From positions 84,308 to 148,307 of the forward strand of contig JBDRKI010000102.1 in the NCBI GenBank assembly GCA_043814095.1: a stretch of 64,000 bases of DNA. Reading direction: 5' to 3'. The notes beneath the pieces were generated by a model that searched no databases, was not told the origin of the DNA, and saw only the letters and a list, made by a program, of their open reading frames with translations. The position numbers and the translations under genes were made by a program. Below are positions 1 through 64,000 of this stretch, piece after piece. Positions within the stretch are counted from its first letter, which is position 1. Each line of letters begins with the position of its first letter. The DNA is from Armatimonadota bacterium. Its GTDB lineage: Bacteria > Vulcanimicrobiota > JACPDS01 > JBDRKI01.

Positions 1-120
1 ACAAATAAATGGAATCGCGCAATTATTTAAAATTGACGAGATATCATCTGCGCCTCTTTCATTTGCTAAATAAGCAATTAAAGCGGATGTATCTAATATG
101 TAAAAATTTTCTTTAATCAT
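1..120 (-). CDS. vapC: PIN-domain (VapC-type) toxin, 5' part; truncated by window edge, not in ORF track
   Basis: Manual translation from ATG at 120: MIKENFYILDTSALIAYLANERGADDISSILNN..., matching the PIN N-terminal motif (LDTSAL...E). Start overlaps the stop of the upstream AbrB gene. Confidence 0.85.
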   Translation of the reverse strand, partial: MIKENFYILDTSALIAYLANERGADDISSILNNCAIPFIC

Positions 121-352
121 ATTTAAGATTTTCAACTCTTCTTTCTGATCTTCTTTGAGTTATAAGGTCTTTCACGGATATCCCTTTTAAGATGCCGCGC
201 GCATCTTTGCAGCTTTTTCCGGGTATGGGAACAATAACAATTTCGTTCCCCAGATCAATCAGCTCAACTTTGCTTTTCGGCTTCAATCCGTATTTTGCTC
301 TTATGGACGCGGGTATAACTATCTGCCCCTTATTTGATATCTTTATAGTCAT
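113..352 (-). CDS. AbrB/MazE/SpoVT-family antitoxin (VapB)
   Basis: ISNKGQIVIPASIRAKYGLKPKSKV is an AbrB-type swapped-hairpin motif; immediately upstream of the PIN toxin. Confidence 0.88.
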   Translation of the reverse strand: MTIKISNKGQIVIPASIRAKYGLKPKSKVELIDLGNEIVIVPIPGKSCKDARGILKGISVKDLITQRRSERRVENLKYD

Positions 353-378
353 AAATAAGATACCCCCTTCCCAAATAT

Positions 379-407
379 ATTATATACCAAATTATACCAT
401 ATGTCAA
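379..407 (-). promoter_or_regulatory. sigma70 promoter of vapBC operon
   Basis: Minus strand TTGACA-17 nt-TATAAT, a perfect consensus; tandem TGGTATA repeat inside may be the autoregulatory operator. Confidence 0.75.
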
Positions 408-542
408 ACAAAATCATAAAATGTTCTACTTTCATTTAAAAAATACCACTACGGATAATTTCAAATATTCTTTGTTTTTGCAGGAAAACATATTATTTAA
501 TTTAATTATTTCACTTATAGATAACAATTACAGGTAATAATC

Positions 543-2597
543 GTGGAAAAAATAAAACTAATCATAGAAAATATGGACTGTCCCTCATGCGCCGGGACTA
601 TAGAGAAGAACCTTCCGGATAAAAACGGTATTTTATCAGCGCAGGTTAATTTCGCGTCAAAGGCCGTAATAATAGAATACAGTCCGGATAAGACAAATAC
701 AGGGGAAATAGCTAAAAAGCTGAAACTGCTCGGGTTTGGCATAAAAGACGAGAGGAAAAAAGGCAGTAAAAATCTTTATTACTACATAGCTTTTACGGTA
801 GTACCCCTGCTTGTTATCTTACAGCAAATAATATCTCCCCATCATTTGCATTCTAAGGGATTTCCGGTAGCGTCATTAGCGGTAATATTCGCTTTTGGCA
901 CTTTTAAGAGCGCTTATATAAGTTTGAGAAGAAAAAACATAACGGCGGAACTTTATATGTCTCTCGGCATACTGGTCACATTCTTCATGGGAGAATTCGT
1001 GCCTTCCGCGGTTATCGTTCTTTTCCAGAACATAGGCCAGTTTCTGGATGAGTCAACCTCCGCCAAAGCCGCTTCAGCCATACAGGAGATTATAAAAATA
1101 TCGCCTGAAAAAGCTAGGATTATAAACGGTACGGGCCAGATTGAAGTTCCGGCGGAAGAAGTAAAGATAAATGATATAGTGCTTGTTAAATCAGGAGAGA
1201 AGATACCCGTTGACGGCGTTATTATAGAAGGAAACGGTTTTGTAAATCAGAGCTCTATAACAGGGGAATCAATACCCCAGGAAAAAATACCGGGCCTTGA
1301 GGTATATGCATCTTCCATTCTTGAAGAAGGTTTTTTAAAGGTTAAAACTGCCAAGACATACCACAACACGGTATTTTATAAAATTATAAATTTAATTGAA
1401 GAAGCGGATAAGCAAAAATCCAAAGTCCAGAAAATTGCAGATAAATTCGCGGCATATTTCCTCCCTGCCATATTATTCATCGCGGCAACGGTCTTTCTCC
1501 TGTCAAAAAATTTAAACTCCGCGGTTGCTGTCATAATTGTGGCATGCCCCTGTTCAATAGCCGTAGCTACGCCTCTTGCGGTTATGGCAAGCGCAGGGAG
1601 CCTTGCAAGAAGCGGCATTATTATAAAGGGGGGGCTTTCTTTAGAAGTGCTCTCAAAAGTAAACGTAATGGTTATGGATAAGACAGGCACCATAACAATA
1701 GGTGAACCGGAAGTTTCTTCAATTAAAAGCTTTGCGGATGCCGGCGATATGGAGGTATTATCTAAAGCCGCATCCTGCGAAATATATTCAGAGCATCTGC
1801 TTGCAAAAGCGATAATCAAAAAAGCGAAAGAATTAAAAATATACATAGAACATCCGGATAACATAAAAGTAGTCCCGGGCAAAGGAATTACGGCATATAC
1901 AGGTTCTGATATTATACTTATGGGCAATAAATTTCTTTTTGACGGTATAAAAATACCGGAAGAAGCTGTAAAATATGTAGATAAAATTGAAAAAGAAGGA
2001 CAGAGCTCCATCTTAATAGCTTACAACAATATCTTTTACGGTGTTATAGGCATCCAGGACCGGATAAGAGATGAAATTAAACAGGCAATTACTAATTTAA
2101 ATAAATTAGGAATTAAGGATATATATATTGTTACGGGGGACAATAAAGCCGCCGCGGAGAGTCTCGCGAAAAAAATAAATATAGATAAAGTTTATTCGGA
2201 GCAACTCCCTGAAGATAAAGTAAATGTCATCAAAGACCTGCAGAAAGACGGAAAAACTGTTGTTTTTGTCGGAGACGGCATAAATGACGCCCCGGCATTA
2301 AAAACAGCTGATTTAAGCATAGCGATGGGCGTGGCCGGCACCCATATAGCCGTTGAGACTGCCGATATAATTCTTATGAATGACAACCTTAAGCTTCTGC
2401 CTTTAGCTGTAAAGCAGGGAAAAAGAACAGCTTCTACAATAAAGCAGAACATATTTTTCGGGCTTACTTTCAATATACTCGGAGTCATTGCCGCCTCTAT
2501 AGGGCTTCTTGCCCCTATCTGGGCTGCGATGGCGCATGTTATACCCGATGTATTCGTATTCGGAAATTCGGCTAAATTAATAAGGAGGATCAAATGA
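543..2597 (+). CDS. Heavy-metal translocating P1B-type ATPase
   Basis: N-terminal HMA domain (MDCPSC), TGES, CPC, DKTGT, GDGINDAP motifs; GTG start. Confidence 0.95.
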   Translation: MEKIKLIIENMDCPSCAGTIEKNLPDKNGILSAQVNFASKAVIIEYSPDKTNTGEIAKKLKLLGFGIKDERKKGSKNLYYYIAFTVVPLLVILQQIISPHHLHSKGFPVASLAVIFAFGTFKSAYISLRRKNITAELYMSLGILVTFFMGEFVPSAVIVLFQNIGQFLDESTSAKAASAIQEIIKISPEKARIINGTGQIEVPAEEVKINDIVLVKSGEKIPVDGVIIEGNGFVNQSSITGESIPQEKIPGLEVYASSILEEGFLKVKTAKTYHNTVFYKIINLIEEADKQKSKVQKIADKFAAYFLPAILFIAATVFLLSKNLNSAVAVIIVACPCSIAVATPLAVMASAGSLARSGIIIKGGLSLEVLSKVNVMVMDKTGTITIGEPEVSSIKSFADAGDMEVLSKAASCEIYSEHLLAKAIIKKAKELKIYIEHPDNIKVVPGKGITAYTGSDIILMGNKFLFDGIKIPEEAVKYVDKIEKEGQSSILIAYNNIFYGVIGIQDRIRDEIKQAITNLNKLGIKDIYIVTGDNKAAAESLAKKINIDKVYSEQLPEDKVNVIKDLQKDGKTVVFVGDGINDAPALKTADLSIAMGVAGTHIAVETADIILMNDNLKLLPLAVKQGKRTASTIKQNIFFGLTFNILGVIAASIGLLAPIWAAMAHVIPDVFVFGNSAKLIRRIK

Positions 2598-2899
2598 CCG
2601 AAGAGAAAAAAGACCATACCCGGGAGATTAATCCCGAGGACTTATTCCCGCAGGATATATACACTTTTATGAAAGTCCTTATAAGTTCTCTGTCTTCTCA
2701 GGCATGGATATTTTTAGGGTTAGTCCCCCACCCCGTAAGCAAAAAGACGGAAAAAGACATAGCCCAGGTTAAAATAGCCATAGATACGATAGAATTTATC
2801 CATAAACAGATAGAAGACAAGCTTGACGAACAGGAAAAGAATGCGTTCGCAGAGCTGATAGGCAATTTAAAATTAAACTTTATAGAACAGAATAAGTAA
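2594..2899 (+). CDS. DUF1844-family protein
   Basis: LSSQAWIFLGLVPHP...KIAIDT...LKLNF pattern typical of DUF1844. Confidence 0.75.
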   Translation: MTEEKKDHTREINPEDLFPQDIYTFMKVLISSLSSQAWIFLGLVPHPVSKKTEKDIAQVKIAIDTIEFIHKQIEDKLDEQEKNAFAELIGNLKLNFIEQNK

Positions 2900-2908
2900 A
2901 GATTTAGA

Positions 2909-2984
2909 TGGAGCCGGGGAGCGGGTTCGAACCGCCGACCTGCGCGTTACGAGTGCGCTGCTCTGCCAGCTGAGCTACCCCGGC
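2909..2984 (-). tRNA. tRNA-Thr (anticodon CGT), 76 nt with encoded CCA
   Basis: Minus strand GCCGGGGTAGCTCAGCTGGCAGAGCAGCGCACTCGTAACGCGCAGGTCGGCGGTTCGAACCCGCTCCCCGGCTCCA: 7-bp acceptor stem, D arm, CT-CGT-AA loop, TTCGAAC T-loop. Confidence 0.96.
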
Positions 2985-4215
2985 GTTTTGGCTTTATTTT
3001 ATCTTTTTTCTTTTCTTCCTTCTTTTCTTCTTTAATTTTTAACCAGTTTTCTTTTGTGGGAACTTCTATTTTAATTGATTTTTTCTTGCTTCTCTGCCTT
3101 CCAAACTCTATTCTAGCCCCGAAAGTGTTTAGAATATCGTTGTATATGGGAAAATTCAACTCTACCGGAGAAAACTGCAGGTCTTTTAAATAACTGTATT
3201 TGTCAAACAGCACAAGCTGGTACCCATTCTCCTGTCCGTTTGCCGGAGTCAGGATATTGAATACGGCATTACCGTTATTATTATTTATACCGACCCTTAT
3301 CTCTATGCTTTCACTGGTAAAGTCGGATTCATCGTTCTGAATTATCTCCACAAAAATATCCTTAAGCCTTCTTTTATCAATCAGGAGATTGGAGATATCC
3401 TCATGTTTTATATTAAAATTTAATCTTTTGCCGTCTGATCTTTCTTCAATGTAATATTCAATCTCGTTGATAAAATTTTTCAGCTCAACTTCTTCTACTT
3501 TAGACTTAAGGCCTCTTATCTTTTCATTTTCCCATTCATACAAAAAATTTACGGATTTTTGCAGCTGTTTTGCTTTGTTTTCCAGATTGTTGATAAATAA
3601 ATACTTTGTTTCTTCATCTAATTCTTCATTTAAAAGAAGCTCTGATAGCTTATTTATATAATGCAGCGGTTTTTTATACTGGATTATAAGGCCGTTTATA
3701 TAAGCAGATTTTTTTTCTTCATCCGATAAAAGTTCATTATTTATGACTTTCAGCGCGTTTTCCGAATCCTTCAGTTCTTTATTTGCGTTCTCTAAATATT
3801 TTGCGAGCTCTCCCAGTTCTTTGTCTTTAGAAGTTATTTTTTCTTTAAGAACGCTTTTAGCCGCGTTTAATAATGAGATATGCTTTTTTAACTTAGGCGA
3901 TTTTATAAAATGGATTATAAATGTTTTTTCAGATTTTTTATCGGCGCCAATCGCGGCTGAGTGAAAAGCTACCGGATATTCTTCTCCTGTTTTTGTTGAA
4001 ATTACGCCTTCCCCGTCGGTATTTTTCTTTTTAAATATATCTTCTGGCTCCTGCGTCTTGAAATACTCCTCAAGAGGCCTGCCGGCAATCTCTTTTTTGC
4101 CGTATCCGGTTATACCGGCAAAATACCGGTTTGCCGATATAATGCTGCCCTTGCTGTCAACAAGCACAAAGGCGGAGTTAAAAAAATCCAAAGCATCAGT
4201 TTTTAAGTCTTTCAT
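2947..4215 (-). CDS. PAS + coiled-coil + degenerate histidine-kinase-like protein
   Basis: PAS motif (LVDSKGSIISANRYFAGITGYGKKEIAGRPLEEYF), HisKA-like and HATPase-like segments lacking catalytic residues. Start moved to ATG 4215 (GGAG RBS); ORF extends to 4248. Confidence 0.7.
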   Translation of the reverse strand: MKDLKTDALDFFNSAFVLVDSKGSIISANRYFAGITGYGKKEIAGRPLEEYFKTQEPEDIFKKKNTDGEGVISTKTGEEYPVAFHSAAIGADKKSEKTFIIHFIKSPKLKKHISLLNAAKSVLKEKITSKDKELGELAKYLENANKELKDSENALKVINNELLSDEEKKSAYINGLIIQYKKPLHYINKLSELLLNEELDEETKYLFINNLENKAKQLQKSVNFLYEWENEKIRGLKSKVEEVELKNFINEIEYYIEERSDGKRLNFNIKHEDISNLLIDKRRLKDIFVEIIQNDESDFTSESIEIRVGINNNNGNAVFNILTPANGQENGYQLVLFDKYSYLKDLQFSPVELNFPIYNDILNTFGARIEFGRQRSKKKSIKIEVPTKENWLKIKEEKKEEKKKDKIKPKRRGSSAGRAAHS

Positions 4216-4336
4216 AGCATTTTCTCCGTTATATGCAGGTATTCTCAATAAAATTCAGAATACTCACTGGTTGTTAAAAATACCATAATGTATTATAATG
4301 CATAAGTTCAAATTTAGCAATTACACGGAGGAACCT

Positions 4337-5020
4337 ATGAAAGTAATCATACTGGGATCCGGCAGGCAGGGCGCCAGGTTGGCGCTTCTTCTGGAAGCTG
4401 AAAAGTACGATATTACGGTAATAGATAAAGATCCTCTCGCTTTTAACAGGCTGGAAAATTTTCACGGAAAATTAATACTGGGCAACGGAATAGACGAAGA
4501 CGTGCTTGTAAAGGCCGGAATAAAAGAAGCTTACGCTTTTGCCGCGGTTACCAACGGCGATAATACAAATTTAATGGCCGCCCAGATCGCTAAAATTATA
4601 TATAAAGTGCCCAAAGTTGTCTGCAGGATATATGATCCCAGGCGCTCCGGCATATACCATGACCTGGGCATGGATACGGTATGCTCCACAACAACAGGAG
4701 CAAGGATGTTAAGAAATATAATTACGACTCCTAAAGTTTTAAGACAGTACCAGATGGGAGACGGGACCGCTGTGGCCATAGAACTTAAACTGGGTGATAA
4801 GATCGCGAACAAAAAGATAAAAGATATTGAATCACCGGGCAAGTTCAGGGTAAGCGGTGCTGTCAGGAACCATAAACCCGTGGTTGTAACGGATGATTTT
4901 GAGCTTAAGCCGGGAGACCAGATATTCGGGGTTATGGCTACCGAAGAAATAGATTTATTGAAAAAAGTTTTTGACATAGACGAATACGCGGTAAATTATC
5001 CTTTAAAGGGAGGCTACTGA
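4337..5020 (+). CDS. trkA: TrkA/KtrA-family RCK potassium-uptake regulatory subunit
   Basis: MKVIILGSGRQG Rossmann motif, VTNGDNTN, TrkA-C domain; GGAGG RBS before ATG 4337. Confidence 0.9.
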   Translation: MKVIILGSGRQGARLALLLEAEKYDITVIDKDPLAFNRLENFHGKLILGNGIDEDVLVKAGIKEAYAFAAVTNGDNTNLMAAQIAKIIYKVPKVVCRIYDPRRSGIYHDLGMDTVCSTTTGARMLRNIITTPKVLRQYQMGDGTAVAIELKLGDKIANKKIKDIESPGKFRVSGAVRNHKPVVVTDDFELKPGDQIFGVMATEEIDLLKKVFDIDEYAVNYPLKGGY

Positions 5021-5682
5021 TGTTTATTATAATCGTAGGAGGCGGGAAAGTAGGTTATTACCTCTTAAAAGACCTGCTTGAAGCCGGACAGGAAGTCTCA
5101 ATAATAGAAAAAAACAAACAGAAAGCCGACAGTTTAAGTGAAGTTCTGGGCGGTATCGTTATTAACGGCGACGGGTGCGACCCTCTTGTACTGGAAAGAT
5201 CAGGCGCCGAACGCGCCGATATGGTAGTAGCCATAACCGGTGATGATGAAGATAACCTTGTTATATGCCAGGTAACAAAAAGCAAATTCAATGTTCCTTT
5301 CGTGCTGGCCCAGGTTAATAATCCCAAAAATGAATCTATTTTCAAAATTCTCGGCATTGACGCGACAATTTCAAGCACTAACCTCCTGCTCTCTTTAATA
5401 GAGCAGGAAGTAGCGCATAAAGGCATATTCACTTCCCTTCCCATATACAAAAAAGCTGGCGTACAGATCGTGGAAGCCCTTATAACTCCTAAATCTTCAC
5501 TTAACAACAAAACCGTAAAAGATCTCACGCTCCCCCCCCATACCCTGATTACGGGTGTGATAAGGGATGAGAACTGGCTGATACCCGACGGAAACTTTGT
5601 AATCAAAGCAAATGATATGGTTATATGCATAATCAAAGAAGAAAACTATGACCAGATGAAGAAAATGCTCATAAATGAGTAG
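5020..5682 (+). CDS. trkA: TrkA/KtrA-family RCK subunit (second paralog)
   Basis: MFIIIVGGGKVG, ITGDDEDNL, TrkA-C domain; start overlaps upstream stop. Confidence 0.9.
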   Translation: MFIIIVGGGKVGYYLLKDLLEAGQEVSIIEKNKQKADSLSEVLGGIVINGDGCDPLVLERSGAERADMVVAITGDDEDNLVICQVTKSKFNVPFVLAQVNNPKNESIFKILGIDATISSTNLLLSLIEQEVAHKGIFTSLPIYKKAGVQIVEALITPKSSLNNKTVKDLTLPPHTLITGVIRDENWLIPDGNFVIKANDMVICIIKEENYDQMKKMLINE

Positions 5683-5716
5683 TTGAAACCAGTAAAAAAT
5701 GAACAATGAACATGGC

Positions 5717-5755
5717 ATAATAAAAACCGCTTGAGACCCAAGCGGTTTTTATTAT
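5717..5755. terminator. Bidirectional intrinsic terminator between trkA and rho
   Basis: ATAATAAAAACCGCTTG-agacc-CAAGCGGTTTTTATTAT inverted repeat between convergent genes. Confidence 0.8.
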
Positions 5756-5788
5756 ATCCATTTATCTTATCTATTTACAGAATGTTTA

Positions 5789-7123
5789 TTATTTCGTTAT
5801 ATGCTCCTTATGGAGGCTTTTCAAAAAATCTGCATTGCTTTTGGTCTTGTTTAATTTTTCTGAAAATTTTTCGGTTACGTCGCCCGGATCAAAAAGGTCA
5901 AACGCGCGTCTTAAGAGCCATGTCTTTTTCAGATCGTCTTCCGGCAGAAGAAGTTCTTCATGCCTTGTTCCTGACCTTTTAATATCTATAGCAGGGTATA
6001 TTCTTCTCTCGGCAAGGCGCCTGTCAAGATCAAGCTCCATATTGCCGGTGCCTTTAAATTCTTCAAAGATAACGTCATCCATCTTACTGCCTGTTTCAAT
6101 TAAAGCTGTAGCAAGTATTGTAAGGCTCCCGCCTTCTTCAATATTTCTTGCAGAGCCGAAAAATCTTTTAGGCATTCTTAAGGCCGTTGTGTCCAGACCG
6201 CCCGATAAAGTCCTGCCGCTTGCGGGGGTTACGTTATTATACGCCCTGGCAAGCCTTGTAATGCTGTCTAAAAGTATGACAACATCATTGCCTTCTTCAA
6301 CAAGCCTTTTTGCTCTTTCTAAAAGAAGCTCGGATATCCTGGTATGCTGTTCCGGAGGTTCGTCAAAAGTTGAACTTACAACTTCACCCTTTATGGACCT
6401 TTCCATATCCGTTACTTCTTCGGGACGCTCGTCTATAAGAAGGGCCATTAAAACTACTTCCGGGAAATTGCTGGAGATACCGTTTGCTATCTTCTTAAGG
6501 AGAATGGTCTTGCCCGCTTTGGGAGGTGAGACTATAAGGCCTCTCTGGCCTTTGCCTATGGGGCATAGAAGATCTATTATCCTTGTTGATATCTCATTTC
6601 CCACTGTTTCCAGTTCGAACCTTTCATCGGGGAATATAGGGGTTAATTTTTCAAACATGGGCCTTGCTCTTGCAAGTTCAGGGTCTTTATCATTTACCGC
6701 AAGCACCCTTAATAAGCCGTAGTATTTCTCACCGTTTTTAGGAGGTCTTATCTGGCCTGCCACATAATCCCCTACCCTTAAATTAAATCTTTTTATCTGT
6801 GACTGGGATATGTAGATATCTGAACTGCCCGGCAGATAAGTTGAGCTTCTTAAAAACCCGTAGCCGTCAGGCAGTATTTCAAGTATTCCGGAAGAAAAAT
6901 TCAAGCCCTGTTTTATGGCTTGAGCCTCCATGATTTTGTAAATCAGGTCGGGTTTATCATACTTCTGGTAATTCTGTATGCCTGCTTCTTTGGCTTTGGC
7001 GTTAAGAGCCGTTTTGCCGAGTTTTTCAAAAACTCCGTAGTTTTCTACCACTGTTACGTTTTCTGTTCTTGTTTCCCGTTTTTCTTCTTTTTTGATTTCT
7101 TTTTTTGCTTCGTTCTCCGTCAT
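5789..7123 (-). CDS. rho: Transcription termination factor Rho
   Basis: [48 protein letters not shown]. Confidence 0.98.
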
Positions 7124-7142
7124 TTCTCCTCCAGATTTTGCT

Positions 7143-7793
7143 TTACAGTGCCGCCGGCACTTTTTTCCAGTCTTCCATGAATTTCTGTATTCCTATGTCA
7201 GTTAAGGGGTGTTTAAACATCTGCTCTACTATTTTATAGGGGATGGTAGCGATATGCGCTCCCGCTTTTGCCGATTCAACTACATGCTGTGGATGTCTTA
7301 TGCTGGCGGATATAACTTCCGTTTTAAACCCGTAAGTGTCTATTATGGGTATTATTTCGTATAGAAGATCTATGCCGTTCCAGCCTGTATCATCAATCCT
7401 GCCGACAAACGGACTTATATATGTCGCCCCCGCTTTACATGCCAGAAGCGCTTGATTCGCCGAGAAAACAAGAGTAACATTTGTTTTAATATTCTCTTTG
7501 CTGAGAACACTTGTGGCTTTTATGCCTTCTTTTGTCATGGGAACTTTAACAACCACGTTTTCAGACCATTTACTGAGCTGGCGCGCCTCTTTTATAATTC
7601 CTTCGGCGTCCATGCTTACCGCTTCGGCGCTTACGGGCCCTTTGCATATATCACAGATTTCAGTAATTACTTCTTTAAAATCTTTTTTCTCTTTTGATAC
7701 CAGAGACGGGTTTGTTGTAACCCCGTCAATAATACCCCATGAACATGCCGTTCTTATGTCTTCAATATTCGCCGTGTCTAAAAATATTTTCAT
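7143..7793 (-). CDS. tal: Transaldolase (TalC/fructose-6-phosphate aldolase family)
   Basis: [35 protein letters not shown]. Confidence 0.93.
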
Positions 7794-7881
7794 TTCCTTC
7801 CTCCTCGTAATTTAAGATACAATAAAAAATTACTTTCCTTGTGCGGGTGGATTTTTAAAATAACAAGACATCTACATACAC

Positions 7882-8490
7882 TTAGATGGCCGGTTTTTCC
7901 GTCAACCTGCTGTTAATTTTTTTACCGTATTCATTTTCAAGTTTGCTTAAAATATCTTTTGCTTCGGATTTTTCTAAATCTGTTATTATCAACGCATGGT
8001 AATCAGAGGGTATACTTTTGTAATATTTTTCCGCCTCAAACCTGACGGAGGTTTTTTTGTATACTTCAGCGGCCAACGCGATCGCCTTGCTTTTATCCGT
8101 ATATACAGAACCTACATATATTTTAAATTTGTTTAGTTTCGGAATATCCTCTTCTTTAACAGAGTAACCTTTTTGTTTTAAAAGAACTTTTATGCTTTCA
8201 AAAGCGTCATTTTTAGGAAAATCTTGAGCCACAACATAACCCGTAAGTTTCTTTTTATAATCCTTATAGGGGTGTTTATAGGAAGAATTGATGCCTGATT
8301 TATCAAGCAGACTTTTTACCGCGTCTGCTTCCTGTCCTGAATCAAACATCAAGGCAAGAGTCCAGCGCTTTTGCTGGAAGAGCTCTCTTTTTGTTATCTC
8401 TTTCTCTGCCGCCCAGTAAAAATAAGCGTTTAATAAAAGGACAATGAAAACAACGGCTATTAATATTCTTCTTAGAATTTTAATGGACAA
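7882..8490 (-). CDS. Membrane-anchored hypothetical protein with possible SPOR-like repeats
   Basis: N-terminal hydrophobic helix; FKIYVGSVYTDKSKAIALA resembles the SPOR beta-alpha motif. Confidence 0.45.
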   Translation of the reverse strand: MSIKILRRILIAVVFIVLLLNAYFYWAAEKEITKRELFQQKRWTLALMFDSGQEADAVKSLLDKSGINSSYKHPYKDYKKKLTGYVVAQDFPKNDAFESIKVLLKQKGYSVKEEDIPKLNKFKIYVGSVYTDKSKAIALAAEVYKKTSVRFEAEKYYKSIPSDYHALIITDLEKSEAKDILSKLENEYGKKINSRLTEKPAI

Positions 8491-8617
8491 GGTGTATTCT
8501 CCATAAGTGAGTTTGTAAAAGTAAAATCATTCTAACTAAATTCTTAATTCCTGTCAATATTTCATATTCCTTACTTTTTAAAAATTCCCTTTTTATTTTT
8601 GCATTAATTTATCTTAA

Positions 8618-10000
8618 TCAGATATTCAGATATTTATAGATTTCAATTAATAATCCCGTCAAAACCAGCAGTATATATAATACGGAAGTTGCAAGAAGTC
8701 CCGTGTTTCTGTAAATAATTCTGTTTTTGAACAATACTTTGTCAGCTTCAAATACAGGGGCATACTTCCACTTCACCCACCCGCTTATACTGACAATTTT
8801 AAAATCATTCTCCTTAAGGAAAGCTTTAATTTTGCTTCTTAAAATATAATTGCGGAAGTCTATCTTAAGGTAAATCCTGCCTTCATTATTAACAGCTTCT
8901 GTATTTTCATAAACCTTAACTTTTATCAATTTATACGTGTTCATACACAGCAGGAATATTCCTGTAAGAGCAAGCGGTATGCCCATATATATTACCTTAA
9001 GGATAATAAGGACGGCTATTGCCGCAAAAAATAGAATAAGCAGTAAAGTAAATAAGTTTCTTCTTTTATTTGAACTTTCATCATAGATTCTTTCCGATAT
9101 AAGGGGTTGTAAAAGCATCCCGGCGTAACTGCTTACTTTTTTCTCTTCTTTTTCAAAAGCTACTGTCTTTTTCAGGATATCAAGAGCTTCGTTCTCGGGA
9201 AGAGATAAAATATCAAACCTGCCTGTCAGAAATACGGACAGATCAATTATTTTATTCAGGTACCTATTGTCCGTTATAATAAAAGCGGTAAGACAGCTGA
9301 GATAAAATTCATTATCAATATTATGCCGGACAGCTTTGTAATAAAGGTAAATTTGCTTCAAATATATATATTCCCGTCTTTTTCGGGGAATATCCCTGTC
9401 TGAATAATACTGGCTGTTAAATATAAAGAATTTAAAAGGTATGAAGAACATGTATGCCAGTATATTAAGAAGGTTAAGCACTGTGAAAGCGTTTGAGTAA
9501 GGATTAAGAAAAAGCACTGTTTTCTTGAAAATTTTATAATAAATAGAGTATAAAAGTACGGGTATAAAGGATATAAGTGTGGTAGTTTTAAAAGAACCTG
9601 AATTTATATTATACAGCTGGGCTTCAAAAAGAAAAGATATGTCCTTTTTGTCAAAAGCTTTCAGGAGAATGTCGGATATTACAACAACGGGTTTTTTAAA
9701 ACCTATGGTAAAGATAACCGGTATATCTATCTCTGCTATTGCAAAGCTTATATCATGTTTTTTATCAAAATTAAAATTAAGATACCCGCTGTCTATATTC
9801 TTTAATCTCAATACCCTGTAAATCAATTTTTCACTGAAAAGAAAAATTAATACAACCGGCAATAAGGATAAAACAGCAATTATTACATTCTTTGTAACAG
9901 GATTAATCTGTGGGAATAATAAAAACAAAAGACTGAAGAATAGATAAAAGAATACCAGGTAGATGAATGAGGTATAGAATATATGATATTTAAACTTCAT
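8618..10000 (-). CDS. M48/HtpX-like membrane protein lacking HExxH
   Basis: IPVIFTIG...VVISDILLKAFDKKDISFLFEAQLYNI aligns by eye to the M48 core; multiple TM helices. Confidence 0.55.
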   Translation of the reverse strand: MKFKYHIFYTSFIYLVFFYLFFSLLFLLFPQINPVTKNVIIAVLSLLPVVLIFLFSEKLIYRVLRLKNIDSGYLNFNFDKKHDISFAIAEIDIPVIFTIGFKKPVVVISDILLKAFDKKDISFLFEAQLYNINSGSFKTTTLISFIPVLLYSIYYKIFKKTVLFLNPYSNAFTVLNLLNILAYMFFIPFKFFIFNSQYYSDRDIPRKRREYIYLKQIYLYYKAVRHNIDNEFYLSCLTAFIITDNRYLNKIIDLSVFLTGRFDILSLPENEALDILKKTVAFEKEEKKVSSYAGMLLQPLISERIYDESSNKRRNLFTLLLILFFAAIAVLIILKVIYMGIPLALTGIFLLCMNTYKLIKVKVYENTEAVNNEGRIYLKIDFRNYILRSKIKAFLKENDFKIVSISGWVKWKYAPVFEADKVLFKNRIIYRNTGLLATSVLYILLVLTGLLIEIYKYLNI

Positions 10001-10566
10001 GATTTTTTCCCGCTTACAAATGGGTTTCCTTTTATATAATACCTGTAAAGAAGTTCTGTCCCTTCTTTTATGCCTATCCTTGAGCTTTTTGCTGTATTTT
10101 TCACCTTTAACCCTGTATCTTTTATATACAAACCGCCCTTAAGAAGCGTTATCCCGTTATGCTTTTTATTTATGCCCAGGGCTTGAGTAAGTTTCCCGGG
10201 GCCGTTGGTTAAATTTTTTATATCATTAATTTTTCTTCTCTTTATCATTAAACCGGTATTAAGAGACGGTTCTACAGCCCGTATTAATACAGCACCCGCG
10301 ATATTATCTTTATGAGCCACAACATTAAAACAGTAATGGTTGCCGTATATGAAATAAACATATGATACCCCGGAAGAGCCGAACATTACAGAGTTCCTCG
10401 GGGTCTTTTTCCTTGCCGCGTGTGAAGCGGGATCGTTTTCTCCCATATAGCTCTCTGTCTCAACGATTATGCCTGCGGTTGATTCATTAACCAGCAGTTT
10501 GCCTAAAAGTTCACGTCCTACTATTCTTGTATCCCTGTTGTAAAATTCATAAGGTAAAACACACAT
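9997..10566 (-). CDS. 3-methyladenine DNA glycosylase (MPG/AAG family)
   Basis: IVETESY, DPASHA, YVYFIYGNHYCFNVV, AVLIRA, NGPGKL. Confidence 0.95.
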   Translation of the reverse strand: MCVLPYEFYNRDTRIVGRELLGKLLVNESTAGIIVETESYMGENDPASHAARKKTPRNSVMFGSSGVSYVYFIYGNHYCFNVVAHKDNIAGAVLIRAVEPSLNTGLMIKRRKINDIKNLTNGPGKLTQALGINKKHNGITLLKGGLYIKDTGLKVKNTAKSSRIGIKEGTELLYRYYIKGNPFVSGKKS

Positions 10567-10571
10567 AAGAT

Positions 10572-12296
10572 TTATCTCTTAATCCAGTTTATCAAATCAG
10601 AGCAGCTCTTTGTATTTATGATATCTTTTGCGGTAAGCCACCCGCGCCTTGCTACATTCACTCCGTATTCCATAAATTCAAGCTGGTTTACATGATGGCT
10701 GTCGGTATCTATTGAGAATACACACCCGAACTCCTTTGCTCTTTTACAGTAAATATCACGCAGATCCAGCCTGTCGGGGAAAGAATTTATTTCAAGCGCC
10801 GTATTATATTCCGCCGCGGACTTAAAGATTTCATCCCATTCAAGTTCTATCTCAGGCCTTGAACCCCATAACCGGCATGAAGGATGAGCTATAATATTTA
10901 CATAAGGATTTTTAATGGCTTTAACAATCCTTTTTGTCATCTCTTCCCTGGGAAGTTTAAAATGTGAATGTACGGAAGCTATTACTATATCCAGTTTTTT
11001 TAAAACAGAGTCCGGATAATCAAGAGATCCGTCTTTAAGGATATCTGTTTCCGCGCCTGCAAGAATTTTAATTTTACTGTCAGCTTTATTAAACTTTTCT
11101 ATCTCCAGGATCTGTTTTTCCAGATCTTTTATACTCATGCCCTTAGCTATCTTTAAGCTTTTAGAGTGATTTGTAACGGCAATATATTTATAACCTAATT
11201 TAGACGCGGCTTTTGCTATCTCGGGTATTGTGTTCACTCCGTCAGAACCCGTTGAATGTATATGAAGGTCTCCTTTTATGTCCTTTCTTTCAACAAGCTC
11301 GGGAAGCTTCCCTGAAAGGGCAATATCTATCTCTTCACCTGTCTGCCTTATTTCAGGAGGTATAAGGGGAAGACCAAATACTTTATATACATCTTCTTCC
11401 GCCTTACCGGCAACTTTTTTGCCGTCCTTAAGCCGGAAGACACCGTATTCGTTAACTTTGAATCCTTCTTTCTCAGCTAAGTGCCTCAACCTTATATTAT
11501 GCTGTTTGGAGCCGGTAAAATACTGCAATGCCGCACCGTAGCAGTCTTTATCAACAACCCTTAAATCTACCTGGAGCCCGTCTAAATTTATAACTGAGGA
11601 TTTTGTATCGCCTTTAGCCAGTATCTCTCTTGTAAAAGGCGCTTTTGTGAATATATCCATAACCCTTAAAGCTTCTTTTTTGTTTTCCGACCCGATAAGT
11701 ATATCTATATCGCCTATGTCTTCTTTCCTGCGCCTTAAACTGCCCCCCTCGCTTATAAGTTTAACGTTAAGACTGTCTTTAAGGTAATTTATTATCTCTT
11801 TTGCTATGGGAAGCGCGTTGCCTATTGATATCCTGCCGGAGAGCTTGCTTCTTAAATTTATGCCTCTTAATATATTGGCTTCTGTTTTTTCTCCGAACCC
11901 TTTTAAAACACTCAGTTTTCCTTCTTCGGCAAAAGCCTTAAGCTGTTCAACATCGCTTATCCCGAGATCTTTATAGACCTGTGCGGCTTTTTTAGGGCCC
12001 ATACCCGGTACAGCCATTATATCAAGAAGGCCCGGCGGGATATCTTTTTTTAACTCCTCCAGATAAGAACATCCCCCCGTTTTATTTATCTCTAATATTT
12101 TCTCCGCTATGCTCTCCCCTATTCCTTGTATCTTTCTAAGTTCGGGCACACTCTCTATCTTGGACATGTCCTGCGATAAATTCTCAATAGTCCTGCCTGC
12201 ATTACTGTATGCCCGGATCTTAAAAGGATTTTCGTCTTTAAGTTCCAGGTATTCCGCTATGGTGTAAAAAATATCAGATATGCTTTTGTTATTCAT
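10572..12296 (-). CDS. polX: DNA polymerase X with PHP domain
   Basis: HhH motifs, GSLRR..GDIDIL, YFTGSKQHN, PHP motifs DLHIHS and DTDSH. Confidence 0.96.
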   Translation of the reverse strand: MNNKSISDIFYTIAEYLELKDENPFKIRAYSNAGRTIENLSQDMSKIESVPELRKIQGIGESIAEKILEINKTGGCSYLEELKKDIPPGLLDIMAVPGMGPKKAAQVYKDLGISDVEQLKAFAEEGKLSVLKGFGEKTEANILRGINLRSKLSGRISIGNALPIAKEIINYLKDSLNVKLISEGGSLRRRKEDIGDIDILIGSENKKEALRVMDIFTKAPFTREILAKGDTKSSVINLDGLQVDLRVVDKDCYGAALQYFTGSKQHNIRLRHLAEKEGFKVNEYGVFRLKDGKKVAGKAEEDVYKVFGLPLIPPEIRQTGEEIDIALSGKLPELVERKDIKGDLHIHSTGSDGVNTIPEIAKAASKLGYKYIAVTNHSKSLKIAKGMSIKDLEKQILEIEKFNKADSKIKILAGAETDILKDGSLDYPDSVLKKLDIVIASVHSHFKLPREEMTKRIVKAIKNPYVNIIAHPSCRLWGSRPEIELEWDEIFKSAAEYNTALEINSFPDRLDLRDIYCKRAKEFGCVFSIDTDSHHVNQLEFMEYGVNVARRGWLTAKDIINTKSCSDLINWIKR

Positions 12297-12433
12297 AATA
12301 TTTATTCAACCTTATAATATACTGTTTCGTTATGATTTTAATATATTTTTTATAAAAAACAATAGTAACACCAAATAACATTTATCCAGCATTACTATTG
12401 AATATACAGCTTAAATTTTAAAGAGTCAAATTA

Positions 12434-12727
12434 TTATTTATCTTCTACTCTTAAAACAACCCCGCCGAGTTTCATGGCAACTATATTATATATCAGCGCC
12501 CAGAAAGCTCCCGCTATAAAGCCGCCGATACCGTATATAATCGGGAAAATGATTATGGAAAAGAAACCGAAACCCATACCAATACCTGCTTTACCGCCTA
12601 TTAATCCGCCGGCAATACTGCCGAAAGCGATAAAAATACCCGCTATAAAACCTATTACAATGCCCATACCAAGCGCAATTTTCGCCCAGGACATTACATC
12701 TACTGTTTTTATCTCCATATTTTTCAT
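12434..12727 (-). CDS. Small two-TM membrane protein (DUF3566-like)
   Basis: IKTVDVMSWAK...IYNIVAMKLGGV pattern; AGGAGG RBS before ATG 12727. Confidence 0.6.
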   Translation of the reverse strand: MKNMEIKTVDVMSWAKIALGMGIVIGFIAGIFIAFGSIAGGLIGGKAGIGMGFGFFSIIIFPIIYGIGGFIAGAFWALIYNIVAMKLGGVVLRVEDK

Positions 12728-12816
12728 GAGACAGCCTCCTTGCAATATTTATAATACCTATACTTTTCTTTAAACGACATTATTTTCCTGCAAAAATACA
12801 TAATATTAAATAAGGT

Positions 12817-12845
12817 TTGACATAATATATTGATTTTATTATACT
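12817..12845 (+). promoter_or_regulatory. sigma70 promoter of ffh
   Basis: TTGACA-17 nt-TATACT. Confidence 0.7.
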
Positions 12846-12888
12846 AATGCATAATTAATAACATATTTATTTAAGAGGTATGATTTTA

Positions 12889-14217
12889 ATGTTTGCCAAC
12901 CTTCAGAATAAACTTAATGAAGTATTTAAGAAACTCCGTTCACGCGGAAAATTAACTGAAAAAGACGTTACGGAAGCTTTAAGGGAAGTAAGAATCGCTC
13001 TTTTAGAGGCAGATGTCAATCTTAAAGTTGCCCGTGATTTTATCAATAAAGTAAAAGAAAAAGCCGTGGGTGAAGCCGTATGGAACAGCTTAACCCCGGG
13101 CCAGCTTGTCATTAAATACGTAAAAGACGAGATGGTTACACTTATGGGTCAGGTAAACGAGAAAATTAATTTCGCAAGCCAGGGTCCTACCGTAATTATG
13201 ATTGTGGGGCTCCACGGCGGCGGTAAGACAACAACTACGGGCAAGCTTGCCAATATGCTGAGAAAAGAAGGAAAGTCACCTCTTCTTGTTCCCGCTGATG
13301 TATACAGGCCTGCTGCCATAAAACAGCTGCAGGTACTCGGGAAACAGCTTGATATGCCGGTTTTTGACTCAAAAGAAAACCTTACCCCTCTTCAGATATG
13401 TAAACAAGCTATAGAACAGGCGGATAAAAGCGCTAATGATGTAATTATTATAGATACGGCAGGCAGACTCCATATAGACAGTGAATTGATGAATGAATTA
13501 ATTGAGCTTAAAAACACGCTCTCCCCCCAGGAAGTGCTTCTTGTAGTGGACTCCATGACCGGTCAGGAAGCGGTTAAAATTGCCGGTGAATTTGATGAAA
13601 ACCTTAATATAACAGGGGTGATACTTACTAAACTTGACGGAGATTCCAGAGGCGGCGCCGCGTTATCGGTTAAGGCCGTTACCGGCAAGCCCATAAAATT
13701 TATAGGCATAGGCGAAAAACTGGACGCCATAGAGCCCTTCCACCCTGACAGAATAACTTCACGAGTGCTGGGCATGGGCGATGTATTAAGCTTAATAGAA
13801 AAAGCCGAGAGTACTTTTGAGGTTGATCACGCTAAAAAACTGCATGAAAAACTGAAAAAACTTGATTTTGATCTTGAGGATTTCTTAGAGCAGTTAAACC
13901 AGATGAAGAAAATGGGTCCCATGGACCAGATACTGGGTATGATCCCGGGTTTTGCCCAGAATAAAGCGTTGAAAAACGTTCAGGTTGACGAAAACCAGAT
14001 GAAGCGTATTGAAGCCATAATCCAATCCATGACAAAAGAAGAAAGATTAAACCCCAATCTTCTGAACGCAAGCCGTAAAAAAAGAGTGGCGGCGGGAAGC
14101 GGAGCGGAAGTTTCCGAAATAAATAAACTCTTAAAACAGTTTGAAATGACCAAAAAAATGCTTAAACAGGTAAGCAGTATGGGGACCAAAGGGCTCAAAC
14201 TCCCGTTTTTTGGCTAA
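12889..14217 (+). CDS. ffh: Signal recognition particle protein
   Basis: ALLEADV, GLHGGGKTTT, DTAGR, TKLDGDSRGG, Met-rich M domain; ORF also allows ATG 12880. Confidence 0.98.
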   Translation: MFANLQNKLNEVFKKLRSRGKLTEKDVTEALREVRIALLEADVNLKVARDFINKVKEKAVGEAVWNSLTPGQLVIKYVKDEMVTLMGQVNEKINFASQGPTVIMIVGLHGGGKTTTTGKLANMLRKEGKSPLLVPADVYRPAAIKQLQVLGKQLDMPVFDSKENLTPLQICKQAIEQADKSANDVIIIDTAGRLHIDSELMNELIELKNTLSPQEVLLVVDSMTGQEAVKIAGEFDENLNITGVILTKLDGDSRGGAALSVKAVTGKPIKFIGIGEKLDAIEPFHPDRITSRVLGMGDVLSLIEKAESTFEVDHAKKLHEKLKKLDFDLEDFLEQLNQMKKMGPMDQILGMIPGFAQNKALKNVQVDENQMKRIEAIIQSMTKEERLNPNLLNASRKKRVAAGSGAEVSEINKLLKQFEMTKKMLKQVSSMGTKGLKLPFFG

Positions 14218-14222
14218 GGGTA

Positions 14223-14251
14223 TTGTATTTTTTTAAAACTTTTATTATAAT
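14223..14251 (+). promoter_or_regulatory. sigma70 promoter of rpsP operon
   Basis: TTGTAT-17 nt-TATAAT. Confidence 0.6.
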
Positions 14252-14288
14252 GAGGTGTTTATAAAACACTGTCAAGGAGGTGAAACAG

Positions 14289-14741
14289 TTGTTAAGATTA
14301 AGACTGAAACGAGTAGGCAAGAAAAAACAGCCGTCATACCGACTGGTTGCTATTGATTCCAGATGCCCGAGAGATGGTAGAGTGGTAGAAGAACTGGGAT
14401 ACTATAATCCCCGTACCAGCCCGAGAACTATAGTTTTTAATGATGAAAGAGTGCTGACCCTTTTGAAAACAGGAGCATCACCTTCAGACATCGTTAAAAA
14501 ACTGTTCATTGAAACAGGTCTATGGGAAAGCTTCACAGGCAAAAAAGAAACCCTGGTTTACAGAAGCACTAAAGCTCCCAAGAAAAAAACCCAGGAAAGA
14601 ATGAAGCAGGAACAGGAAAAACAGGAAAAACTGGCAAAAGAGCAGGCTGAAAAAGAAACAGTAAAAGAAGAAGTTGCAGAAATAAAAGCAGAAGAAACAA
14701 CAGAAACAGAAACTCAAAACGAAACAACCACTACCGCTTAA
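14289..14741 (+). CDS. rpsP: 30S ribosomal protein S16 with charged C-terminal extension
   Basis: [24 protein letters not shown]...LGYYNP; TTG start after AGGAGG. Confidence 0.96.
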
Positions 14742-14758
14742 AATTAAGGAGGAATACC

Positions 14759-14986
14759 ATGAAAGAATTACTCATTTATATCGCCAAATCACTGGTTGAT
14801 AGCCCGGATAGCGTTCAGGTCAGCGAAGTTCAGGGTGAAAGATCCACAATACTTGAATTAAAAGTATCACCTGAAGATATGGGTAAAGTTATCGGTAAAC
14901 AGGGCCGCATAGCACAGGCTTTAAGAACCATAGTCAAAGCCGCCGCTGTTAAAGAAGGCAAGAGAATAATGATAGAAATTATGTAA
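14759..14986 (+). CDS. khpA: KH-domain RNA-binding protein KhpA (YlqC)
   Basis: [18 protein letters not shown]; conserved position after rpsP. Confidence 0.95.
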
Positions 14987-15001
14987 TATTAGGAGATTTT
15001 A

Positions 15002-15364
15002 GTGAAGGCTCTTGAAATTAAAAGACCTGTTCTGGTCAAAGTAATAATAACCAAGGGGTTTAAAGAGCAGATTGTACAGGAATCCAGAGAAGCCATTACA
15101 AACATTGATAAAGATCTGGAAACCATAAAGAATATTCCCGCTTCAGAGGATACCAAAAGGCAGACCGAATACCTTAACAGTTTAAAAGAGGATTTTCAGA
15201 GGAAAATAAAAGATTTTGATGTTGTAAAAGAAGGACAGGAACTCCCTTTTAAAACCTTAGAAGGCATTGCCAAGCTGGAAGTGGGCGACAATCTGCTTGA
15301 AAAACTTACTCAAACAGAAGTGGTGATAAAGGATTGGATTATACAGGAAATACGCCACGATTAA
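15002..15364 (+). CDS. ylqD: YlqD-family protein
   Basis: IKRPVLVKVIIT, coiled coil, VGDNL...VVIKD; position between khpA and rimM. Confidence 0.8.
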   Translation: MKALEIKRPVLVKVIITKGFKEQIVQESREAITNIDKDLETIKNIPASEDTKRQTEYLNSLKEDFQRKIKDFDVVKEGQELPFKTLEGIAKLEVGDNLLEKLTQTEVVIKDWIIQEIRHD

Positions 15365-15870
15365 AATTTATAACCATCGGTAAAATCATAGGTCGCTTTG
15401 GGATACGCGGTCAGGTTAAAATACAAATTTTAACCGACTTCCCAGAGCGTTTTTTTTCCGGGGAGGAGCTGTATATCCATATTCCTTCTTCCCCGGATCC
15501 GGTTACAATTTCCATCTCCGGTGCGTTTAACCATAAAGGGGCTATAGTCGCCAACATATCAAACTGTTCATCTCCGGAGGATGCCGATAAGATTAAAGGC
15601 GCGGAAATCAAGATAACAGAAGCCCAGTTAAAAAAACTTGATGATAATACTTATTATCATTTTGACTTAATAGGAATGGAAGTTTACAATACTAAAGATT
15701 CAAATATAGGGAAAATAAAGGATATTATAAGTCTGCCCAGCAATGATGTTTACATAGTAAAATTAAAAAACGGAAAAGAGCTTTTAGTACCGGCCATAAA
15801 CAGATACATAAAAAAAGTTGATGTAGATAACAAGAAAATTATTATTGAAGAACCAGAATACACGGAGTAA
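15334..15870 (+). CDS. rimM: Ribosome maturation factor RimM
   Basis: IGKIIGRFGIRGQVKI..TDFPERF; PRC barrel YYHFDLIG. Confidence 0.95.
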   Translation: MDYTGNTPRLKFITIGKIIGRFGIRGQVKIQILTDFPERFFSGEELYIHIPSSPDPVTISISGAFNHKGAIVANISNCSSPEDADKIKGAEIKITEAQLKKLDDNTYYHFDLIGMEVYNTKDSNIGKIKDIISLPSNDVYIVKLKNGKELLVPAINRYIKKVDVDNKKIIIEEPEYTE

Positions 15871-15873
15871 TTA

Positions 15874-16614
15874 ATGCGTATAGATATTATAACAATATTC
15901 CCCGAAATATTTACACCTCTTTTTACAAGCATTTTAAAAAGAGCACAGGATAAAAAGCTCCTTTCAATCAATATAATTAATCTGAGGGACTTTACCTCTG
16001 ACAAACACAGAACCGTGGATGATTCCCCTTACGGAGGGGGCGCCGGTATGGTCATGAAAATAGAGCCTGTATATAAAGCGGTAAAATCAATTAAAGACTC
16101 CTCCCCTGACGCCAAAGTCATACTTATGTGCCCTAAAGGAAAAGTATTTACCCAGACAGGGGCCGTAAATCTTTCCAAAGAATCCCACATCATATTCATA
16201 TGCGGCCATTATGAAGATATAGATGAAAGAGTAAGGAAATTGCTTGTTGATATTGAGATATCCATAGGAGATTACGTTTTAACAGGGGGTGAAATACCCG
16301 CCATGGCGGTTATAGACGCCGTATCAAGACTCCTCCCGGGCGTTATTGAGAAAGAGTCACTGGAAGAAGAATCCTTTAATAATAACCTCTTAGAATACCC
16401 CCATTATACAAGACCCGAGGAATTTGAAGGTTTAAAAGTGCCGGATATACTAAAAAGCGGGAACCATAAAGAAATACAAAAATGGAGAAGAAAAGAGTCT
16501 CTAATAAAGACATACAAAAAAAGGCCCGATATACTTGAAAAAGCAAGCCTTTCAGAAGAAGATATATCCATCCTTGAAGAAGCAAAAAGGAAATTTAATG
16601 CCGATGAAGTATAA
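15874..16614 (+). CDS. trmD: tRNA (guanine37-N1)-methyltransferase
   Basis: [33 protein letters not shown]. Confidence 0.98.
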
Positions 16615-16647
16615 GATATAACATAAAATAAATATCCGGAGGTTATT

Positions 16648-16893
16648 ATGGTACAGTCCTACATATTAATTGAAACAGAACCAGGCAGAATAAAAGAAAT
16701 AGTTGACGAGCTCACAAAAATGAAAGAGGTAAAATCGGTATGCGGGGTTACAGGGCCTTATGACGTAATCGCCTGCGCCGAAACGGAGAATATGGATATT
16801 CTCGGGGACCTGATAATGAAAAAGGTACAGAAGATCTCCGGGATAAGAAAGACCATGTCCTGCCTCTGCACCTACTGCGCGCTCTGTAAATAA
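16648..16893 (+). CDS. Lrp/AsnC ligand-binding (RAM) domain protein with Cys-rich tail
   Basis: YILIETEPG...VTGPYDVIA; ends SCLCTYCALCK. Confidence 0.8.
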   Translation: MVQSYILIETEPGRIKEIVDELTKMKEVKSVCGVTGPYDVIACAETENMDILGDLIMKKVQKISGIRKTMSCLCTYCALCK

Positions 16894-16930
16894 GAACATA
16901 GATTAATCAGGACAAGTAATAGTATCGGAT

Positions 16931-16972
16931 TATACTCCATTTTGAGTACAATTGTACTTAAAATGGAGTATA
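16931..16972. terminator. 42-bp near-perfect palindrome between convergent genes; probable bidirectional terminator
   Basis: TATACTCCATTTTGAGTACAA|TTGTACTTAAAATGGAGTATA, one mismatch. Confidence 0.55.
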
Positions 16973-16973
16973 T

Positions 16974-18809
16974 TTATTTCTCCTCTTCTTTCTTATGGTA
17001 TTTCTCATAGTAGCATTTAGCTATGTCATAAGCCACAGGTGCGGCTATATCTCCCCCGAACCTTCCCGACTGCTCAAAGAATACAGTAACCACTATCTCA
17101 GGTGGGGTATTTTTATCATAAGGGGCAAAACAGGTAAACCAAGTATGGTTTCTGCCGTAAGGATTTATCTGGGTAGACAGATTTTCAACAGTTCCTGTTT
17201 TTCCGGCTATCTTAAATTCTTTTATGTTTAACCCGGCTGCGGTTCCTTTTTCGGTAACCATGGACATCCCCTCTTTTATAATCTCAAAGGTTTCATTCTT
17301 TATATCTGATGTGCCGGTATTTTCCGAAATTAAAAATTCTTTTATGGTTTTATCTTCCGGGTCTGTAATCTTTTGGGCTATAAAAGGCTTAAAGGATTTA
17401 CCTCTGTTCGCAAGCTTCTGGGTCATCTGGGAAACCTGTATGGGTGTAACCTGCAAAAACCCCTGCCCTATTGATAAATTTACCGTATCACCGGGATACC
17501 ATTTCTCTCCCAGAGTTTTTTCTTTCCATTTTTCATCAGGCAGAAGCCCTTTTATCTCTTCTGAAAGGTCAATACCGGTTAAACTGCCAAGACCGTAAGC
17601 ATCAGCATATTTTAATATCTTATCTACTCCCAGCTTCTCGCCTAATCTATAGAATACAACATCGCATGAATAAGCTATTGCTTCAAGAAAATTTATACTG
17701 CCGTGCCCGGCTTTCTGGAAGCAGTTAAACCTTATATTCCCCACATTGTAGTATCCGGGGCAGTAAAGTACTGTATCTTTTTCAACCAGATTGTTCTCAA
17801 GAGCCGCGGTTGAAGTTACTATCTTAAATGTGGAGGCGCACGGAAAAGAAGTTGATACATTCCTGTTTAAAAGGGGGTGGAAATTCTCCAGTATAAGTTC
17901 TTTATACTGCTTATGGCTCATGCCTTTTATAAAGAGGTTGGGGTCATAATCAGGCCAGCTTACCATGGCAAGAACTTTCCCTGTTCTTGCATCTATGCAT
18001 ACCGCAGAGGCGCCTACATCATACACCCCTGAAGCTTTAAGGGAATTGATCGTCTTCTTTACGGATTTGTAAGCGCAGTTCTGGATATCGGCATCTATGT
18101 TAAGATAAAGATTATTGCCCGGGACAGGAGGTCTCTGACCTAAAGATTTCACAATGCGTCCGGAAGAGTCAACAAGCATTAATTTAGCGCCGTCTTTGCC
18201 GCGCAGGCATTCTTCATACTGCTTCTCAAGACCCTGCTTGCCTATTAAATCACCGGGTTTGTAACCGTAAGCTTTTAATTTAGCAAGCTCTTCTTCATCC
18301 ACCTCACCCACAAAACCGAGAATATGGGATCCTGCATCCTTATTTACATACTCCCTTATGGGTTCCACGTGTATATATATGCCGGGGTATTTATCTTTTG
18401 ATTCTTCAAGTTTGAAAAGCTGGAGTTTCGTTATATTATCCTTTATTTTTATCGCTCTTGATTTATCATAATTGTTTTCCTTGATCAGCCTGTATATTTC
18501 TTTTTCTTTTACCTTTAAAAATTTTGAGAGTTCTTTTATGGTGGCAGAATAATTTACCATCTGGTCAGGTATAATGTATACGTCAAAACTGGGCTTATTC
18601 TTAACAAGAACCCTGCCTTCCCTGTCGTATATGATCCCCCTGGGGGCTTTAATGGGCATCTGGAGAATCATATTGTCTTTTGCCCTCTGGCTGTAATAAC
18701 TGCCCTTTATTACCTGAAGGTAAACTAATCTTGCGAATAATACAATTAAAGCGGCAAAGAGTATTATTTTAAAATATTTTAAGCGTTTATTATAATCCTG
18801 CTGGTCCAT
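16974..18809 (-). CDS. mrdA: Penicillin-binding protein 2
   Basis: APRGIIYDR, STFK, SCD, KTGT motifs; follows mreBCD. Confidence 0.95.
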   Translation of the reverse strand: MDQQDYNKRLKYFKIILFAALIVLFARLVYLQVIKGSYYSQRAKDNMILQMPIKAPRGIIYDREGRVLVKNKPSFDVYIIPDQMVNYSATIKELSKFLKVKEKEIYRLIKENNYDKSRAIKIKDNITKLQLFKLEESKDKYPGIYIHVEPIREYVNKDAGSHILGFVGEVDEEELAKLKAYGYKPGDLIGKQGLEKQYEECLRGKDGAKLMLVDSSGRIVKSLGQRPPVPGNNLYLNIDADIQNCAYKSVKKTINSLKASGVYDVGASAVCIDARTGKVLAMVSWPDYDPNLFIKGMSHKQYKELILENFHPLLNRNVSTSFPCASTFKIVTSTAALENNLVEKDTVLYCPGYYNVGNIRFNCFQKAGHGSINFLEAIAYSCDVVFYRLGEKLGVDKILKYADAYGLGSLTGIDLSEEIKGLLPDEKWKEKTLGEKWYPGDTVNLSIGQGFLQVTPIQVSQMTQKLANRGKSFKPFIAQKITDPEDKTIKEFLISENTGTSDIKNETFEIIKEGMSMVTEKGTAAGLNIKEFKIAGKTGTVENLSTQINPYGRNHTWFTCFAPYDKNTPPEIVVTVFFEQSGRFGGDIAAPVAYDIAKCYYEKYHKKEEEK

Positions 18810-18818
18810 AATCCTGCC

Positions 18819-19313
18819 TTAAAAACGGTTATAGAATTTAAGTTTATCCTCTCTTGAAAATAGATAATCGTATAAATAGCAAAAGGGAATTATAATTACC
18901 GTGTTTAGTATTAGGCGGTAAATAATGTCTTCAAATATATAGAACTGTATGTTCGGATACAGAAAAGAAAAGACATAGAATATCAATTCATTAACTATCG
19001 TAAATATTATACCTGATGTCACGGGGAAAAGAAGGGGTATATTCTCGTAAAAGATTCTTTTTTTGAAAAGTATTATCAGGAAACTTATAATGCTTAAGGA
19101 TATAAGGTAGATGCCCCATATATCGGTAAAAAAGAGCCCTTCAATAAGCCCTGCCGTAAACGACAGAAATAATGCTCTCTCCGGAGGCTCATATATGCTT
19201 ATACATATAACCATGATTAAAATAAAATCAGGCCGTACAGGGGTTGTAAAAAAAGTTGCCTGCATTAATGAGAGAATAAAAAAAGTTAAAATGAGCAGTA
19301 AATAACGCATCAT
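18819..19313 (-). CDS. mreD: Rod shape-determining protein MreD
   Basis: Hydrophobic 164 aa with PDFIL motif, between mreC and mrdA. Confidence 0.8.
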   Translation of the reverse strand: MMRYLLLILTFFILSLMQATFFTTPVRPDFILIMVICISIYEPPERALFLSFTAGLIEGLFFTDIWGIYLISLSIISFLIILFKKRIFYENIPLLFPVTSGIIFTIVNELIFYVFSFLYPNIQFYIFEDIIYRLILNTVIIIPFCYLYDYLFSREDKLKFYNRF

Positions 19314-19316
19314 TCC

Positions 19317-20114
19317 CTACTTTACAATGTATAAATAATCAATTTTATTTAAGCTTACAGAAGGCTTTAATATTAATTCTTTATACATATAATCTTCAGA
19401 CCCTATAACCTTTTTAACCGTGCCTACGGGTATATCCTGAGGCGCCCCGTTCATGCCTGAAGTAACCACAAGGTCTCCTATATCAATTTTAGCTGAGCTG
19501 TCTATATATTTTACAATGCATTCCTTGCCCTTATAGCCGTATACAAGGCCGGTATCGCCTGTTTTTAATACCTTACACGCGGCAACAAATTTAGGACTTG
19601 TAATAAGCCTTACTTTTGAATGACTTTTATAGACAGAAAATACCTTTCCCGCCAACCCCCCCGGAGATACAGCAAGAGCATCTTCTTTTATGCCTGAGGA
19701 AGCACCTTTGTCTATTTCAACAAAATCAAACCATAGATTGGGGGATCTGCCTATTACCTTTACGGCCACCTTCCCTTTTATTTTATCATTCCCGATATCA
19801 AGAAGTTTTTTTAAGTAATTATTCTCTTCCTTATACCTTTTAAGATCATTAATCTTATTTTCCAGAACCGCGTTCTCTTTTACAAGTTCGGTATTCTCTT
19901 TTGCTATCTGATTTACATGGAACAGGTTGTAGAAAAAATTCTTAAAGCCTGATGATGCGCCTGCTGATGCTGTCTGGACCTTCCCAATACCCGTATATTT
20001 AGCATCCTCAACCATATTATTAGCTCCGGGTGTATTGCAGGATAAAATGAATACAAGAACGGATAATGCGATAATCAGCGCGAATACATACCATTTCTTA
20101 TCAATATCAAACAT
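19317..20114 (-). CDS. mreC: Rod shape-determining protein MreC
   Basis: TM helix, coiled coil (EEN..LK.LL), IDKG...GI, GDLVVTSG. Confidence 0.92.
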   Translation of the reverse strand: MFDIDKKWYVFALIIALSVLVFILSCNTPGANNMVEDAKYTGIGKVQTASAGASSGFKNFFYNLFHVNQIAKENTELVKENAVLENKINDLKRYKEENNYLKKLLDIGNDKIKGKVAVKVIGRSPNLWFDFVEIDKGASSGIKEDALAVSPGGLAGKVFSVYKSHSKVRLITSPKFVAACKVLKTGDTGLVYGYKGKECIVKYIDSSAKIDIGDLVVTSGMNGAPQDIPVGTVKKVIGSEDYMYKELILKPSVSLNKIDYLYIVK

Positions 20115-20124
20115 AATTTTCCCT

Positions 20125-21183
20125 TTATTTTGATTTTATGGTGGCATACCTGCCGCATGAAGCCGCTGTTTTAAACAGTTTAAAGTTATTAAAGATTTTA
20201 TTCAAGCCGTACGCTACCGCGTAAGAAGGCTCGGGAGCGAGATAACATCTCACGCCCGTTACCCCGGAAAGGTATTTATCAAGCCCTTTAAGGCATGAAC
20301 CCCCGCCTGCCAAACAGATGCCGTTATCCATTATATCAACGGAAAGCTCGGGAGGCGTAACTTCAAGAACGGATTTTACAAGATTCCCGATCGTAACCAC
20401 AACATTGCTTAAAGCCGAAGCTATCTCGTTATTCGTGATCTGAACTGTTTCGGGAAGGTTCGTGATTATGCTCCTCCCCCTTATATTCATGCTCTTTATA
20501 TCATTTGTAGGCACAGCCTGACCTAAAAATATTTTAATTTCTTCCGCGGTACGGCTGCCTATAAGAAGATCATGCTGCTTTTTTACGTAATCCATGATGG
20601 CTTCATCCATCTCGTCCCCTGCAATATTCACGGCTTTTGACACAACTACATTGCCCATGGATATAACCGACACCTCGCTTGTACCGCCCCCTATGTCAAG
20701 AATCATGCATCCGCACGGCTTATCAACAGGCAGGCCCGCGCCCAAAGCCGCCGCGACAGTCTGTTCTATAAGGTAAGCAGATCTGCATCCCGCCATTCTG
20801 GCAGCCTCAAGAACGGCCTTCCTTTCAACTCCGGTTGCTTGCGTGGGTATTCCCAGTATAACACGCGGCTTAAAAAGCTTTTTAGCCCTTATTTTCTCCA
20901 GATAGTAATCCAGCATCTTCTGTACGGCGTCAAAATTATTAATTATGCCGTCCTTTAAAGGACGTATAACCTGTATATATTCAGGTTCCCTGCCGTACAT
21001 GAGCTTTGCTTCAAAACCAACGGCAACAAGTTTATTCTTCCTTTTGTCAAAAGCTATATATGAAGGCTCGCGCAGTCTTATACCCCTGTTTTTTACTATA
21101 ATAGGAGTATTTGCGGTACCCAGGTCTATTCCCACGTCATAGGAAAATTTGCTCATTAACTCATCTACGAAATAATTCCACAT
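20125..21183 (-). CDS. mreB: Actin-like MreB
   Basis: GIDLGTANT, RPLKDG, DIGGGTSE, LAGGGS. Confidence 0.95.
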   Translation of the reverse strand: MWNYFVDELMSKFSYDVGIDLGTANTPIIVKNRGIRLREPSYIAFDKRKNKLVAVGFEAKLMYGREPEYIQVIRPLKDGIINNFDAVQKMLDYYLEKIRAKKLFKPRVILGIPTQATGVERKAVLEAARMAGCRSAYLIEQTVAAALGAGLPVDKPCGCMILDIGGGTSEVSVISMGNVVVSKAVNIAGDEMDEAIMDYVKKQHDLLIGSRTAEEIKIFLGQAVPTNDIKSMNIRGRSIITNLPETVQITNNEIASALSNVVVTIGNLVKSVLEVTPPELSVDIMDNGICLAGGGSCLKGLDKYLSGVTGVRCYLAPEPSYAVAYGLNKIFNNFKLFKTAASCGRYATIKSK

Positions 21184-21193
21184 AAATTAAAAA

Positions 21194-22384
21194 TTACGGA
21201 CCTTCCTTAATAACTTTTTCCTTTTCTTTCTTGCTCTCTTTCTCAAAATACCCCTCAAACTCTTCTTTCAACTGCAATGCCTTTTTGTAATCGGAAGAGT
21301 TAGTTTCTTTTATAATATTCAACAGCATATCTATGCCTTTCTTGGTCATCTTAGGCATGCTCTCACTGCTGTCAGGCGACGGAGGGCACCACCAGTAAGT
21401 GCAGCTGTTTAAACTCTTATCGAAATCCTCAAGCAGCCTTCTTACGGAATTTATCGCAATATCGGTAAGCTCCCACAAAATATGGTGGCATTTATTATAA
21501 TGGCTCTTCCATAAGGGATAAAAATCGCCTCTCCAGAAATCTTCCGAAGTTGTTGACCAGCTCCCCGGGGGTACGCTTTTTTCAAGCTTGGGAAATTTTT
21601 CCATAAGGTCCGTTATTTTTACAAGCTCTATTTTATCTTCCATTCTTTCTAAGGCATCCAGGAACGGCTCAAGGAAGTTTTCAATATAGCCTTTAACATG
21701 ATGGCCAAAAGTCTCCCCGTCCATGGCAAGCACCATATACCCGTTTTGAGTTTTAAACCACCCGCCCAGTTCCCTGAGCATCCGGCCCAATACAACATCC
21801 CCCCTGAAATGATGCCCCTGCGCGTCTTTATCAAAACTTATACTGTTGCTCCAGTGATTTGATCTTAAGAAAACGGCAAGGTCATCTACAGAAGGAATAT
21901 AATTATAAGGGGCTTCCTGGTGAATACAGCCGAAAGGTATGTCTTCGGTAATAGTCCATTTATAGCCGGCTACTTTAATATCGCTTACTATCTCATGGCC
22001 GAAAGCCATCTCGGGCGGAAAAAATCCTTCACGCGTGTAATTTTTGCCGAATATCTTTTTGTTGTTTTCATAATTTATGCGTATCTGTCTTCTTCTCAGG
22101 TCTTCAGGAATTAAAGGAAGTATGACATGGTAAGCGGCAGTGCCTGTTATCTCAATCTTGCCCGCGTCCAGGCATTTTTTTATGGACTCAACCACATCCG
22201 CATACCCGTTATTTAAAAGAAGCTCGGTTAATGACCAGTTTATATTTACGGTAAATCTCGCCTTGGGTTTTCTGAGTATTAAATCAAATAAAGGCCTGTA
22301 GCATTCCTCAACTATCTGTTTTAATACAAAATCATACTGCTCCGGCGGCTGGTAAATATGCAGCAAAAATCCTAAATAAATCAT
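21194..22384 (-). CDS. Glycoside hydrolase family 57
   Basis: LHIYQP, FFPPEMAF (nucleophile Glu), LAMDGETFGHH (acid/base Asp), GSWS. Confidence 0.88.
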   Translation of the reverse strand: MIYLGFLLHIYQPPEQYDFVLKQIVEECYRPLFDLILRKPKARFTVNINWSLTELLLNNGYADVVESIKKCLDAGKIEITGTAAYHVILPLIPEDLRRRQIRINYENNKKIFGKNYTREGFFPPEMAFGHEIVSDIKVAGYKWTITEDIPFGCIHQEAPYNYIPSVDDLAVFLRSNHWSNSISFDKDAQGHHFRGDVVLGRMLRELGGWFKTQNGYMVLAMDGETFGHHVKGYIENFLEPFLDALERMEDKIELVKITDLMEKFPKLEKSVPPGSWSTTSEDFWRGDFYPLWKSHYNKCHHILWELTDIAINSVRRLLEDFDKSLNSCTYWWCPPSPDSSESMPKMTKKGIDMLLNIIKETNSSDYKKALQLKEEFEGYFEKESKKEKEKVIKEGP

Positions 22385-22503
22385 ACTCGCACCTCTATAT
22401 AAGTAATACATTAAATATATCTAATCTAAGTTAAACTAAAATAAACTAATTTAAGTTATTATTATGCTTTTTATAATCTATTCCTTCAGGAATAAAAGAA
22501 AAA

Positions 22504-22531
22504 TATAAGGGCGGTAAAAACCGCCCTTATA
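22504..22531 (-). terminator. Intrinsic terminator after outer-membrane protein gene
   Basis: TATAAGGGCGGT-aaaa-ACCGCCCTTATA hairpin with T-rich tail on the minus strand. Confidence 0.75.
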
Positions 22532-22568
22532 GATATACGATTAACGATTTTGTTAATATATTCAAGTA

Positions 22569-23360
22569 TTAATATGAGTATGTGAAGTTTAGGAACGGAC
22601 CGCCGTTATTGAGCTCAAATATGTCGCCGAGATCTGTGTTTTTGCCTTTTAAATGGAGCCATTTGTAACCGAGATCACATGCCCAGTTCTGATAGAAATC
22701 CCAGGTAAGTCCGGCATCTACATCGAACATTTCGCCTTCTTTGGAGCCCGAATTGCCCTTCATAAAGTTTATTCTTCCTATACCGTTTAAGTTCTGAGTT
22801 ATTTTTGTTTTTCCAAACAAACCAACTTCCGGGATCAAGGTCTTCTGCGAAGTAGCCATAGTTCCGCCTCGTGTGGTATCTGTTATGGCCAGTGAGGCAC
22901 CGCCGTATTTAACACCCAATGTGGCACATAGATAGCCGCTGTCGCTCTCAAAAACCTTTTTCTCGTAGATAATATCTACAAATTTTGTGATAACCTTTGT
23001 GTCTATCACATCACCTGTGAAGAAAGTGTTGTTTCTCCAAGTAATATTTCTTAATAAGGTTTTTGTACCCTTATTCTCTACTGAAAGATAATTTGCATAC
23101 AAAGAAGATGTAGCATCAAATTTGTAGCGGAAATTTAAGAGTACTGAACCGGCATTATCGACACCGAGGTCGTTTACCAGATCAAAAGTTTGGTCAGCAG
23201 TAGCGCCAACACCCGGTTTTAATGAACCGGTTATTGAGGGCATCCAGTAGCCCGCGCCTACTTCACCTGTATAATCCTGGGTAAAATAGGTGTCCTGAGC
23301 AAAAGTAGCTCCCATGCAGAAAACAAATGCTAAGACTAGTAATAATACAAATTTTTTCAT
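22569..23360 (-). CDS. Outer-membrane beta-barrel protein
   Basis: Sec signal (ATFA|QD), alternating aromatic beta strands, C-terminal beta-signal GPFLNFTYSY. Confidence 0.8.
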   Translation of the reverse strand: MKKFVLLLVLAFVFCMGATFAQDTYFTQDYTGEVGAGYWMPSITGSLKPGVGATADQTFDLVNDLGVDNAGSVLLNFRYKFDATSSLYANYLSVENKGTKTLLRNITWRNNTFFTGDVIDTKVITKFVDIIYEKKVFESDSGYLCATLGVKYGGASLAITDTTRGGTMATSQKTLIPEVGLFGKTKITQNLNGIGRINFMKGNSGSKEGEMFDVDAGLTWDFYQNWACDLGYKWLHLKGKNTDLGDIFELNNGGPFLNFTYSY

Positions 23361-23495
23361 GTTTTTACCTCCCGTAATAATATATTACATAATGGTATTA
23401 TATGATATACGAAATGTCAATATACCCACAATACAGCATTAATATTGACGTTTTCATGCTATATAGTTATAATATTTAAAATATCTTAATTGGTA

Positions 23496-23524
23496 TTGCA
23501 TTAAAATTGAAAATATGCTAAAAT
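23496..23524 (+). promoter_or_regulatory. sigma70 promoter of rpmB
   Basis: TTGCAT-17 nt-(TGc)TAAAAT; followed by hairpin CGCTCC-ttac-GGAGCG (23530-23545). Confidence 0.55.
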
Positions 23525-23587
23525 GACTTCGCTCCTTACGGAGCGTCTCTTTACAGAGTGTTCATTAAAAGAATGGAGATGAATATT

Positions 23588-23779
23588 ATGGCTAAAAAAT
23601 GTGAAATTTGCGGAAAAGGCCCGGCTACCGGCACCGCGGTAACCCATTCAAATATTAAAACAAAAAGAAGATGGCTGCCGAACCTGCAGACAGCTACTTT
23701 AATAATTGAGGGTCAGAAAAAGAAAATGAAAGTCTGCACAAGATGTATAAGAACCAATAAAAAGAAAGTTAAAGTATAA
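23588..23779 (+). CDS. rpmB: 50S ribosomal protein L28 (Zn-binding form)
   Basis: MAKKCEICGK...HSNIKTKRRWLPNL...VCTRC. Confidence 0.97.
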   Translation: MAKKCEICGKGPATGTAVTHSNIKTKRRWLPNLQTATLIIEGQKKKMKVCTRCIRTNKKKVKV

Positions 23780-23801
23780 AAATATACTTTAACTGAAATT
23801 A

Positions 23802-23841
23802 TAAATTAAAAGACCGCTTTTTACGGCGGTCTTTTAATTTA
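23802..23841. terminator. Bidirectional intrinsic terminator between rpmB and amylase gene
   Basis: TAAATTAAAAGACCGC-tttttacg-GCGGTCTTTTAATTTA. Confidence 0.8.
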
Positions 23842-23869
23842 TTCCAAATTTACATATTATTTATTCACT

Positions 23870-25411
23870 TTACTTATTGGCATAAACCCCTGTTTCATAT
23901 TTATCAAGTTCAATAACCGTTCCTGCGTCTTTTACCTCTATATTCTCACCGATTACCGTCTGACACTCAGGATTATTTTTTGAGTAATAACCATCCTTTA
24001 TATTCAAATTTTTAAGACATATGCGTTTCTTGGGGCCTTTATTAGCGGCGAATAAAATACTGCTGCCGTTATAATTCCTTTCAAAAACAAATACATCTTT
24101 ATCAGCTTCAAGAACCTTTATATCTCCTTCTGAAACTGCCGGATTTTCTTTGCGCAGATCTGACAGCTTTTTAAGGTTTTTTCCGAAATTATTCAGCTTA
24201 AAGCTTTCCATCATCTGTCTGTTATAAGGATCTGAGCCGAACCCCCATGGAGTGGCTATATCTTTATGCATAAACTGCTCGGTACCGTAATAAATACAGG
24301 GGATACCGGGAGTGAGCATCATGGTGTAAACGGCAATTTGTGTCCGCTTTTCAGCTTCTTCTTCTCCGTATTTCTGGCTTAACAAAGACATAATTCTGGG
24401 CATATCGTGGTTGTCTATAAAATTAACTTTTTCATTGACATATTTAAAATTAGGAAGAACCTTGTAATAATCTTCCAGAACTTTAAATGAATTGTCATTT
24501 ACAAAAACTTCCTTCATGTAATGCGTGTTGGAAAAATCTATTAAAGGAATGTCCGCTTTCTTTTCATAGAAACAGGCAAGATCATTCTCGGGGCCCGCGT
24601 CATACCATTCGCCGAAAACAAAAACATCTTTCTTCTGCTTCATGGATTTTACGAAATCATTTAAGTAAAAAGGTGGAATATATTTGACCGTATCAAGACG
24701 GAAGCCGTCAATGCCCGTATCCAGCCAGAAAAGATAGCAGTCTTTTAACATTTCATACACATAAGGGTTGTCCTGGCTTAAATCGGCCAGATCAAGAAGG
24801 TTCCTGTAGTAATAATTCCCTAAGTCCTTATCCTTAGAAAAATCTATAGACCCATTGTGATGGAAGTACCCTCCCGCGTCATGGGAATAATCACCCAGAA
24901 GTTTTCCGTCATAATACAAAGCCCCGTCTATGCCCTGTCCTGCCGGACTTGTATGGTTTAATACTATATCAAGAATAACCTTGATGCCGTTTTTATGGCA
25001 TGTATCTACAAGCTCTTTGAATTTTTCTAGCGTGCCGAAATGGGGATTTATCTTTTTAAAATCTTTTGCCCAGTAGCCGTGATATCCGGCTATTTTCTCA
25101 TCACCGCCGTACCAGTAAAGCTTCTCGGTATTTTCAACTACCGGTGTTATCCATATTGCGGTTACGCCCAGGCTTTTAAGATAAGGAATTTTATCTATTA
25201 TGCCCTGAAAATCACCTCCCCAGTAAAGTTTCCAGTCTTTTTTATCCTGCGAGAAAATCTCGCCGCCGAAGTTATTGGTTTTATCCCCGTCAAAGAAGCG
25301 GTCTGTCATTATAAGGTATATTGTATCACCCGTAAAAGAAGACGCGTAAACGCCCGAAAAAAAAGAAACAATAAAAATAGCGGCTAAAAGCAGCAGGAGC
25401 CTTCTTTTCAT
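23870..25411 (-). CDS. Secreted GH13 alpha-amylase (CGTase/maltogenic amylase-like)
   Basis: Signal peptide (VYA|SS), IYLIMTDRFFDGD, YHGYW, GFRLDTVK, FGEW, FIDNHD. Confidence 0.92.
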   Translation of the reverse strand: MKRRLLLLLAAIFIVSFFSGVYASSFTGDTIYLIMTDRFFDGDKTNNFGGEIFSQDKKDWKLYWGGDFQGIIDKIPYLKSLGVTAIWITPVVENTEKLYWYGGDEKIAGYHGYWAKDFKKINPHFGTLEKFKELVDTCHKNGIKVILDIVLNHTSPAGQGIDGALYYDGKLLGDYSHDAGGYFHHNGSIDFSKDKDLGNYYYRNLLDLADLSQDNPYVYEMLKDCYLFWLDTGIDGFRLDTVKYIPPFYLNDFVKSMKQKKDVFVFGEWYDAGPENDLACFYEKKADIPLIDFSNTHYMKEVFVNDNSFKVLEDYYKVLPNFKYVNEKVNFIDNHDMPRIMSLLSQKYGEEEAEKRTQIAVYTMMLTPGIPCIYYGTEQFMHKDIATPWGFGSDPYNRQMMESFKLNNFGKNLKKLSDLRKENPAVSEGDIKVLEADKDVFVFERNYNGSSILFAANKGPKKRICLKNLNIKDGYYSKNNPECQTVIGENIEVKDAGTVIELDKYETGVYANK

Positions 25412-25426
25412 AAGTCCTCCTCGTTT

Positions 25427-26077
25427 TTAATGGGATGCGTGAAGTACCGCAAGCAGCATCCCTTTTTTATATTCTATACTGACTTCATCTTTAACAATTA
25501 TATTGCTTAAAGTCAGCGAACTTCCCCAATTAATATCTTTATTTTTGATCTCGTATCTTAAACCGTTTGTCAGGACATTTTTTACATGGGGAGTAAGAGG
25601 TACAAGGGTCAAAATTTTATCTTTTCTTCCGTTAATTTTTGTTTTCTTATCTAATATATATAATTCACTGTCCTGTGATAGAAACTTTATCTTATTAAGG
25701 TATTCTTTCCTGCTTAACGGCAGAAATATATTTATAAGTTCATGGTCAATCCTGCCCCCGAGCGCCGCTAAAACTATTATCTCCCCGGGATTTAAGAGCA
25801 CCGCGTCATCAATGGCAAGCTCTAAATCGCTTTTATCTTTATCTTTGGGGTATTTTTTGAATATAAGGTCGGTATTTCTTCTTTGGAGCTGTTTTACCAT
25901 GTTTTTGTCTATGGAATCAATATCCCCTATTATCATATCCGGGGTAATGCCTAAAAGAAAAGCAAGATAAGTCCCGCCGTTCGCGCATATTATAAAATCT
26001 TCGTCATTTATAATATTTCTGTAAAACCTTAAATCTTCTATCTGCCCGTTAGCCAGAATAATAACTCTGTTTAACAT
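25427..26077 (-). CDS. thiN: Thiamine pyrophosphokinase
   Basis: GDIDSI, KDKSDLELA, ALGGRIDH, GLRY, LSN. Confidence 0.9.
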   Translation of the reverse strand: MLNRVIILANGQIEDLRFYRNIINDEDFIICANGGTYLAFLLGITPDMIIGDIDSIDKNMVKQLQRRNTDLIFKKYPKDKDKSDLELAIDDAVLLNPGEIIVLAALGGRIDHELINIFLPLSRKEYLNKIKFLSQDSELYILDKKTKINGRKDKILTLVPLTPHVKNVLTNGLRYEIKNKDINWGSSLTLSNIIVKDEVSIEYKKGMLLAVLHASH

Positions 26078-26094
26078 ATTATTATCTCCATATA

Positions 26095-26628
26095 CTATTT
26101 ATATGTTCTTAAACTTCTGGTCTTGGTTATCCTGTAAATAAAAGGCATTAAAAGATACAGGATTAAAAGAACAGGGATTATATAAGAGGCATTGTATACG
26201 ATAGAATAAAACCAGGGATTCGCAAACTCGGGTATGTAAGATTTAAAAAATATATATCCCGATACACAGTGGAACAGGAATCTTAAAAACACGGCGGCAG
26301 TCACGCCTATATATAAATTTAACATAGTGAGCCTCTTTGTAAAAAGAGCCGCTACGGATAAACTTCCGAAAGCAAGCGGGTAATCAAGCAGAACCTGCAC
26401 GGGATGTATGGCAAAAGGGGCCTGGAAAAAATGAAAGATGCCGAACAGGCACCCTCCTATAAGACCGGGCCAGAAACCGGCCGTTAAAACTAAAATCAGC
26501 AAGGGAAGCATCTCAAGAGATACCTCGCCCCCCTGGGGCATACGGAAGAGTTTAAAATAGCTTAAAATCAAAGCTAATGCTATACATATACCTATATCAG
26601 CTATGATTTTAGTATTATTTGATCTCAT
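26095..26628 (-). CDS. thiT: ECF S-component, thiamine transporter ThiT
   Basis: MPQGGEVSL, HPVQVLLDYPLAF, YSIVYNASY. Confidence 0.92.
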   Translation of the reverse strand: MRSNNTKIIADIGICIALALILSYFKLFRMPQGGEVSLEMLPLLILVLTAGFWPGLIGGCLFGIFHFFQAPFAIHPVQVLLDYPLAFGSLSVAALFTKRLTMLNLYIGVTAAVFLRFLFHCVSGYIFFKSYIPEFANPWFYSIVYNASYIIPVLLILYLLMPFIYRITKTRSLRTYK

Positions 26629-27010
26629 TTATATATTCTTCTATTTTATCAATAAACTCACGGGCATTAATAATCTGAGCATCGGCGCTTTGTTTATTTG
26701 CCACATAAAAATCATCATAATCGCTCTGAACCCTGATTTTTTCAGCCGCCATCAAGATTTGACCGTATTTCACATCAATTTTTTGTGCTTTTATATAATT
26801 TTGATTAAAGTAAGATATTATACCTGAATGCTTTTTTGAATCAAATTTATCAAAAGCCAATAATGCTCTTGTAGCGTGAAAAATAGCATAATAAGAACGG
26901 TTTAATGACTGGGCAAATTTGCCGTTTTGAAGCATTAACTCTGAACTTTCCAAATCGCTTTTTGCTTTTTCAATCCGGTATTTTGCTAATTCAAGCAGCT
27001 TTCCGTCCAT
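26615..27010 (-). CDS. HEPN-domain protein (UPF0332 type)
   Basis: NRSYYAIFHA, SKKHSG, RVQSDY; overlaps MNT gene. Confidence 0.88.
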   Translation of the reverse strand: MDGKLLELAKYRIEKAKSDLESSELMLQNGKFAQSLNRSYYAIFHATRALLAFDKFDSKKHSGIISYFNQNYIKAQKIDVKYGQILMAAEKIRVQSDYDDFYVANKQSADAQIINAREFIDKIEEYINEIK

Positions 27011-27359
27011 AAATTTCTATTCCTTCCTCATACACATTCCTGTAAAAAGGCAGTACATCCTGGTATTCACTAAACTGACGGTAATTTTTTAATATAACTG
27101 ACAGTAAAACATTGTATTTTAACGATAAGTCAAAAGTTATTTTTGATATTTCTACATCATATTTTTCAATATTTTCTTCGCTGTCATCTATTAACAGCAT
27201 TATGTCTATATCAGAATCGGCTAACCATTCTCCGCGGACGCAGGATCCATAAAGAATAATTTTTACCAGACTCTCACCTATGATTTTTTGAAATTCTGTT
27301 CTAACATACGTTAAAACCTGCCGGATATTTTCATTGTTTATGGATAAATCCTGATTCAT
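26991..27359 (-). CDS. Minimal nucleotidyltransferase (MNT) antitoxin
   Basis: ILYGSCVRG...SDIDI motif; C-terminal FYRNV.EEG. Confidence 0.9.
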   Translation of the reverse strand: MNQDLSINNENIRQVLTYVRTEFQKIIGESLVKIILYGSCVRGEWLADSDIDIMLLIDDSEENIEKYDVEISKITFDLSLKYNVLLSVILKNYRQFSEYQDVLPFYRNVYEEGIEIYGRKAA

Positions 27360-27417
27360 TTTATTAAAACCTCTATTTTTATTGTTTTCTATATCATATT
27401 ATACTATACCTGCATAA

Positions 27418-28725
27418 TTATTCTATTAATTCATAAATAAGAGGTTTTTTCTCAGACTGTTTATCTTCTATATGTATGGATTTTAAGAGTATTTTTTCGC
27501 TTTCTTTGGTTTTATCCGGATTATTAGACCAGATCTGCGCTATTATCTCTCCTTTATTTACCCTGTCGCCAACTCTTTTTTTCAAAATTACGCCTACCGC
27601 GGGATCAATCACATCTTCCTTTGTGGCTCTGCCTGCCCCTAATATCATGGCTGAAACCCCTATTTCCTGAGCGTCCATTGAATAAACATAACCGTCTACG
27701 GGGGATACTATATCTTCTTTGTACTTTGGCTGTGGCAGAAGGCCTACATCATCAACAACTTTCCCGTCACCGCCCTGGGCATTTATTAACTCTTTAAATT
27801 TTTCCGCGCCTTTACCGCTTTTAAGAATTTCTTCAGCTACTTTAAGACCTTCTTCAAAATCTTTAGATTTACCGCCCATATGTATAAGATGGCCCGCTAA
27901 AGTTAAAGAAACTTCTTCTAAAGGCGTCCCAGAAAGCTTGTTATTCAAAATTAAAATAGCTTCTTTTACTTCCAAAGCGTTGCCTATCATCGCCCCTAAA
28001 GGTTCATCCATATTTGTAATCAATGCTTTCACTTTTTTACCCGACAGCTTCCCTATATCAACCATCGTGCTTGCGAGATCGTGCGCCATCTGGTAATCCT
28101 TCATAAAGGCGCCGCTGCCCACTTTAACATCAAGAAGTATGGCATCCGAGCCCGCGGCAAGTTTTTTACTCATTACCGAACTCGCGATCAAAGGTATACT
28201 TTCAACGGTAGCCGTTACATCGCGCAGTGCGTATATCTTTTTATCCGCAGGCACTAAATTCCCGGTCTGGCCTATAACCGCCACGCCTATGTCATTAACC
28301 TGCTTAAAAAATTCTTCATGGGTAAGATCTACTTTAACGCCCGGGATAGACTCAAGTTTATCAAGCGTCCCGCCGGTATGGCCTAAGCCCCGTCCGGACA
28401 TCTTGGCAACAGGCAGGCCCGCCGCCGCGACTATGGGGGCCAGTATAAGGGTGGTTGTATCCCCCACCCCGCCAGTTGAATGCTTATCCACTTTAATACC
28501 GGGGATAGAAGACAGGTCTACTTTATCCCCGCTGTCTATAAATACTTTTGTTAAATCGGTAGTTTCATGCTCGTTCATCCCTTTTATAAACACAGCCATC
28601 GCGAAAGAAGCCATCTGGTAATCAGGCACTTCCCCTTTTACATAGCCCATAATCATAGATTCAATCTCTTCTTTGGTTAATATATGACCGTCTCTTTTTT
28701 TCGCTATAACATCATATGCTCTCAT
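27418..28725 (-). CDS. pdp: Pyrimidine-nucleoside phosphorylase
   Basis: DKHSTGGVGD, KMSGRGLGHTGGTLDKLESIPG, YALRDVT. Confidence 0.96.
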   Translation of the reverse strand: MRAYDVIAKKRDGHILTKEEIESMIMGYVKGEVPDYQMASFAMAVFIKGMNEHETTDLTKVFIDSGDKVDLSSIPGIKVDKHSTGGVGDTTTLILAPIVAAAGLPVAKMSGRGLGHTGGTLDKLESIPGVKVDLTHEEFFKQVNDIGVAVIGQTGNLVPADKKIYALRDVTATVESIPLIASSVMSKKLAAGSDAILLDVKVGSGAFMKDYQMAHDLASTMVDIGKLSGKKVKALITNMDEPLGAMIGNALEVKEAILILNNKLSGTPLEEVSLTLAGHLIHMGGKSKDFEEGLKVAEEILKSGKGAEKFKELINAQGGDGKVVDDVGLLPQPKYKEDIVSPVDGYVYSMDAQEIGVSAMILGAGRATKEDVIDPAVGVILKKRVGDRVNKGEIIAQIWSNNPDKTKESEKILLKSIHIEDKQSEKKPLIYELIE

Positions 28726-28737
28726 AAATACCTCCAA

Positions 28738-30624
28738 CTAATCTATAAATTCCCTGAACCAGACTTCAGTTGTAAGATAACGCCATATCTGCCAGCTTAA
28801 GTCAGCTTCTCCTGTTACATGCTTCCGGAACTGTTTTTCAACCTCTTTATGATTAAATATATTCCTGTTCTTGGATTTTTCCGATAATAAAATATCCGCC
28901 ACATCATTTTTAATATCGCTCCTTAACCACCTGGCAAAAGGAGTAGGATATCCTTTTTTATCCCGTCTTTCTACAACCTCACGGGGAAGCACGTCTTTTA
29001 ACGCTTTTCTCATTACAACTTTTGTCGTATCTTCTTTTATCTTTTCCTCAAAAGGAAGCCCCATACAGAATTCAACCAGGCGGTAATCCAGAAACGGCAC
29101 GCGCGATTCAATGGAAAATGCCATTGAATTCCTGTCTTCATAATGAAGAAGTGCCGGGATTGACGTTCGCGTAAGGGCCGCATAAGAAGCATTATCTAAA
29201 TCGTTTTTAAATTTCCTGCCGTTTGTCCTTACAAGTCTGTCTTTAACTGCCGCAAATACAAATTCCGGATGAAAAACAGAAGAGCCTTCTTTCTTAAAAA
29301 GGTTTATCTTCGGCATCCTGAGAAGATTATTTAAAAATCTGGGGAGCAGAACTTCTCTTAACATCTCAACTTTGCCACCGCAGAACTCCATATTCGTCAA
29401 CTCTTTAATCTTGGGATACTCATTAAGTATCCTTCTGGCCAGATCAAGCGAACCTGTATTATTTTCCTTTTTTACCGATGAAAGATAATGTTCGAAAAAG
29501 TAAAAATAACCGCCTAACAGTTCATCCGCACCCTGTCCGTCAAGCAGAACCTTAACATTGTCCTGGGCAAGCTGCATTACATGCCACTGCGAGTAAAGGC
29601 CGGGGCCGGCGCTCGGTTCATCCTGATGGTATACAATCTTTTTTAAGATATCCATAAAATTCTTGCTCTCGGGAAATACCTGATGGGAAATTGTATTATT
29701 AAAATTATTAACTATATTTATATAATAACTCTCATCACAGTCTTTATCTTCGTAAATAGACGAAAAAGTATGCATCCGGGCTTCAATCATCTTTGAAGAA
29801 AGCGTCACTATGGATGACGAATCAAGACCACCGCTTAAACATGTCCCTACGGGCACATCGGATCTTAAACGGAGGTTAACAGCTTTTGTAAGAAGCTCGA
29901 GAAAAGTCTCCTCCGGTTTTGTATAATCATAACTTTCTCTTGATGATTCATAATAATCCCAGTACCTGTAAATTTTAAGCTGGTTTCCCTCTATTGTAAG
30001 GCTGTGCGCGGGAGGCAGCGCTTTTATGTCTTTATAGAAGGTGTCATCCGCATCATCAAGCGCGCCGGTGTTAAAAAAGTAATGAAGGTATGAATAATGG
30101 GGGTTTTTAAGTCCGGGGTTATTTATAAGGAGCGCTTTTATCTCGGACGCGAAAACAAACGAAGAATTATTTTTATGGTAATAAAACGGCTTTATCCCGA
30201 AACGGTCACGGCTTGCAAAAATCTTTCTGTTTTTTACGTCATAAATAACAAAAGCCCACATACCGTTAAATTTATTCACACAGCTCTCACCCCACATAAG
30301 GTATGAAGCAAGAATTACTTCTGTGTCTGATGCGGACCTGAATTTATATCCTTTTTTTTCAAGTTCCTCGCGCAGTTCTATGTAATTATACACTTCGCCG
30401 TTGTGGATAATCCAGTAATTTTCATCCCCGTAAGACATCGGCTGGTGAGCAAGTTCCGATAAATCTATAATAGAGAGCCTTACATGGCCAAGCCCTATAT
30501 TTTTATCAATGAGTATACCTTCCCCGTCAGGACCACGGTGCTTTATGGTTTTAAGCATAGATAAAAGAGCTTCCTTTTCCACACTCTCATTATTTAAATT
30601 TATTATGCCAGCAATTCCGCACAC
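28738..30624 (-). CDS. asnB: Glutamine-hydrolysing asparagine synthase family amidotransferase (possibly LPS-related)
   Basis: MCGIAG, HRGPD, RDRFGIKP, LSGGLDSS, DGQGADE. Confidence 0.92.
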   Translation of the reverse strand: MCGIAGIINLNNESVEKEALLSMLKTIKHRGPDGEGILIDKNIGLGHVRLSIIDLSELAHQPMSYGDENYWIIHNGEVYNYIELREELEKKGYKFRSASDTEVILASYLMWGESCVNKFNGMWAFVIYDVKNRKIFASRDRFGIKPFYYHKNNSSFVFASEIKALLINNPGLKNPHYSYLHYFFNTGALDDADDTFYKDIKALPPAHSLTIEGNQLKIYRYWDYYESSRESYDYTKPEETFLELLTKAVNLRLRSDVPVGTCLSGGLDSSSIVTLSSKMIEARMHTFSSIYEDKDCDESYYINIVNNFNNTISHQVFPESKNFMDILKKIVYHQDEPSAGPGLYSQWHVMQLAQDNVKVLLDGQGADELLGGYFYFFEHYLSSVKKENNTGSLDLARRILNEYPKIKELTNMEFCGGKVEMLREVLLPRFLNNLLRMPKINLFKKEGSSVFHPEFVFAAVKDRLVRTNGRKFKNDLDNASYAALTRTSIPALLHYEDRNSMAFSIESRVPFLDYRLVEFCMGLPFEEKIKEDTTKVVMRKALKDVLPREVVERRDKKGYPTPFARWLRSDIKNDVADILLSEKSKNRNIFNHKEVEKQFRKHVTGEADLSWQIWRYLTTEVWFREFID

Positions 30625-30635
30625 TTAAAAACTCC

Positions 30636-31844
30636 TTATTCTTTACTTCCGGCTAATATATCAATAACCCTGTCAAAAGCACTCTCATACCGGCTGTAAA
30701 CATCTTCCAGTTTATGACTCATTTTAACAAGCTCCTGCGGGTTATTAAGATAAACCTTGACTTTGCTGTATATCTCTTCAACGGTAAGATCTTTAACTAA
30801 CTCCGGTACAATATATTCTCCCGCGAGTATATTGGGTTGAGCTGTAAACCCGTAGGTTTTCGCGAATTTCCTTATTAAGTGATACTTAATTTTTCTGCCG
30901 ACCCCTCCCAGATAATCCAGCAATCCCGCAAGACCGAAATAAGGGATAAGTTCAGCCCTGTTTAAAGGAACAATAGTAAGCATGGGTATGCCCAGCGCCC
31001 CTAACTGCGCGGTTTTCGTCCCCGGGATGCAGACCGCGAAATGGGATTTTGCCATCTGCCGGTACTGGTTCTCTGAAACCAGCTCTATCTGAGCTCCCTC
31101 ATCCGACCTTAACTCTTTATTTTCTATATCCACCAATGTCCTTACACCTTTTAATTTTTCATCAGGCATAATGTACTGTTCTTCTAAAAATCTACTCTTT
31201 AAAAGATAGGGGGAAACAATAAGATTGAATCTTATGCCTTCAACTTCTTTTTTTAACATTGAAGCAACCTGCATAAATACGGGCGCTAATACTTTAAACT
31301 CTATCTCACGCGAACCCGGCAGAAAGCTTACGGTAAGCTCTTTATTCTTCATCCGGGTTTTATACGATTTCATGGCGTCATATATAAGGTCGCCGGCTGT
31401 AAATATTTTATCTTTTGATATTTTCTGGCTTAAGAGCCGATCTTTGTCCTTTTTATGTCTTACTAAATATCCCGTGAAATGTTTATCCCATAAAGGGTTT
31501 GCCCATATATAGGAGTACGCACTGCATTTTAAATTTCTTGCAAGCAGGGCCGCGTACATAATATCCCCGCCAAGATGGAGTATAACGGCATTGGAAGTAA
31601 AATATTTTGACTTTTTAAAGATTAAAGACCATATACTGCCCGGAGAAAATATTTTTACTACCCCTTCTATATGGGATGCAACTTCTTTCTCGGCTCCCGA
31701 TGAGAAAACGCACGGCAAAAGAACTATATATATTTCTGTGTGAGGATATATTTCTTTTATCTTCTTAATAAGAGGCTCAGCCCAGCCAGAGATCTCCCCC
31801 GGGCTGTTGGCGGTAATTATAATGCTTTCTAATTCTTTTCTCAT
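30636..31844 (-). CDS. Lipid-A-disaccharide synthase (LpxB)-like glycosyltransferase
   Basis: ANSPGEISGW, FLPGSR, PGT, PNILAG...VPEL; downstream of ADP-heptose genes. Confidence 0.7.
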   Translation of the reverse strand: MRKELESIIITANSPGEISGWAEPLIKKIKEIYPHTEIYIVLLPCVFSSGAEKEVASHIEGVVKIFSPGSIWSLIFKKSKYFTSNAVILHLGGDIMYAALLARNLKCSAYSYIWANPLWDKHFTGYLVRHKKDKDRLLSQKISKDKIFTAGDLIYDAMKSYKTRMKNKELTVSFLPGSREIEFKVLAPVFMQVASMLKKEVEGIRFNLIVSPYLLKSRFLEEQYIMPDEKLKGVRTLVDIENKELRSDEGAQIELVSENQYRQMAKSHFAVCIPGTKTAQLGALGIPMLTIVPLNRAELIPYFGLAGLLDYLGGVGRKIKYHLIRKFAKTYGFTAQPNILAGEYIVPELVKDLTVEEIYSKVKVYLNNPQELVKMSHKLEDVYSRYESAFDRVIDILAGSKE

Positions 31845-32320
31845 ATTCCGATCTTCTTAAGTTTTTTTATTATATTCGTTGTGGAAAACCCCGGTATATA
31901 TTTAACTATCTTTACCTTCCCTCCGTACATAGCTACGATTTTAGCCTCGGGAAGCTCACCGGGCGTATAATCCCCGCCCTTTACGTGAATATCAGGCTTT
32001 AGTTCTCCTATAAGCTTCTCCGGCGTATCTTCATTGAATATAATTACATAGTCAACAGATACAAGCCCCGATAAAGCTTTTGCTCTTTCTTTTTGCGAGA
32101 ATAACGGCCTGTCTTTTCCTTTAAGTTTTTTTACGGACAAATCGCTGTTTAACCCTATAATAAGAGTATCCCCGTAAGACTTAGCTTTCTCAAGATAACT
32201 TATATGCCCCACATGCAGTATATCAAAACACCCGTTTGTAAATACAATCTTACCGCCCTGTTTCTTAAGCTTTGATATTATGCTTTTTAAGGCTTTCGGC
32301 GTTTTTAACTTTTTATTCAT
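31841..32320 (-). CDS. hldC: D-glycero-beta-D-manno-heptose 1-phosphate adenylyltransferase (RfaE domain II)
   Basis: FTNGCFDILHVGH, GLNSD.SV..LKG, KGGDY, STTNII. Confidence 0.93.
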   Translation of the reverse strand: MNKKLKTPKALKSIISKLKKQGGKIVFTNGCFDILHVGHISYLEKAKSYGDTLIIGLNSDLSVKKLKGKDRPLFSQKERAKALSGLVSVDYVIIFNEDTPEKLIGELKPDIHVKGGDYTPGELPEAKIVAMYGGKVKIVKYIPGFSTTNIIKKLKKIGI

Positions 32321-32338
32321 AAAATAAGCCCCTGTATA

Positions 32339-33322
32339 TTATTTAAGTACTTCTTTCAGTTCATCTGTCGTAACTGTGGCGGTTCCCACCTTGCGTACAA
32401 CTATAGAAGCGGCGTAATTTGATAAAACAGCGGCATCCTTAACAGACGCGCCCGAAGCTACTGCCAGCGAGAATACGGAAACAACCGTATCTCCAGCTCC
32501 GCTTACATCATAAACCTGGCTCGCGAGCGCGGGAACATGAACGGGCTTCTTTCCTTTTTCAAATATGCTCATACCTTCCTCACCGCGCGTAATTATTATG
32601 GCTCCGGCACAAGTTCTGTCTAAAAGAGCCTGGCCCGCTTTAAATAAGCTTTTCTCGTCCTTTATGGTTATGCCTGAGGCGCTTGCCGCTTCGGATTTAT
32701 TTAAGGATATGCAGTCCGCGTCTTTAAATAAATCTATGTTCACAGGCTTGGGTCCCGCGATAATTTTAACTTTTGATTTTCTGCATTTTGAAATAAGCTC
32801 ATCAACAAATTCTTTGCAGAGCATCCCCTTAGCGTAATCCGATATAAGGACGGCATCATAGCTTTTAATATTGCCGTCAATTTTCACAAGAAGCTGGTCA
32901 ATTGTATTTTTCGGCACAGCTGCTATTTTTTCATAATCAGTCCTTACAACCTGCTGGTTATGAGCGACTATCCTTGTTTTTAACGTGGTAGGCCTTCCTT
33001 TATCCTCCACAATACCTTTTACGTCAACTCCCTTAGCTCTAAGATCTTTTTTAAGAAGCTTCCCTATAAAGTCTTTACCTATAACCCCGCTCAAGCTCAC
33101 CTTTGCCCCGAGCGCGCATAAATTATTAACCACATTGGCGGCTCCTCCCGGGGTAAAAGAATATGAATCAACTTCAACTACCGGTACGGGGGCTTCCGGG
33201 GAAATCCTGTTTACGGTTCCCCATACCCAGTAATCCATCATACAGTCCCCTATAACCAGTACCTTAAGCGTCTTAAAAGAAGAAAGTATATTTTTTAGTT
33301 TTTTCTTATCCATAACAACCAC
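32339..33322 (-). CDS. hldA: D-glycero-beta-D-manno-heptose-7-phosphate kinase (RfaE domain I)
   Basis: RISPEAPVPV, GGAANV, SDYAKG, DVSGAGDT. Confidence 0.93.
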   Translation of the reverse strand: MVVMDKKKLKNILSSFKTLKVLVIGDCMMDYWVWGTVNRISPEAPVPVVEVDSYSFTPGGAANVVNNLCALGAKVSLSGVIGKDFIGKLLKKDLRAKGVDVKGIVEDKGRPTTLKTRIVAHNQQVVRTDYEKIAAVPKNTIDQLLVKIDGNIKSYDAVLISDYAKGMLCKEFVDELISKCRKSKVKIIAGPKPVNIDLFKDADCISLNKSEAASASGITIKDEKSLFKAGQALLDRTCAGAIIITRGEEGMSIFEKGKKPVHVPALASQVYDVSGAGDTVVSVFSLAVASGASVKDAAVLSNYAASIVVRKVGTATVTTDELKEVLK

Positions 33323-33464
33323 CTGTATAATTTAAATAATGTAGAATAATAGTATTTATTATTATATACTATTTCAATATATATGAAAAGTATGACAAGT
33401 TAAATTTTGCAAAATATATTAAAATATGCTAAAATTTATCAATAAATTACATATGGAGTCAACT

Positions 33465-34988
33465 ATGAGCAAAGAGTATTACTATGTCACAACACCCATT
33501 TATTACGTAAACGCGGAACCCCATATAGGCCATACATATACCACTATAGTGGCGGATGTTATAAAAAAATACCGACAATTGAAGGGTGAGAAGGCTTTTT
33601 TCCTCACCGGCACCGATGAACACGGTTTAAAAATAGCCCAGTCAGCCCAGAAAGCAGGTAAAGACGTAAATGTTTTCTGTGATGAGGTTGCTGAAAAATA
33701 TAAACAAGCCTGGAATAAATTAAGCTTTGATTATGATAATTTTATCCGTACAACCGATCCCGAACACGAAGAATGTGTAAAAATTATCCTCCAGAAATTA
33801 TATGATAAGGGCTATATATACAAAAGCAAGTATGAAGGATTATACTGCGTCGGATGCGAGAAATATCTCGGAGAAGACGATCTTGCAGACGGCTTATGCC
33901 CGGACCACAGAACAAAACCTGAAACTTTAGAAGAAGAAAATTATTTCTTTAAGCTCTCCGCATTTCAGGATAAACTAATTGAACTTATAGAAAAAGACGA
34001 AATTAAGATAATGCCCGATATAAGAAAAAACGAAGTTTTGGGTAAACTCAGACTGGGGCTTGAGGATATAAGTATATCAAGGTCTCACTTAAAATGGGGT
34101 GTAAACCTCCCCTTTGACGAATCACAGATCGCGTATGTATGGATAGACGCTCTTGTAAATTACTTATCGGGAATAGGATATAATTCCGATAACGAGTTAT
34201 TCAATAAAGTATGGCCTGCCGATATACACCTCTTAGCAAAAGATATTCTGTGGTTCCACTGCATTATATGGCCTGCGGTACTATTAGCGGTTGACCTTCC
34301 CCTTCCTAAATCACTGTTTGTACACGGCTTTTTTACGGTCAATAACCAGAAGATAAGCAAGACACTGGGAAACATAATTGACCCTGTAGCTTTATCGGAA
34401 GAATTCGGCATAGATGTTGTAAGATATTTTATGTTAAGGGAAGCAACTTTCGGGCTTGATTATGATTTCTCGGAAGAAGCCATAAAAAGAAGATTAAACA
34501 CCGATCTTGCCAATGACTTAGGCAATCTATTAAACAGGTCAGTCTCCATGGCGGGTAAATACTTTGAAGGCAGAATAGTAAAAAAAGAAGACGGTGAACT
34601 TCTAGATAAAGAAATATCTCTTCTGGCAGAAGAAATAAAAAAAGAATACATAACTTTTATGGATGAGCTTGCTTTAAGGCAGGCCTTGGAATCCGTATGG
34701 AAGCTTGTCGTAAGGTTAAACAGGTATGTTGAAGAGACCGCCCCCTGGAAATTATCTAAAGAAGGCAATACAGAGAGATTAAATACCGTAATGTATAACC
34801 TCATAGAGGGCTTAAGGCATATATCAATACTTATATACCCTATTATGCCTCATGCCGCGCAGAATATATGGACCCAGTTAGGATTAAAAGATAATGTGAA
34901 AGATCAGTGTATAAACAGCTTGAAATGGGGCCAGATTGAAGAAACAATCATTGTAAAAGGCGAACCGTTATTTAAAAAGGCAGAGTAA
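33465..34988 (+). CDS. metG: Methionyl-tRNA synthetase (short form)
   Basis: YYVNAEPHIGH, TGTDEHG, YVWIDAL, KISKT; no C-terminal tRNA-binding appendage. Confidence 0.97.
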   Translation: MSKEYYYVTTPIYYVNAEPHIGHTYTTIVADVIKKYRQLKGEKAFFLTGTDEHGLKIAQSAQKAGKDVNVFCDEVAEKYKQAWNKLSFDYDNFIRTTDPEHEECVKIILQKLYDKGYIYKSKYEGLYCVGCEKYLGEDDLADGLCPDHRTKPETLEEENYFFKLSAFQDKLIELIEKDEIKIMPDIRKNEVLGKLRLGLEDISISRSHLKWGVNLPFDESQIAYVWIDALVNYLSGIGYNSDNELFNKVWPADIHLLAKDILWFHCIIWPAVLLAVDLPLPKSLFVHGFFTVNNQKISKTLGNIIDPVALSEEFGIDVVRYFMLREATFGLDYDFSEEAIKRRLNTDLANDLGNLLNRSVSMAGKYFEGRIVKKEDGELLDKEISLLAEEIKKEYITFMDELALRQALESVWKLVVRLNRYVEETAPWKLSKEGNTERLNTVMYNLIEGLRHISILIYPIMPHAAQNIWTQLGLKDNVKDQCINSLKWGQIEETIIVKGEPLFKKAE

Positions 34989-34998
34989 GAATATAATT

Positions 34999-35754
34999 AT
35001 GTTTATAGATACCCACATACATCTTGATTCAAAAGAATATGAGAATGACCTGGAAGAAGTATTAAGTAAAGCCGGGGAAAAAGAGGTTGAATACTGTATA
35101 AATCCCGGCTCTGATTTAAGGTCTTTAGATACAATACCCCGGATATCAGAAAAATATCCCCAGATCCTCCCTGCATACGGGATACATCCCCATGACGCCA
35201 AAGATTTCAATGATAATCTATATTCTAAAATAAAAACTATGCTCCAGGAAAAAGCTGTAGCTGTAGGCGAAACAGGATTAGATTTTCATTATAATTTCAG
35301 TGAACCTCAAATACAAAAAGAAGTCTTTTTAAAACACATAAACCTGAGTAAAGAGTTTGACCTTCCTTTAATAATACACTCAAGAAAAGCGGAAGAAGAT
35401 ATATATAACCTGCTAAAAAAGGAAAATATGAAAAAAGGCGTCATACACTGTTATTCAGGATCACTTGAATACGCTGAAAAGTTCATCAATCTCGGTTTCT
35501 ATATAGGAATAACGGGAGTTGTGACTTTCCCTAAAGCTGAGAATATAAGGGATATTGTTAAAAATATACCTTTAGAACGCATATTAACCGAGACTGACGG
35601 CCCTTATATGGCTCCTGTCCCCCATAGGGGCAAAAGGAACCTACCTGAATACATACCCTTTATTGCAGAAAAGATAACCCAAATAAAAGAAAAAAACCTT
35701 GAAGTAATTCAAGGTCAATTATTTGAAAACGCTAAGGATTTATTTGGATTTTAA
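34999..35754 (+). CDS. tatD: TatD-family nuclease
   Basis: DTHIH, GIHPH, GETGLD, HSR, HCY, ETDGPY. Confidence 0.95.
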   Translation: MFIDTHIHLDSKEYENDLEEVLSKAGEKEVEYCINPGSDLRSLDTIPRISEKYPQILPAYGIHPHDAKDFNDNLYSKIKTMLQEKAVAVGETGLDFHYNFSEPQIQKEVFLKHINLSKEFDLPLIIHSRKAEEDIYNLLKKENMKKGVIHCYSGSLEYAEKFINLGFYIGITGVVTFPKAENIRDIVKNIPLERILTETDGPYMAPVPHRGKRNLPEYIPFIAEKITQIKEKNLEVIQGQLFENAKDLFGF

Positions 35755-36104
35755 TACATCCCAAGATGAATTAAAAGGGCATTTTCCACCTCTTTCATTT
35801 TTTCTTCGGAAATAGTAGAAAGATGTTTAATAAGCCGGTTTTTATCTACAGTCCTTATTTGATTGCACTTAAATTTTGAATTTTTAGATAAACCCGATTC
35901 TTCTTTAGAAATTTCCATTTCATATATAAAAACTTTGCCGATTTTGGAAGTCATAGGTATAAGGGTTAAAGTAGGCGCAAATTTATTATTCATATCTTGA
36001 GAAATTATTAAGGCAGACCTTGTTTTTTTTATCTCATGACCCTTGGCAGGGTCTAATGCGCTTAGCCAAATCTGCCCCCGTTTAGGATAATCCATATTAT
36101 TCAT
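35751..36104 (-). CDS. mazF: MazF/PemK-family endoribonuclease toxin
   Basis: RGQIW..LDP..GHEIKKTR, QIRTVDKNRL. Confidence 0.9.
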   Translation of the reverse strand: MNNMDYPKRGQIWLSALDPAKGHEIKKTRSALIISQDMNNKFAPTLTLIPMTSKIGKVFIYEMEISKEESGLSKNSKFKCNQIRTVDKNRLIKHLSTISEEKMKEVENALLIHLGMY

Positions 36105-36258
36105 CCCAACCTTCCAAAGTTGCAGCTTCCCATTCTGCGTTAATTTCTTTATCTTCTTCCTGAGTACTCGTATATCCCTCTATCAAAAGCCTATCTATTT
36201 CTTCCCTTTTAATTTGCCTTATTTTCTCTTTAACCGCCTCGGCAATAAAGCGGCTCAT
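36097..36258 (-). pseudogene. N-terminally truncated ribbon-helix-helix (MazE/CopG-type) antitoxin, 53 aa; not in ORF track
   Basis: MSRFIAEAVKEKIRQIKREEIDRLLIEGYTSTQEEDKEINAEWEAATLEGWDE; overlaps mazF start; lacks the RHH beta-strand and first helix, and has no RBS. Confidence 0.7.
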
Positions 36259-36324
36259 AAAAAATACTGTATTGTCAATGCGTATTTATTAAAATAATTA
36301 CAAAAAAGCATTAAAAATAAGGGT

Positions 36325-37281
36325 TTATTTGGATTTTTTGTTTGATTTTATATTTTCTATTACAGTACCAAGAATTAACAAGGTACATTCATCAGTTGCT
36401 TCAGTTCTTGCCTCTTCAAGATATGGTATAGCTGATTTATCCATATTATTAAGATAATAAAATGCCGGCATAGTTATAAAAGGTATATCTGTTTTATTAA
36501 AAGTCCATATTATTGCAGGAACCGCACTATCAGGTTTATATTTCCAAACCTTACCCAAAGTAAGCAGGGCCGCTCTTCTTACATATAAACTTTTATCTGT
36601 TTTAAGTATCCTGCAAAGATCAGGGATATCAGACTTAACCGAAGCACCCTCATAACGCAAATCATATATAGCGCATGCGCGCTTTACTTCATTTAAATTA
36701 GTATTTTTGGCAATAGCCATAAGCTGTTTCGGACTATCTCTTCTTTCTACAGAATAAAATATTGTAGATTCTATTCTTAATAAGCTATCGGAGATTACAT
36801 CTGTTATATCGGGAGCTAATATTTTCTCAGAACTGCAGATTGCGGGTATTGCAAGCTCGGGATTATAATGACCCAGACTGCCTAAAGCGATAATTACCAC
36901 CCTTTTTATACTCTGGTTTTGATCTGTTTTCAAGATTCTGCAAAGATGAGGAATTGCTTTACCTGCCGCAGGCCCTTTATTGCATAAGCCTAATATTGCC
37001 CGCATGCGTTCAATTTCTTTTATATTATCATTTTTTGCTATCTCTATAAGTTTTGGAACGGCATCCTCTGCTTCTATACCCATATCCCTTAATTTATCAA
37101 GCGCATTCCTGCGGGTAACACCGAAATTAAGCATTTTAATAAGCACATTAACTCTCTTTTTATAGGATTCCTTAATTGTATTTTTTACACAGTTACTTCT
37201 TTTATCAAATTCCTTGACTATGGTTGAGTTTGATTGGAAATCTGATATATTTTTATATGTATTAACTATCTTGGTACCCAT
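36325..37281 (-). CDS. HEAT (PBS-lyase-like) repeat protein
   Basis: Repeats such as AVPKLIEIAK, AIPHLCRILKTD..IKRVVIIALG, DIPDLCRILKTD..VRRAALLTLG. Confidence 0.8.
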   Translation of the reverse strand: MGTKIVNTYKNISDFQSNSTIVKEFDKRSNCVKNTIKESYKKRVNVLIKMLNFGVTRRNALDKLRDMGIEAEDAVPKLIEIAKNDNIKEIERMRAILGLCNKGPAAGKAIPHLCRILKTDQNQSIKRVVIIALGSLGHYNPELAIPAICSSEKILAPDITDVISDSLLRIESTIFYSVERRDSPKQLMAIAKNTNLNEVKRACAIYDLRYEGASVKSDIPDLCRILKTDKSLYVRRAALLTLGKVWKYKPDSAVPAIIWTFNKTDIPFITMPAFYYLNNMDKSAIPYLEEARTEATDECTLLILGTVIENIKSNKKSK

Positions 37282-37295
37282 AAATAAATTCCTTA

Positions 37296-39095
37296 TTACT
37301 TAGAATTGATCTTTATTAAAACCCTTTTAGCCATCCTGCGCAAGTCCGCATCAGGATTTGTTTTACTTATTCTTTCCAGATCCCTGATTATACCCGTATC
37401 TTTAAATTTTTTAATATAAGGTCCTATTTTATATACAACCCCGATTGCGGCAGCGCGCATTCCCGGTGATTCTTTTTTTTCTTTAATTACATCTAAAAGA
37501 GCTAAAACAACTTCTTCCGTAGGTTTTACCTTCTCGAACAGATATCCCAGCTCACTTATTGCATCAAATTTATCACGGCAGATTGCACCAGGCACATCTT
37601 CTCCCCTGAGTTTTGCAGCGCATACCTTCATCTTAACATATTCCCAGCCGTTTTTGTCTTTTAGTAATGTTTCAAAAGCATTAAATTTCAGGTTTTCATC
37701 TTCACCGGGATCATCTACTATAGCTAAGAGTATTTTTTTTGTTTCTTCGGGAAACTTACCTATCTCACCTATTGATATAATTATATTTAATCTGACTGCT
37801 TTCTTTTCACTTTTATTAATTAATATGGAATCATAAAAAGGAAGTGCAGGCTCTGCATATTTCCCAATATTGCATAACGTTTCTGAAGCTGCCTCGCGCA
37901 CATAAGAATTATCATCTTTAAGAGCTTCTGCGACAAGATAAACATTTGTTTTTTTATGTCCTGATATTCTACATAGCGTATTAAGCGCCTTACACCTTAT
38001 ATAAGGGTGATTTCCTTTTTTTGCTAACTTTTTAACCGCATCTTCCGCAAGATATGCTTTTCTCCTCAATTCCGCAAGACCAGCCAGGACATAACCGCAT
38101 GTAACAGGCTTTTTAGTGTCCAGTTTAGATATAAGCGGATATGTACTTTTCTCACCTATACTCACCAGTACCTTGACCGCCCAGGGGACACACTCTTCCT
38201 CATTCATTGCTTTTAAAAGAGAGTCTATTAACTTAACATCACCTTCTATCACTAAATCCTGTAAAGTTAAAAGTGATGCGCTGCGCAGCTCCCCTGACGA
38301 ATATTCAAGATTCCGGGCAATCTCAGGAAGACATATTCTTGCTTTAGGCCCGATACTTCCTAAAACTTTCGTGGCATTAATCCTTAAATAAAGGTTTTTT
38401 TTATCAGTTAGCATTCTTTTAAGTACGGGCACACTAGAAGAAGCATCTTCACCTATACCCATCAATATACTTGAAGCATATTCACTGTATGTGGTGTTAC
38501 TGCTTAATAAAAGCTTGAGCAGGTCCGGCACGGCAGGACGCCCTATATTAATTAAAGCATTACATATATGCTTTATTAAATCCAATCCCGCTTCTTTATG
38601 GCTCTTGCTGCTTTTATAAAGCAGTTTATCCAGCAATCCTAAATTTGACTTTAAAGCATTTATTAAAACAGGGATCGCAGGTTTGGCATAAATACCTAAC
38701 TTAGATATTTTTTCCGCCACCGCTGTTTTTTCTCTGATTGAAGTATTTTTACTTCCCAGCTTTGAAATAAATACATTGAGGTATTTTCTTGTAAATATGC
38801 GCTTTTTTACTTCCGATAGAACAGCTTTAGCTTTATCACGGTAAAGAACGATCCTACCGTTATCTCTATTTACTACATGGGTAAGCTCATTATCTAACAA
38901 TAACTCGGACAGTTTATACTGCTCTTTCTGTGTTAAAATTCCATCCTTAGGATTATTATCAAAATAATTAAATATTATTTTCCGTTCTTCCGACTTAAGA
39001 GAAGCTATATCAACCTTCTCAACACAGTAATCATTACATGCTAAAGGGATAACTTTTACTCTCTTATTAGCTATATTGCTTATTTTTAAACCCAC
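37296..39095 (-). CDS. HEAT-repeat protein with N-terminal EF-hand-like motif
   Basis: AIPVLINALKS, AVPDLLKLL, LKDDNSYVREAASETL; DNNPKDGILTQKE near the N-terminus. Confidence 0.8.
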   Translation of the reverse strand: MGLKISNIANKRVKVIPLACNDYCVEKVDIASLKSEERKIIFNYFDNNPKDGILTQKEQYKLSELLLDNELTHVVNRDNGRIVLYRDKAKAVLSEVKKRIFTRKYLNVFISKLGSKNTSIREKTAVAEKISKLGIYAKPAIPVLINALKSNLGLLDKLLYKSSKSHKEAGLDLIKHICNALINIGRPAVPDLLKLLLSSNTTYSEYASSILMGIGEDASSSVPVLKRMLTDKKNLYLRINATKVLGSIGPKARICLPEIARNLEYSSGELRSASLLTLQDLVIEGDVKLIDSLLKAMNEEECVPWAVKVLVSIGEKSTYPLISKLDTKKPVTCGYVLAGLAELRRKAYLAEDAVKKLAKKGNHPYIRCKALNTLCRISGHKKTNVYLVAEALKDDNSYVREAASETLCNIGKYAEPALPFYDSILINKSEKKAVRLNIIISIGEIGKFPEETKKILLAIVDDPGEDENLKFNAFETLLKDKNGWEYVKMKVCAAKLRGEDVPGAICRDKFDAISELGYLFEKVKPTEEVVLALLDVIKEKKESPGMRAAAIGVVYKIGPYIKKFKDTGIIRDLERISKTNPDADLRRMAKRVLIKINSK

Positions 39096-39961
39096 TAATA
39101 TGTCCTTACATTGTTAACTGTATATTCATTAACCTTCTTTAATAATTCCTGAGCGTATTTATATACAGGGTCATCTTTTTTTATGGATTTAAATATAGAA
39201 ATGATCCGGGGAGTGTCTTTTTTAGATATATTGGCGTATAAAGCATAACCCGCGGCTTCGCGTATATCTGCTTTCTCGTTCCCATCAGCAAATACTTTTG
39301 CAAGCGCTGACATAAGGTTTTTTAAGGAACTCAACATACCTCTTACTACTTCTATTGTTTCTAACCGGATTTCTTTATTCTGACCCGGATCAGTAATTAC
39401 TTTTGCAAGAATATTATCTACTCTTTTAGTGTAACGATCATCTTCCATAGACCTCATACGCTCTAATCCATGAGCCGCATACCTGCGAACAAGCATATCG
39501 TCCTTCGGGTTAATAAATACTTTTTTAAATGCAGTTATTACATCATCTCTTTTCGCATGATGTATGTGCTCTTCAGAAAGATATATATCAGTATCAGTTA
39601 TAGATTGTATTGCCGCTATGCGTATATTTGGTCTTTCTTTTGTATCTGTAACAACATTTAAAAGTATTCCCATTACTTTGGGATCCATATTATAAAATCT
39701 TGCAGTATAATCAGACAGCTTAATATTATGTATGTCAATACCTTCTGTTTTCACATAATCTTCCATTACATTTAAAACAGCTCTTACCTGGACTTCAAGA
39801 GGCAAAAAGTTTTTAAATTTATTATAATAGCCTTTAAGAGTGGTAACTTTTTTCCCTGTAGCTTTCTTACTCGTAGCGGCCGGTTCTCCGCAGTCTTCAC
39901 AGTCTTTACATCCTTTAGGCGAACATTGAGCAACAAGCATTCCTGTTTTATTAATATCCAT
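39095..39961 (-). CDS. HEAT-repeat-like protein with Cys-rich N-terminus
   Basis: IRIAAIQSI, VRRYAAHGL, IREAAGYAL repeats; CSPKGCKDCEDC. Confidence 0.65.
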   Translation of the reverse strand: MDINKTGMLVAQCSPKGCKDCEDCGEPAATSKKATGKKVTTLKGYYNKFKNFLPLEVQVRAVLNVMEDYVKTEGIDIHNIKLSDYTARFYNMDPKVMGILLNVVTDTKERPNIRIAAIQSITDTDIYLSEEHIHHAKRDDVITAFKKVFINPKDDMLVRRYAAHGLERMRSMEDDRYTKRVDNILAKVITDPGQNKEIRLETIEVVRGMLSSLKNLMSALAKVFADGNEKADIREAAGYALYANISKKDTPRIISIFKSIKKDDPVYKYAQELLKKVNEYTVNNVRTY

Positions 39962-40075
39962 AATTCCTCCTCATATTCTTAGATATATTGATATATATAG
40001 GGCTTATACTACATTATTATAATATCCTTTTAAATTATGTTAAAAAAATGTTAACTTTCCATCCCCTAAAAAATC

Positions 40076-40114
40076 AAATAAGGCCTCAAAAATTGAACTT
40101 TTAAGGCCTTATTT
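40076..40114 (-). terminator. Probable terminator after FAD oxidoreductase gene
   Basis: AAATAAGGCCT...AGGCCTTATTT inverted repeat. Confidence 0.55.
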
Positions 40115-40137
40115 AACAATATCAATTAAAATATTTA

Positions 40138-41529
40138 TTATTTCCTTCTCATTATCTCCTGTGCCGCTATAATACCCGATACAGATGCCTGCATAAGGCC
40201 CCTTGTGATACCTGCCCCGTCACCGCAGGCAAAGAGATTATTAACCTGTGTTTCAAGGAATTTAGATGTCTCAATCTGTGAAGAATATGATTTTATCTCT
40301 ACCCCGTATAATAATGTGTTTTTTGAGGCAATACCGGGCGCTACCTGATCTAATGCTGTAAGCATCTCCAGTATATTTAAAAGATGCCTGTAAGGAAGAA
40401 CAAGACTTAAATCTCCCGGGGTAGCTTCTTTTAATGTGGGCTCAACAACGCTTTTTCTCATTCTTTCAACTGTTGAGCGCCTTCCTGCCTGGAGATCTCC
40501 TAATCTCTGGACCATAACCTTACCTGCTAAAAGATTTCCTAACCTAGCTATATACTGGCCGTAAGCGATGGGATCTTTAAAGGGTTCCGTAAAGTTTTTG
40601 CTTACAAGTATGGCAAAATTGGTATTTTTTGTTTTCTTGTTGCCATAGCTGTGCCCGTTAACCGTTATTATGCCGTCATCGTTCTCTGAAACAACCTCAC
40701 CGTAAGGGCACATACAGAAAGTTCTTACCTTATCATCGAAATGCTTTGAATAATATATGAATTTGGATTCATATATGCCTTCTGTTATGGGTTCTGAAGT
40801 ATCTGCTGATGTTTCAACACGCACGCCTACATCAACGGGATTAACAATTGTGTTTAATTTTAATCTATGGGATTCATCAGAAAGCCACCTGGCTCCCTGG
40901 CGTCCCGGCGCTGCAATAACATATTTAGACTCAAAAATATCACCGTTATCAAGCATTACTCCTTTTACTTCATTATCACGGCATATAATTTCTTTAACGG
41001 AAGTATCCATAAGAATATCAATCTTCTTTAACAGGAAATTTTCCATATTTTTTAGCACTTCAATACTGGTATCGGTGCCTAAATGACGGAGTCTATTGGG
41101 AATCAGAATCAACCCGGCCAGCGATGCCTTCCTGCTTAACTCGCTTATATCATCTTCATTATCACCGTAAATTACGTTTTTCGCGCCGAATTTAAGATAT
41201 AATTTATCCGCGTAATCAATAAGTTCAACCAGCTGTTTTTTACTGATAATCGTGTCTAATATACCGCCTATAGCCGTAGAAAGGGTAAGTTTCCCGTCAG
41301 AATAAGCACCCGCCCCGCCCCATCCGTTTAAAATATCACAGGGCTTGCAGTTTGAGCATTCCACCCCTTTGGCTATTGTAGGACAGACTCTTTTCTTAAT
41401 GCTTGAGCCTTTATCTATAAGGAGTACTTTTTTTCTTGATTTTTTTGCTAATTCTAATGCCGCAAAAATACCGGCAGGGCCCGCTCCTATAATTATTACA
41501 TCATAATTCTTCTTTGATTGTTTGAACAT
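40138..41529 (-). CDS. NAD(P)/FAD-dependent oxidoreductase (uncharacterised FAD-dependent dehydrogenase family)
   Basis: IIGAGPAG, GGAGAYSDGKL, RTFCMCP.G, GDGAGITRG. Confidence 0.9.
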   Translation of the reverse strand: MFKQSKKNYDVIIIGAGPAGIFAALELAKKSRKKVLLIDKGSSIKKRVCPTIAKGVECSNCKPCDILNGWGGAGAYSDGKLTLSTAIGGILDTIISKKQLVELIDYADKLYLKFGAKNVIYGDNEDDISELSRKASLAGLILIPNRLRHLGTDTSIEVLKNMENFLLKKIDILMDTSVKEIICRDNEVKGVMLDNGDIFESKYVIAAPGRQGARWLSDESHRLKLNTIVNPVDVGVRVETSADTSEPITEGIYESKFIYYSKHFDDKVRTFCMCPYGEVVSENDDGIITVNGHSYGNKKTKNTNFAILVSKNFTEPFKDPIAYGQYIARLGNLLAGKVMVQRLGDLQAGRRSTVERMRKSVVEPTLKEATPGDLSLVLPYRHLLNILEMLTALDQVAPGIASKNTLLYGVEIKSYSSQIETSKFLETQVNNLFACGDGAGITRGLMQASVSGIIAAQEIMRRK

Positions 41530-41546
41530 AAATATTTCCTTGCGTT

Positions 41547-41837
41547 TTAAGTGATAGTTACAGATTCTTTATCGGGAAAATCACATTCTTTGCACTCATC
41601 AAAGTTTTTAAGCTTTCTTGCTTTAAAAGTATGCGTGCAGTTAATGTAAAGAATGGCTCCGTCCTGCATGGAAAAGCCGAAATCTATGTGGGGACAGTAT
41701 TTTTCAGGAACAAATTCTTTGCAGAAATTATAAAGTTCGCCATAAGTTTCCTGGGTTGTGTTCTGAAAAAAGTGCTTCTCACACTGGAATATTCCGAACT
41801 GGGATTTCCTGAACTTACATGGCCTGTACGGCTGCAT
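41547..41837 (-). CDS. Small Cys-rich hypothetical protein
   Basis: GGAGG RBS, sits in the operon between two genes; seven Cys including CPH and CKEC. Confidence 0.55.
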   Translation of the reverse strand: MQPYRPCKFRKSQFGIFQCEKHFFQNTTQETYGELYNFCKEFVPEKYCPHIDFGFSMQDGAILYINCTHTFKARKLKNFDECKECDFPDKESVTIT

Positions 41838-41849
41838 AGTTCCTCCTTT

Positions 41850-42548
41850 TTATTCCGTATAAAGTATTCTGCCGCAGTTGCCGCAGTAAACAATACTGCG
41901 CTCTTTGGCCTTATCTATTATGTTCTTCGGAAGATTTATAAAACAGCCCCCGCAGCAGTCCCCCTCTATTTTAACAACCGCAAGACCGCCTTTTCTTGAA
42001 CGCATCTGTTCATACTTCTGCAGTTCTTCTTCTTCAATGCCTTCCAATACAACTTTTCTTCTATCCTGAATCTGAGCTATATTCTCATTAAACTTACCCA
42101 ATTCTTCGTTATATTTTTTAACCGTCTCTTCATGTTCCTTTTTTGCTTTTTCTATAAGCTCTTCAGCCACTTTTACCTTGCCTTCAAAAGATTCCGCTTC
42201 TTCCATTGATTTCAACATTTTATCTTCAATCTGCTTTTTCTGCGATTTTATATAATCTACTTCCTGCTGCCATGACATAAGCTCTTTTGAATTTGTGTTC
42301 CTGCCGCTGTAAAGCTGTTTATCAATATTTTTAATCTGCTCTTCTTTGGATTGAATCTCCGCTTCATATTCTTTTGCCTGTTTTCTTAAAACTTCTATAT
42401 GATTTTTAAACGCATCTGTTTTTTCAACAGCCGCTTCTATCTGTTTTTTCCTCTTTTCTCCAGAATCAAGAGCGTTTACCTGTTCAACTTTATCATCAAG
42501 TTCTAAATCTATCTTCTGCAATTTACATATTTTCCAAAGATTATGCAT
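41850..42548 (-). CDS. Coiled-coil + C4 zinc-ribbon protein (CT398/HP0958-like)
   Basis: LQKIDLE, long coiled coil, CGGC...CGNCGRILY. Confidence 0.9.
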   Translation of the reverse strand: MHNLWKICKLQKIDLELDDKVEQVNALDSGEKRKKQIEAAVEKTDAFKNHIEVLRKQAKEYEAEIQSKEEQIKNIDKQLYSGRNTNSKELMSWQQEVDYIKSQKKQIEDKMLKSMEEAESFEGKVKVAEELIEKAKKEHEETVKKYNEELGKFNENIAQIQDRRKVVLEGIEEEELQKYEQMRSRKGGLAVVKIEGDCCGGCFINLPKNIIDKAKERSIVYCGNCGRILYTE

Positions 42549-42559
42549 AAAAAACTCCT

Positions 42560-43111
42560 TTATTTATCAACTGCCGTTTTGACAATTTCATCTTTTAATG
42601 TCACTATGGATCTTAGGTGCCTGTATTTACCGCAAAAATCAAGACCGTAGCCCACAAGAAACTTCTCAGGCACTTCAAAGCCCGCGTATTCAATATTTAC
42701 AGGGCTTACTCTCTTGGACTTTTTATCTAAAAGCGAACATATTTTCAAACTTTTAGGATTCCTTAAAGAGAGTATTTCCTTTATATAATTCGCTGAAAGA
42801 CCGGTATCTACAATATCTTCAACTATTAAACAGTCTTTACCCTCTATATCTTCTTCTATATCTTTTAATATTCTTACAACCCCTGATGATTTGGTTAAAG
42901 CGCCATAGCTTGATATAGCCATATAATCCATAATAACGGGAAGCGTAAGATGCCTTACCAGGTCAGACGTGAAAAAAAGAGCCCCTTTTAATATGCTGAT
43001 TACTACAATCTCCCCGCCCTTATAATCATTGTTTATCCCGGCGGCAAGCTCTTTTATTTTAGATTGTATCTCATTTTCACTTAAAACCGTTTCTTTTATA
43101 TCTTCATACAT
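42560..43111 (-). CDS. hpt: Hypoxanthine phosphoribosyltransferase
   Basis: ILKGA, ISSYG, IVEDIVDTG, FLVGYGLD. Confidence 0.96.
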   Translation of the reverse strand: MYEDIKETVLSENEIQSKIKELAAGINNDYKGGEIVVISILKGALFFTSDLVRHLTLPVIMDYMAISSYGALTKSSGVVRILKDIEEDIEGKDCLIVEDIVDTGLSANYIKEILSLRNPKSLKICSLLDKKSKRVSPVNIEYAGFEVPEKFLVGYGLDFCGKYRHLRSIVTLKDEIVKTAVDK

Positions 43112-43124
43112 ATTAAATAATCCC

Positions 43125-43418
43125 TTATTTTACAAATACTTTCCACCACTGGTTCATTAATATAAATTCTATGAGAACAAGTATCGCAAGCAGGGCGCAG
43201 CATATCCTCCAGAAAACCGATAAATTAAAAGAAAAAGCGTTCACAAGCAGGATTAAAGATATTATAAATACGGTTATAAGTTCCGCCTGCAGGACATTTA
43301 ATTTAAGATATGCCAGATATTCCGGATAAAGGAATGCGCAGACCAACAAACCCAGCAAAACCAGCGAGAGTATAAAATTTAATGTAATAACTATTCTTGA
43401 ACTCATGGTTTTACTCAT
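43125..43418 (-). CDS. Small three-TM hypothetical membrane protein
   Basis: Three hydrophobic segments; co-oriented upstream of hpt. Confidence 0.55.
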   Translation of the reverse strand: MSKTMSSRIVITLNFILSLVLLGLLVCAFLYPEYLAYLKLNVLQAELITVFIISLILLVNAFSFNLSVFWRICCALLAILVLIEFILMNQWWKVFVK

Positions 43419-43477
43419 TCTACAGCCTAATAAAATATTCCTTGTATATATTTATATATAATATTTGTATATAGGGT

Positions 43478-43518
43478 ATATATAAAAAGCAAGGCGAAAA
43501 ACCTTGCTTTTTATATAT
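43478..43518 (-). terminator. Intrinsic terminator after ftsH
   Basis: ATATATAAAAAGCAAGG-cgaaaaa-CCTTGCTTTTTATATAT. Confidence 0.8.
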
Positions 43519-43547
43519 TTCTGTGAAAAATATCTATACTTTTACTT

Positions 43548-46019
43548 TTATTTTACTTCTTCGTTTTCCTGTACGGAATCCGGAAGATTCCCGCTTTCTG
43601 CTTTGCCGTTAATGATAATATCTATTTCATAGCCTTCCAGTATTTCTTTTTCCTTAAGCTTAACAACCAGTTTCTCAAGCTTCTCTTTATTTTTCATTAA
43701 TAATTCTCTTGTTTCATTAAAACAAACATCCACAAGCTGTCTTACTTCAGAGTCAATCTGCCGGGCGGTTTCATCGGAATAATCCTTGCTCTCAAACATA
43801 TCACGGCCCAGGAATATCTGATCACGGCTCTTACCGAATGTAAGGGGGCCGAGTTTCTCGCTCATGCCGTATTTGCATACCATCCTGTGAAGAATTTCAG
43901 TGCCAACTTTTAAATCATTGGATGCGCCTGTTGTCATCTCTCCGAACACGATGCTTTCGGCAACACGCCCTCCCAGAAGAACTTTGACTTCGGCAAGAAG
44001 TTCATTTTTGCTCTTCATATACTTATCTTCTTCGGGCATATGCCAGGTTATGCCTAACGCCATGCCCCTGGGGAGAATTGTTACTTTTCTTACGGGGTCT
44101 GCTTCGGGAAGAAGTTTTGCCACAAGCGCGTGACCTGCTTCATGGTAAGCGGTAATATTTTTTTCCTTCTCACTTATAATCCTGCTCTTTCTTTCCGGAC
44201 CCATAAGGACTCTGTCTATTGATTCTTCGCAGAATTCCATTTTAACAGTTTTCTCACCGCTTCTGGCGGCAAGCAGAGCCGCTTCGTTTAAAAGATTTTC
44301 CAGATCCGCGCCGGAAAAACCTACTGTGCGCTTAGCGATAATGCTTAAATCAACATTTTTATCAAGGGGCTTTTCCCTTGAATGAACTTTCAGTATCGCT
44401 TCCCTTCCTTTTATGTCAGGCTTATCAACAATAACGTTTCTGTCAAACCTGCCGGGACGCAGAAGCGCGGGATCTAAAACATCGGGACGGTTGGTAGCGG
44501 CTATAAGGATAACGCCGCTGTTTACTTCAAACCCGTCCATCTCTACAAGCAGCTGGTTTAAGGTCTGTTCTCTCTCATCATGACCGCCGCCTAAGCCTGC
44601 TCCACGCTGCCTTCCGACAGCGTCTATCTCATCTATAAATATTATGCAGGGCGAATTTTTCTTTGCCTGCTCAAAGGTGTCTCTAACTCGGGAATTATGG
44701 AATAAAACAGGTTTTTCTCCTCCGAAAAATGCTTCGTTTTCTACGCCGCATAAATCATAAACAAAACCATCGTATTTCTTCTTCGTAATATTTGTTATAA
44801 TGGCAGTTTCTTTATTCCTAGTTTGAGATATATTGTTCCCCTCTTGCCGATAGGAAATAGAAGTTTGAGAAATGCCTGCCATTTGTACAACTTTATACTT
44901 AGAAAAAACTTCTTCCGCCTCCGGCATTTCAACCAGAACATCCCCTTGTTTAAGATTTCTGGTTTCTACCGGCATAATTCTGCCTGATTTTCTAATAAAT
45001 ACCGAATGATCTCCTGTGGTTTTAATTTTCCCGCCCGGATATTCAATTTCATAGATTTCATCTGCTTTATGACGGAAAACTCTTTTAACTTCTTTCCAAT
45101 CGCTATCAAACCCTAACGTTTTAATATTTTTAACCGGAACTGTAAAGCCTTCGGCTTCATTGTCATAAAATTTATCAACAAACTCTCCTATTGTAATAAG
45201 CCTGATCTTTTCTTCTTCCTGAATCAAAACAGGAGTATCACCTGTTATAGAAGCTCCGACACCCACGAACATTTCAACAAAATCGGAACCGCTTATATAA
45301 AAGAAGGGTACTCCCGCTTCTCCGGCTATAGCACGCCCTAAAAGGGTCTTGCCTGTGCCTGGAGCGCCTAAAAGAAGCACTCCTTTGGGGATCCTTGCCC
45401 CCACATCTTTATACTTCTGCGGGTCTTTTAAAAAGTCTACAACTTCTTTTAACTCTTCTATGGCTTCTTCTACTCCGGCCACGTCATTGAAGGTGACTTT
45501 CTTTTTCTCGGAGCTCCAGAGCTTGGCTTTGCTCCTGCCGAAAGAAAACGCCTGGTGACCGCCTCCGCCCATGCCGGACTGCCTGAAAAGCATAAAGAAA
45601 AACAGAACTATTAAAACAATAGGCAGATACTGGGCGATAATAAACCATAAGGGGGTTTCATTGGCTGATTTGACATGTATAACAACATCATTCTGTTTTA
45701 ACATATCAATCAAAGGCTTAACTTCGGGATAATAAGCGTTGCGGGTTGTAAAATTCTGGGGTTTATTACTGCCGGATTTTATCAGCTCACCTTCTATTTT
45801 ATCGGCTGTTATTACAACGGATTTTACGTTCTTATCCGCGACTTCCTGTTCAAATTCGGTAAAACTCATCTCTGTGGGAGCGCTTGCTTCTTTGTAATAC
45901 TGGAAAAACATGTAGCTTATAACGGTAATAATAATAAGCCATATTAAGATACTTCTATAATTATTACCCGGCTTGTTCTTAAGGTCTTTTAAATTTTTTA
46001 CATCTTTAGGATCTCTCAT
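43548..46019 (-). CDS. ftsH: ATP-dependent zinc metalloprotease FtsH, intein-containing precursor (823 aa; 637 aa after splicing)
   Basis: Two TM helices, Walker A GAPGTGKT, pore loop FVGVG, Walker [32 protein letters not shown]. Confidence 0.97.
44694..45251 (-). mobile_element. Mini-intein (186 aa) in FtsH
   Basis: Interrupts [12 protein letters not shown]. Block A SITGDTPV, block B TTGDHSVF, block F VYDL, block G LFHN followed by Ser+1; no LAGLIDADG motifs. Confidence 0.95.
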
Positions 46020-46033
46020 ATTTTCACTCTTTT

Positions 46034-46597
46034 CTAATTATACTTATTCATGGCATATTCAATGCCGTTTTCAATAATTGATTCTAATATATCAACTGTT
46101 TTATTGATTTCTTCCTGATAAAACTTCCATTCACTCCTGGAAAATTTCTCTAATACAAAATCCGCGGAATCGTCGCCTTCAGGGGGTTGACCTATCCCTA
46201 TCCTCAGTCTCGGGAAATTATCCGTCTGCAGAACATCTATAATTGATTTTAAACCGTTATGGCCTCCGGCGGAACCTTTCATTCTTATCCGTATACTTCC
46301 CGGGGAAAGATTTAAATCATCACAGACAATAAGAGACTCGGTAGGTTTTATACCGAACCTGCCTAAGTTAAATTTAACGGCAGTCCCTGATAAATTCATA
46401 AAGGTGAGGGGCATTACCAAAACTATCCGTTTTGATAAAATCTCCCCCTCACCCCATATGCTTTTTAAAGATTTTTTAGCTATCTTTATGCTGTATTTAT
46501 CAGCCAGTTGTTCTAAGGCTAAAAATCCAAGATTGTGCCGCGTTCTTGAATATTTTTTACCAGGATTCCCCAGGCCAAAAATTATTCTAGGATGCAA
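46034..46597 (-). CDS. pth: Peptidyl-tRNA hydrolase
   Basis: GLGNPG, TRHNLG, TFMNLSG, GGHNGLKS. Confidence 0.97.
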   Translation of the reverse strand: MHPRIIFGLGNPGKKYSRTRHNLGFLALEQLADKYSIKIAKKSLKSIWGEGEILSKRIVLVMPLTFMNLSGTAVKFNLGRFGIKPTESLIVCDDLNLSPGSIRIRMKGSAGGHNGLKSIIDVLQTDNFPRLRIGIGQPPEGDDSADFVLEKFSRSEWKFYQEEINKTVDILESIIENGIEYAMNKYN

Positions 46598-46603
46598 ATC
46601 GGA

Positions 46604-47317
46604 TTATTCTCCTTCTTCTTTTTTGCCCTTCTTTATAACTTCAGGTTCTGAAGCCTTAGGTTTTTCCTCTTCGGTAGCAGCAACAGGAGCAGCAGCAACT
46701 TCGCCTTCTGCGCCTTCAATAGCTTCGCCTTCAGCAGGCACAGCCACTTCTTCGGCCTTAGGCGCGTGAATGATAACAATTGCTTCTTCCGCTTCAACTT
46801 TAGGTTCCACGCCTTCAGGAAATTTGATGTCTTTTATATAAAGAGCATCGCCTATCGCAAGACCCGAGATATCGGCTTCTATTGATTCCGGTATCTTTAA
46901 AGGCAGGGCTTCTATGTCGATCTGCCATAATAAATGATCCACAACTCCGCCTTCTTTAACTCCGGGACATTCCCCTGTAAGTTTTACGGGCACGGAAACA
47001 TATACTTTTTGATCAAGAGATATCTTATGAAAATCAACATGAAGAATACTTTTCTGGAATACGTCTCTCTGCAGTTCGGAGACCATAACCAGAAAGTCTT
47101 TGTCCAGTTTGCCGTCTATCTCCAGATTTATGATTACGTTCATTCCCGATCCGGTCTTCAGCGCTCTGGCCAGTTCTCTTTCAGGAATTTTTACGAGGAG
47201 ATTTTCAAATCCCTTCCCGTAAATAACGCCGGGAACTTCCGCGTTCTGGCGGATTTTAGCGCTTTTCTCTTTTCCCGTACCTTCCCTTTTTTCTACTTTC
47301 AGTAGTAATTGTTGCAT
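46604..47317 (-). CDS. rplY: 50S ribosomal protein L25/Ctc
   Basis: VPGVIYG, HVDF, GVKEGG, PEVIKKGK tail. Confidence 0.95.
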   Translation of the reverse strand: MQQLLLKVEKREGTGKEKSAKIRQNAEVPGVIYGKGFENLLVKIPERELARALKTGSGMNVIINLEIDGKLDKDFLVMVSELQRDVFQKSILHVDFHKISLDQKVYVSVPVKLTGECPGVKEGGVVDHLLWQIDIEALPLKIPESIEADISGLAIGDALYIKDIKFPEGVEPKVEAEEAIVIIHAPKAEEVAVPAEGEAIEGAEGEVAAAPVAATEEEKPKASEPEVIKKGKKEEGE

Positions 47318-47352
47318 TTTTCCCTCCCTTATTAACTCTTACTCCTTAATTT

Positions 47353-48363
47353 TTATTCAAATAATTCACTCACTGAAACATTAAAATGATTTCTTCTTAT
47401 GGCCTCGCCTAAAAGAGGCGCGACCGAAAGAATTTTTAACTTCTCTGATTTGGCATTAACTGGTATCGTATCGGTTATTACCAGCTCCTCTATATTTGAT
47501 TTTTCTAAATTCTCTATAAAATTATTGGCGAATACCGGATGCGTGGCGCACGCGTAAACCTTTTTGGCTCCTCTTTCAATCAATGCCTGTGCGCTTCTGA
47601 ATAAAGTGCCCCCTGTTGATATCATATCGTCAAATATAAGGACATTTTTACCCTTTACGTTACCCACTATTTCAATTACGCTGCTTTCATCCGGCTCCGG
47701 CCTTTTCTTAAACACAATCGCCAGCGACGCATTCAGTTTTTCGGCGAAAGCCCGGGCTCTCGCGACACCGCCTGCGTCCGGCGCCACAATTACCAGATCT
47801 TTTGTAACCAGATCGGTATCATTTATGTAATAATCTATTATTATCGGCATTGCGTACAAATTGTCAACAGGTATATCAAAAAATCCCTGAATGGCGGCCG
47901 CGTGAAGATCTACGGTTATTACCCTGTCGGCACCCGCCACGGTAATCAGGTTGGCAACCAGCTTTGCCGATATGGGTTCTCTGCCGGAAGTCTTTTTCTC
48001 CTGCTTGGCGTACCCGTAATGCGGTACAACGGCGGTTATCCTGTATGCAGAAGATCTTGAAAGAGCGTCAATCATTATAAGGAGTTCCATTAAATTATCG
48101 TTTACCGGCCTTGATATTGTCTGTATCACATACACATCCGTGCCGCGCACGCTCTCTTCTATCTTGATCTGTATTTCCTCGTTAGAGAATTTTGATACCA
48201 GAGCGTTGGATAAAGGAAGCCCCAGAAACCTGCAGATATCTTTGGCAAGCTGTTTATGGGAATTTCCGGAAAAGATTCTTATCTTCTCATCCTGTAAGTT
48301 CATTTTTTCCTCACTCAACGAAGCGCTCAAATCAATCCTCCTGTTTTCGGTATTAGTAACCAT
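47353..48363 (-). CDS. prs: Ribose-phosphate pyrophosphokinase
   Basis: ESVRG.DV, DLHA, PDAGG, DDMISTGGT, ATH; ORF extends to 48378. Confidence 0.97.
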   Translation of the reverse strand: MVTNTENRRIDLSASLSEEKMNLQDEKIRIFSGNSHKQLAKDICRFLGLPLSNALVSKFSNEEIQIKIEESVRGTDVYVIQTISRPVNDNLMELLIMIDALSRSSAYRITAVVPHYGYAKQEKKTSGREPISAKLVANLITVAGADRVITVDLHAAAIQGFFDIPVDNLYAMPIIIDYYINDTDLVTKDLVIVAPDAGGVARARAFAEKLNASLAIVFKKRPEPDESSVIEIVGNVKGKNVLIFDDMISTGGTLFRSAQALIERGAKKVYACATHPVFANNFIENLEKSNIEELVITDTIPVNAKSEKLKILSVAPLLGEAIRRNHFNVSVSELFE

Positions 48364-48402
48364 TAAGCCGCCTTTCATATTTACTCCTACAAATAAAATT
48401 TA

Positions 48403-49710
48403 TTATTTTTTAAGTTTCTTAATAGCTCTTGCGGGTATTCCCACCGCCAGGGTATTATCCGGCACATCTTTCGTCACAACGGAACCTGCGCCGGTTTTGC
48501 TCCCCTTTCCCAGCTTAACTGGCGCTACCAGGTTGCAGTTAGCACCGACAAAACAGTTGTCCGATATGACAGTTTGATTTTTAGATAAACCGTCATAGTT
48601 ACAGGTAATAACTCCCGCTCCTATGTTAACTCTCTGGCCTAAAATACTGTCGCCTATATAGCTTAAATGCGGGACTTTTGAGTAACTGCCTACTTTAGAA
48701 TTTTTAATTTCCACAAAGTCGCCTATCTTGGCATTATCATTTATAACCGTTCCCGGCCTTATATAAGCAAACGGGCCGATACCTACATCATTCTCAATAA
48801 CGGAATCCGTTATTCTTACAAAAGGCCCTATAGAGCAGTTAGGACCTATAGAGGTTTTACCTTCAATAATCGTAAATGGATGTATTACCGTATCAGGCAT
48901 TATCTTAACATCGTTATGGATATATGTTGTGCGCGGGTCAATTACAGTAACACCGCTTAACATTAATTTTTCAAGTTTCGCTTTATTTATAATATCATTT
49001 ACATTCGCCAGGTCAACCCTTGTATTTATGCCCACCGCCAGATTCTTATTATCCGATACATACACGCTTACACTAGCTTTTTTCTTTACAAGATATGATA
49101 CAGTATCGGTAAGATATTTTTCTTTCTGTTTGTTGGCATAACCTATACCGGACAATGCTTTTTTCAACGCGTCAAATTTAAAACAGTATATGCCGGTATT
49201 TACTTCATTTATCTTTAACTGGGCGGGAGTTGCGTCTTTTACTTCAATTATGCCTTCAATACTGCCGGATTTATTCCTTATGATTCTTCCGAAGTCCCCC
49301 GGATTATCCACCTTAACGCTTAGAACCGTCGCGTCAAATTTATTCTTGTTATGATAATTTACCAGCTTTTTAATATCACCCGCTTCTATAAGAGGCATAT
49401 CTCCGTATAAAATTACCACATTATCAAATCTCTTTTTTAAACTCTTTAAACCTACTTCAACGGCATGACCCGTACCTAATTGTTTTGCCTGCTCGGCAAA
49501 AAGGACCTTCCCCTTATAAGTTTCTTTTAATTTACCTGCCTGGTAACCCACCACCAGACAGATATCGGTTAATTTAGCTTTACCTGCCGCGTCAAACACA
49601 TAATCAATAATATGTTTGCCCGATACTTTATGAAGTACTTTCACAGTACCGGTTTTCATTCTTTTGCTCTTGCCTGCGGCAAGAATAATAACGGCGGTTT
49701 TATTTTTCAT
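48403..49710 (-). CDS. glmU: Bifunctional UDP-GlcNAc pyrophosphorylase / glucosamine-1-phosphate acetyltransferase
   Basis: ILAAG, QLGTGHA, LYGDMP, hexapeptide repeats, HLSYIGD, CNYDG. Confidence 0.96.
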   Translation of the reverse strand: MKNKTAVIILAAGKSKRMKTGTVKVLHKVSGKHIIDYVFDAAGKAKLTDICLVVGYQAGKLKETYKGKVLFAEQAKQLGTGHAVEVGLKSLKKRFDNVVILYGDMPLIEAGDIKKLVNYHNKNKFDATVLSVKVDNPGDFGRIIRNKSGSIEGIIEVKDATPAQLKINEVNTGIYCFKFDALKKALSGIGYANKQKEKYLTDTVSYLVKKKASVSVYVSDNKNLAVGINTRVDLANVNDIINKAKLEKLMLSGVTVIDPRTTYIHNDVKIMPDTVIHPFTIIEGKTSIGPNCSIGPFVRITDSVIENDVGIGPFAYIRPGTVINDNAKIGDFVEIKNSKVGSYSKVPHLSYIGDSILGQRVNIGAGVITCNYDGLSKNQTVISDNCFVGANCNLVAPVKLGKGSKTGAGSVVTKDVPDNTLAVGIPARAIKKLKK

Positions 49711-49821
49711 AAATACAACCTTAAATATTATATTACTTTAAAATATCCCTGTTATTACTATATATAATATTATTAAATTTTCCACAAAATTATAGCATAA
49801 CGCCTGAAATAGCGCAAGTTT

Positions 49822-50901
49822 TTACAGTTTTGACACTACCTGATACATAGGCATAAAAACACTCATAACTATAAAGCCGACGACACAACCCATAAAAATA
49901 AGGAGGGCGGGTTCAAGAATGGCGAAAAATTTTTCAAGAATACTTTCAAATTCCTCTTCATAAAATTTAGTCATCTTCTGCAAAGTAAGCTTAAGTTCTC
50001 CTGTTTCTTCTCCTATTCTTATCATGGAAATCATTAATCTCGGGAATATCTGCAGACTCTCAAGCGAGTTAGATAAAAGCTCCCCGTCTTTCATATCATT
50101 AATTACAAGATCCATCGCATTAGCGTAATAGGAAATATTAAGCACATCTTTTATAAGTTCAAGGCTTTTTAATACAGGAAATCCCGTATCATGCAGAAGA
50201 GAGAATACTCTGCTAAACCTTATTATAACCATATACCTCATTGTGGGTCCTATAATAGGCAGTAATAATAAGGAATTCTGGGTAACCTCCCAGCCTCTTT
50301 TTGTCTTAACAAACCTGTAAAAAAGAATTGCCAGTATAATAATAACTGCAATTGTAACGGGGTTATTAAATATTCCTAAAGTCCCCATAAGAATTTTAGT
50401 GGATAAAGGCATCTCAACTCCTGCAGATTTAAGCATTGGAGTGAACGCCGGTATTATGAACTTTAATATAACAAGGATACAGAGAACAGAAGCAACAACC
50501 ATAAATATAGGGTAAGTGATAAGCGAATAAAAACGTTTTCTTAATTTATTCTCCTTTTCAAGGTCATCTGCTATTTTTTCTAATACATTCTCAAAAAACC
50601 CGCCCTCTTCACCGGCTCTTAACGTAGCGGTATAAATAGGGGGGAAAACTTCGGGATACTGCGCCATAGCAGAAGATAAAGCCATCCCTTCATCTGATAT
50701 ATTATAAACTATGTCCCTTAAAACCAACCTGAATTTATAATCGGGGCTCTGCTCCATAAGTATGGATAAACCGCTATGCAGCGAGACTCCTGATGATATC
50801 ATCGCCGAGAGCTGTTTGAAAAACACGGCTAAAGTATCATTTAAACTCTTTATACCCCTAACCTGTTTCTTTTTTTTCTTTTTTTCTTTTATATTATCCA
50901 T
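49822..50901 (-). CDS. PilC/GspF-family inner-membrane platform protein (cassette 1)
   Basis: FFKQLSAMISSG, AGEEGG, TYP, IGEETG, LEP...PMY two-repeat T2SSF pattern. Confidence 0.92.
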   Translation of the reverse strand: MDNIKEKKKKKKQVRGIKSLNDTLAVFFKQLSAMISSGVSLHSGLSILMEQSPDYKFRLVLRDIVYNISDEGMALSSAMAQYPEVFPPIYTATLRAGEEGGFFENVLEKIADDLEKENKLRKRFYSLITYPIFMVVASVLCILVILKFIIPAFTPMLKSAGVEMPLSTKILMGTLGIFNNPVTIAVIIILAILFYRFVKTKRGWEVTQNSLLLLPIIGPTMRYMVIIRFSRVFSLLHDTGFPVLKSLELIKDVLNISYYANAMDLVINDMKDGELLSNSLESLQIFPRLMISMIRIGEETGELKLTLQKMTKFYEEEFESILEKFFAILEPALLIFMGCVVGFIVMSVFMPMYQVVSKL

Positions 50902-50905
50902 ATTT

Positions 50906-51313
50906 TCATCTATCCGCCCCAGTCGCCAAAGCTGTAAGTTCTACCGTATGACCTAATTTACCACCCGGAGTAGAAACCCTCACAGTCACCTGTTTTAACC
51001 GCAAAGGTTCCATAACTTTCTTAATAATCTTACACTTATAATCCTTATAGGGTTCTTCAAGTATAAATTCATCTTCCTCAACCTCACCCTGCTCCTCATC
51101 CGGGTTTGAGAAAAGCCCGGAATATTCAAGAGTAGACTCTAGCACTGATTGAGCTATAAAAAGAGCCATGGTTGCATTCTCGGATTTTTGTTTGATTTGA
51201 GATCCGTACACAAATGAATCAAGTATTCCAACCATACAGACTATAAGAAGCATAGAAGAAATAAGCACTTCTATTAAAGTTAAACCACTTCTATTTCTTT
51301 TTTTCTTAATCAT
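50906..51313 (-). CDS. Minor pilin, PilV/GspI-like (cassette 1)
   Basis: Class III signal KKRNRSG|LTLIEVLIS with Glu+5. Confidence 0.85.
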   Translation of the reverse strand: MIKKKRNRSGLTLIEVLISSMLLIVCMVGILDSFVYGSQIKQKSENATMALFIAQSVLESTLEYSGLFSNPDEEQGEVEEDEFILEEPYKDYKCKIIKKVMEPLRLKQVTVRVSTPGGKLGHTVELTALATGADR

Positions 51314-51861
51314 TTTAAAGCCCTTGTAATCACCGTTGTCGCAAAATTATGTACTTTATCCCCAATCTTTACGGACATATAGACCGAGATAAGATCATAA
51401 CTTCTCTCGAGATCTCTAAATTCCAAAAAGACGACATCCCGTGCTATAGTTCTAACGCTTCCTTCGACTATCTGCGCCGAAGACGGATCATTGGGATTAA
51501 AATTCTTATACAGGTATCTCAATATGGTATTTCTGGAGGTATCAAGCTGGTAACAGACCGTATCTTTAGCATAAGAAGTAAAAACAATAAAAGGAGTTCC
51601 GAGGGAAAGGCTCGGTTCCCTGTCCGGATCAGTAAATGGATATTCCAGCTTCTCAGCATTGCAGACTATATCATTTGTTATTCTTTCGAAAGCCACGGAA
51701 CTTAACCGGAAATCGTTAACATTCTCCCCTCTCTCCCTGTAGAGGTTAAGCCCTTTTATATAAACGGCAATGACGGCGCTCATAACCATGGAGAAAACCG
51801 CCATGGTTACAAGAACCTCAGCTAACGTATATCCCGAATTTTTCTTTTTCCTCTTAATCAT
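51310..51861 (-). CDS. Minor pilin, PilW/GspJ-like (cassette 1)
   Basis: Class III signal KKKNSG|YTLAEVLVTM; AFERITNDI helix. Confidence 0.85.
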   Translation of the reverse strand: MIKRKKKNSGYTLAEVLVTMAVFSMVMSAVIAVYIKGLNLYRERGENVNDFRLSSVAFERITNDIVCNAEKLEYPFTDPDREPSLSLGTPFIVFTSYAKDTVCYQLDTSRNTILRYLYKNFNPNDPSSAQIVEGSVRTIARDVVFLEFRDLERSYDLISVYMSVKIGDKVHNFATTVITRALK

Positions 51862-52265
51862 TCTTCCGTCCAGCTTTCCAGATCCGAAGTCTTAGCTATA
51901 ATACTCTTTCTTATTATTTCACTGCCGTCTTTACTCTGCACAATACCCGTGGATCTTAAATACTCTGACTTTACCGCTTCGCCTTTTTCTATTATTTCTA
52001 ACTCTATTTTTCTTGTTTCATCAAGATGTAATACGCTGTTTTCAGATGTAAGCTCTTCCGGCTTAACCATGTCTATATAGTATTCTATGCCCGAACGGGC
52101 AAGAAGAAGCGCCTGCATTCTTGCTTCCTGTATACGGAAAAATTTAGCATCATACTGCACAGAAATGATATAACTTGCCGCCATAGCAAACAGAACGGAA
52201 AAAAGGACAAGAGTCACCGCAAGGGCAATTCCTTTATTTTTGGATTTATCCCTTTTTATCAACAC
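51858..52265 (-). CDS. Minor pilin, PilX/GspK-like (cassette 1)
   Basis: KNKG|IALAVTL lacking Glu+5; QALLLARSGIEY; STG. Confidence 0.8.
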   Translation of the reverse strand: MLIKRDKSKNKGIALAVTLVLFSVLFAMAASYIISVQYDAKFFRIQEARMQALLLARSGIEYYIDMVKPEELTSENSVLHLDETRKIELEIIEKGEAVKSEYLRSTGIVQSKDGSEIIRKSIIAKTSDLESWTEE

Positions 52266-52339
52266 AAATCAAATCCTATAATAATATATTATAAAACAAT
52301 TAACAAATTCAATTAAATAATAAAAATTCCTTTAAAATA

Positions 52340-52369
52340 TACAGGAACATACTTCTGTATGCTCCTGTA
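52340..52369 (-). terminator. Hairpin between TPR gene and pilin cassette 1
   Basis: TACAGGAACATAC-ttct-GTATGCTCCTGTA, followed by TATTTT on the minus strand. Confidence 0.6.
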
Positions 52370-52397
52370 ATTAAAAGATTATTTTATTAAAAGTTAT

Positions 52398-53087
52398 TTA
52401 TTTCAACTTAAGCAGTTTTAAAAATTTACCCGGCACATTATATCCAAACTTTTGCGCTGCTCTGCAGTTTTCCACTGCTTTTTTCCTGTTTCCGCTTTTA
52501 TAGTAAGCTACCGAAAGCTTATAATGTATCACTGCCTTGGTTTTGTTGCTCAACATATCCTCACCGTATTTAATGACATTTTCATACATTTTTGCGCAAT
52601 CGGAAAATTTATTTTGATCGTAATAAACGGATCCGAGCCCCGCATAAGCCGTAAGAACCGTTCCTTTGGGCCCGTTTCCTGCTTTTGAATTCATAATACC
52701 CCGGGACATACCAATAACTTTTTTATACGATATTTCGGCTTGCTTCAGGTTCCCCTGTTTATAATAAATTGTCCCGAGATTAAGATGGGCAGTGGGAAAT
52801 TTATCGTTAATTTTTAAAGTTTCTTTGTAGCATCTCTCCGCTTCTTTAAAATTACCCATCTTAAAATACGCGTGTCCCAGATAACCGTATGCAATGTCAT
52901 GTTTTTTATCTAATTTAACGGCTTTGCCGAATTCATCAGCGGCTTTCTGATATTCGCCTTGTTTAAATAACTTTAACCCTTTTTCATAATGCATATGGGC
53001 TTTAAATCCTGCATCCATATTGCTGTTTACTTTTTTATCCGCTTGTGACCAACCCAACTTATTTACGCTAGAGTAATCAAACTGCAT
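52398..53087 (-). CDS. Tetratricopeptide repeat protein
   Basis: Four to five TPR units (AYGYLGHAYFKMGNFKEA, AHLNLGTIYYKQGNLKQA); no signal peptide; 29 nt downstream of RHS1. Confidence 0.9.
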   Translation of the reverse strand: MQFDYSSVNKLGWSQADKKVNSNMDAGFKAHMHYEKGLKLFKQGEYQKAADEFGKAVKLDKKHDIAYGYLGHAYFKMGNFKEAERCYKETLKINDKFPTAHLNLGTIYYKQGNLKQAEISYKKVIGMSRGIMNSKAGNGPKGTVLTAYAGLGSVYYDQNKFSDCAKMYENVIKYGEDMLSNKTKAVIHYKLSVAYYKSGNRKKAVENCRAAQKFGYNVPGKFLKLLKLK

Positions 53088-53116
53088 ACACTACTCCTTT
53101 CTTATATATCATATTT

Positions 53117-56100
53117 TCAATTCGTCGAGTTTGCTAGATCCGCTCCGCCCTTACTGCAGCTTGATGAACTGTTAGGACTATTAGAGCCGGAACCACTGCC
53201 TGAATCTGAAGGAATCGTGATTTTGACTGCTTCTTTTACTACTTTTGCTCCGGTTGTTATAATCACACTGCCCTTGCCTCCCGTTGCTAAATCATAAACA
53301 ACGGAATCTGTATATCCCACTCCTTCACATCTTTCCAACTGAGCTCTATAATCAGGGTCTTGCTTAAAGTCAGTCTCTGATTGATATTCCGGATGTTCCC
53401 TGCTAATACGCTCTCTTGTTTGCCCCAATGATTCATTTCGGGTTCTTTTTCTTGCTTCATGTCTTTCCATTGCCGCTTGATACTCAGGCGTACCCGATGT
53501 TGGATAATGCTGTTTATAACCTTCCGGATCAACAAAATTAACAGGATCATTATCACAATATACATAAAGGTTTAATCCTGCGGCATACCCTATTTTATCG
53601 GGCTGAGTAAACCTTCCTATTTTGGGATCATAGTATCTTGACTGCAAATAATATAATTCTGACTCTTCGTCATAATAATATCCCGCATATCTTATGGGGC
53701 TTTCCACTTTATTTACAAAACCGGGCTCTTGAGACTGCCCACCGGGACCAGGTTCCTGGTCTCTATCACTATCCGGAGGATCAGGCAAAGGAGTTTGATT
53801 TCTCTCGCCACCCGGAGGATCAGGCAGAGGAGTTTGATTGTCATCCTGATGACCCGGACGATCAAGTGGATCTCTATCATCATCGTCATCCTGGGGTCCT
53901 AAATTATTAGTCTGAACAGCCGCTATAAATGCTCCCCTGCTCTGCAGCTGAGGTAATGGAGGAGCTCCTTTAGTATCTACCTGAGGTTGTACTGCAGGTG
54001 TATTCTGCTGGTTAGGCCGCTCTGTAGGAGAATGTCCCATAAAGAACTTCTTTATATTGTCAAATATTTTCTTTATAAATGATATAAGTTTATTTTCTTT
54101 ATTTCCTGATTCCTGTTGCGAATCATGGGGACCCTGCTGGGGCTGACCCTGTATTTCGCCGGGAGTTCCACTGACGGATGTAAGCGGATTGCCGAATTCA
54201 TCATACTCGTAAATTGCCGCTATTTCACCCTCTTTATCTGTTACGCCCACAACACTCCCTTGCAGATCTGTAATGTAGTAGTAATTTCCTTTGGGGTTGC
54301 TGAAACCATATCCGTAGTTTACGAATTCAATCTTGCCGTTTTCATCAATCTCCCCTTTTATACTACCGTTTAACCATAAAGTATAAATCTTCTCTTTGGT
54401 TTTTGAAGAATACTTTACGGTTCTAAGACCCGTTGCGCCGCTGTAGGTGTATTCCTCAAAACTTTCACTCCCCGGACCTTTAAATTCTATCTTCTTAACT
54501 TTATTTAACTTGTTATAGTAGAAATCTTTTTTTCTGCCTGAAGTATCGGCAGCCATAATATTACCGGCAGAATCATAATCATATCTAGTATTGCTTGTGG
54601 ATTTTAACTGATTGGCGTCATCATACTTATAATCAACCCTGCCTGATGGAGTCTGGGAAGAAATCCTGTTGCCGTTTCTGTCATATGCATAGGATGAAAC
54701 CGTCTTACCCGCCAGCTTTACTTCTTTTAGCTGGCCTACCTTGTCGTAAACATATTCAAAATCTTTTGCGTTTCTGTGGGAACCCCAAGATTTTTTCCTT
54801 TTTACCCTGTTCAATTTGTCGTATTCATACTCAACAAGGTAAAGAATCTCGCCTTTATCAGATAGATATTTCATGCGGCTTATATTCTTAAGACCGTTAT
54901 ATACAATGAAAAGTTTCATCCCGTTGGGATAATCAATTCTCGCGGGATCCTTGTTTTCATTATATACAAGTTTTAAATCTTTATCGCCTTTCTTTTTTAT
55001 TGCCGTAATTTTATTCGCTTTATCATACTCAATACTAAACTCATCTCCTGCAAAATTCTTCTGGTATATCAAATTGCCGGCATTGTCATAGCGCAGTTCT
55101 GTAGATTTATCCTTAAAAGGATATTCTTTCTTAATGAGCCTGCCCATTGCGTCATATTCGTATTCAGTGGAACCGGTCTCATCCCTTACTTTCATAAGAT
55201 TGCTGTTATCATCCCAATCATAATATATGGTATTATCCCCTGTTTTTCTTATAAGGCGGTTTAACTGGTCATAACGGTATTCCACGTTTAGAGGTGTTGA
55301 CGGTACGCGTCTTGCAAGCAGGTTGCCGGCTCCGTCATAACTGTAGTAAGTATAACGGTTTAATTGATCCCTTTTAGATATAACTTTATCCGCATGGTTA
55401 TATGGATACCCGAAATTTATATTGTTTTCTCTCGGGTCTCTTATATCTGTAAGTTTTTCATTATGATTATAGTTAAGACTTACCGGGAAAGTTTCAGCAT
55501 CCGTAACCCTCCTAAGCAGGTTAAATGCGTCATATGCCATTCTCACGGTATTATTTTCAGCATCAGTAACGGATGTAAGGTTGCAGTTTCCGTCATAAGT
55601 AAATTTTGTGGCATTACCTTCCGGATCTTTTATTTCTGTTAACAAATTAAAGTTATTGTATGTATAATCATACTTACGCCCGTTTATATTTATAAATACC
55701 GGCATGCCCATATCATTATATTTAGCATAAAGGAAGCCGCCTTCTTCATCCACCATACTTACAAGGTTGCCGCGGGAATCATAGTCGTATTTCCATACAT
55801 GGCCGTTGGGGTCCGTTAACCTGGTCATGTTGCTTTTATTATTGTAATCAAAGACCCATTTCTTACCGCATTTATCCACATAAGAAACAAGATTATTTTT
55901 CGAATCATAATAAAAACTGACATGCCCGCCCATAGCGTCATAATAATCCGTAGGGTAATTTCTATTGTTATAAACTATTCTTATCTCCGTATTATCCGGC
56001 CTTACAAACTTTATAATATTGCCGTCATTATCATAATAATACTTGGTAATACGCCCAAGAGGATCTTTTTTGCTTGTCATAAGCTGGGTTGCCGGATCAT

Positions 56101-57916
56101 AAGTAAACGCGTAGCTTACTCTCTGACCGTTCGGACCCGGCTCTTCAGTTCTTGTAATATTGCCCCTGTCATCATAATAAAATCTTACAATTCTCCCGCT
56201 TTCGTTTATCTCTGTCCACATTTCACCGCTTGCCGGTACCGGCAGCGATTTATATGTTACTATATTTCCAGGATTAAAATCCTGCGCCGGCTGGATCCAG
56301 CTGTATTTATATTTAATATAACCGCCGTTTGCAAGGCGCTGTTCCCTTACAATCTGGCAGTCCGGAGGATGGCCTGCCATATAATCATTATACACCTGTG
56401 AGCCGTTAGGATATTCTATGGTAGAGTATTTTCCTCCATCAAATTTAAAAACGGTATAGTTGCCTTCAACATCCTTAACTTTACTTAAGAAAAGGCCGTC
56501 TCTCCATGTATATTCAACCGTTCTCCCAGTCCAGTCCTGTATCTTTGATACAAGACCATTGTCATCATGATAAACATTTATCTTTCTCCCGTAAGGATCG
56601 GTTATAATCATATCGTGGCACAGATTCCTGTTAACCCCCATAATAGATGCAATTTCTATGGGCATATCAGAAATAAATTTTCTAATATCCTTTACGAGCA
56701 TTTTCCATGTATATGTTGTTACCCTGCCCTGCGGGTCTATTTCTTTTATAAGAAATCCAAGCGTATTAAAGACTTTTTTGCTTTGATCGGGAAAAATAAC
56801 TATATAATTCTTTAAGTCATAATATACTTTTAAGAAATTCCAAGGCTGAGCCGGACTATATGTCCTTCTGTTATCGCCCGGTTTTTTTACAAATCTGTAC
56901 TCACAAAAACGAAAATCCCTGTAATAAATGGAGCCGTCTACCGAGTCAAACCTTAAGCATTCGTCAAAATTAAACATCCAGCCAAAACTGCCTCCCCCCG
57001 GCTGGTATCCCATGCCGCTGTTATAATACCTTCTTATCTCATAACCGGAAGGAAATGACATATCTACATATTCTTCCACCAAAGCGCCGGTGGCTATGCT
57101 TACAGGACAACCTCCGTTATTATCGCCGCCGCCGGAGCCCTTGCCGCCGCCTGCGGTCGTACCCATACATGCATCGCCTTTTATCCGGCCTTCACTATTA
57201 TTTGTTCTTATACTGTAGCCACCTCTGGATGAAAGTTTTAAGTCTTTTATCTCATGTGATTTTGCTATTCTTGTCCTTTCATCCGGGTCCGTGAAAGCCT
57301 GCAGATCAAATTTCATTATGTTATCAGGGGTCGTTGGAAACCATATTTCGTAATACATCCTGTAACGCCCCGTGCCTATCTTATCTTTAAACTTTGAAGG
57401 TTCATAAAATCCGTACATCCATATGCCGCCTTCCGCGACTTCAACTTTTTTAGTACCTTCAATTTTTATTAAAACTTCATTATTATCGTTACGGAACTCA
57501 ACTTTATAATTAATTACCTTGGGAAGGTATACAAAAGTGTCTTTTCCCCTTACAAAATACGGCCATAAACGCAGTGAATAATATGCATGTCCGCCCTGAT
57601 ACATGGGAGATGAAGGAGTAGGCCCGTAAGAAGCTAATGAGCTGAATCTTTGTCCATAACCCATTATATCTACGGTAACAATGTCAAAAACACTGGAGTT
57701 AACTATTGAGGGAAAACCTTTATAATCAAGATTTTCATCTTGATTATAATGACTGCTTATATCTATTACCCCTTCAGGCACCTCATCAATATTAAGATAG
57801 GGATTAATAGAATCATCCGTTTGTGAATTAACTACATTTGTAAAAATTAAAAATAAAAGCAAAGGTAAAATTACCAGTGCCCATAAAATTCCCGGATATC
57901 GTTTTTTAATTTTCAT
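53117..57916 (-). CDS. RHS/YD-repeat protein RHS1 with Sec signal, DUF6531-like domain and RHS core
   Basis: N-terminal signal helix; PVSIATG...RYYNS...FGW; many YD..GN repeats; core RYAGYYYD.ESELYY..SRYYDP.IGRF...NLYVYCDNDPVNFVDPEG. Confidence 0.95.
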   Translation of the reverse strand: MKIKKRYPGILWALVILPLLLFLIFTNVVNSQTDDSINPYLNIDEVPEGVIDISSHYNQDENLDYKGFPSIVNSSVFDIVTVDIMGYGQRFSSLASYGPTPSSPMYQGGHAYYSLRLWPYFVRGKDTFVYLPKVINYKVEFRNDNNEVLIKIEGTKKVEVAEGGIWMYGFYEPSKFKDKIGTGRYRMYYEIWFPTTPDNIMKFDLQAFTDPDERTRIAKSHEIKDLKLSSRGGYSIRTNNSEGRIKGDACMGTTAGGGKGSGGGDNNGGCPVSIATGALVEEYVDMSFPSGYEIRRYYNSGMGYQPGGGSFGWMFNFDECLRFDSVDGSIYYRDFRFCEYRFVKKPGDNRRTYSPAQPWNFLKVYYDLKNYIVIFPDQSKKVFNTLGFLIKEIDPQGRVTTYTWKMLVKDIRKFISDMPIEIASIMGVNRNLCHDMIITDPYGRKINVYHDDNGLVSKIQDWTGRTVEYTWRDGLFLSKVKDVEGNYTVFKFDGGKYSTIEYPNGSQVYNDYMAGHPPDCQIVREQRLANGGYIKYKYSWIQPAQDFNPGNIVTYKSLPVPASGEMWTEINESGRIVRFYYDDRGNITRTEEPGPNGQRVSYAFTYDPATQLMTSKKDPLGRITKYYYDNDGNIIKFVRPDNTEIRIVYNNRNYPTDYYDAMGGHVSFYYDSKNNLVSYVDKCGKKWVFDYNNKSNMTRLTDPNGHVWKYDYDSRGNLVSMVDEEGGFLYAKYNDMGMPVFININGRKYDYTYNNFNLLTEIKDPEGNATKFTYDGNCNLTSVTDAENNTVRMAYDAFNLLRRVTDAETFPVSLNYNHNEKLTDIRDPRENNINFGYPYNHADKVISKRDQLNRYTYYSYDGAGNLLARRVPSTPLNVEYRYDQLNRLIRKTGDNTIYYDWDDNSNLMKVRDETGSTEYEYDAMGRLIKKEYPFKDKSTELRYDNAGNLIYQKNFAGDEFSIEYDKANKITAIKKKGDKDLKLVYNENKDPARIDYPNGMKLFIVYNGLKNISRMKYLSDKGEILYLVEYEYDKLNRVKRKKSWGSHRNAKDFEYVYDKVGQLKEVKLAGKTVSSYAYDRNGNRISSQTPSGRVDYKYDDANQLKSTSNTRYDYDSAGNIMAADTSGRKKDFYYNKLNKVKKIEFKGPGSESFEEYTYSGATGLRTVKYSSKTKEKIYTLWLNGSIKGEIDENGKIEFVNYGYGFSNPKGNYYYITDLQGSVVGVTDKEGEIAAIYEYDEFGNPLTSVSGTPGEIQGQPQQGPHDSQQESGNKENKLISFIKKIFDNIKKFFMGHSPTERPNQQNTPAVQPQVDTKGAPPLPQLQSRGAFIAAVQTNNLGPQDDDDDRDPLDRPGHQDDNQTPLPDPPGGERNQTPLPDPPDSDRDQEPGPGGQSQEPGFVNKVESPIRYAGYYYDEESELYYLQSRYYDPKIGRFTQPDKIGYAAGLNLYVYCDNDPVNFVDPEGYKQHYPTSGTPEYQAAMERHEARKRTRNESLGQTRERISREHPEYQSETDFKQDPDYRAQLERCEGVGYTDSVVYDLATGGKGSVIITTGAKVVKEAVKITIPSDSGSGSGSNSPNSSSSCSKGGADLANSTN
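53773..53839 (-). repeat. Direct repeat (28 nt, 39-nt period) encoding NQTPLPDPP twice
   Basis: CCGGAGGATCAGGCA(A/G)AGGAGTTTGATT at 53773 and 53812. Confidence 0.85.
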
Positions 57917-58034
57917 AAAATCCCTCTGGGAGTGATTTTATATTTATATTCTACTCCTATTTCAAAAAAACCTTGAAAAGCAAGTTTTTTATATTATCCC
58001 CTAACTTCATTATAATATTTAATGTAAAGATTAT

Positions 58035-58057
58035 ATATAGGTCTAAAGGAGTATTTT
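58035..58057 (-). promoter_or_regulatory. Conserved 23-bp motif upstream of RHS1
   Basis: Minus strand AAAATACTCCtttaGACCTATAT; 21/23 identical to 60841-60863 upstream of RHS2. Confidence 0.6.
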
Positions 58058-58143
58058 AAAGGATAAAAAAAACGGTGTTTTTTTTTGCCGTTTTTAATGC
58101 TTTTTTACTTGAAATTCCAAAAGATCCGAATATTTTCCTTATC

Positions 58144-58177
58144 CAAGACTGTTTTTAAAAAATGAAAAACAGTCTTG
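58144..58177. promoter_or_regulatory. 13-bp inverted repeat in the divergent intergenic region
   Basis: CAAGACTGTTTTT-aaaaaatg-AAAAACAGTCTTG. Confidence 0.45.
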
Positions 58178-58283
58178 TGCGACTCCTTATCCTTTCTCCT
58201 GTTTGTTTTTGTTAAAAGAGGTATTTTATGCGAAAATAAAGAAATATAATATTTAATATCAGATTTACTGCAATCATAAAATT

Positions 58284-58700
58284 ATGGGATGCACTATAAA
58301 AAACAAAACAAAAAATCACGCCGGAACGCAGTCAAAGCCAAAGGGATTTGCTCTGGCTCTGACTCTTGTTATATTTGCGATTCTATTACTGCTTTCTTCA
58401 ACCTACATTACGCTTGTCATTTCTGATATCAGATTTTCTAATATCAGGAACTTACAAACTCAGGCGATTTTCCTGGCGCGGTCAGGAATAGAATATTACC
58501 GTTATATGAATATGCCGGAAAGCGGCGTGCCGGAAACTTCTGTGGACAATAACGCGTTTTCTGTGGAAGTCGTATCCATAAACGGTGAAAAATTTGTTAA
58601 ATCAACGGGAATAGTAAATAACCTTGCTGGCGGGGAAATCGCGAAAGAAAGCATAATTGCCCCTATGGGCGATTTGAAAAAATGGCGAAGGACTTATTAG
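58284..58700 (+). CDS. Minor pilin, PilX/GspK-like (cassette 2)
   Basis: KPKG|FALALTL lacking Glu+5; QAIFLARSGIEYY; paralog of 51858-52265. Confidence 0.8.
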   Translation: MGCTIKNKTKNHAGTQSKPKGFALALTLVIFAILLLLSSTYITLVISDIRFSNIRNLQTQAIFLARSGIEYYRYMNMPESGVPETSVDNNAFSVEVVSINGEKFVKSTGIVNNLAGGEIAKESIIAPMGDLKKWRRTY

Positions 58701-58718
58701 AAAAAACGGAGCGCTTGT

Positions 58719-59276
58719 TTGCATAATATTTTGAAATCAAAAAAAAGAAAACAGGGATATACCCTGGTTGAAGTGCTTGTTACGATGGCTATTTTTTCAT
58801 TAGTTGTCTTCGCGGTAACGGATGTATATGTTAAGGGAATAAAGCATAACAAAAGATTATCAAATAAGATATCAAGTTTCAGAGGGCCCGCTGTGGCTTT
58901 GGATAGGATATCACGTGAAATTATGTGTGACGCTGACATGATATTATACCCTCTTTACGACGATCTGCTTTCAGGATCAGACTCAATTGTTTTTTCCACG
59001 CTGGAGAAAGAGCCAAAAATAATAGGATATATATATGACGCGGACTCTTTAACCATAAAAAGAATTGTATACTCCTGCGCCATAGCAGATTTTGACCCTT
59101 ACGATTTAGAGACAAACCTGCAGTTTGTGCAGCCGGACGGGGTTAGAATTTTTGCCGGCGGAATAAAAAATATAAATTACCGGCTGACATCGGACCTTCT
59201 TTTGCAAATCTCGCTGACCGCGCAGGGAGATGACAGGGATTATTTGTTTTCAACCGCTGTTTGTTTCGGAAAATAG
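58719..59276 (+). CDS. Minor pilin, PilW/GspJ-like (cassette 2)
   Basis: KKRKQG|YTLVEVLVTM; ALDRISREI; paralog of 51310-51861. Confidence 0.85.
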   Translation: MHNILKSKKRKQGYTLVEVLVTMAIFSLVVFAVTDVYVKGIKHNKRLSNKISSFRGPAVALDRISREIMCDADMILYPLYDDLLSGSDSIVFSTLEKEPKIIGYIYDADSLTIKRIVYSCAIADFDPYDLETNLQFVQPDGVRIFAGGIKNINYRLTSDLLLQISLTAQGDDRDYLFSTAVCFGK

Positions 59277-59321
59277 AGTTTCCCTAATGTATAAATAGCA
59301 AAACTTATTTGGTGGTTTTTT

Positions 59322-59705
59322 ATGAATAATGTGAAAAGAAAAAAGAAAGGACTTACGCTTGTAGAGGTCATTATATCGGTATCTATTCTTTTTATTTGCA
59401 TGGTTGGGATTATGGATGCTTTTGTTCTGGGGTCCGTTTATCAAAAAAGTTCCGAAGAAGTTACAACCGCTTCTTTTTTGGGCCAGCAAGTATTGGAGTC
59501 ATTATTATCATATACTGCTTCCGAGTCATTAGAAATCTCGGCAGAATCATTCCCCGAACCTTACGAGAAATATAACTATACCGCTAAGATGGCTCCTTTT
59601 GAAGATTTAGAAGGCTTTGTAAAAATAACTGTCCATGTTTCTACCCCTAAAGGCTCCAAATTGCGCAGGGTCGTGAAGCTCTCGGCATTAAAATTAATTG
59701 AGTGA
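59322..59705 (+). CDS. Minor pilin, PilV/GspI-like (cassette 2)
   Basis: KRKKKG|LTLVEVIIS; paralog of 50906-51313 (CMVGI.D.FV.GS, VSTP.G). Confidence 0.85.
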   Translation: MNNVKRKKKGLTLVEVIISVSILFICMVGIMDAFVLGSVYQKSSEEVTTASFLGQQVLESLLSYTASESLEISAESFPEPYEKYNYTAKMAPFEDLEGFVKITVHVSTPKGSKLRRVVKLSALKLIE

Positions 59706-59714
59706 TGAATCAAC

Positions 59715-60785
59715 ATGTTTAAAAAAACGATTAAAATAAAAGAATTGTTGATGCGGAAAAATACCGATGAATTTCTTATGATATTTTTCCGGCAGCTTTC
59801 GGAAATGACAATGGCGGGCATACCTCTTTATAGAGCGCTTGAAATTATGGGCATGCAGTTTGAAAATACCGTATTTAGCAAGACTCTTGAGGGGATAAAA
59901 TATAATATTTACGTAAAAGGCCTTCCCCTTTACAGGTCGCTCTCAATGTTTCCGGATGTTTTTTCAGCGTTATGCATTGGCACCGTAAAAGCAGGCGAAG
60001 AGGGCGGTTTTCTGCCGCAGGTTTTAAGAAAACTGGCCAAAGAAACAGAAAAAGAGAACAACCTAAAAAAACGTTTTTATTCAATAATGACATACCCCGT
60101 AATCCTTATTGTAGCTTCAATAGTATTAATATTGGTAACCCTTAAATTTATTCTGCCGTCTTTTGCCCCTCTTCTAAAGTCATTTGATGTAGATACCCCT
60201 GTTTCTACGAAAATTTTAAATTATACCGTGATGCTGTTTAATAATCCGCTGACAATATTTGTTTTGATTTTGCTGGTTATACTGTTAAATTTATTTATTA
60301 AGACAAAAAAGGGCAGTATTATTTTTGAGAATATTCTTCTTGAACTCCCGATAATAGGCAGCATAATAAGATATACGGCCATAGTACGGTTTAGCCGTAT
60401 GTATGCTCTTCTGGCCTCTACCGGATATCCGTTAATAGATGGGCTCCAACTTATAAGCGAATCTATTGGCTGCAATTTGTATAAAGAAGCCCTCATAAAA
60501 GCAATGGAAGAAGTAAAAGACGGTGAGTTTTTATCAAAAGCCCTTTTTAATCAAAGAGTGTTTCCTTCCATAGTTATTTCCATGATAACCGTAGGCGAAG
60601 AATCAGGGAACATGCAAATCCCCCTGGAAAGACTTGCGCATCTTTATGAAGTTGAAATAGAGACTACAATGGAAAGGTTTTTTACTTTGCTTGAGCCGGT
60701 ACTTCTGGTTTCCATAGGCCTTGTGATCGGGTTCATGATGATGAGCGTTTTTCTGCCGGTATCTAAAATAATGACCGCAATATAA
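59715..60785 (+). CDS. PilC/GspF-family platform protein (cassette 2)
   Basis: FFRQLSEM..AG, AGEEGGF, TYP, VGEESG, LLEP; paralog of 49822-50901. Confidence 0.92.
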   Translation: MFKKTIKIKELLMRKNTDEFLMIFFRQLSEMTMAGIPLYRALEIMGMQFENTVFSKTLEGIKYNIYVKGLPLYRSLSMFPDVFSALCIGTVKAGEEGGFLPQVLRKLAKETEKENNLKKRFYSIMTYPVILIVASIVLILVTLKFILPSFAPLLKSFDVDTPVSTKILNYTVMLFNNPLTIFVLILLVILLNLFIKTKKGSIIFENILLELPIIGSIIRYTAIVRFSRMYALLASTGYPLIDGLQLISESIGCNLYKEALIKAMEEVKDGEFLSKALFNQRVFPSIVISMITVGEESGNMQIPLERLAHLYEVEIETTMERFFTLLEPVLLVSIGLVIGFMMMSVFLPVSKIMTAI

Positions 60786-60840
60786 GGTTTTAAAGACAAT
60801 CCCTTCTAAAAATACTCCTTTTGGTCCCATTTTTAGTCAA

Positions 60841-60863
60841 AAAATACTCCATTTGACCTATAT
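60841..60863 (+). promoter_or_regulatory. Conserved 23-bp motif upstream of RHS2, with a partial second copy at 60809
   Basis: AAAATACTCCatttGACCTATAT; AAAATACTCC repeated 32 nt upstream. Confidence 0.6.
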
Positions 60864-60952
60864 CCGTATATACACAGGCAGGGCTATAATATAGATAGAG
60901 AAGAAAAGTAACGCTTAAAATTAAAGATTTTATGCCCTAATGGAGGAAGGAT

Positions 60953-63900
60953 ATGAGGTATAAAAGATTTTTAACTCTAACATTTATATTTTGTGCCGTT
61001 ATTTTAATTGCGCTGTTTTTCAGTGCTATGCATGGTAAATCTAATCTTTTTGCCGCACAAGGTACATATATTATAGGTGTAAATGGTGTAAATAATATTA
61101 CCCTGCTTGATAGTGATTTTCCTGATACCTCTGCAGATCTTTCATTTGTAAAGCCTGATTCAAGCAATACATATTCCGTAAATATATCTGGAAAAGAGCA
61201 GACATTTGTAATTAACGGGTATTACGGCCCCAACCCGTGCAGCCCTGTAAGTGAAGGCGGAAACGCGTATTATGCCATAAGCATATGCAACGAGGGTTCC
61301 ATATACGATACCTTCCTATATGTTCCCCAGAATATAGAGTATAAAATTGAATTTTACGGTCTCAGTAATAATGTTTTAGAAACAGTTGAAGGCACGAGCA
61401 TAGCTGAATATAAGATAATTACAACCGGTTCTACTAAAAAAATCGTCGGCTGGATATACGGCTTCCTTAAACCCGAAGGAATTAAAAGCAAGATAGGCAT
61501 GCAGCCTATTGGTATGTCGTATAGTATAAAGTTTGCAAAAAACGATCCCGCTCAGATTATAAAAAATGAAAGCCCCGGGAATATGACATCCGGGAAATTT
61601 TCTTCTTCAACGCAAATACAACCCATCGGTTTAAGCCCGATAGGCGGCGGACTTAGCATACTGAGATACCCGGTAGATATTGTAAGCGGCAGTTTAATAG
61701 AATACAGTGTTGATATGGCTCTGCCCGGAGATCTTGCAGTAACAAGATATTATAACAGCGGCATGGCCTACCAGCCGGGAAAAGCTTCCGGATGGATGTT
61801 TAATTTTGAGGAATTTTTGCGCTTTGATCCCGACGGCTCTGTTTTTTACAGGGATAATACTTTCAGAGAATACAGGTTTGTCCTTGACCCCAATAATCCC
61901 GGCAGATATCTGCCGTCAAAATCCGGTAATTTTTTACAGCTGACCAAGTACCGTAACGGCAATCATGTGGTCAGATTTAAAGATCAGTCAAGTAAGGTTT
62001 TTAATTCCCTCGGGCTTTTAATAGAAAGCATAGACCCTCAGGGAAACAGAACTTCATATGAGTGGGAGTTGCCCGTAAGCCAGATTAGGGCAAATTATGA
62101 TATGCCTGCAAAACTTATGGCGGTTATGGGGCTTCCGGATAGTTTCAGAGCCAACCAGACTTTAACAATAAAGAATCCTTACGGCAGGACGGTTTATGTG
62201 GATTTTAACCGTTTCGGCAGGGTTGCAAAGGTAACTGACTGGTCGGGAAGAACAGTCGAATACACCTGGGATGATGAGCAGGGTATTTGCTTATTGAAAT
62301 ATAGAGATACCGCCGGCAATTATACAACTTTTTCATATAGAAGAAATATATTATCAAGTATAAATTATCCCAACGGCACACCGGTCAAAAACAATTATTA
62401 TGCTAAACCGTTTCAAACATTGGGAGAGAGGAAGTTTGCAACAGGCGATTATATAAGCTACCGTTACGGCTGGATGAGGTCTGCGGGGTATAGGTATACA
62501 GAGGTAAAAATTAACGGCAAGTACAGAACATATTATTACGATGAAAACGGCACAATTACTAAAATAGACTACTACGGGCCCAGCAACATGATGGCGACTT
62601 ATAAATTTAGCAGCGATCAGGAGAAAAACCTGGTAACTTCAATTACAGATCCGAAATACGGTGTTAGTACATATTCCTATGATGACAGAGGGAATATTAC
62701 TGAAATTAAGCTTCCGAACGGCAGAAGTGCTAAATATAAGTATAATGATAATAATATGCTGACCGACTACTGGGATACTGCGGGAAAGCACACTGCCTAC
62801 GGATATGACGTTAAAAACAATGTAATTTCCATTAAAAGACCGGACGATACGAAAGTTTTCTTTGAATATGACTCAAGAGGCAAGCTCATAAAATCAATTG
62901 ATGCAAAGGGATACTCAACAATTTATGCATACGGCGCCTATGGAGATCTTGCAAGTATAACGGATGCAGAAGGCCGTCTTGCAAGATTTTACCGCGATAC
63001 TCTCGGCAGAGTAGTGCAGATGGATGTAAACGGTATAAAAAGATATATACAGTATGATAATTTAGGGAATATAACCCAATTTACCGATGCCTTAAAGAAC
63101 ACTGCAAAATTTTATTATGACGGTAACGGAAATTTAACTTCTGCTGTCAACGCTAAAAATGAGACAATAACTTTTGAATATGATGTGCTTGACCAGCTTA
63201 TAAGGAAAACAGATCCTCAAAATAATGCCGTAGCTTACCGTTATGATGTAAGCGGTAACATGGTAAATATTATAGACCCTATGGGCGGCAATATAGGTTT
63301 TGAGTACAATAATGCCAATTATCTTTCCGGCATAAGAGATCAAAAATATGACAAAACATATTACAGTTACGATAGTAACAGCAATTTAATTTCGATAAGC
63401 AACCCTGCTGCTTCTAAGAGTACAGAATTTAAATTTGACAACCTTAACCGGGTTATACAAAAAAAGGGCACCTATACCTATAATTATGAATATGACAATG
63501 CCGGAAATCTTAAGGAAATAAGAAGCGATTCAGGAAAAACACTTTATGAATACGACTCAATGAACCGTCTTACCCAAAAAAAATATCCGTCCGGTAAAGA
63601 GTTTTCGCGCAGGTTTGATGCTAACGGAAACGTTATATATGAAAAACATATTAACGGCGACGAGTTTGATTATCAGTATGATAAATCCGGCAACCTTGTA
63701 TCAGCGCGTAAAAGTGGAAGAGACGCTTTTACCTGTAAATATAACCAGAACAGGCAGCTTACTTTTATTGAATATCCCAACAAGGTTGCGCAATATATTT
63801 CATATAATGGAAACGGAGATATTGCGCACATGAAATACATATCCGCGGCAGGGGAGATTCTTTACACCGTTGAGTATGCATATAACGAGCTGGGGCAGGT

Positions 63901-64000
63901 TGTCAATAAACATTATTCCGGCGTAGGGCGCCCGGAAAAAGATATTTCCTACCATTACGATAAATCCGGCCGCCTTATACAGACAAAATCAGGCGACAGA
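60953..64000 (+). CDS. RHS/YD-repeat protein RHS2 (at least 1016 aa, runs off the window; not in ORF track)
   Basis: GGAGG RBS, ATG 60953; MRYKRFLTLTFIFCAVILIALFFSA signal; YPVDIVSG..RYYNSGMAYQPG..GWMFNF; same frame at the window end reads YHYDKSGRLIQTKSGDR; paralog of RHS1. Confidence 0.93.
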   Translation, partial: MRYKRFLTLTFIFCAVILIALFFSAMHGKSNLFAAQGTYIIGVNGVNNITLLDSDFPDTSADLSFVKPDSSNTYSVNISGKEQTFVINGYYGPNPCSPVSEGGNAYYAISICNEGSIYDTFLYVPQNIEYKIEFYGLSNNVLETVEGTSIAEYKIITTGSTKKIVGWIYGFLKPEGIKSKIGMQPIGMSYSIKFAKNDPAQIIKNESPGNMTSGKFSSSTQIQPIGLSPIGGGLSILRYPVDIVSGSLIEYSVDMALPGDLAVTRYYNSGMAYQPGKASGWMFNFEEFLRFDPDGSVFYRDNTFREYRFVLDPNNPGRYLPSKSGNFLQLTKYRNGNHVVRFKDQSSKVFNSLGLLIESIDPQGNRTSYEWELPVSQIRANYDMPAKLMAVMGLPDSFRANQTLTIKNPYGRTVYVDFNRFGRVAKVTDWSGRTVEYTWDDEQGICLLKYRDTAGNYTTFSYRRNILSSINYPNGTPVKNNYYAKPFQTLGERKFATGDYISYRYGWMRSAGYRYTEVKINGKYRTYYYDENGTITKIDYYGPSNMMATYKFSSDQEKNLVTSITDPKYGVSTYSYDDRGNITEIKLPNGRSAKYKYNDNNMLTDYWDTAGKHTAYGYDVKNNVISIKRPDDTKVFFEYDSRGKLIKSIDAKGYSTIYAYGAYGDLASITDAEGRLARFYRDTLGRVVQMDVNGIKRYIQYDNLGNITQFTDALKNTAKFYYDGNGNLTSAVNAKNETITFEYDVLDQLIRKTDPQNNAVAYRYDVSGNMVNIIDPMGGNIGFEYNNANYLSGIRDQKYDKTYYSYDSNSNLISISNPAASKSTEFKFDNLNRVIQKKGTYTYNYEYDNAGNLKEIRSDSGKTLYEYDSMNRLTQKKYPSGKEFSRRFDANGNVIYEKHINGDEFDYQYDKSGNLVSARKSGRDAFTCKYNQNRQLTFIEYPNKVAQYISYNGNGDIAHMKYISAAGEILYTVEYAYNELGQVVNKHYSGVGRPEKDISYHYDKSGRLIQTKSGDR

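Follow-up and report, generated by a model that had tools for sequence, protein, structure and literature searches.

Two RHS genes beside paralogous minor-pilin cassettes

The window, that is the whole 64,000-nucleotide stretch of contig JBDRKI010000102.1 analysed here, closes at a contig end, where the following genes and features are found:

49822..50901, minus strand: pilC1, PilC/GspF platform protein, 359 aa (T2SSF x2, E 5e-49)
50906..51313, minus strand: pilV1, PilV/GspI-like minor pilin without C-terminal propeller, 135 aa (N_methyl)
51310..51861, minus strand: pilW1, PilW/GspJ-like minor pilin, 183 aa (N_methyl)
51858..52265, minus strand: pilX1, short PilX/GspK-like minor pilin without Glu5, 135 aa (from sequence)
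52340..52369, minus strand: terminator-like hairpin of 13 bp between TPR gene and cassette 1 (-23.3 kcal/mol, z -7.6)
52398..53087, minus strand: TPR protein without hydrophobic leader, 229 aa, 29 bp behind RHS1 (Pfam TPR)
53117..57916, minus strand: RHS1, 1599 aa (DUF6531, YD repeats, RHS core)
53197..53713, minus strand: 517-nt tract 92% identical between RHS1 and RHS2 (blastn and blastp of RHS1 against contig C18)
57917..58283, no strand: AT-rich divergent region of 367 bp between RHS1 and cassette 2 (from sequence)
58284..58700, plus strand: pilX2, short PilX/GspK-like minor pilin, 138 aa (PilX_N, weak, E 0.044)
58719..59276, plus strand: pilW2, 185 aa from a TTG start (N_methyl)
59322..59705, plus strand: pilV2 without C-terminal propeller, 127 aa (N_methyl)
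59715..60785, plus strand: pilC2, platform protein of cassette 2, 356 aa (T2SSF x2, E 2e-43)
60953..64000, plus strand: RHS2, first 1016 aa (RHS_repeat, DUF6531); the remainder lies on contig C18 (locus L001)

A sequence-only reading of this DNA had described two paralogous pilX-pilW-pilV-pilC modules, each with an RHS gene. This was borne out for all 11 open reading frames in content and position. The modules do not mirror each other, as gene order differs between them. RHS1 lies upstream of cassette 1, with the TPR gene and the hairpin in between, and is divergent from cassette 2; RHS2 starts 167 bp downstream of pilC2. The partner of RHS1 may be either cassette 1 or cassette 2. RHS2 runs on into contig C18 (141-nt exact overlap), and the reading frame that follows it is convergent.

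Identity between the modules amounts to 42% for pilX, 35% for pilW, 43% for pilV, 44% for pilC and 38% for RHS, and each gene is the best match of its counterpart in the whole genome. The two pilC genes are sisters in the PilC tree (support 100), as are the two cassettes in the cassette tree (support 99); the modules represent one duplication and are therefore counted as one event. It had been proposed that each RHS is loaded on, or pushed out by, its own pilus tip complex, and the retention of all five genes (RHS and cassette), similarly diverged (35-44%) and still together despite the rearranged order, counts in favour of RHS as cargo.

The hairpin, likewise noted earlier, stood up to shuffling, with equal stability in 0/200 shuffles; promoter-like matches in the divergent region were no commoner than in shuffles (59 vs 50.6 +/- 8.0). 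This strong hairpin between RHS1-TPR and cassette 1 and the gap between pilC2 and RHS2 leave co-transcription putative and count against RHS as cargo.

The pilin trio has the composition of a priming complex (PilVWX, GspIJK), with two class III prepilins carrying Glu5 and one without it. Among NCBIfam models, pilX1 matches GspK (E 1.6e-5) and pilV1 matches both PilV and GspI, all below cut-off.

RHS proteins and their variable tips

RHS1 comprises a predicted signal peptide, a family-specific N-terminal domain of ~230 aa, DUF6531, YD repeats and an RHS core with the motif PxxxxDPxG, followed by a tip of 135 aa. RHS2 has ~1575 aa in total, with its core on L001, and both proteins form a full shell with YD repeats, DUF6531, RHS core and the PxxxxDPxG cleavage motif. 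The Sec-type signals ascribed to both proteins hold as predictions, based on hydrophobic leaders (KD 3.2-3.3) and a V-L-x-A-Q consensus common to five RHS homologues. As had been claimed, neither protein carries a PAAR, VgrG, WXG or TcB family (Pfam, none at E<=0.1), and no PilY1 family was found in RHS1 or RHS2 with Pfam; a genome-wide PF05567 profile search was blank, but its positive control was likewise silent. Export by a T6SS was ruled against by the absence of PAAR and VgrG families together with the absence of a VipB sheath match in the 99% complete genome, for which the E. coli control was positive.

The 92%-identical tract covers the RHS core together with ~110 aa at the start of the tip, and its sequence is likely the result of recent gene conversion. 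RHS1 has three further homologues (P0002, P0005, P0006), and the tips of RHS1, RHS2, P0002 and P0006 differ after the core, which is the variable-tip arrangement of polymorphic toxins. WapA belongs among the "T2SS/Sec-dependent" RHS polymorphic toxins. The window proteins share with this class a signal peptide, RHS repeats, a variable tip and lineage-specific N-terminal domains, and differ from it in having tips without known toxin domains; the examined part of the survey gives no signature neighbour genes for the class and lacks the words "pilin" and "pilus" (PMC3482391). Neither window tip had a Pfam match. The C-terminal ~110 aa of RHS2 are common to the end of P0006 (33% identity, E 5e-15) and possibly fibronectin-III-like, a hint taken from Atlas feature matches (0.82-0.83) that serves as a lead only. 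The TPR protein is a candidate immunity protein or chaperone, and Tgl and pilotin-type TPR models scored far below cut-off against it.

Pilins and export machinery elsewhere in the genome

The window had been described as free of ATPase, secretin and major pilin genes, and all three were located elsewhere in the genome. Five PilB/GspE-like and seven PilT-like ATPases and three full secretins count in favour of RHS as cargo, with prepilin peptidase and major pilins also encoded in trans. A complete T2SS on contig C5 counts against it, as RHS export without a cassette becomes conceivable.

The 2.5-Mb genome holds 63 pilin/pilC genes and 8 pilC-bearing cassettes. Both of its RHS genes (2/2) have a pilin or pilC gene within 1 kb, compared to a background of 50/2087 genes and 2/45 large signal-peptide proteins, which counts in favour of RHS as cargo; chance adjacency of RHS and cassette is 2-9% for this genome alone, which counts against it together with the single duplication. 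In only three pilC cassettes of the genome does PilV lack a C-terminal extension, and both window cassettes are among them (127-144 aa vs 253-561 aa in the extended ones).

RHS genes and cassettes in related genomes

The sequence-only reading was to be given up if such cassettes recurred beside unrelated genes, here and in relatives, with no RHS enrichment. They do recur: 6/8 cassettes of this type in this genome and 39/40 short-pilX loci from relatives (in the DNA fetched) are without RHS, and both counts speak against RHS as cargo. The gene-neighbourhood comparison did, however, reveal RHS enrichment, even though most cassettes lie beside no RHS. In relatives, 8/13 informative signal-peptide RHS genes adjoin pilin/pilC genes, compared with 0/15 RHS genes without a signal peptide (Fisher p 4e-4, overstated by kinship), and these eight belong to three RHS families besides that of the window.

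Further observations point in both directions. Signal-peptide RHS genes without a nearby cassette (5/13) include close paralogues of linked ones (L050, L052, L128), which counts against RHS as cargo, as does the presence of 40-75 pilC genes in some relatives (~75 in one), where chance adjacency is therefore estimated at 5-8% per gene. The N-terminal domain of the window RHS occurs in 0/400 other genomes of the phylum, and in other linked systems neither the N-termini nor the accessory proteins are homologous to it; both results again count against. In favour, genome G061 repeats the doubling seen in the window, with a pilC fragment in divergent orientation beside each of two RHS genes. These fragments are sister to the PilC of the L064 cassette (support 95), and a PD40-PilV tail is present on two contig ends of G061.

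Cassettes in which PilV has 360-408 aa and a C-terminal PD40 beta-propeller form a single clade (support 96) and adjoin RHS in 5/6 genome loci; at later loci, found by pilin alone, RHS sequence follows in 4/4 informative cases (L136, L146, L147, L149). A functional link between RHS and cassettes in the phylum is thus supported, by the enrichment at signal-peptide RHS genes and by the one cassette clade that almost always adjoins RHS. The window PilV proteins (127 and 135 aa) have no PD40 propeller, which leaves them outside the definition of this type, and the window cassettes fall outside the PD40 clade in the best tree; forcing them into it costs 21.9 log-likelihood units, a placement that the AU test does not reject (p 0.09). 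The strongest comparative evidence therefore concerns a different cassette, a point against RHS as cargo, and the RHS link of the window cassettes looks convergent.

Linked RHS proteins of relatives have variable enzyme-like tips (weak enzyme matches in 3/6, one over cut-off), small downstream genes and orphan modules. Since these tips resemble polymorphic antibacterial toxins and small genes follow them, contact-dependent competition is the likely job of RHS there. For the window proteins, whose tips have no recognised toxin domain and of which RHS2 ends in a conserved beta domain, killing is no more likely than surface display or adhesion.

RHS as putative cargo of a pilus tip

Weighing this evidence, we lean slightly towards the view that each RHS would have a tip cassette of a type IV filament dedicated to it and would travel as its cognate cargo, loaded by tip complex and platform and pushed through the secretin by shared motors. 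RHS, which by prediction reaches the periplasm through Sec, would there be bound by the PilX-PilW-PilV priming complex built on the cassette's own PilC, would leave through the shared secretin, powered by shared motors, and might then be released or retained at the pilus tip. Signal cleavage, tip assembly, docking, secretin passage and purpose are steps that we infer. The dimensions are compatible with such passage, as an Rhs cocoon measures 86 x 65 Å (PMC8765631) and the TCP secretin ring ~80-90 Å (PMC9565799, in the part examined). More tentatively, and with somewhat more doubt than belief, we suggest that Vulcanimicrobiota may have evolved, at least twice, plug-in cassettes made up of a tip-pilin trio and, in many cases, a PilC of their own, each loading one specific RHS, with shared motors and secretins delivering the tip-loaded RHS to a neighbouring cell.

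It is unlikely, in our judgement, that the locus is instead a co-regulated contact or competition island without docking, in which the cassette would form an adhesive pilus for cell contact and RHS would exit by some other path, such as the general T2SS. Shared regulation and transfer as a block could keep such genes clustered, the genome encodes an entire T2SS, RHS and cassettes are set apart by a terminator and gaps, no common RHS N-terminal docking domain was found, and signal-peptide RHS are classed as T2SS/Sec-dependent (PMC3482391, in the part examined). Orientation also varies among relatives (divergent in L049, L059 and L060; co-oriented in L064, L069, L126, L127 and L136), and L136 and L149 adjoin integrase genes, L136 also resolvases. 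However, it is a single rare cassette clade that tracks RHS across three families, whereas pilin cassettes as a whole do not, every copy retains its own platform, and the RHS reading frame begins at the end of pilV (L126 and L127).

A chance neighbourhood, in which RHS came to lie next to one cassette among many before duplication of the block, with the PD40 link of relatives being real but separate, seems highly improbable to us. The abundance of pilin genes and cassettes in this genome, the 2-9% background and the position of the window cassettes outside the PD40 clade would fit; yet both copies kept five intact genes over ~60% divergence and rearrangement, and they are two of only three short-PilV pilC cassettes, as would be predicted for a tip cargo encoded by its own gene. 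Least probable of all is a periplasmic regulator or scaffold that would stay in the periplasm and modulate pilus extrusion or retraction, as modelled for Bdellovibrio Bd0109, which has a signal peptide and YD repeats and is co-transcribed with Tad genes (PMC3818213, in the part examined): the lack of a known toxin domain in the window tips would suit this role, but both window RHS are full shells with RHS core and PxxxxDPxG, and the linked RHS of relatives speak against it with their variable tips of enzyme-like character, their orphan modules and the small genes downstream.

Comparison with known systems

The window shows, by prediction, a Sec signal on a putative cargo encoded beside pilin genes, the arrangement of pilus-dependent secretion of the TcpF/CofJ type. 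In V. cholerae TcpB-TcpF and ETEC CofB-CofJ, a tip minor pilin binds a cognate exoprotein (PMC10120004, PMC9565799, both in part), and a Sec-exported protein encoded beside pilus genes is proposed to be carried by it through the secretin. The window differs in its T4aP/T2SS-type PilX/W/V with their own PilC, in having no motor in the locus and in a cargo that would be a ~175 kDa RHS capsule; binding was shown there, and we infer it here from the genes. PilY1/PilC on PilHIJK (PilVWX) is likewise a large Sec-exported protein that is no pilin and whose gene adjoins those of the priming pilins (PMC10191384, in part), although the window RHS, proposed in the sequence-only reading to fill the PilY1 slot, have no PilY1 domain.

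The Bdellovibrio precedent proved closer than first noted, with 3/5 RHS genes near pilus genes: bd0109 belongs to the Tad locus, bd1292 has pilA and the platform gene pilG nearby, and bd3309 lies near pilQ (PMC3818213, in the part examined). In both cases signal-peptide YD-repeat genes adjoin genes of a type IV pilus, one for the platform among them, whereas the same part describes no cassette of a minor-pilin trio with a private platform and models Bd0109 as a periplasmic regulator and not as cargo. The Myxococcus Kil system has four interchangeable minor-pilin Tips, paralogous three-pilin sets that share one machine, and effector delivery by the tip has been proposed (PMC12075869, in part). 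It is a Tad pilus (T4cP), not T4aP-like, and in the part examined no platform copy per cassette is described and "Rhs" occurs 0 times.

For the outer-membrane crossing of signal-peptide RHS in diderms, the main survey assigns a default Sec route without signature neighbours, as far as its examined part goes (PMC3482391). A specific, testable answer, with likely docking partners named, comes from a rare pilin cassette that follows RHS from family to family. It also offers a reason for private PilC copies (12 here, ~75 in one relative), with a bearing on cargo selection by type IV filament machines. If RHS is indeed tip cargo, RHS delivery would gain the type IV pilus as a further route besides T6SS, Tc and plain Sec export, and the extreme multiplication of pilC in the phylum would be explained in part as a library of cargo-specific launchers, movable on mobile elements.

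We know of no RHS link for the Verru_Chthon pilin cassettes (TIGR02599 and related models), which are multi-copy and resemble the present ones in the lineage-wide expansion of minor-pilin cassettes. The pilW1 product matches TIGR02599 weakly (E 2e-4, 20.8 vs a cut-off of 256.5 bits).

Two paralogous RHS–pilin modules

The pairing of RHS genes with minor-pilin/PilC cassettes is real and probably functional, although the window itself supports it less well than its relatives do. As to its mechanism, we rate loading of the RHS as cargo on a dedicated pilus tip as the most likely, with confidence slightly better than even. In the window, the pairing involves the following features:

53117–57916, minus strand: RHS1
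52398–53087, minus strand: TPR gene
minus strand: cassette 1, pilX1-pilW1-pilV1-pilC1
plus strand: cassette 2, pilX2-pilW2-pilV2-pilC2
60953–64000, plus strand: RHS2, continuing on contig C18 of the same genome

All eleven ORFs placed by the sequence-only reading were recovered at their positions in a sequence check. The two modules are paralogous, as it had proposed, each gene finding its best match in the genome in its partner in the other module (35–44% identity); a mirror-image duplication was ruled out because the gene orders differ. Domain searches matched T2SSF twice in both pilC1 and pilC2, and RHS_repeat and DUF6531 in both RHS genes, in which none of the PAAR, VgrG, WXG or TcB families was matched, in line with the original description. 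The N-methylation motif is carried by pilV1, pilV2, pilW1 and pilW2, and Glu5 is absent from pilX1 and pilX2. Contig C102 ends where the window ends, and RHS2 extends onto C18 via an exact overlap of 141 nt, giving a total of ~1575 aa. A 517-nt tract that covers the core together with ~110 aa at the start of the tip is 92% identical between RHS1 and RHS2, whereas identity elsewhere is 38%, which points to recent gene conversion; a collapsed-repeat artefact was ruled out, since identity is 92% and not 100%.

RHS2 lies 167 bp downstream of pilC2. RHS1 and the TPR gene lie upstream of cassette 1, separated from it by the strong hairpin that had been noted, and cassette 2 runs away from RHS1 on the opposite strand, so that either cassette may be its partner. 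Both window PilV proteins belong to the three shortest encoded by pilC cassettes of the genome (127–144 aa vs 253–561 aa), which would fit a separate gene taking over the role that the PilV extension has elsewhere. Also in the window, FtsH (43548–46019, minus strand) contains an intein-like insertion (PF14890, residues 268–442) within its AAA domain.

Pilus machinery in the source genome

The source genome is 99% complete and isolated, its order holding one other genome. The window has no ATPase, secretin or major pilin, as was remarked at the outset; such parts sit elsewhere in the genome, which encodes five PilB/GspE-like and seven PilT-like ATPases, three full secretins and one weak match and, as read from sequence, major-pilin-like genes and a prepilin peptidase. 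The missing parts therefore exist in trans. Eight of its 12 PilC/GspF genes belong to pilX-pilW(-pilV)-pilC cassettes; of the others, one is part of a full T2SS (contig C5), one lies beside pilB/pilT (C69) and two stand alone. This T2SS favors an alternative that we regard as possible but doubtful, namely that the modules form a co-regulated island whose RHS proteins are exported by the T2SS. No T6SS sheath was matched in the genome, and a PilY1 search gave no match, its positive control being equally silent. A giant ORF of 5513 aa on contig C32 (39835–56376, minus strand) runs to the contig end.

Cassettes without RHS and the role of chance

Cassettes common beside unrelated genes, together with a lack of RHS enrichment, had been named as evidence that would count against the link. 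The former is found, as six of the eight cassettes of the source genome have no adjoining RHS; the latter is not, RHS enrichment being seen in relatives. Short PilX homologues occur in 96/401 genomes of the phylum. Among 40 short-PilX loci, hand-picked from 150 listed of 600 matches, the first profile found no RHS (0/40), and one locus (L126) was later shown to contain an RHS start. Platform genes have undergone extreme expansion in some genomes: G061 has at least 149 T2SSF domain hits (about 75 genes), G047 at least 82 (about 41 genes) and G075 at least 81 (about 40 genes).

In the source genome, 50/2087 genes have a pilin or pilC gene no further than 1 kb away; for large signal-peptide proteins (n = 45), the counts are two within 1 kb and four within 2.5 kb. 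Since the two window modules represent one duplication, this genome alone leaves a 2–9% probability of a chance event, and we consider chance adjacency in the source genome unlikely.

RHS genes adjoining cassettes in related genomes

Seen from the RHS side, the link was analyzed in 68 hand-picked genomes with short-PilX hits outside families f12, f17 and f20. DUF6531 gave 19 hits and the RHS core 166 (150 listed). We fetched 40 RHS loci, plus three from an N-terminal domain profile search, and left out 15 of the 40 (13 truncated or orphan pieces, one with only 850 bp upstream and one with an uncertain start). RHS genes with a hydrophobic leader adjoin pilin or pilC genes in 8/13 cases (L049, L059, L060, L061, L064, L069, L126, L127) and have no such neighbor in 5/13 (L050, L052, L067, L068, L128), whereas none of 15 leaderless RHS genes, many of which sit amid tail-fibre-like genes, does so (Fisher p 4e-4, overstated because kin are not independent). 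L069 was counted as leader-bearing although a poly-C run puts its signal peptide out of frame (5770–6117), through slippage or sequencing error; the close relative L147 is intact. The eight cassette-linked RHS genes represent three RHS families other than that of the window. In G053, an RHS of the same family as linked ones is preceded by 18 kb free of any cassette.

In L049 (8579–11448), L050 and L052, the RHS follows genes for three secreted accessory proteins (235 aa, 472 aa with FlgD-Ig domains, 216 aa). The RHS behind them has almost no N-terminal domain, and the accessory proteins are possible adaptors in trans. An RHS of ~2200 aa without signal, amid tail-fibre-like genes, is found in L056 (3889–12210), L054, L055, L062, L063 and L066, directly 3' of a radical SAM gene and a Gly-rich, Cys-containing small ORF; this arrangement looks like a separate conserved system.

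Cassettes with a PD40-bearing PilV

Most RHS-linked cassettes have in common a PilV with a C-terminal PD40 beta-propeller, and RHS adjoins five of six PD40-PilV loci. In the sixth (L112), the downstream DNA up to the contig end is 79% identical to DNA that precedes an RHS operon elsewhere in that genome, on a different contig. A profile of the six pilins found no additional full-length copy in the 68 genomes, indicating that the type is rare. Scanning a genome collection with a PD40 pilin returned 10 loci: the six known, three partial and one new full-length locus (L136), with the order pilX-pilW-pilV-RHS (2011 aa)-small gene, flanked by an integrase on one side and resolvases on the other. 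The record that holds it is assigned to Acidobacteriota; its presence there may reflect either transfer or mis-binning.

A metagenome scan gave 14 loci, of which we inspected L143–L147 and L149 in detail; the other eight comprise seven weak matches and L150, which nearly matches L149. RHS sequence lies directly 3' of the pilin or overlaps it in L146, L147 and L149; L143–L145 stop short of any informative downstream sequence. The pilins of L146 and L149 are cut short where they meet the RHS, which may reflect a deletion or an assembly join. In L146 (593–2520) the truncated pilin passes into an RHS frame starting mid-shell, by deletion, frameshifted pilin–RHS fusion or assembly join. G061 carries two RHS genes; next to each, in divergent orientation, lies a pilC fragment that is sister to the PilC of L064. 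Two contig ends of G061 have a PD40-PilV tail. Some PD40 cassettes have a sugar transferase gene (PF02397) between pilX and pilW (L064, 6716–7249; L145, 290–1063), hinting at glycosylation of tip or cargo.

In Tc toxins and teneurins, YD shells are coupled to beta-propellers. We speculate that the PD40 propeller might be a docking pad in trans, an idea ruled out for the window, whose PilV proteins are short.

Phylogeny of the cassettes

A tree built from the concatenated PilX, PilW and PilV of 47 cassettes, with which the PilC tree agrees, unites PD40 cassettes from families f3, f4 and f19 in a single group (support 96, or 93 once eight rows were dropped). The window pair stays together (support 99), weakly grouped with other cassettes of its own genome, and constraining it with the PD40 cassettes is not rejected (AU p 0.09). 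Shared ancestry with the PD40 cassettes was set aside as an established fact. In the best tree the pair lies outside the PD40 group, and its RHS link is thus probably convergent, which would be notable, if real, but lets the strongest support from relatives bear on the window only indirectly.

The RHS proteins as candidate cargo

Five members of the window's RHS family are known, sharing a conserved N-terminal domain of ~230 aa. This domain was not found in the 400 other genomes searched and shows no homology to the N-termini of other linked RHS proteins. Profile comparisons of RHS N-termini and accessory proteins of linked systems gave nothing significant (best E 0.055). For the RHS1 N-terminal region, single-sequence AlphaFold2 reached pLDDT 28.5 and an Atlas feature search gave no usable hit. 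The repeated RHS N-terminal domain of relatives models as a beta-sandwich (pLDDT 73.8) with generic Ig-like structural matches only (best Z 7.5, none at 8). The sole pairing run, PilX1, PilW1 and PilV1 with RHS1 36–250, gave no interpretable score (0.00 in two complex predictions, with controls not folded).

Neither window tip matched Pfam; the RHS2 end domain is common to the homologue P0006 (33% identity), with weak fibronectin-III-like leads. No co-oriented gene follows RHS2. A 451-aa ORF (L001, 290–1645, plus strand), without Pfam or NCBIfam match, converges on its end and encodes a hydrophobic segment followed by a basic helical region. Tips of linked RHS in relatives vary (one matches a nucleotidyltransferase over cut-off, lysozyme-like and CHAT matches are weak, and three match nothing), and small genes 3' and orphan modules accompany them; by their sequences, these proteins look like typical polymorphic toxins. 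Scanning metagenomes with an alignment of the window's RHS family produced 556 pattern matches, none of which was confirmed. Among listed sequencing runs, no RNA run containing the organism was found, and one DNA run (0.06 share) yielded scattered short contigs only.

Proposed mechanism and comparison with known systems

For loading on a dedicated tip, the model is TcpB–TcpF, in which, in the available text, the cargo attaches through its N-terminal signal to a tip pilin, which takes it through the secretin (PMC10120004; PMC9565799). Likewise, the RHS would be bound by dedicated tip pilins and borne through a secretin. The HIJK complex of the T2SS is reported, in the accessible part of the source, to touch secreted effectors (PMC10191384), and a Rhs cocoon of 86 x 65 Å, as given in the accessible text (PMC8765631), would fit a secretin ring of ~80–90 Å.

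The Bdellovibrio precedent named in the sequence-only reading holds, in that the available text places RHS genes near pilus genes, as here (PMC3818213); that the window's RHS is a Bd0109-like periplasmic regulator is very improbable. We found no description of RHS with a minor-pilin/PilC cassette in searches of the openly accessible literature, and the available text of a polymorphic-toxin survey gives Sec-dependent RHS no signature neighbors (PMC3482391). We read the pairing as a variant of pilus-dependent cargo export with RHS as the putative cargo. The Myxococcus Kil pilus, as described in the accessible text, similarly has interchangeable tip cassettes, with effector delivery proposed, but no RHS (PMC12075869). 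For one family of the host's phylum, the accessible text suggests a predatory lifestyle (PMC9259500).
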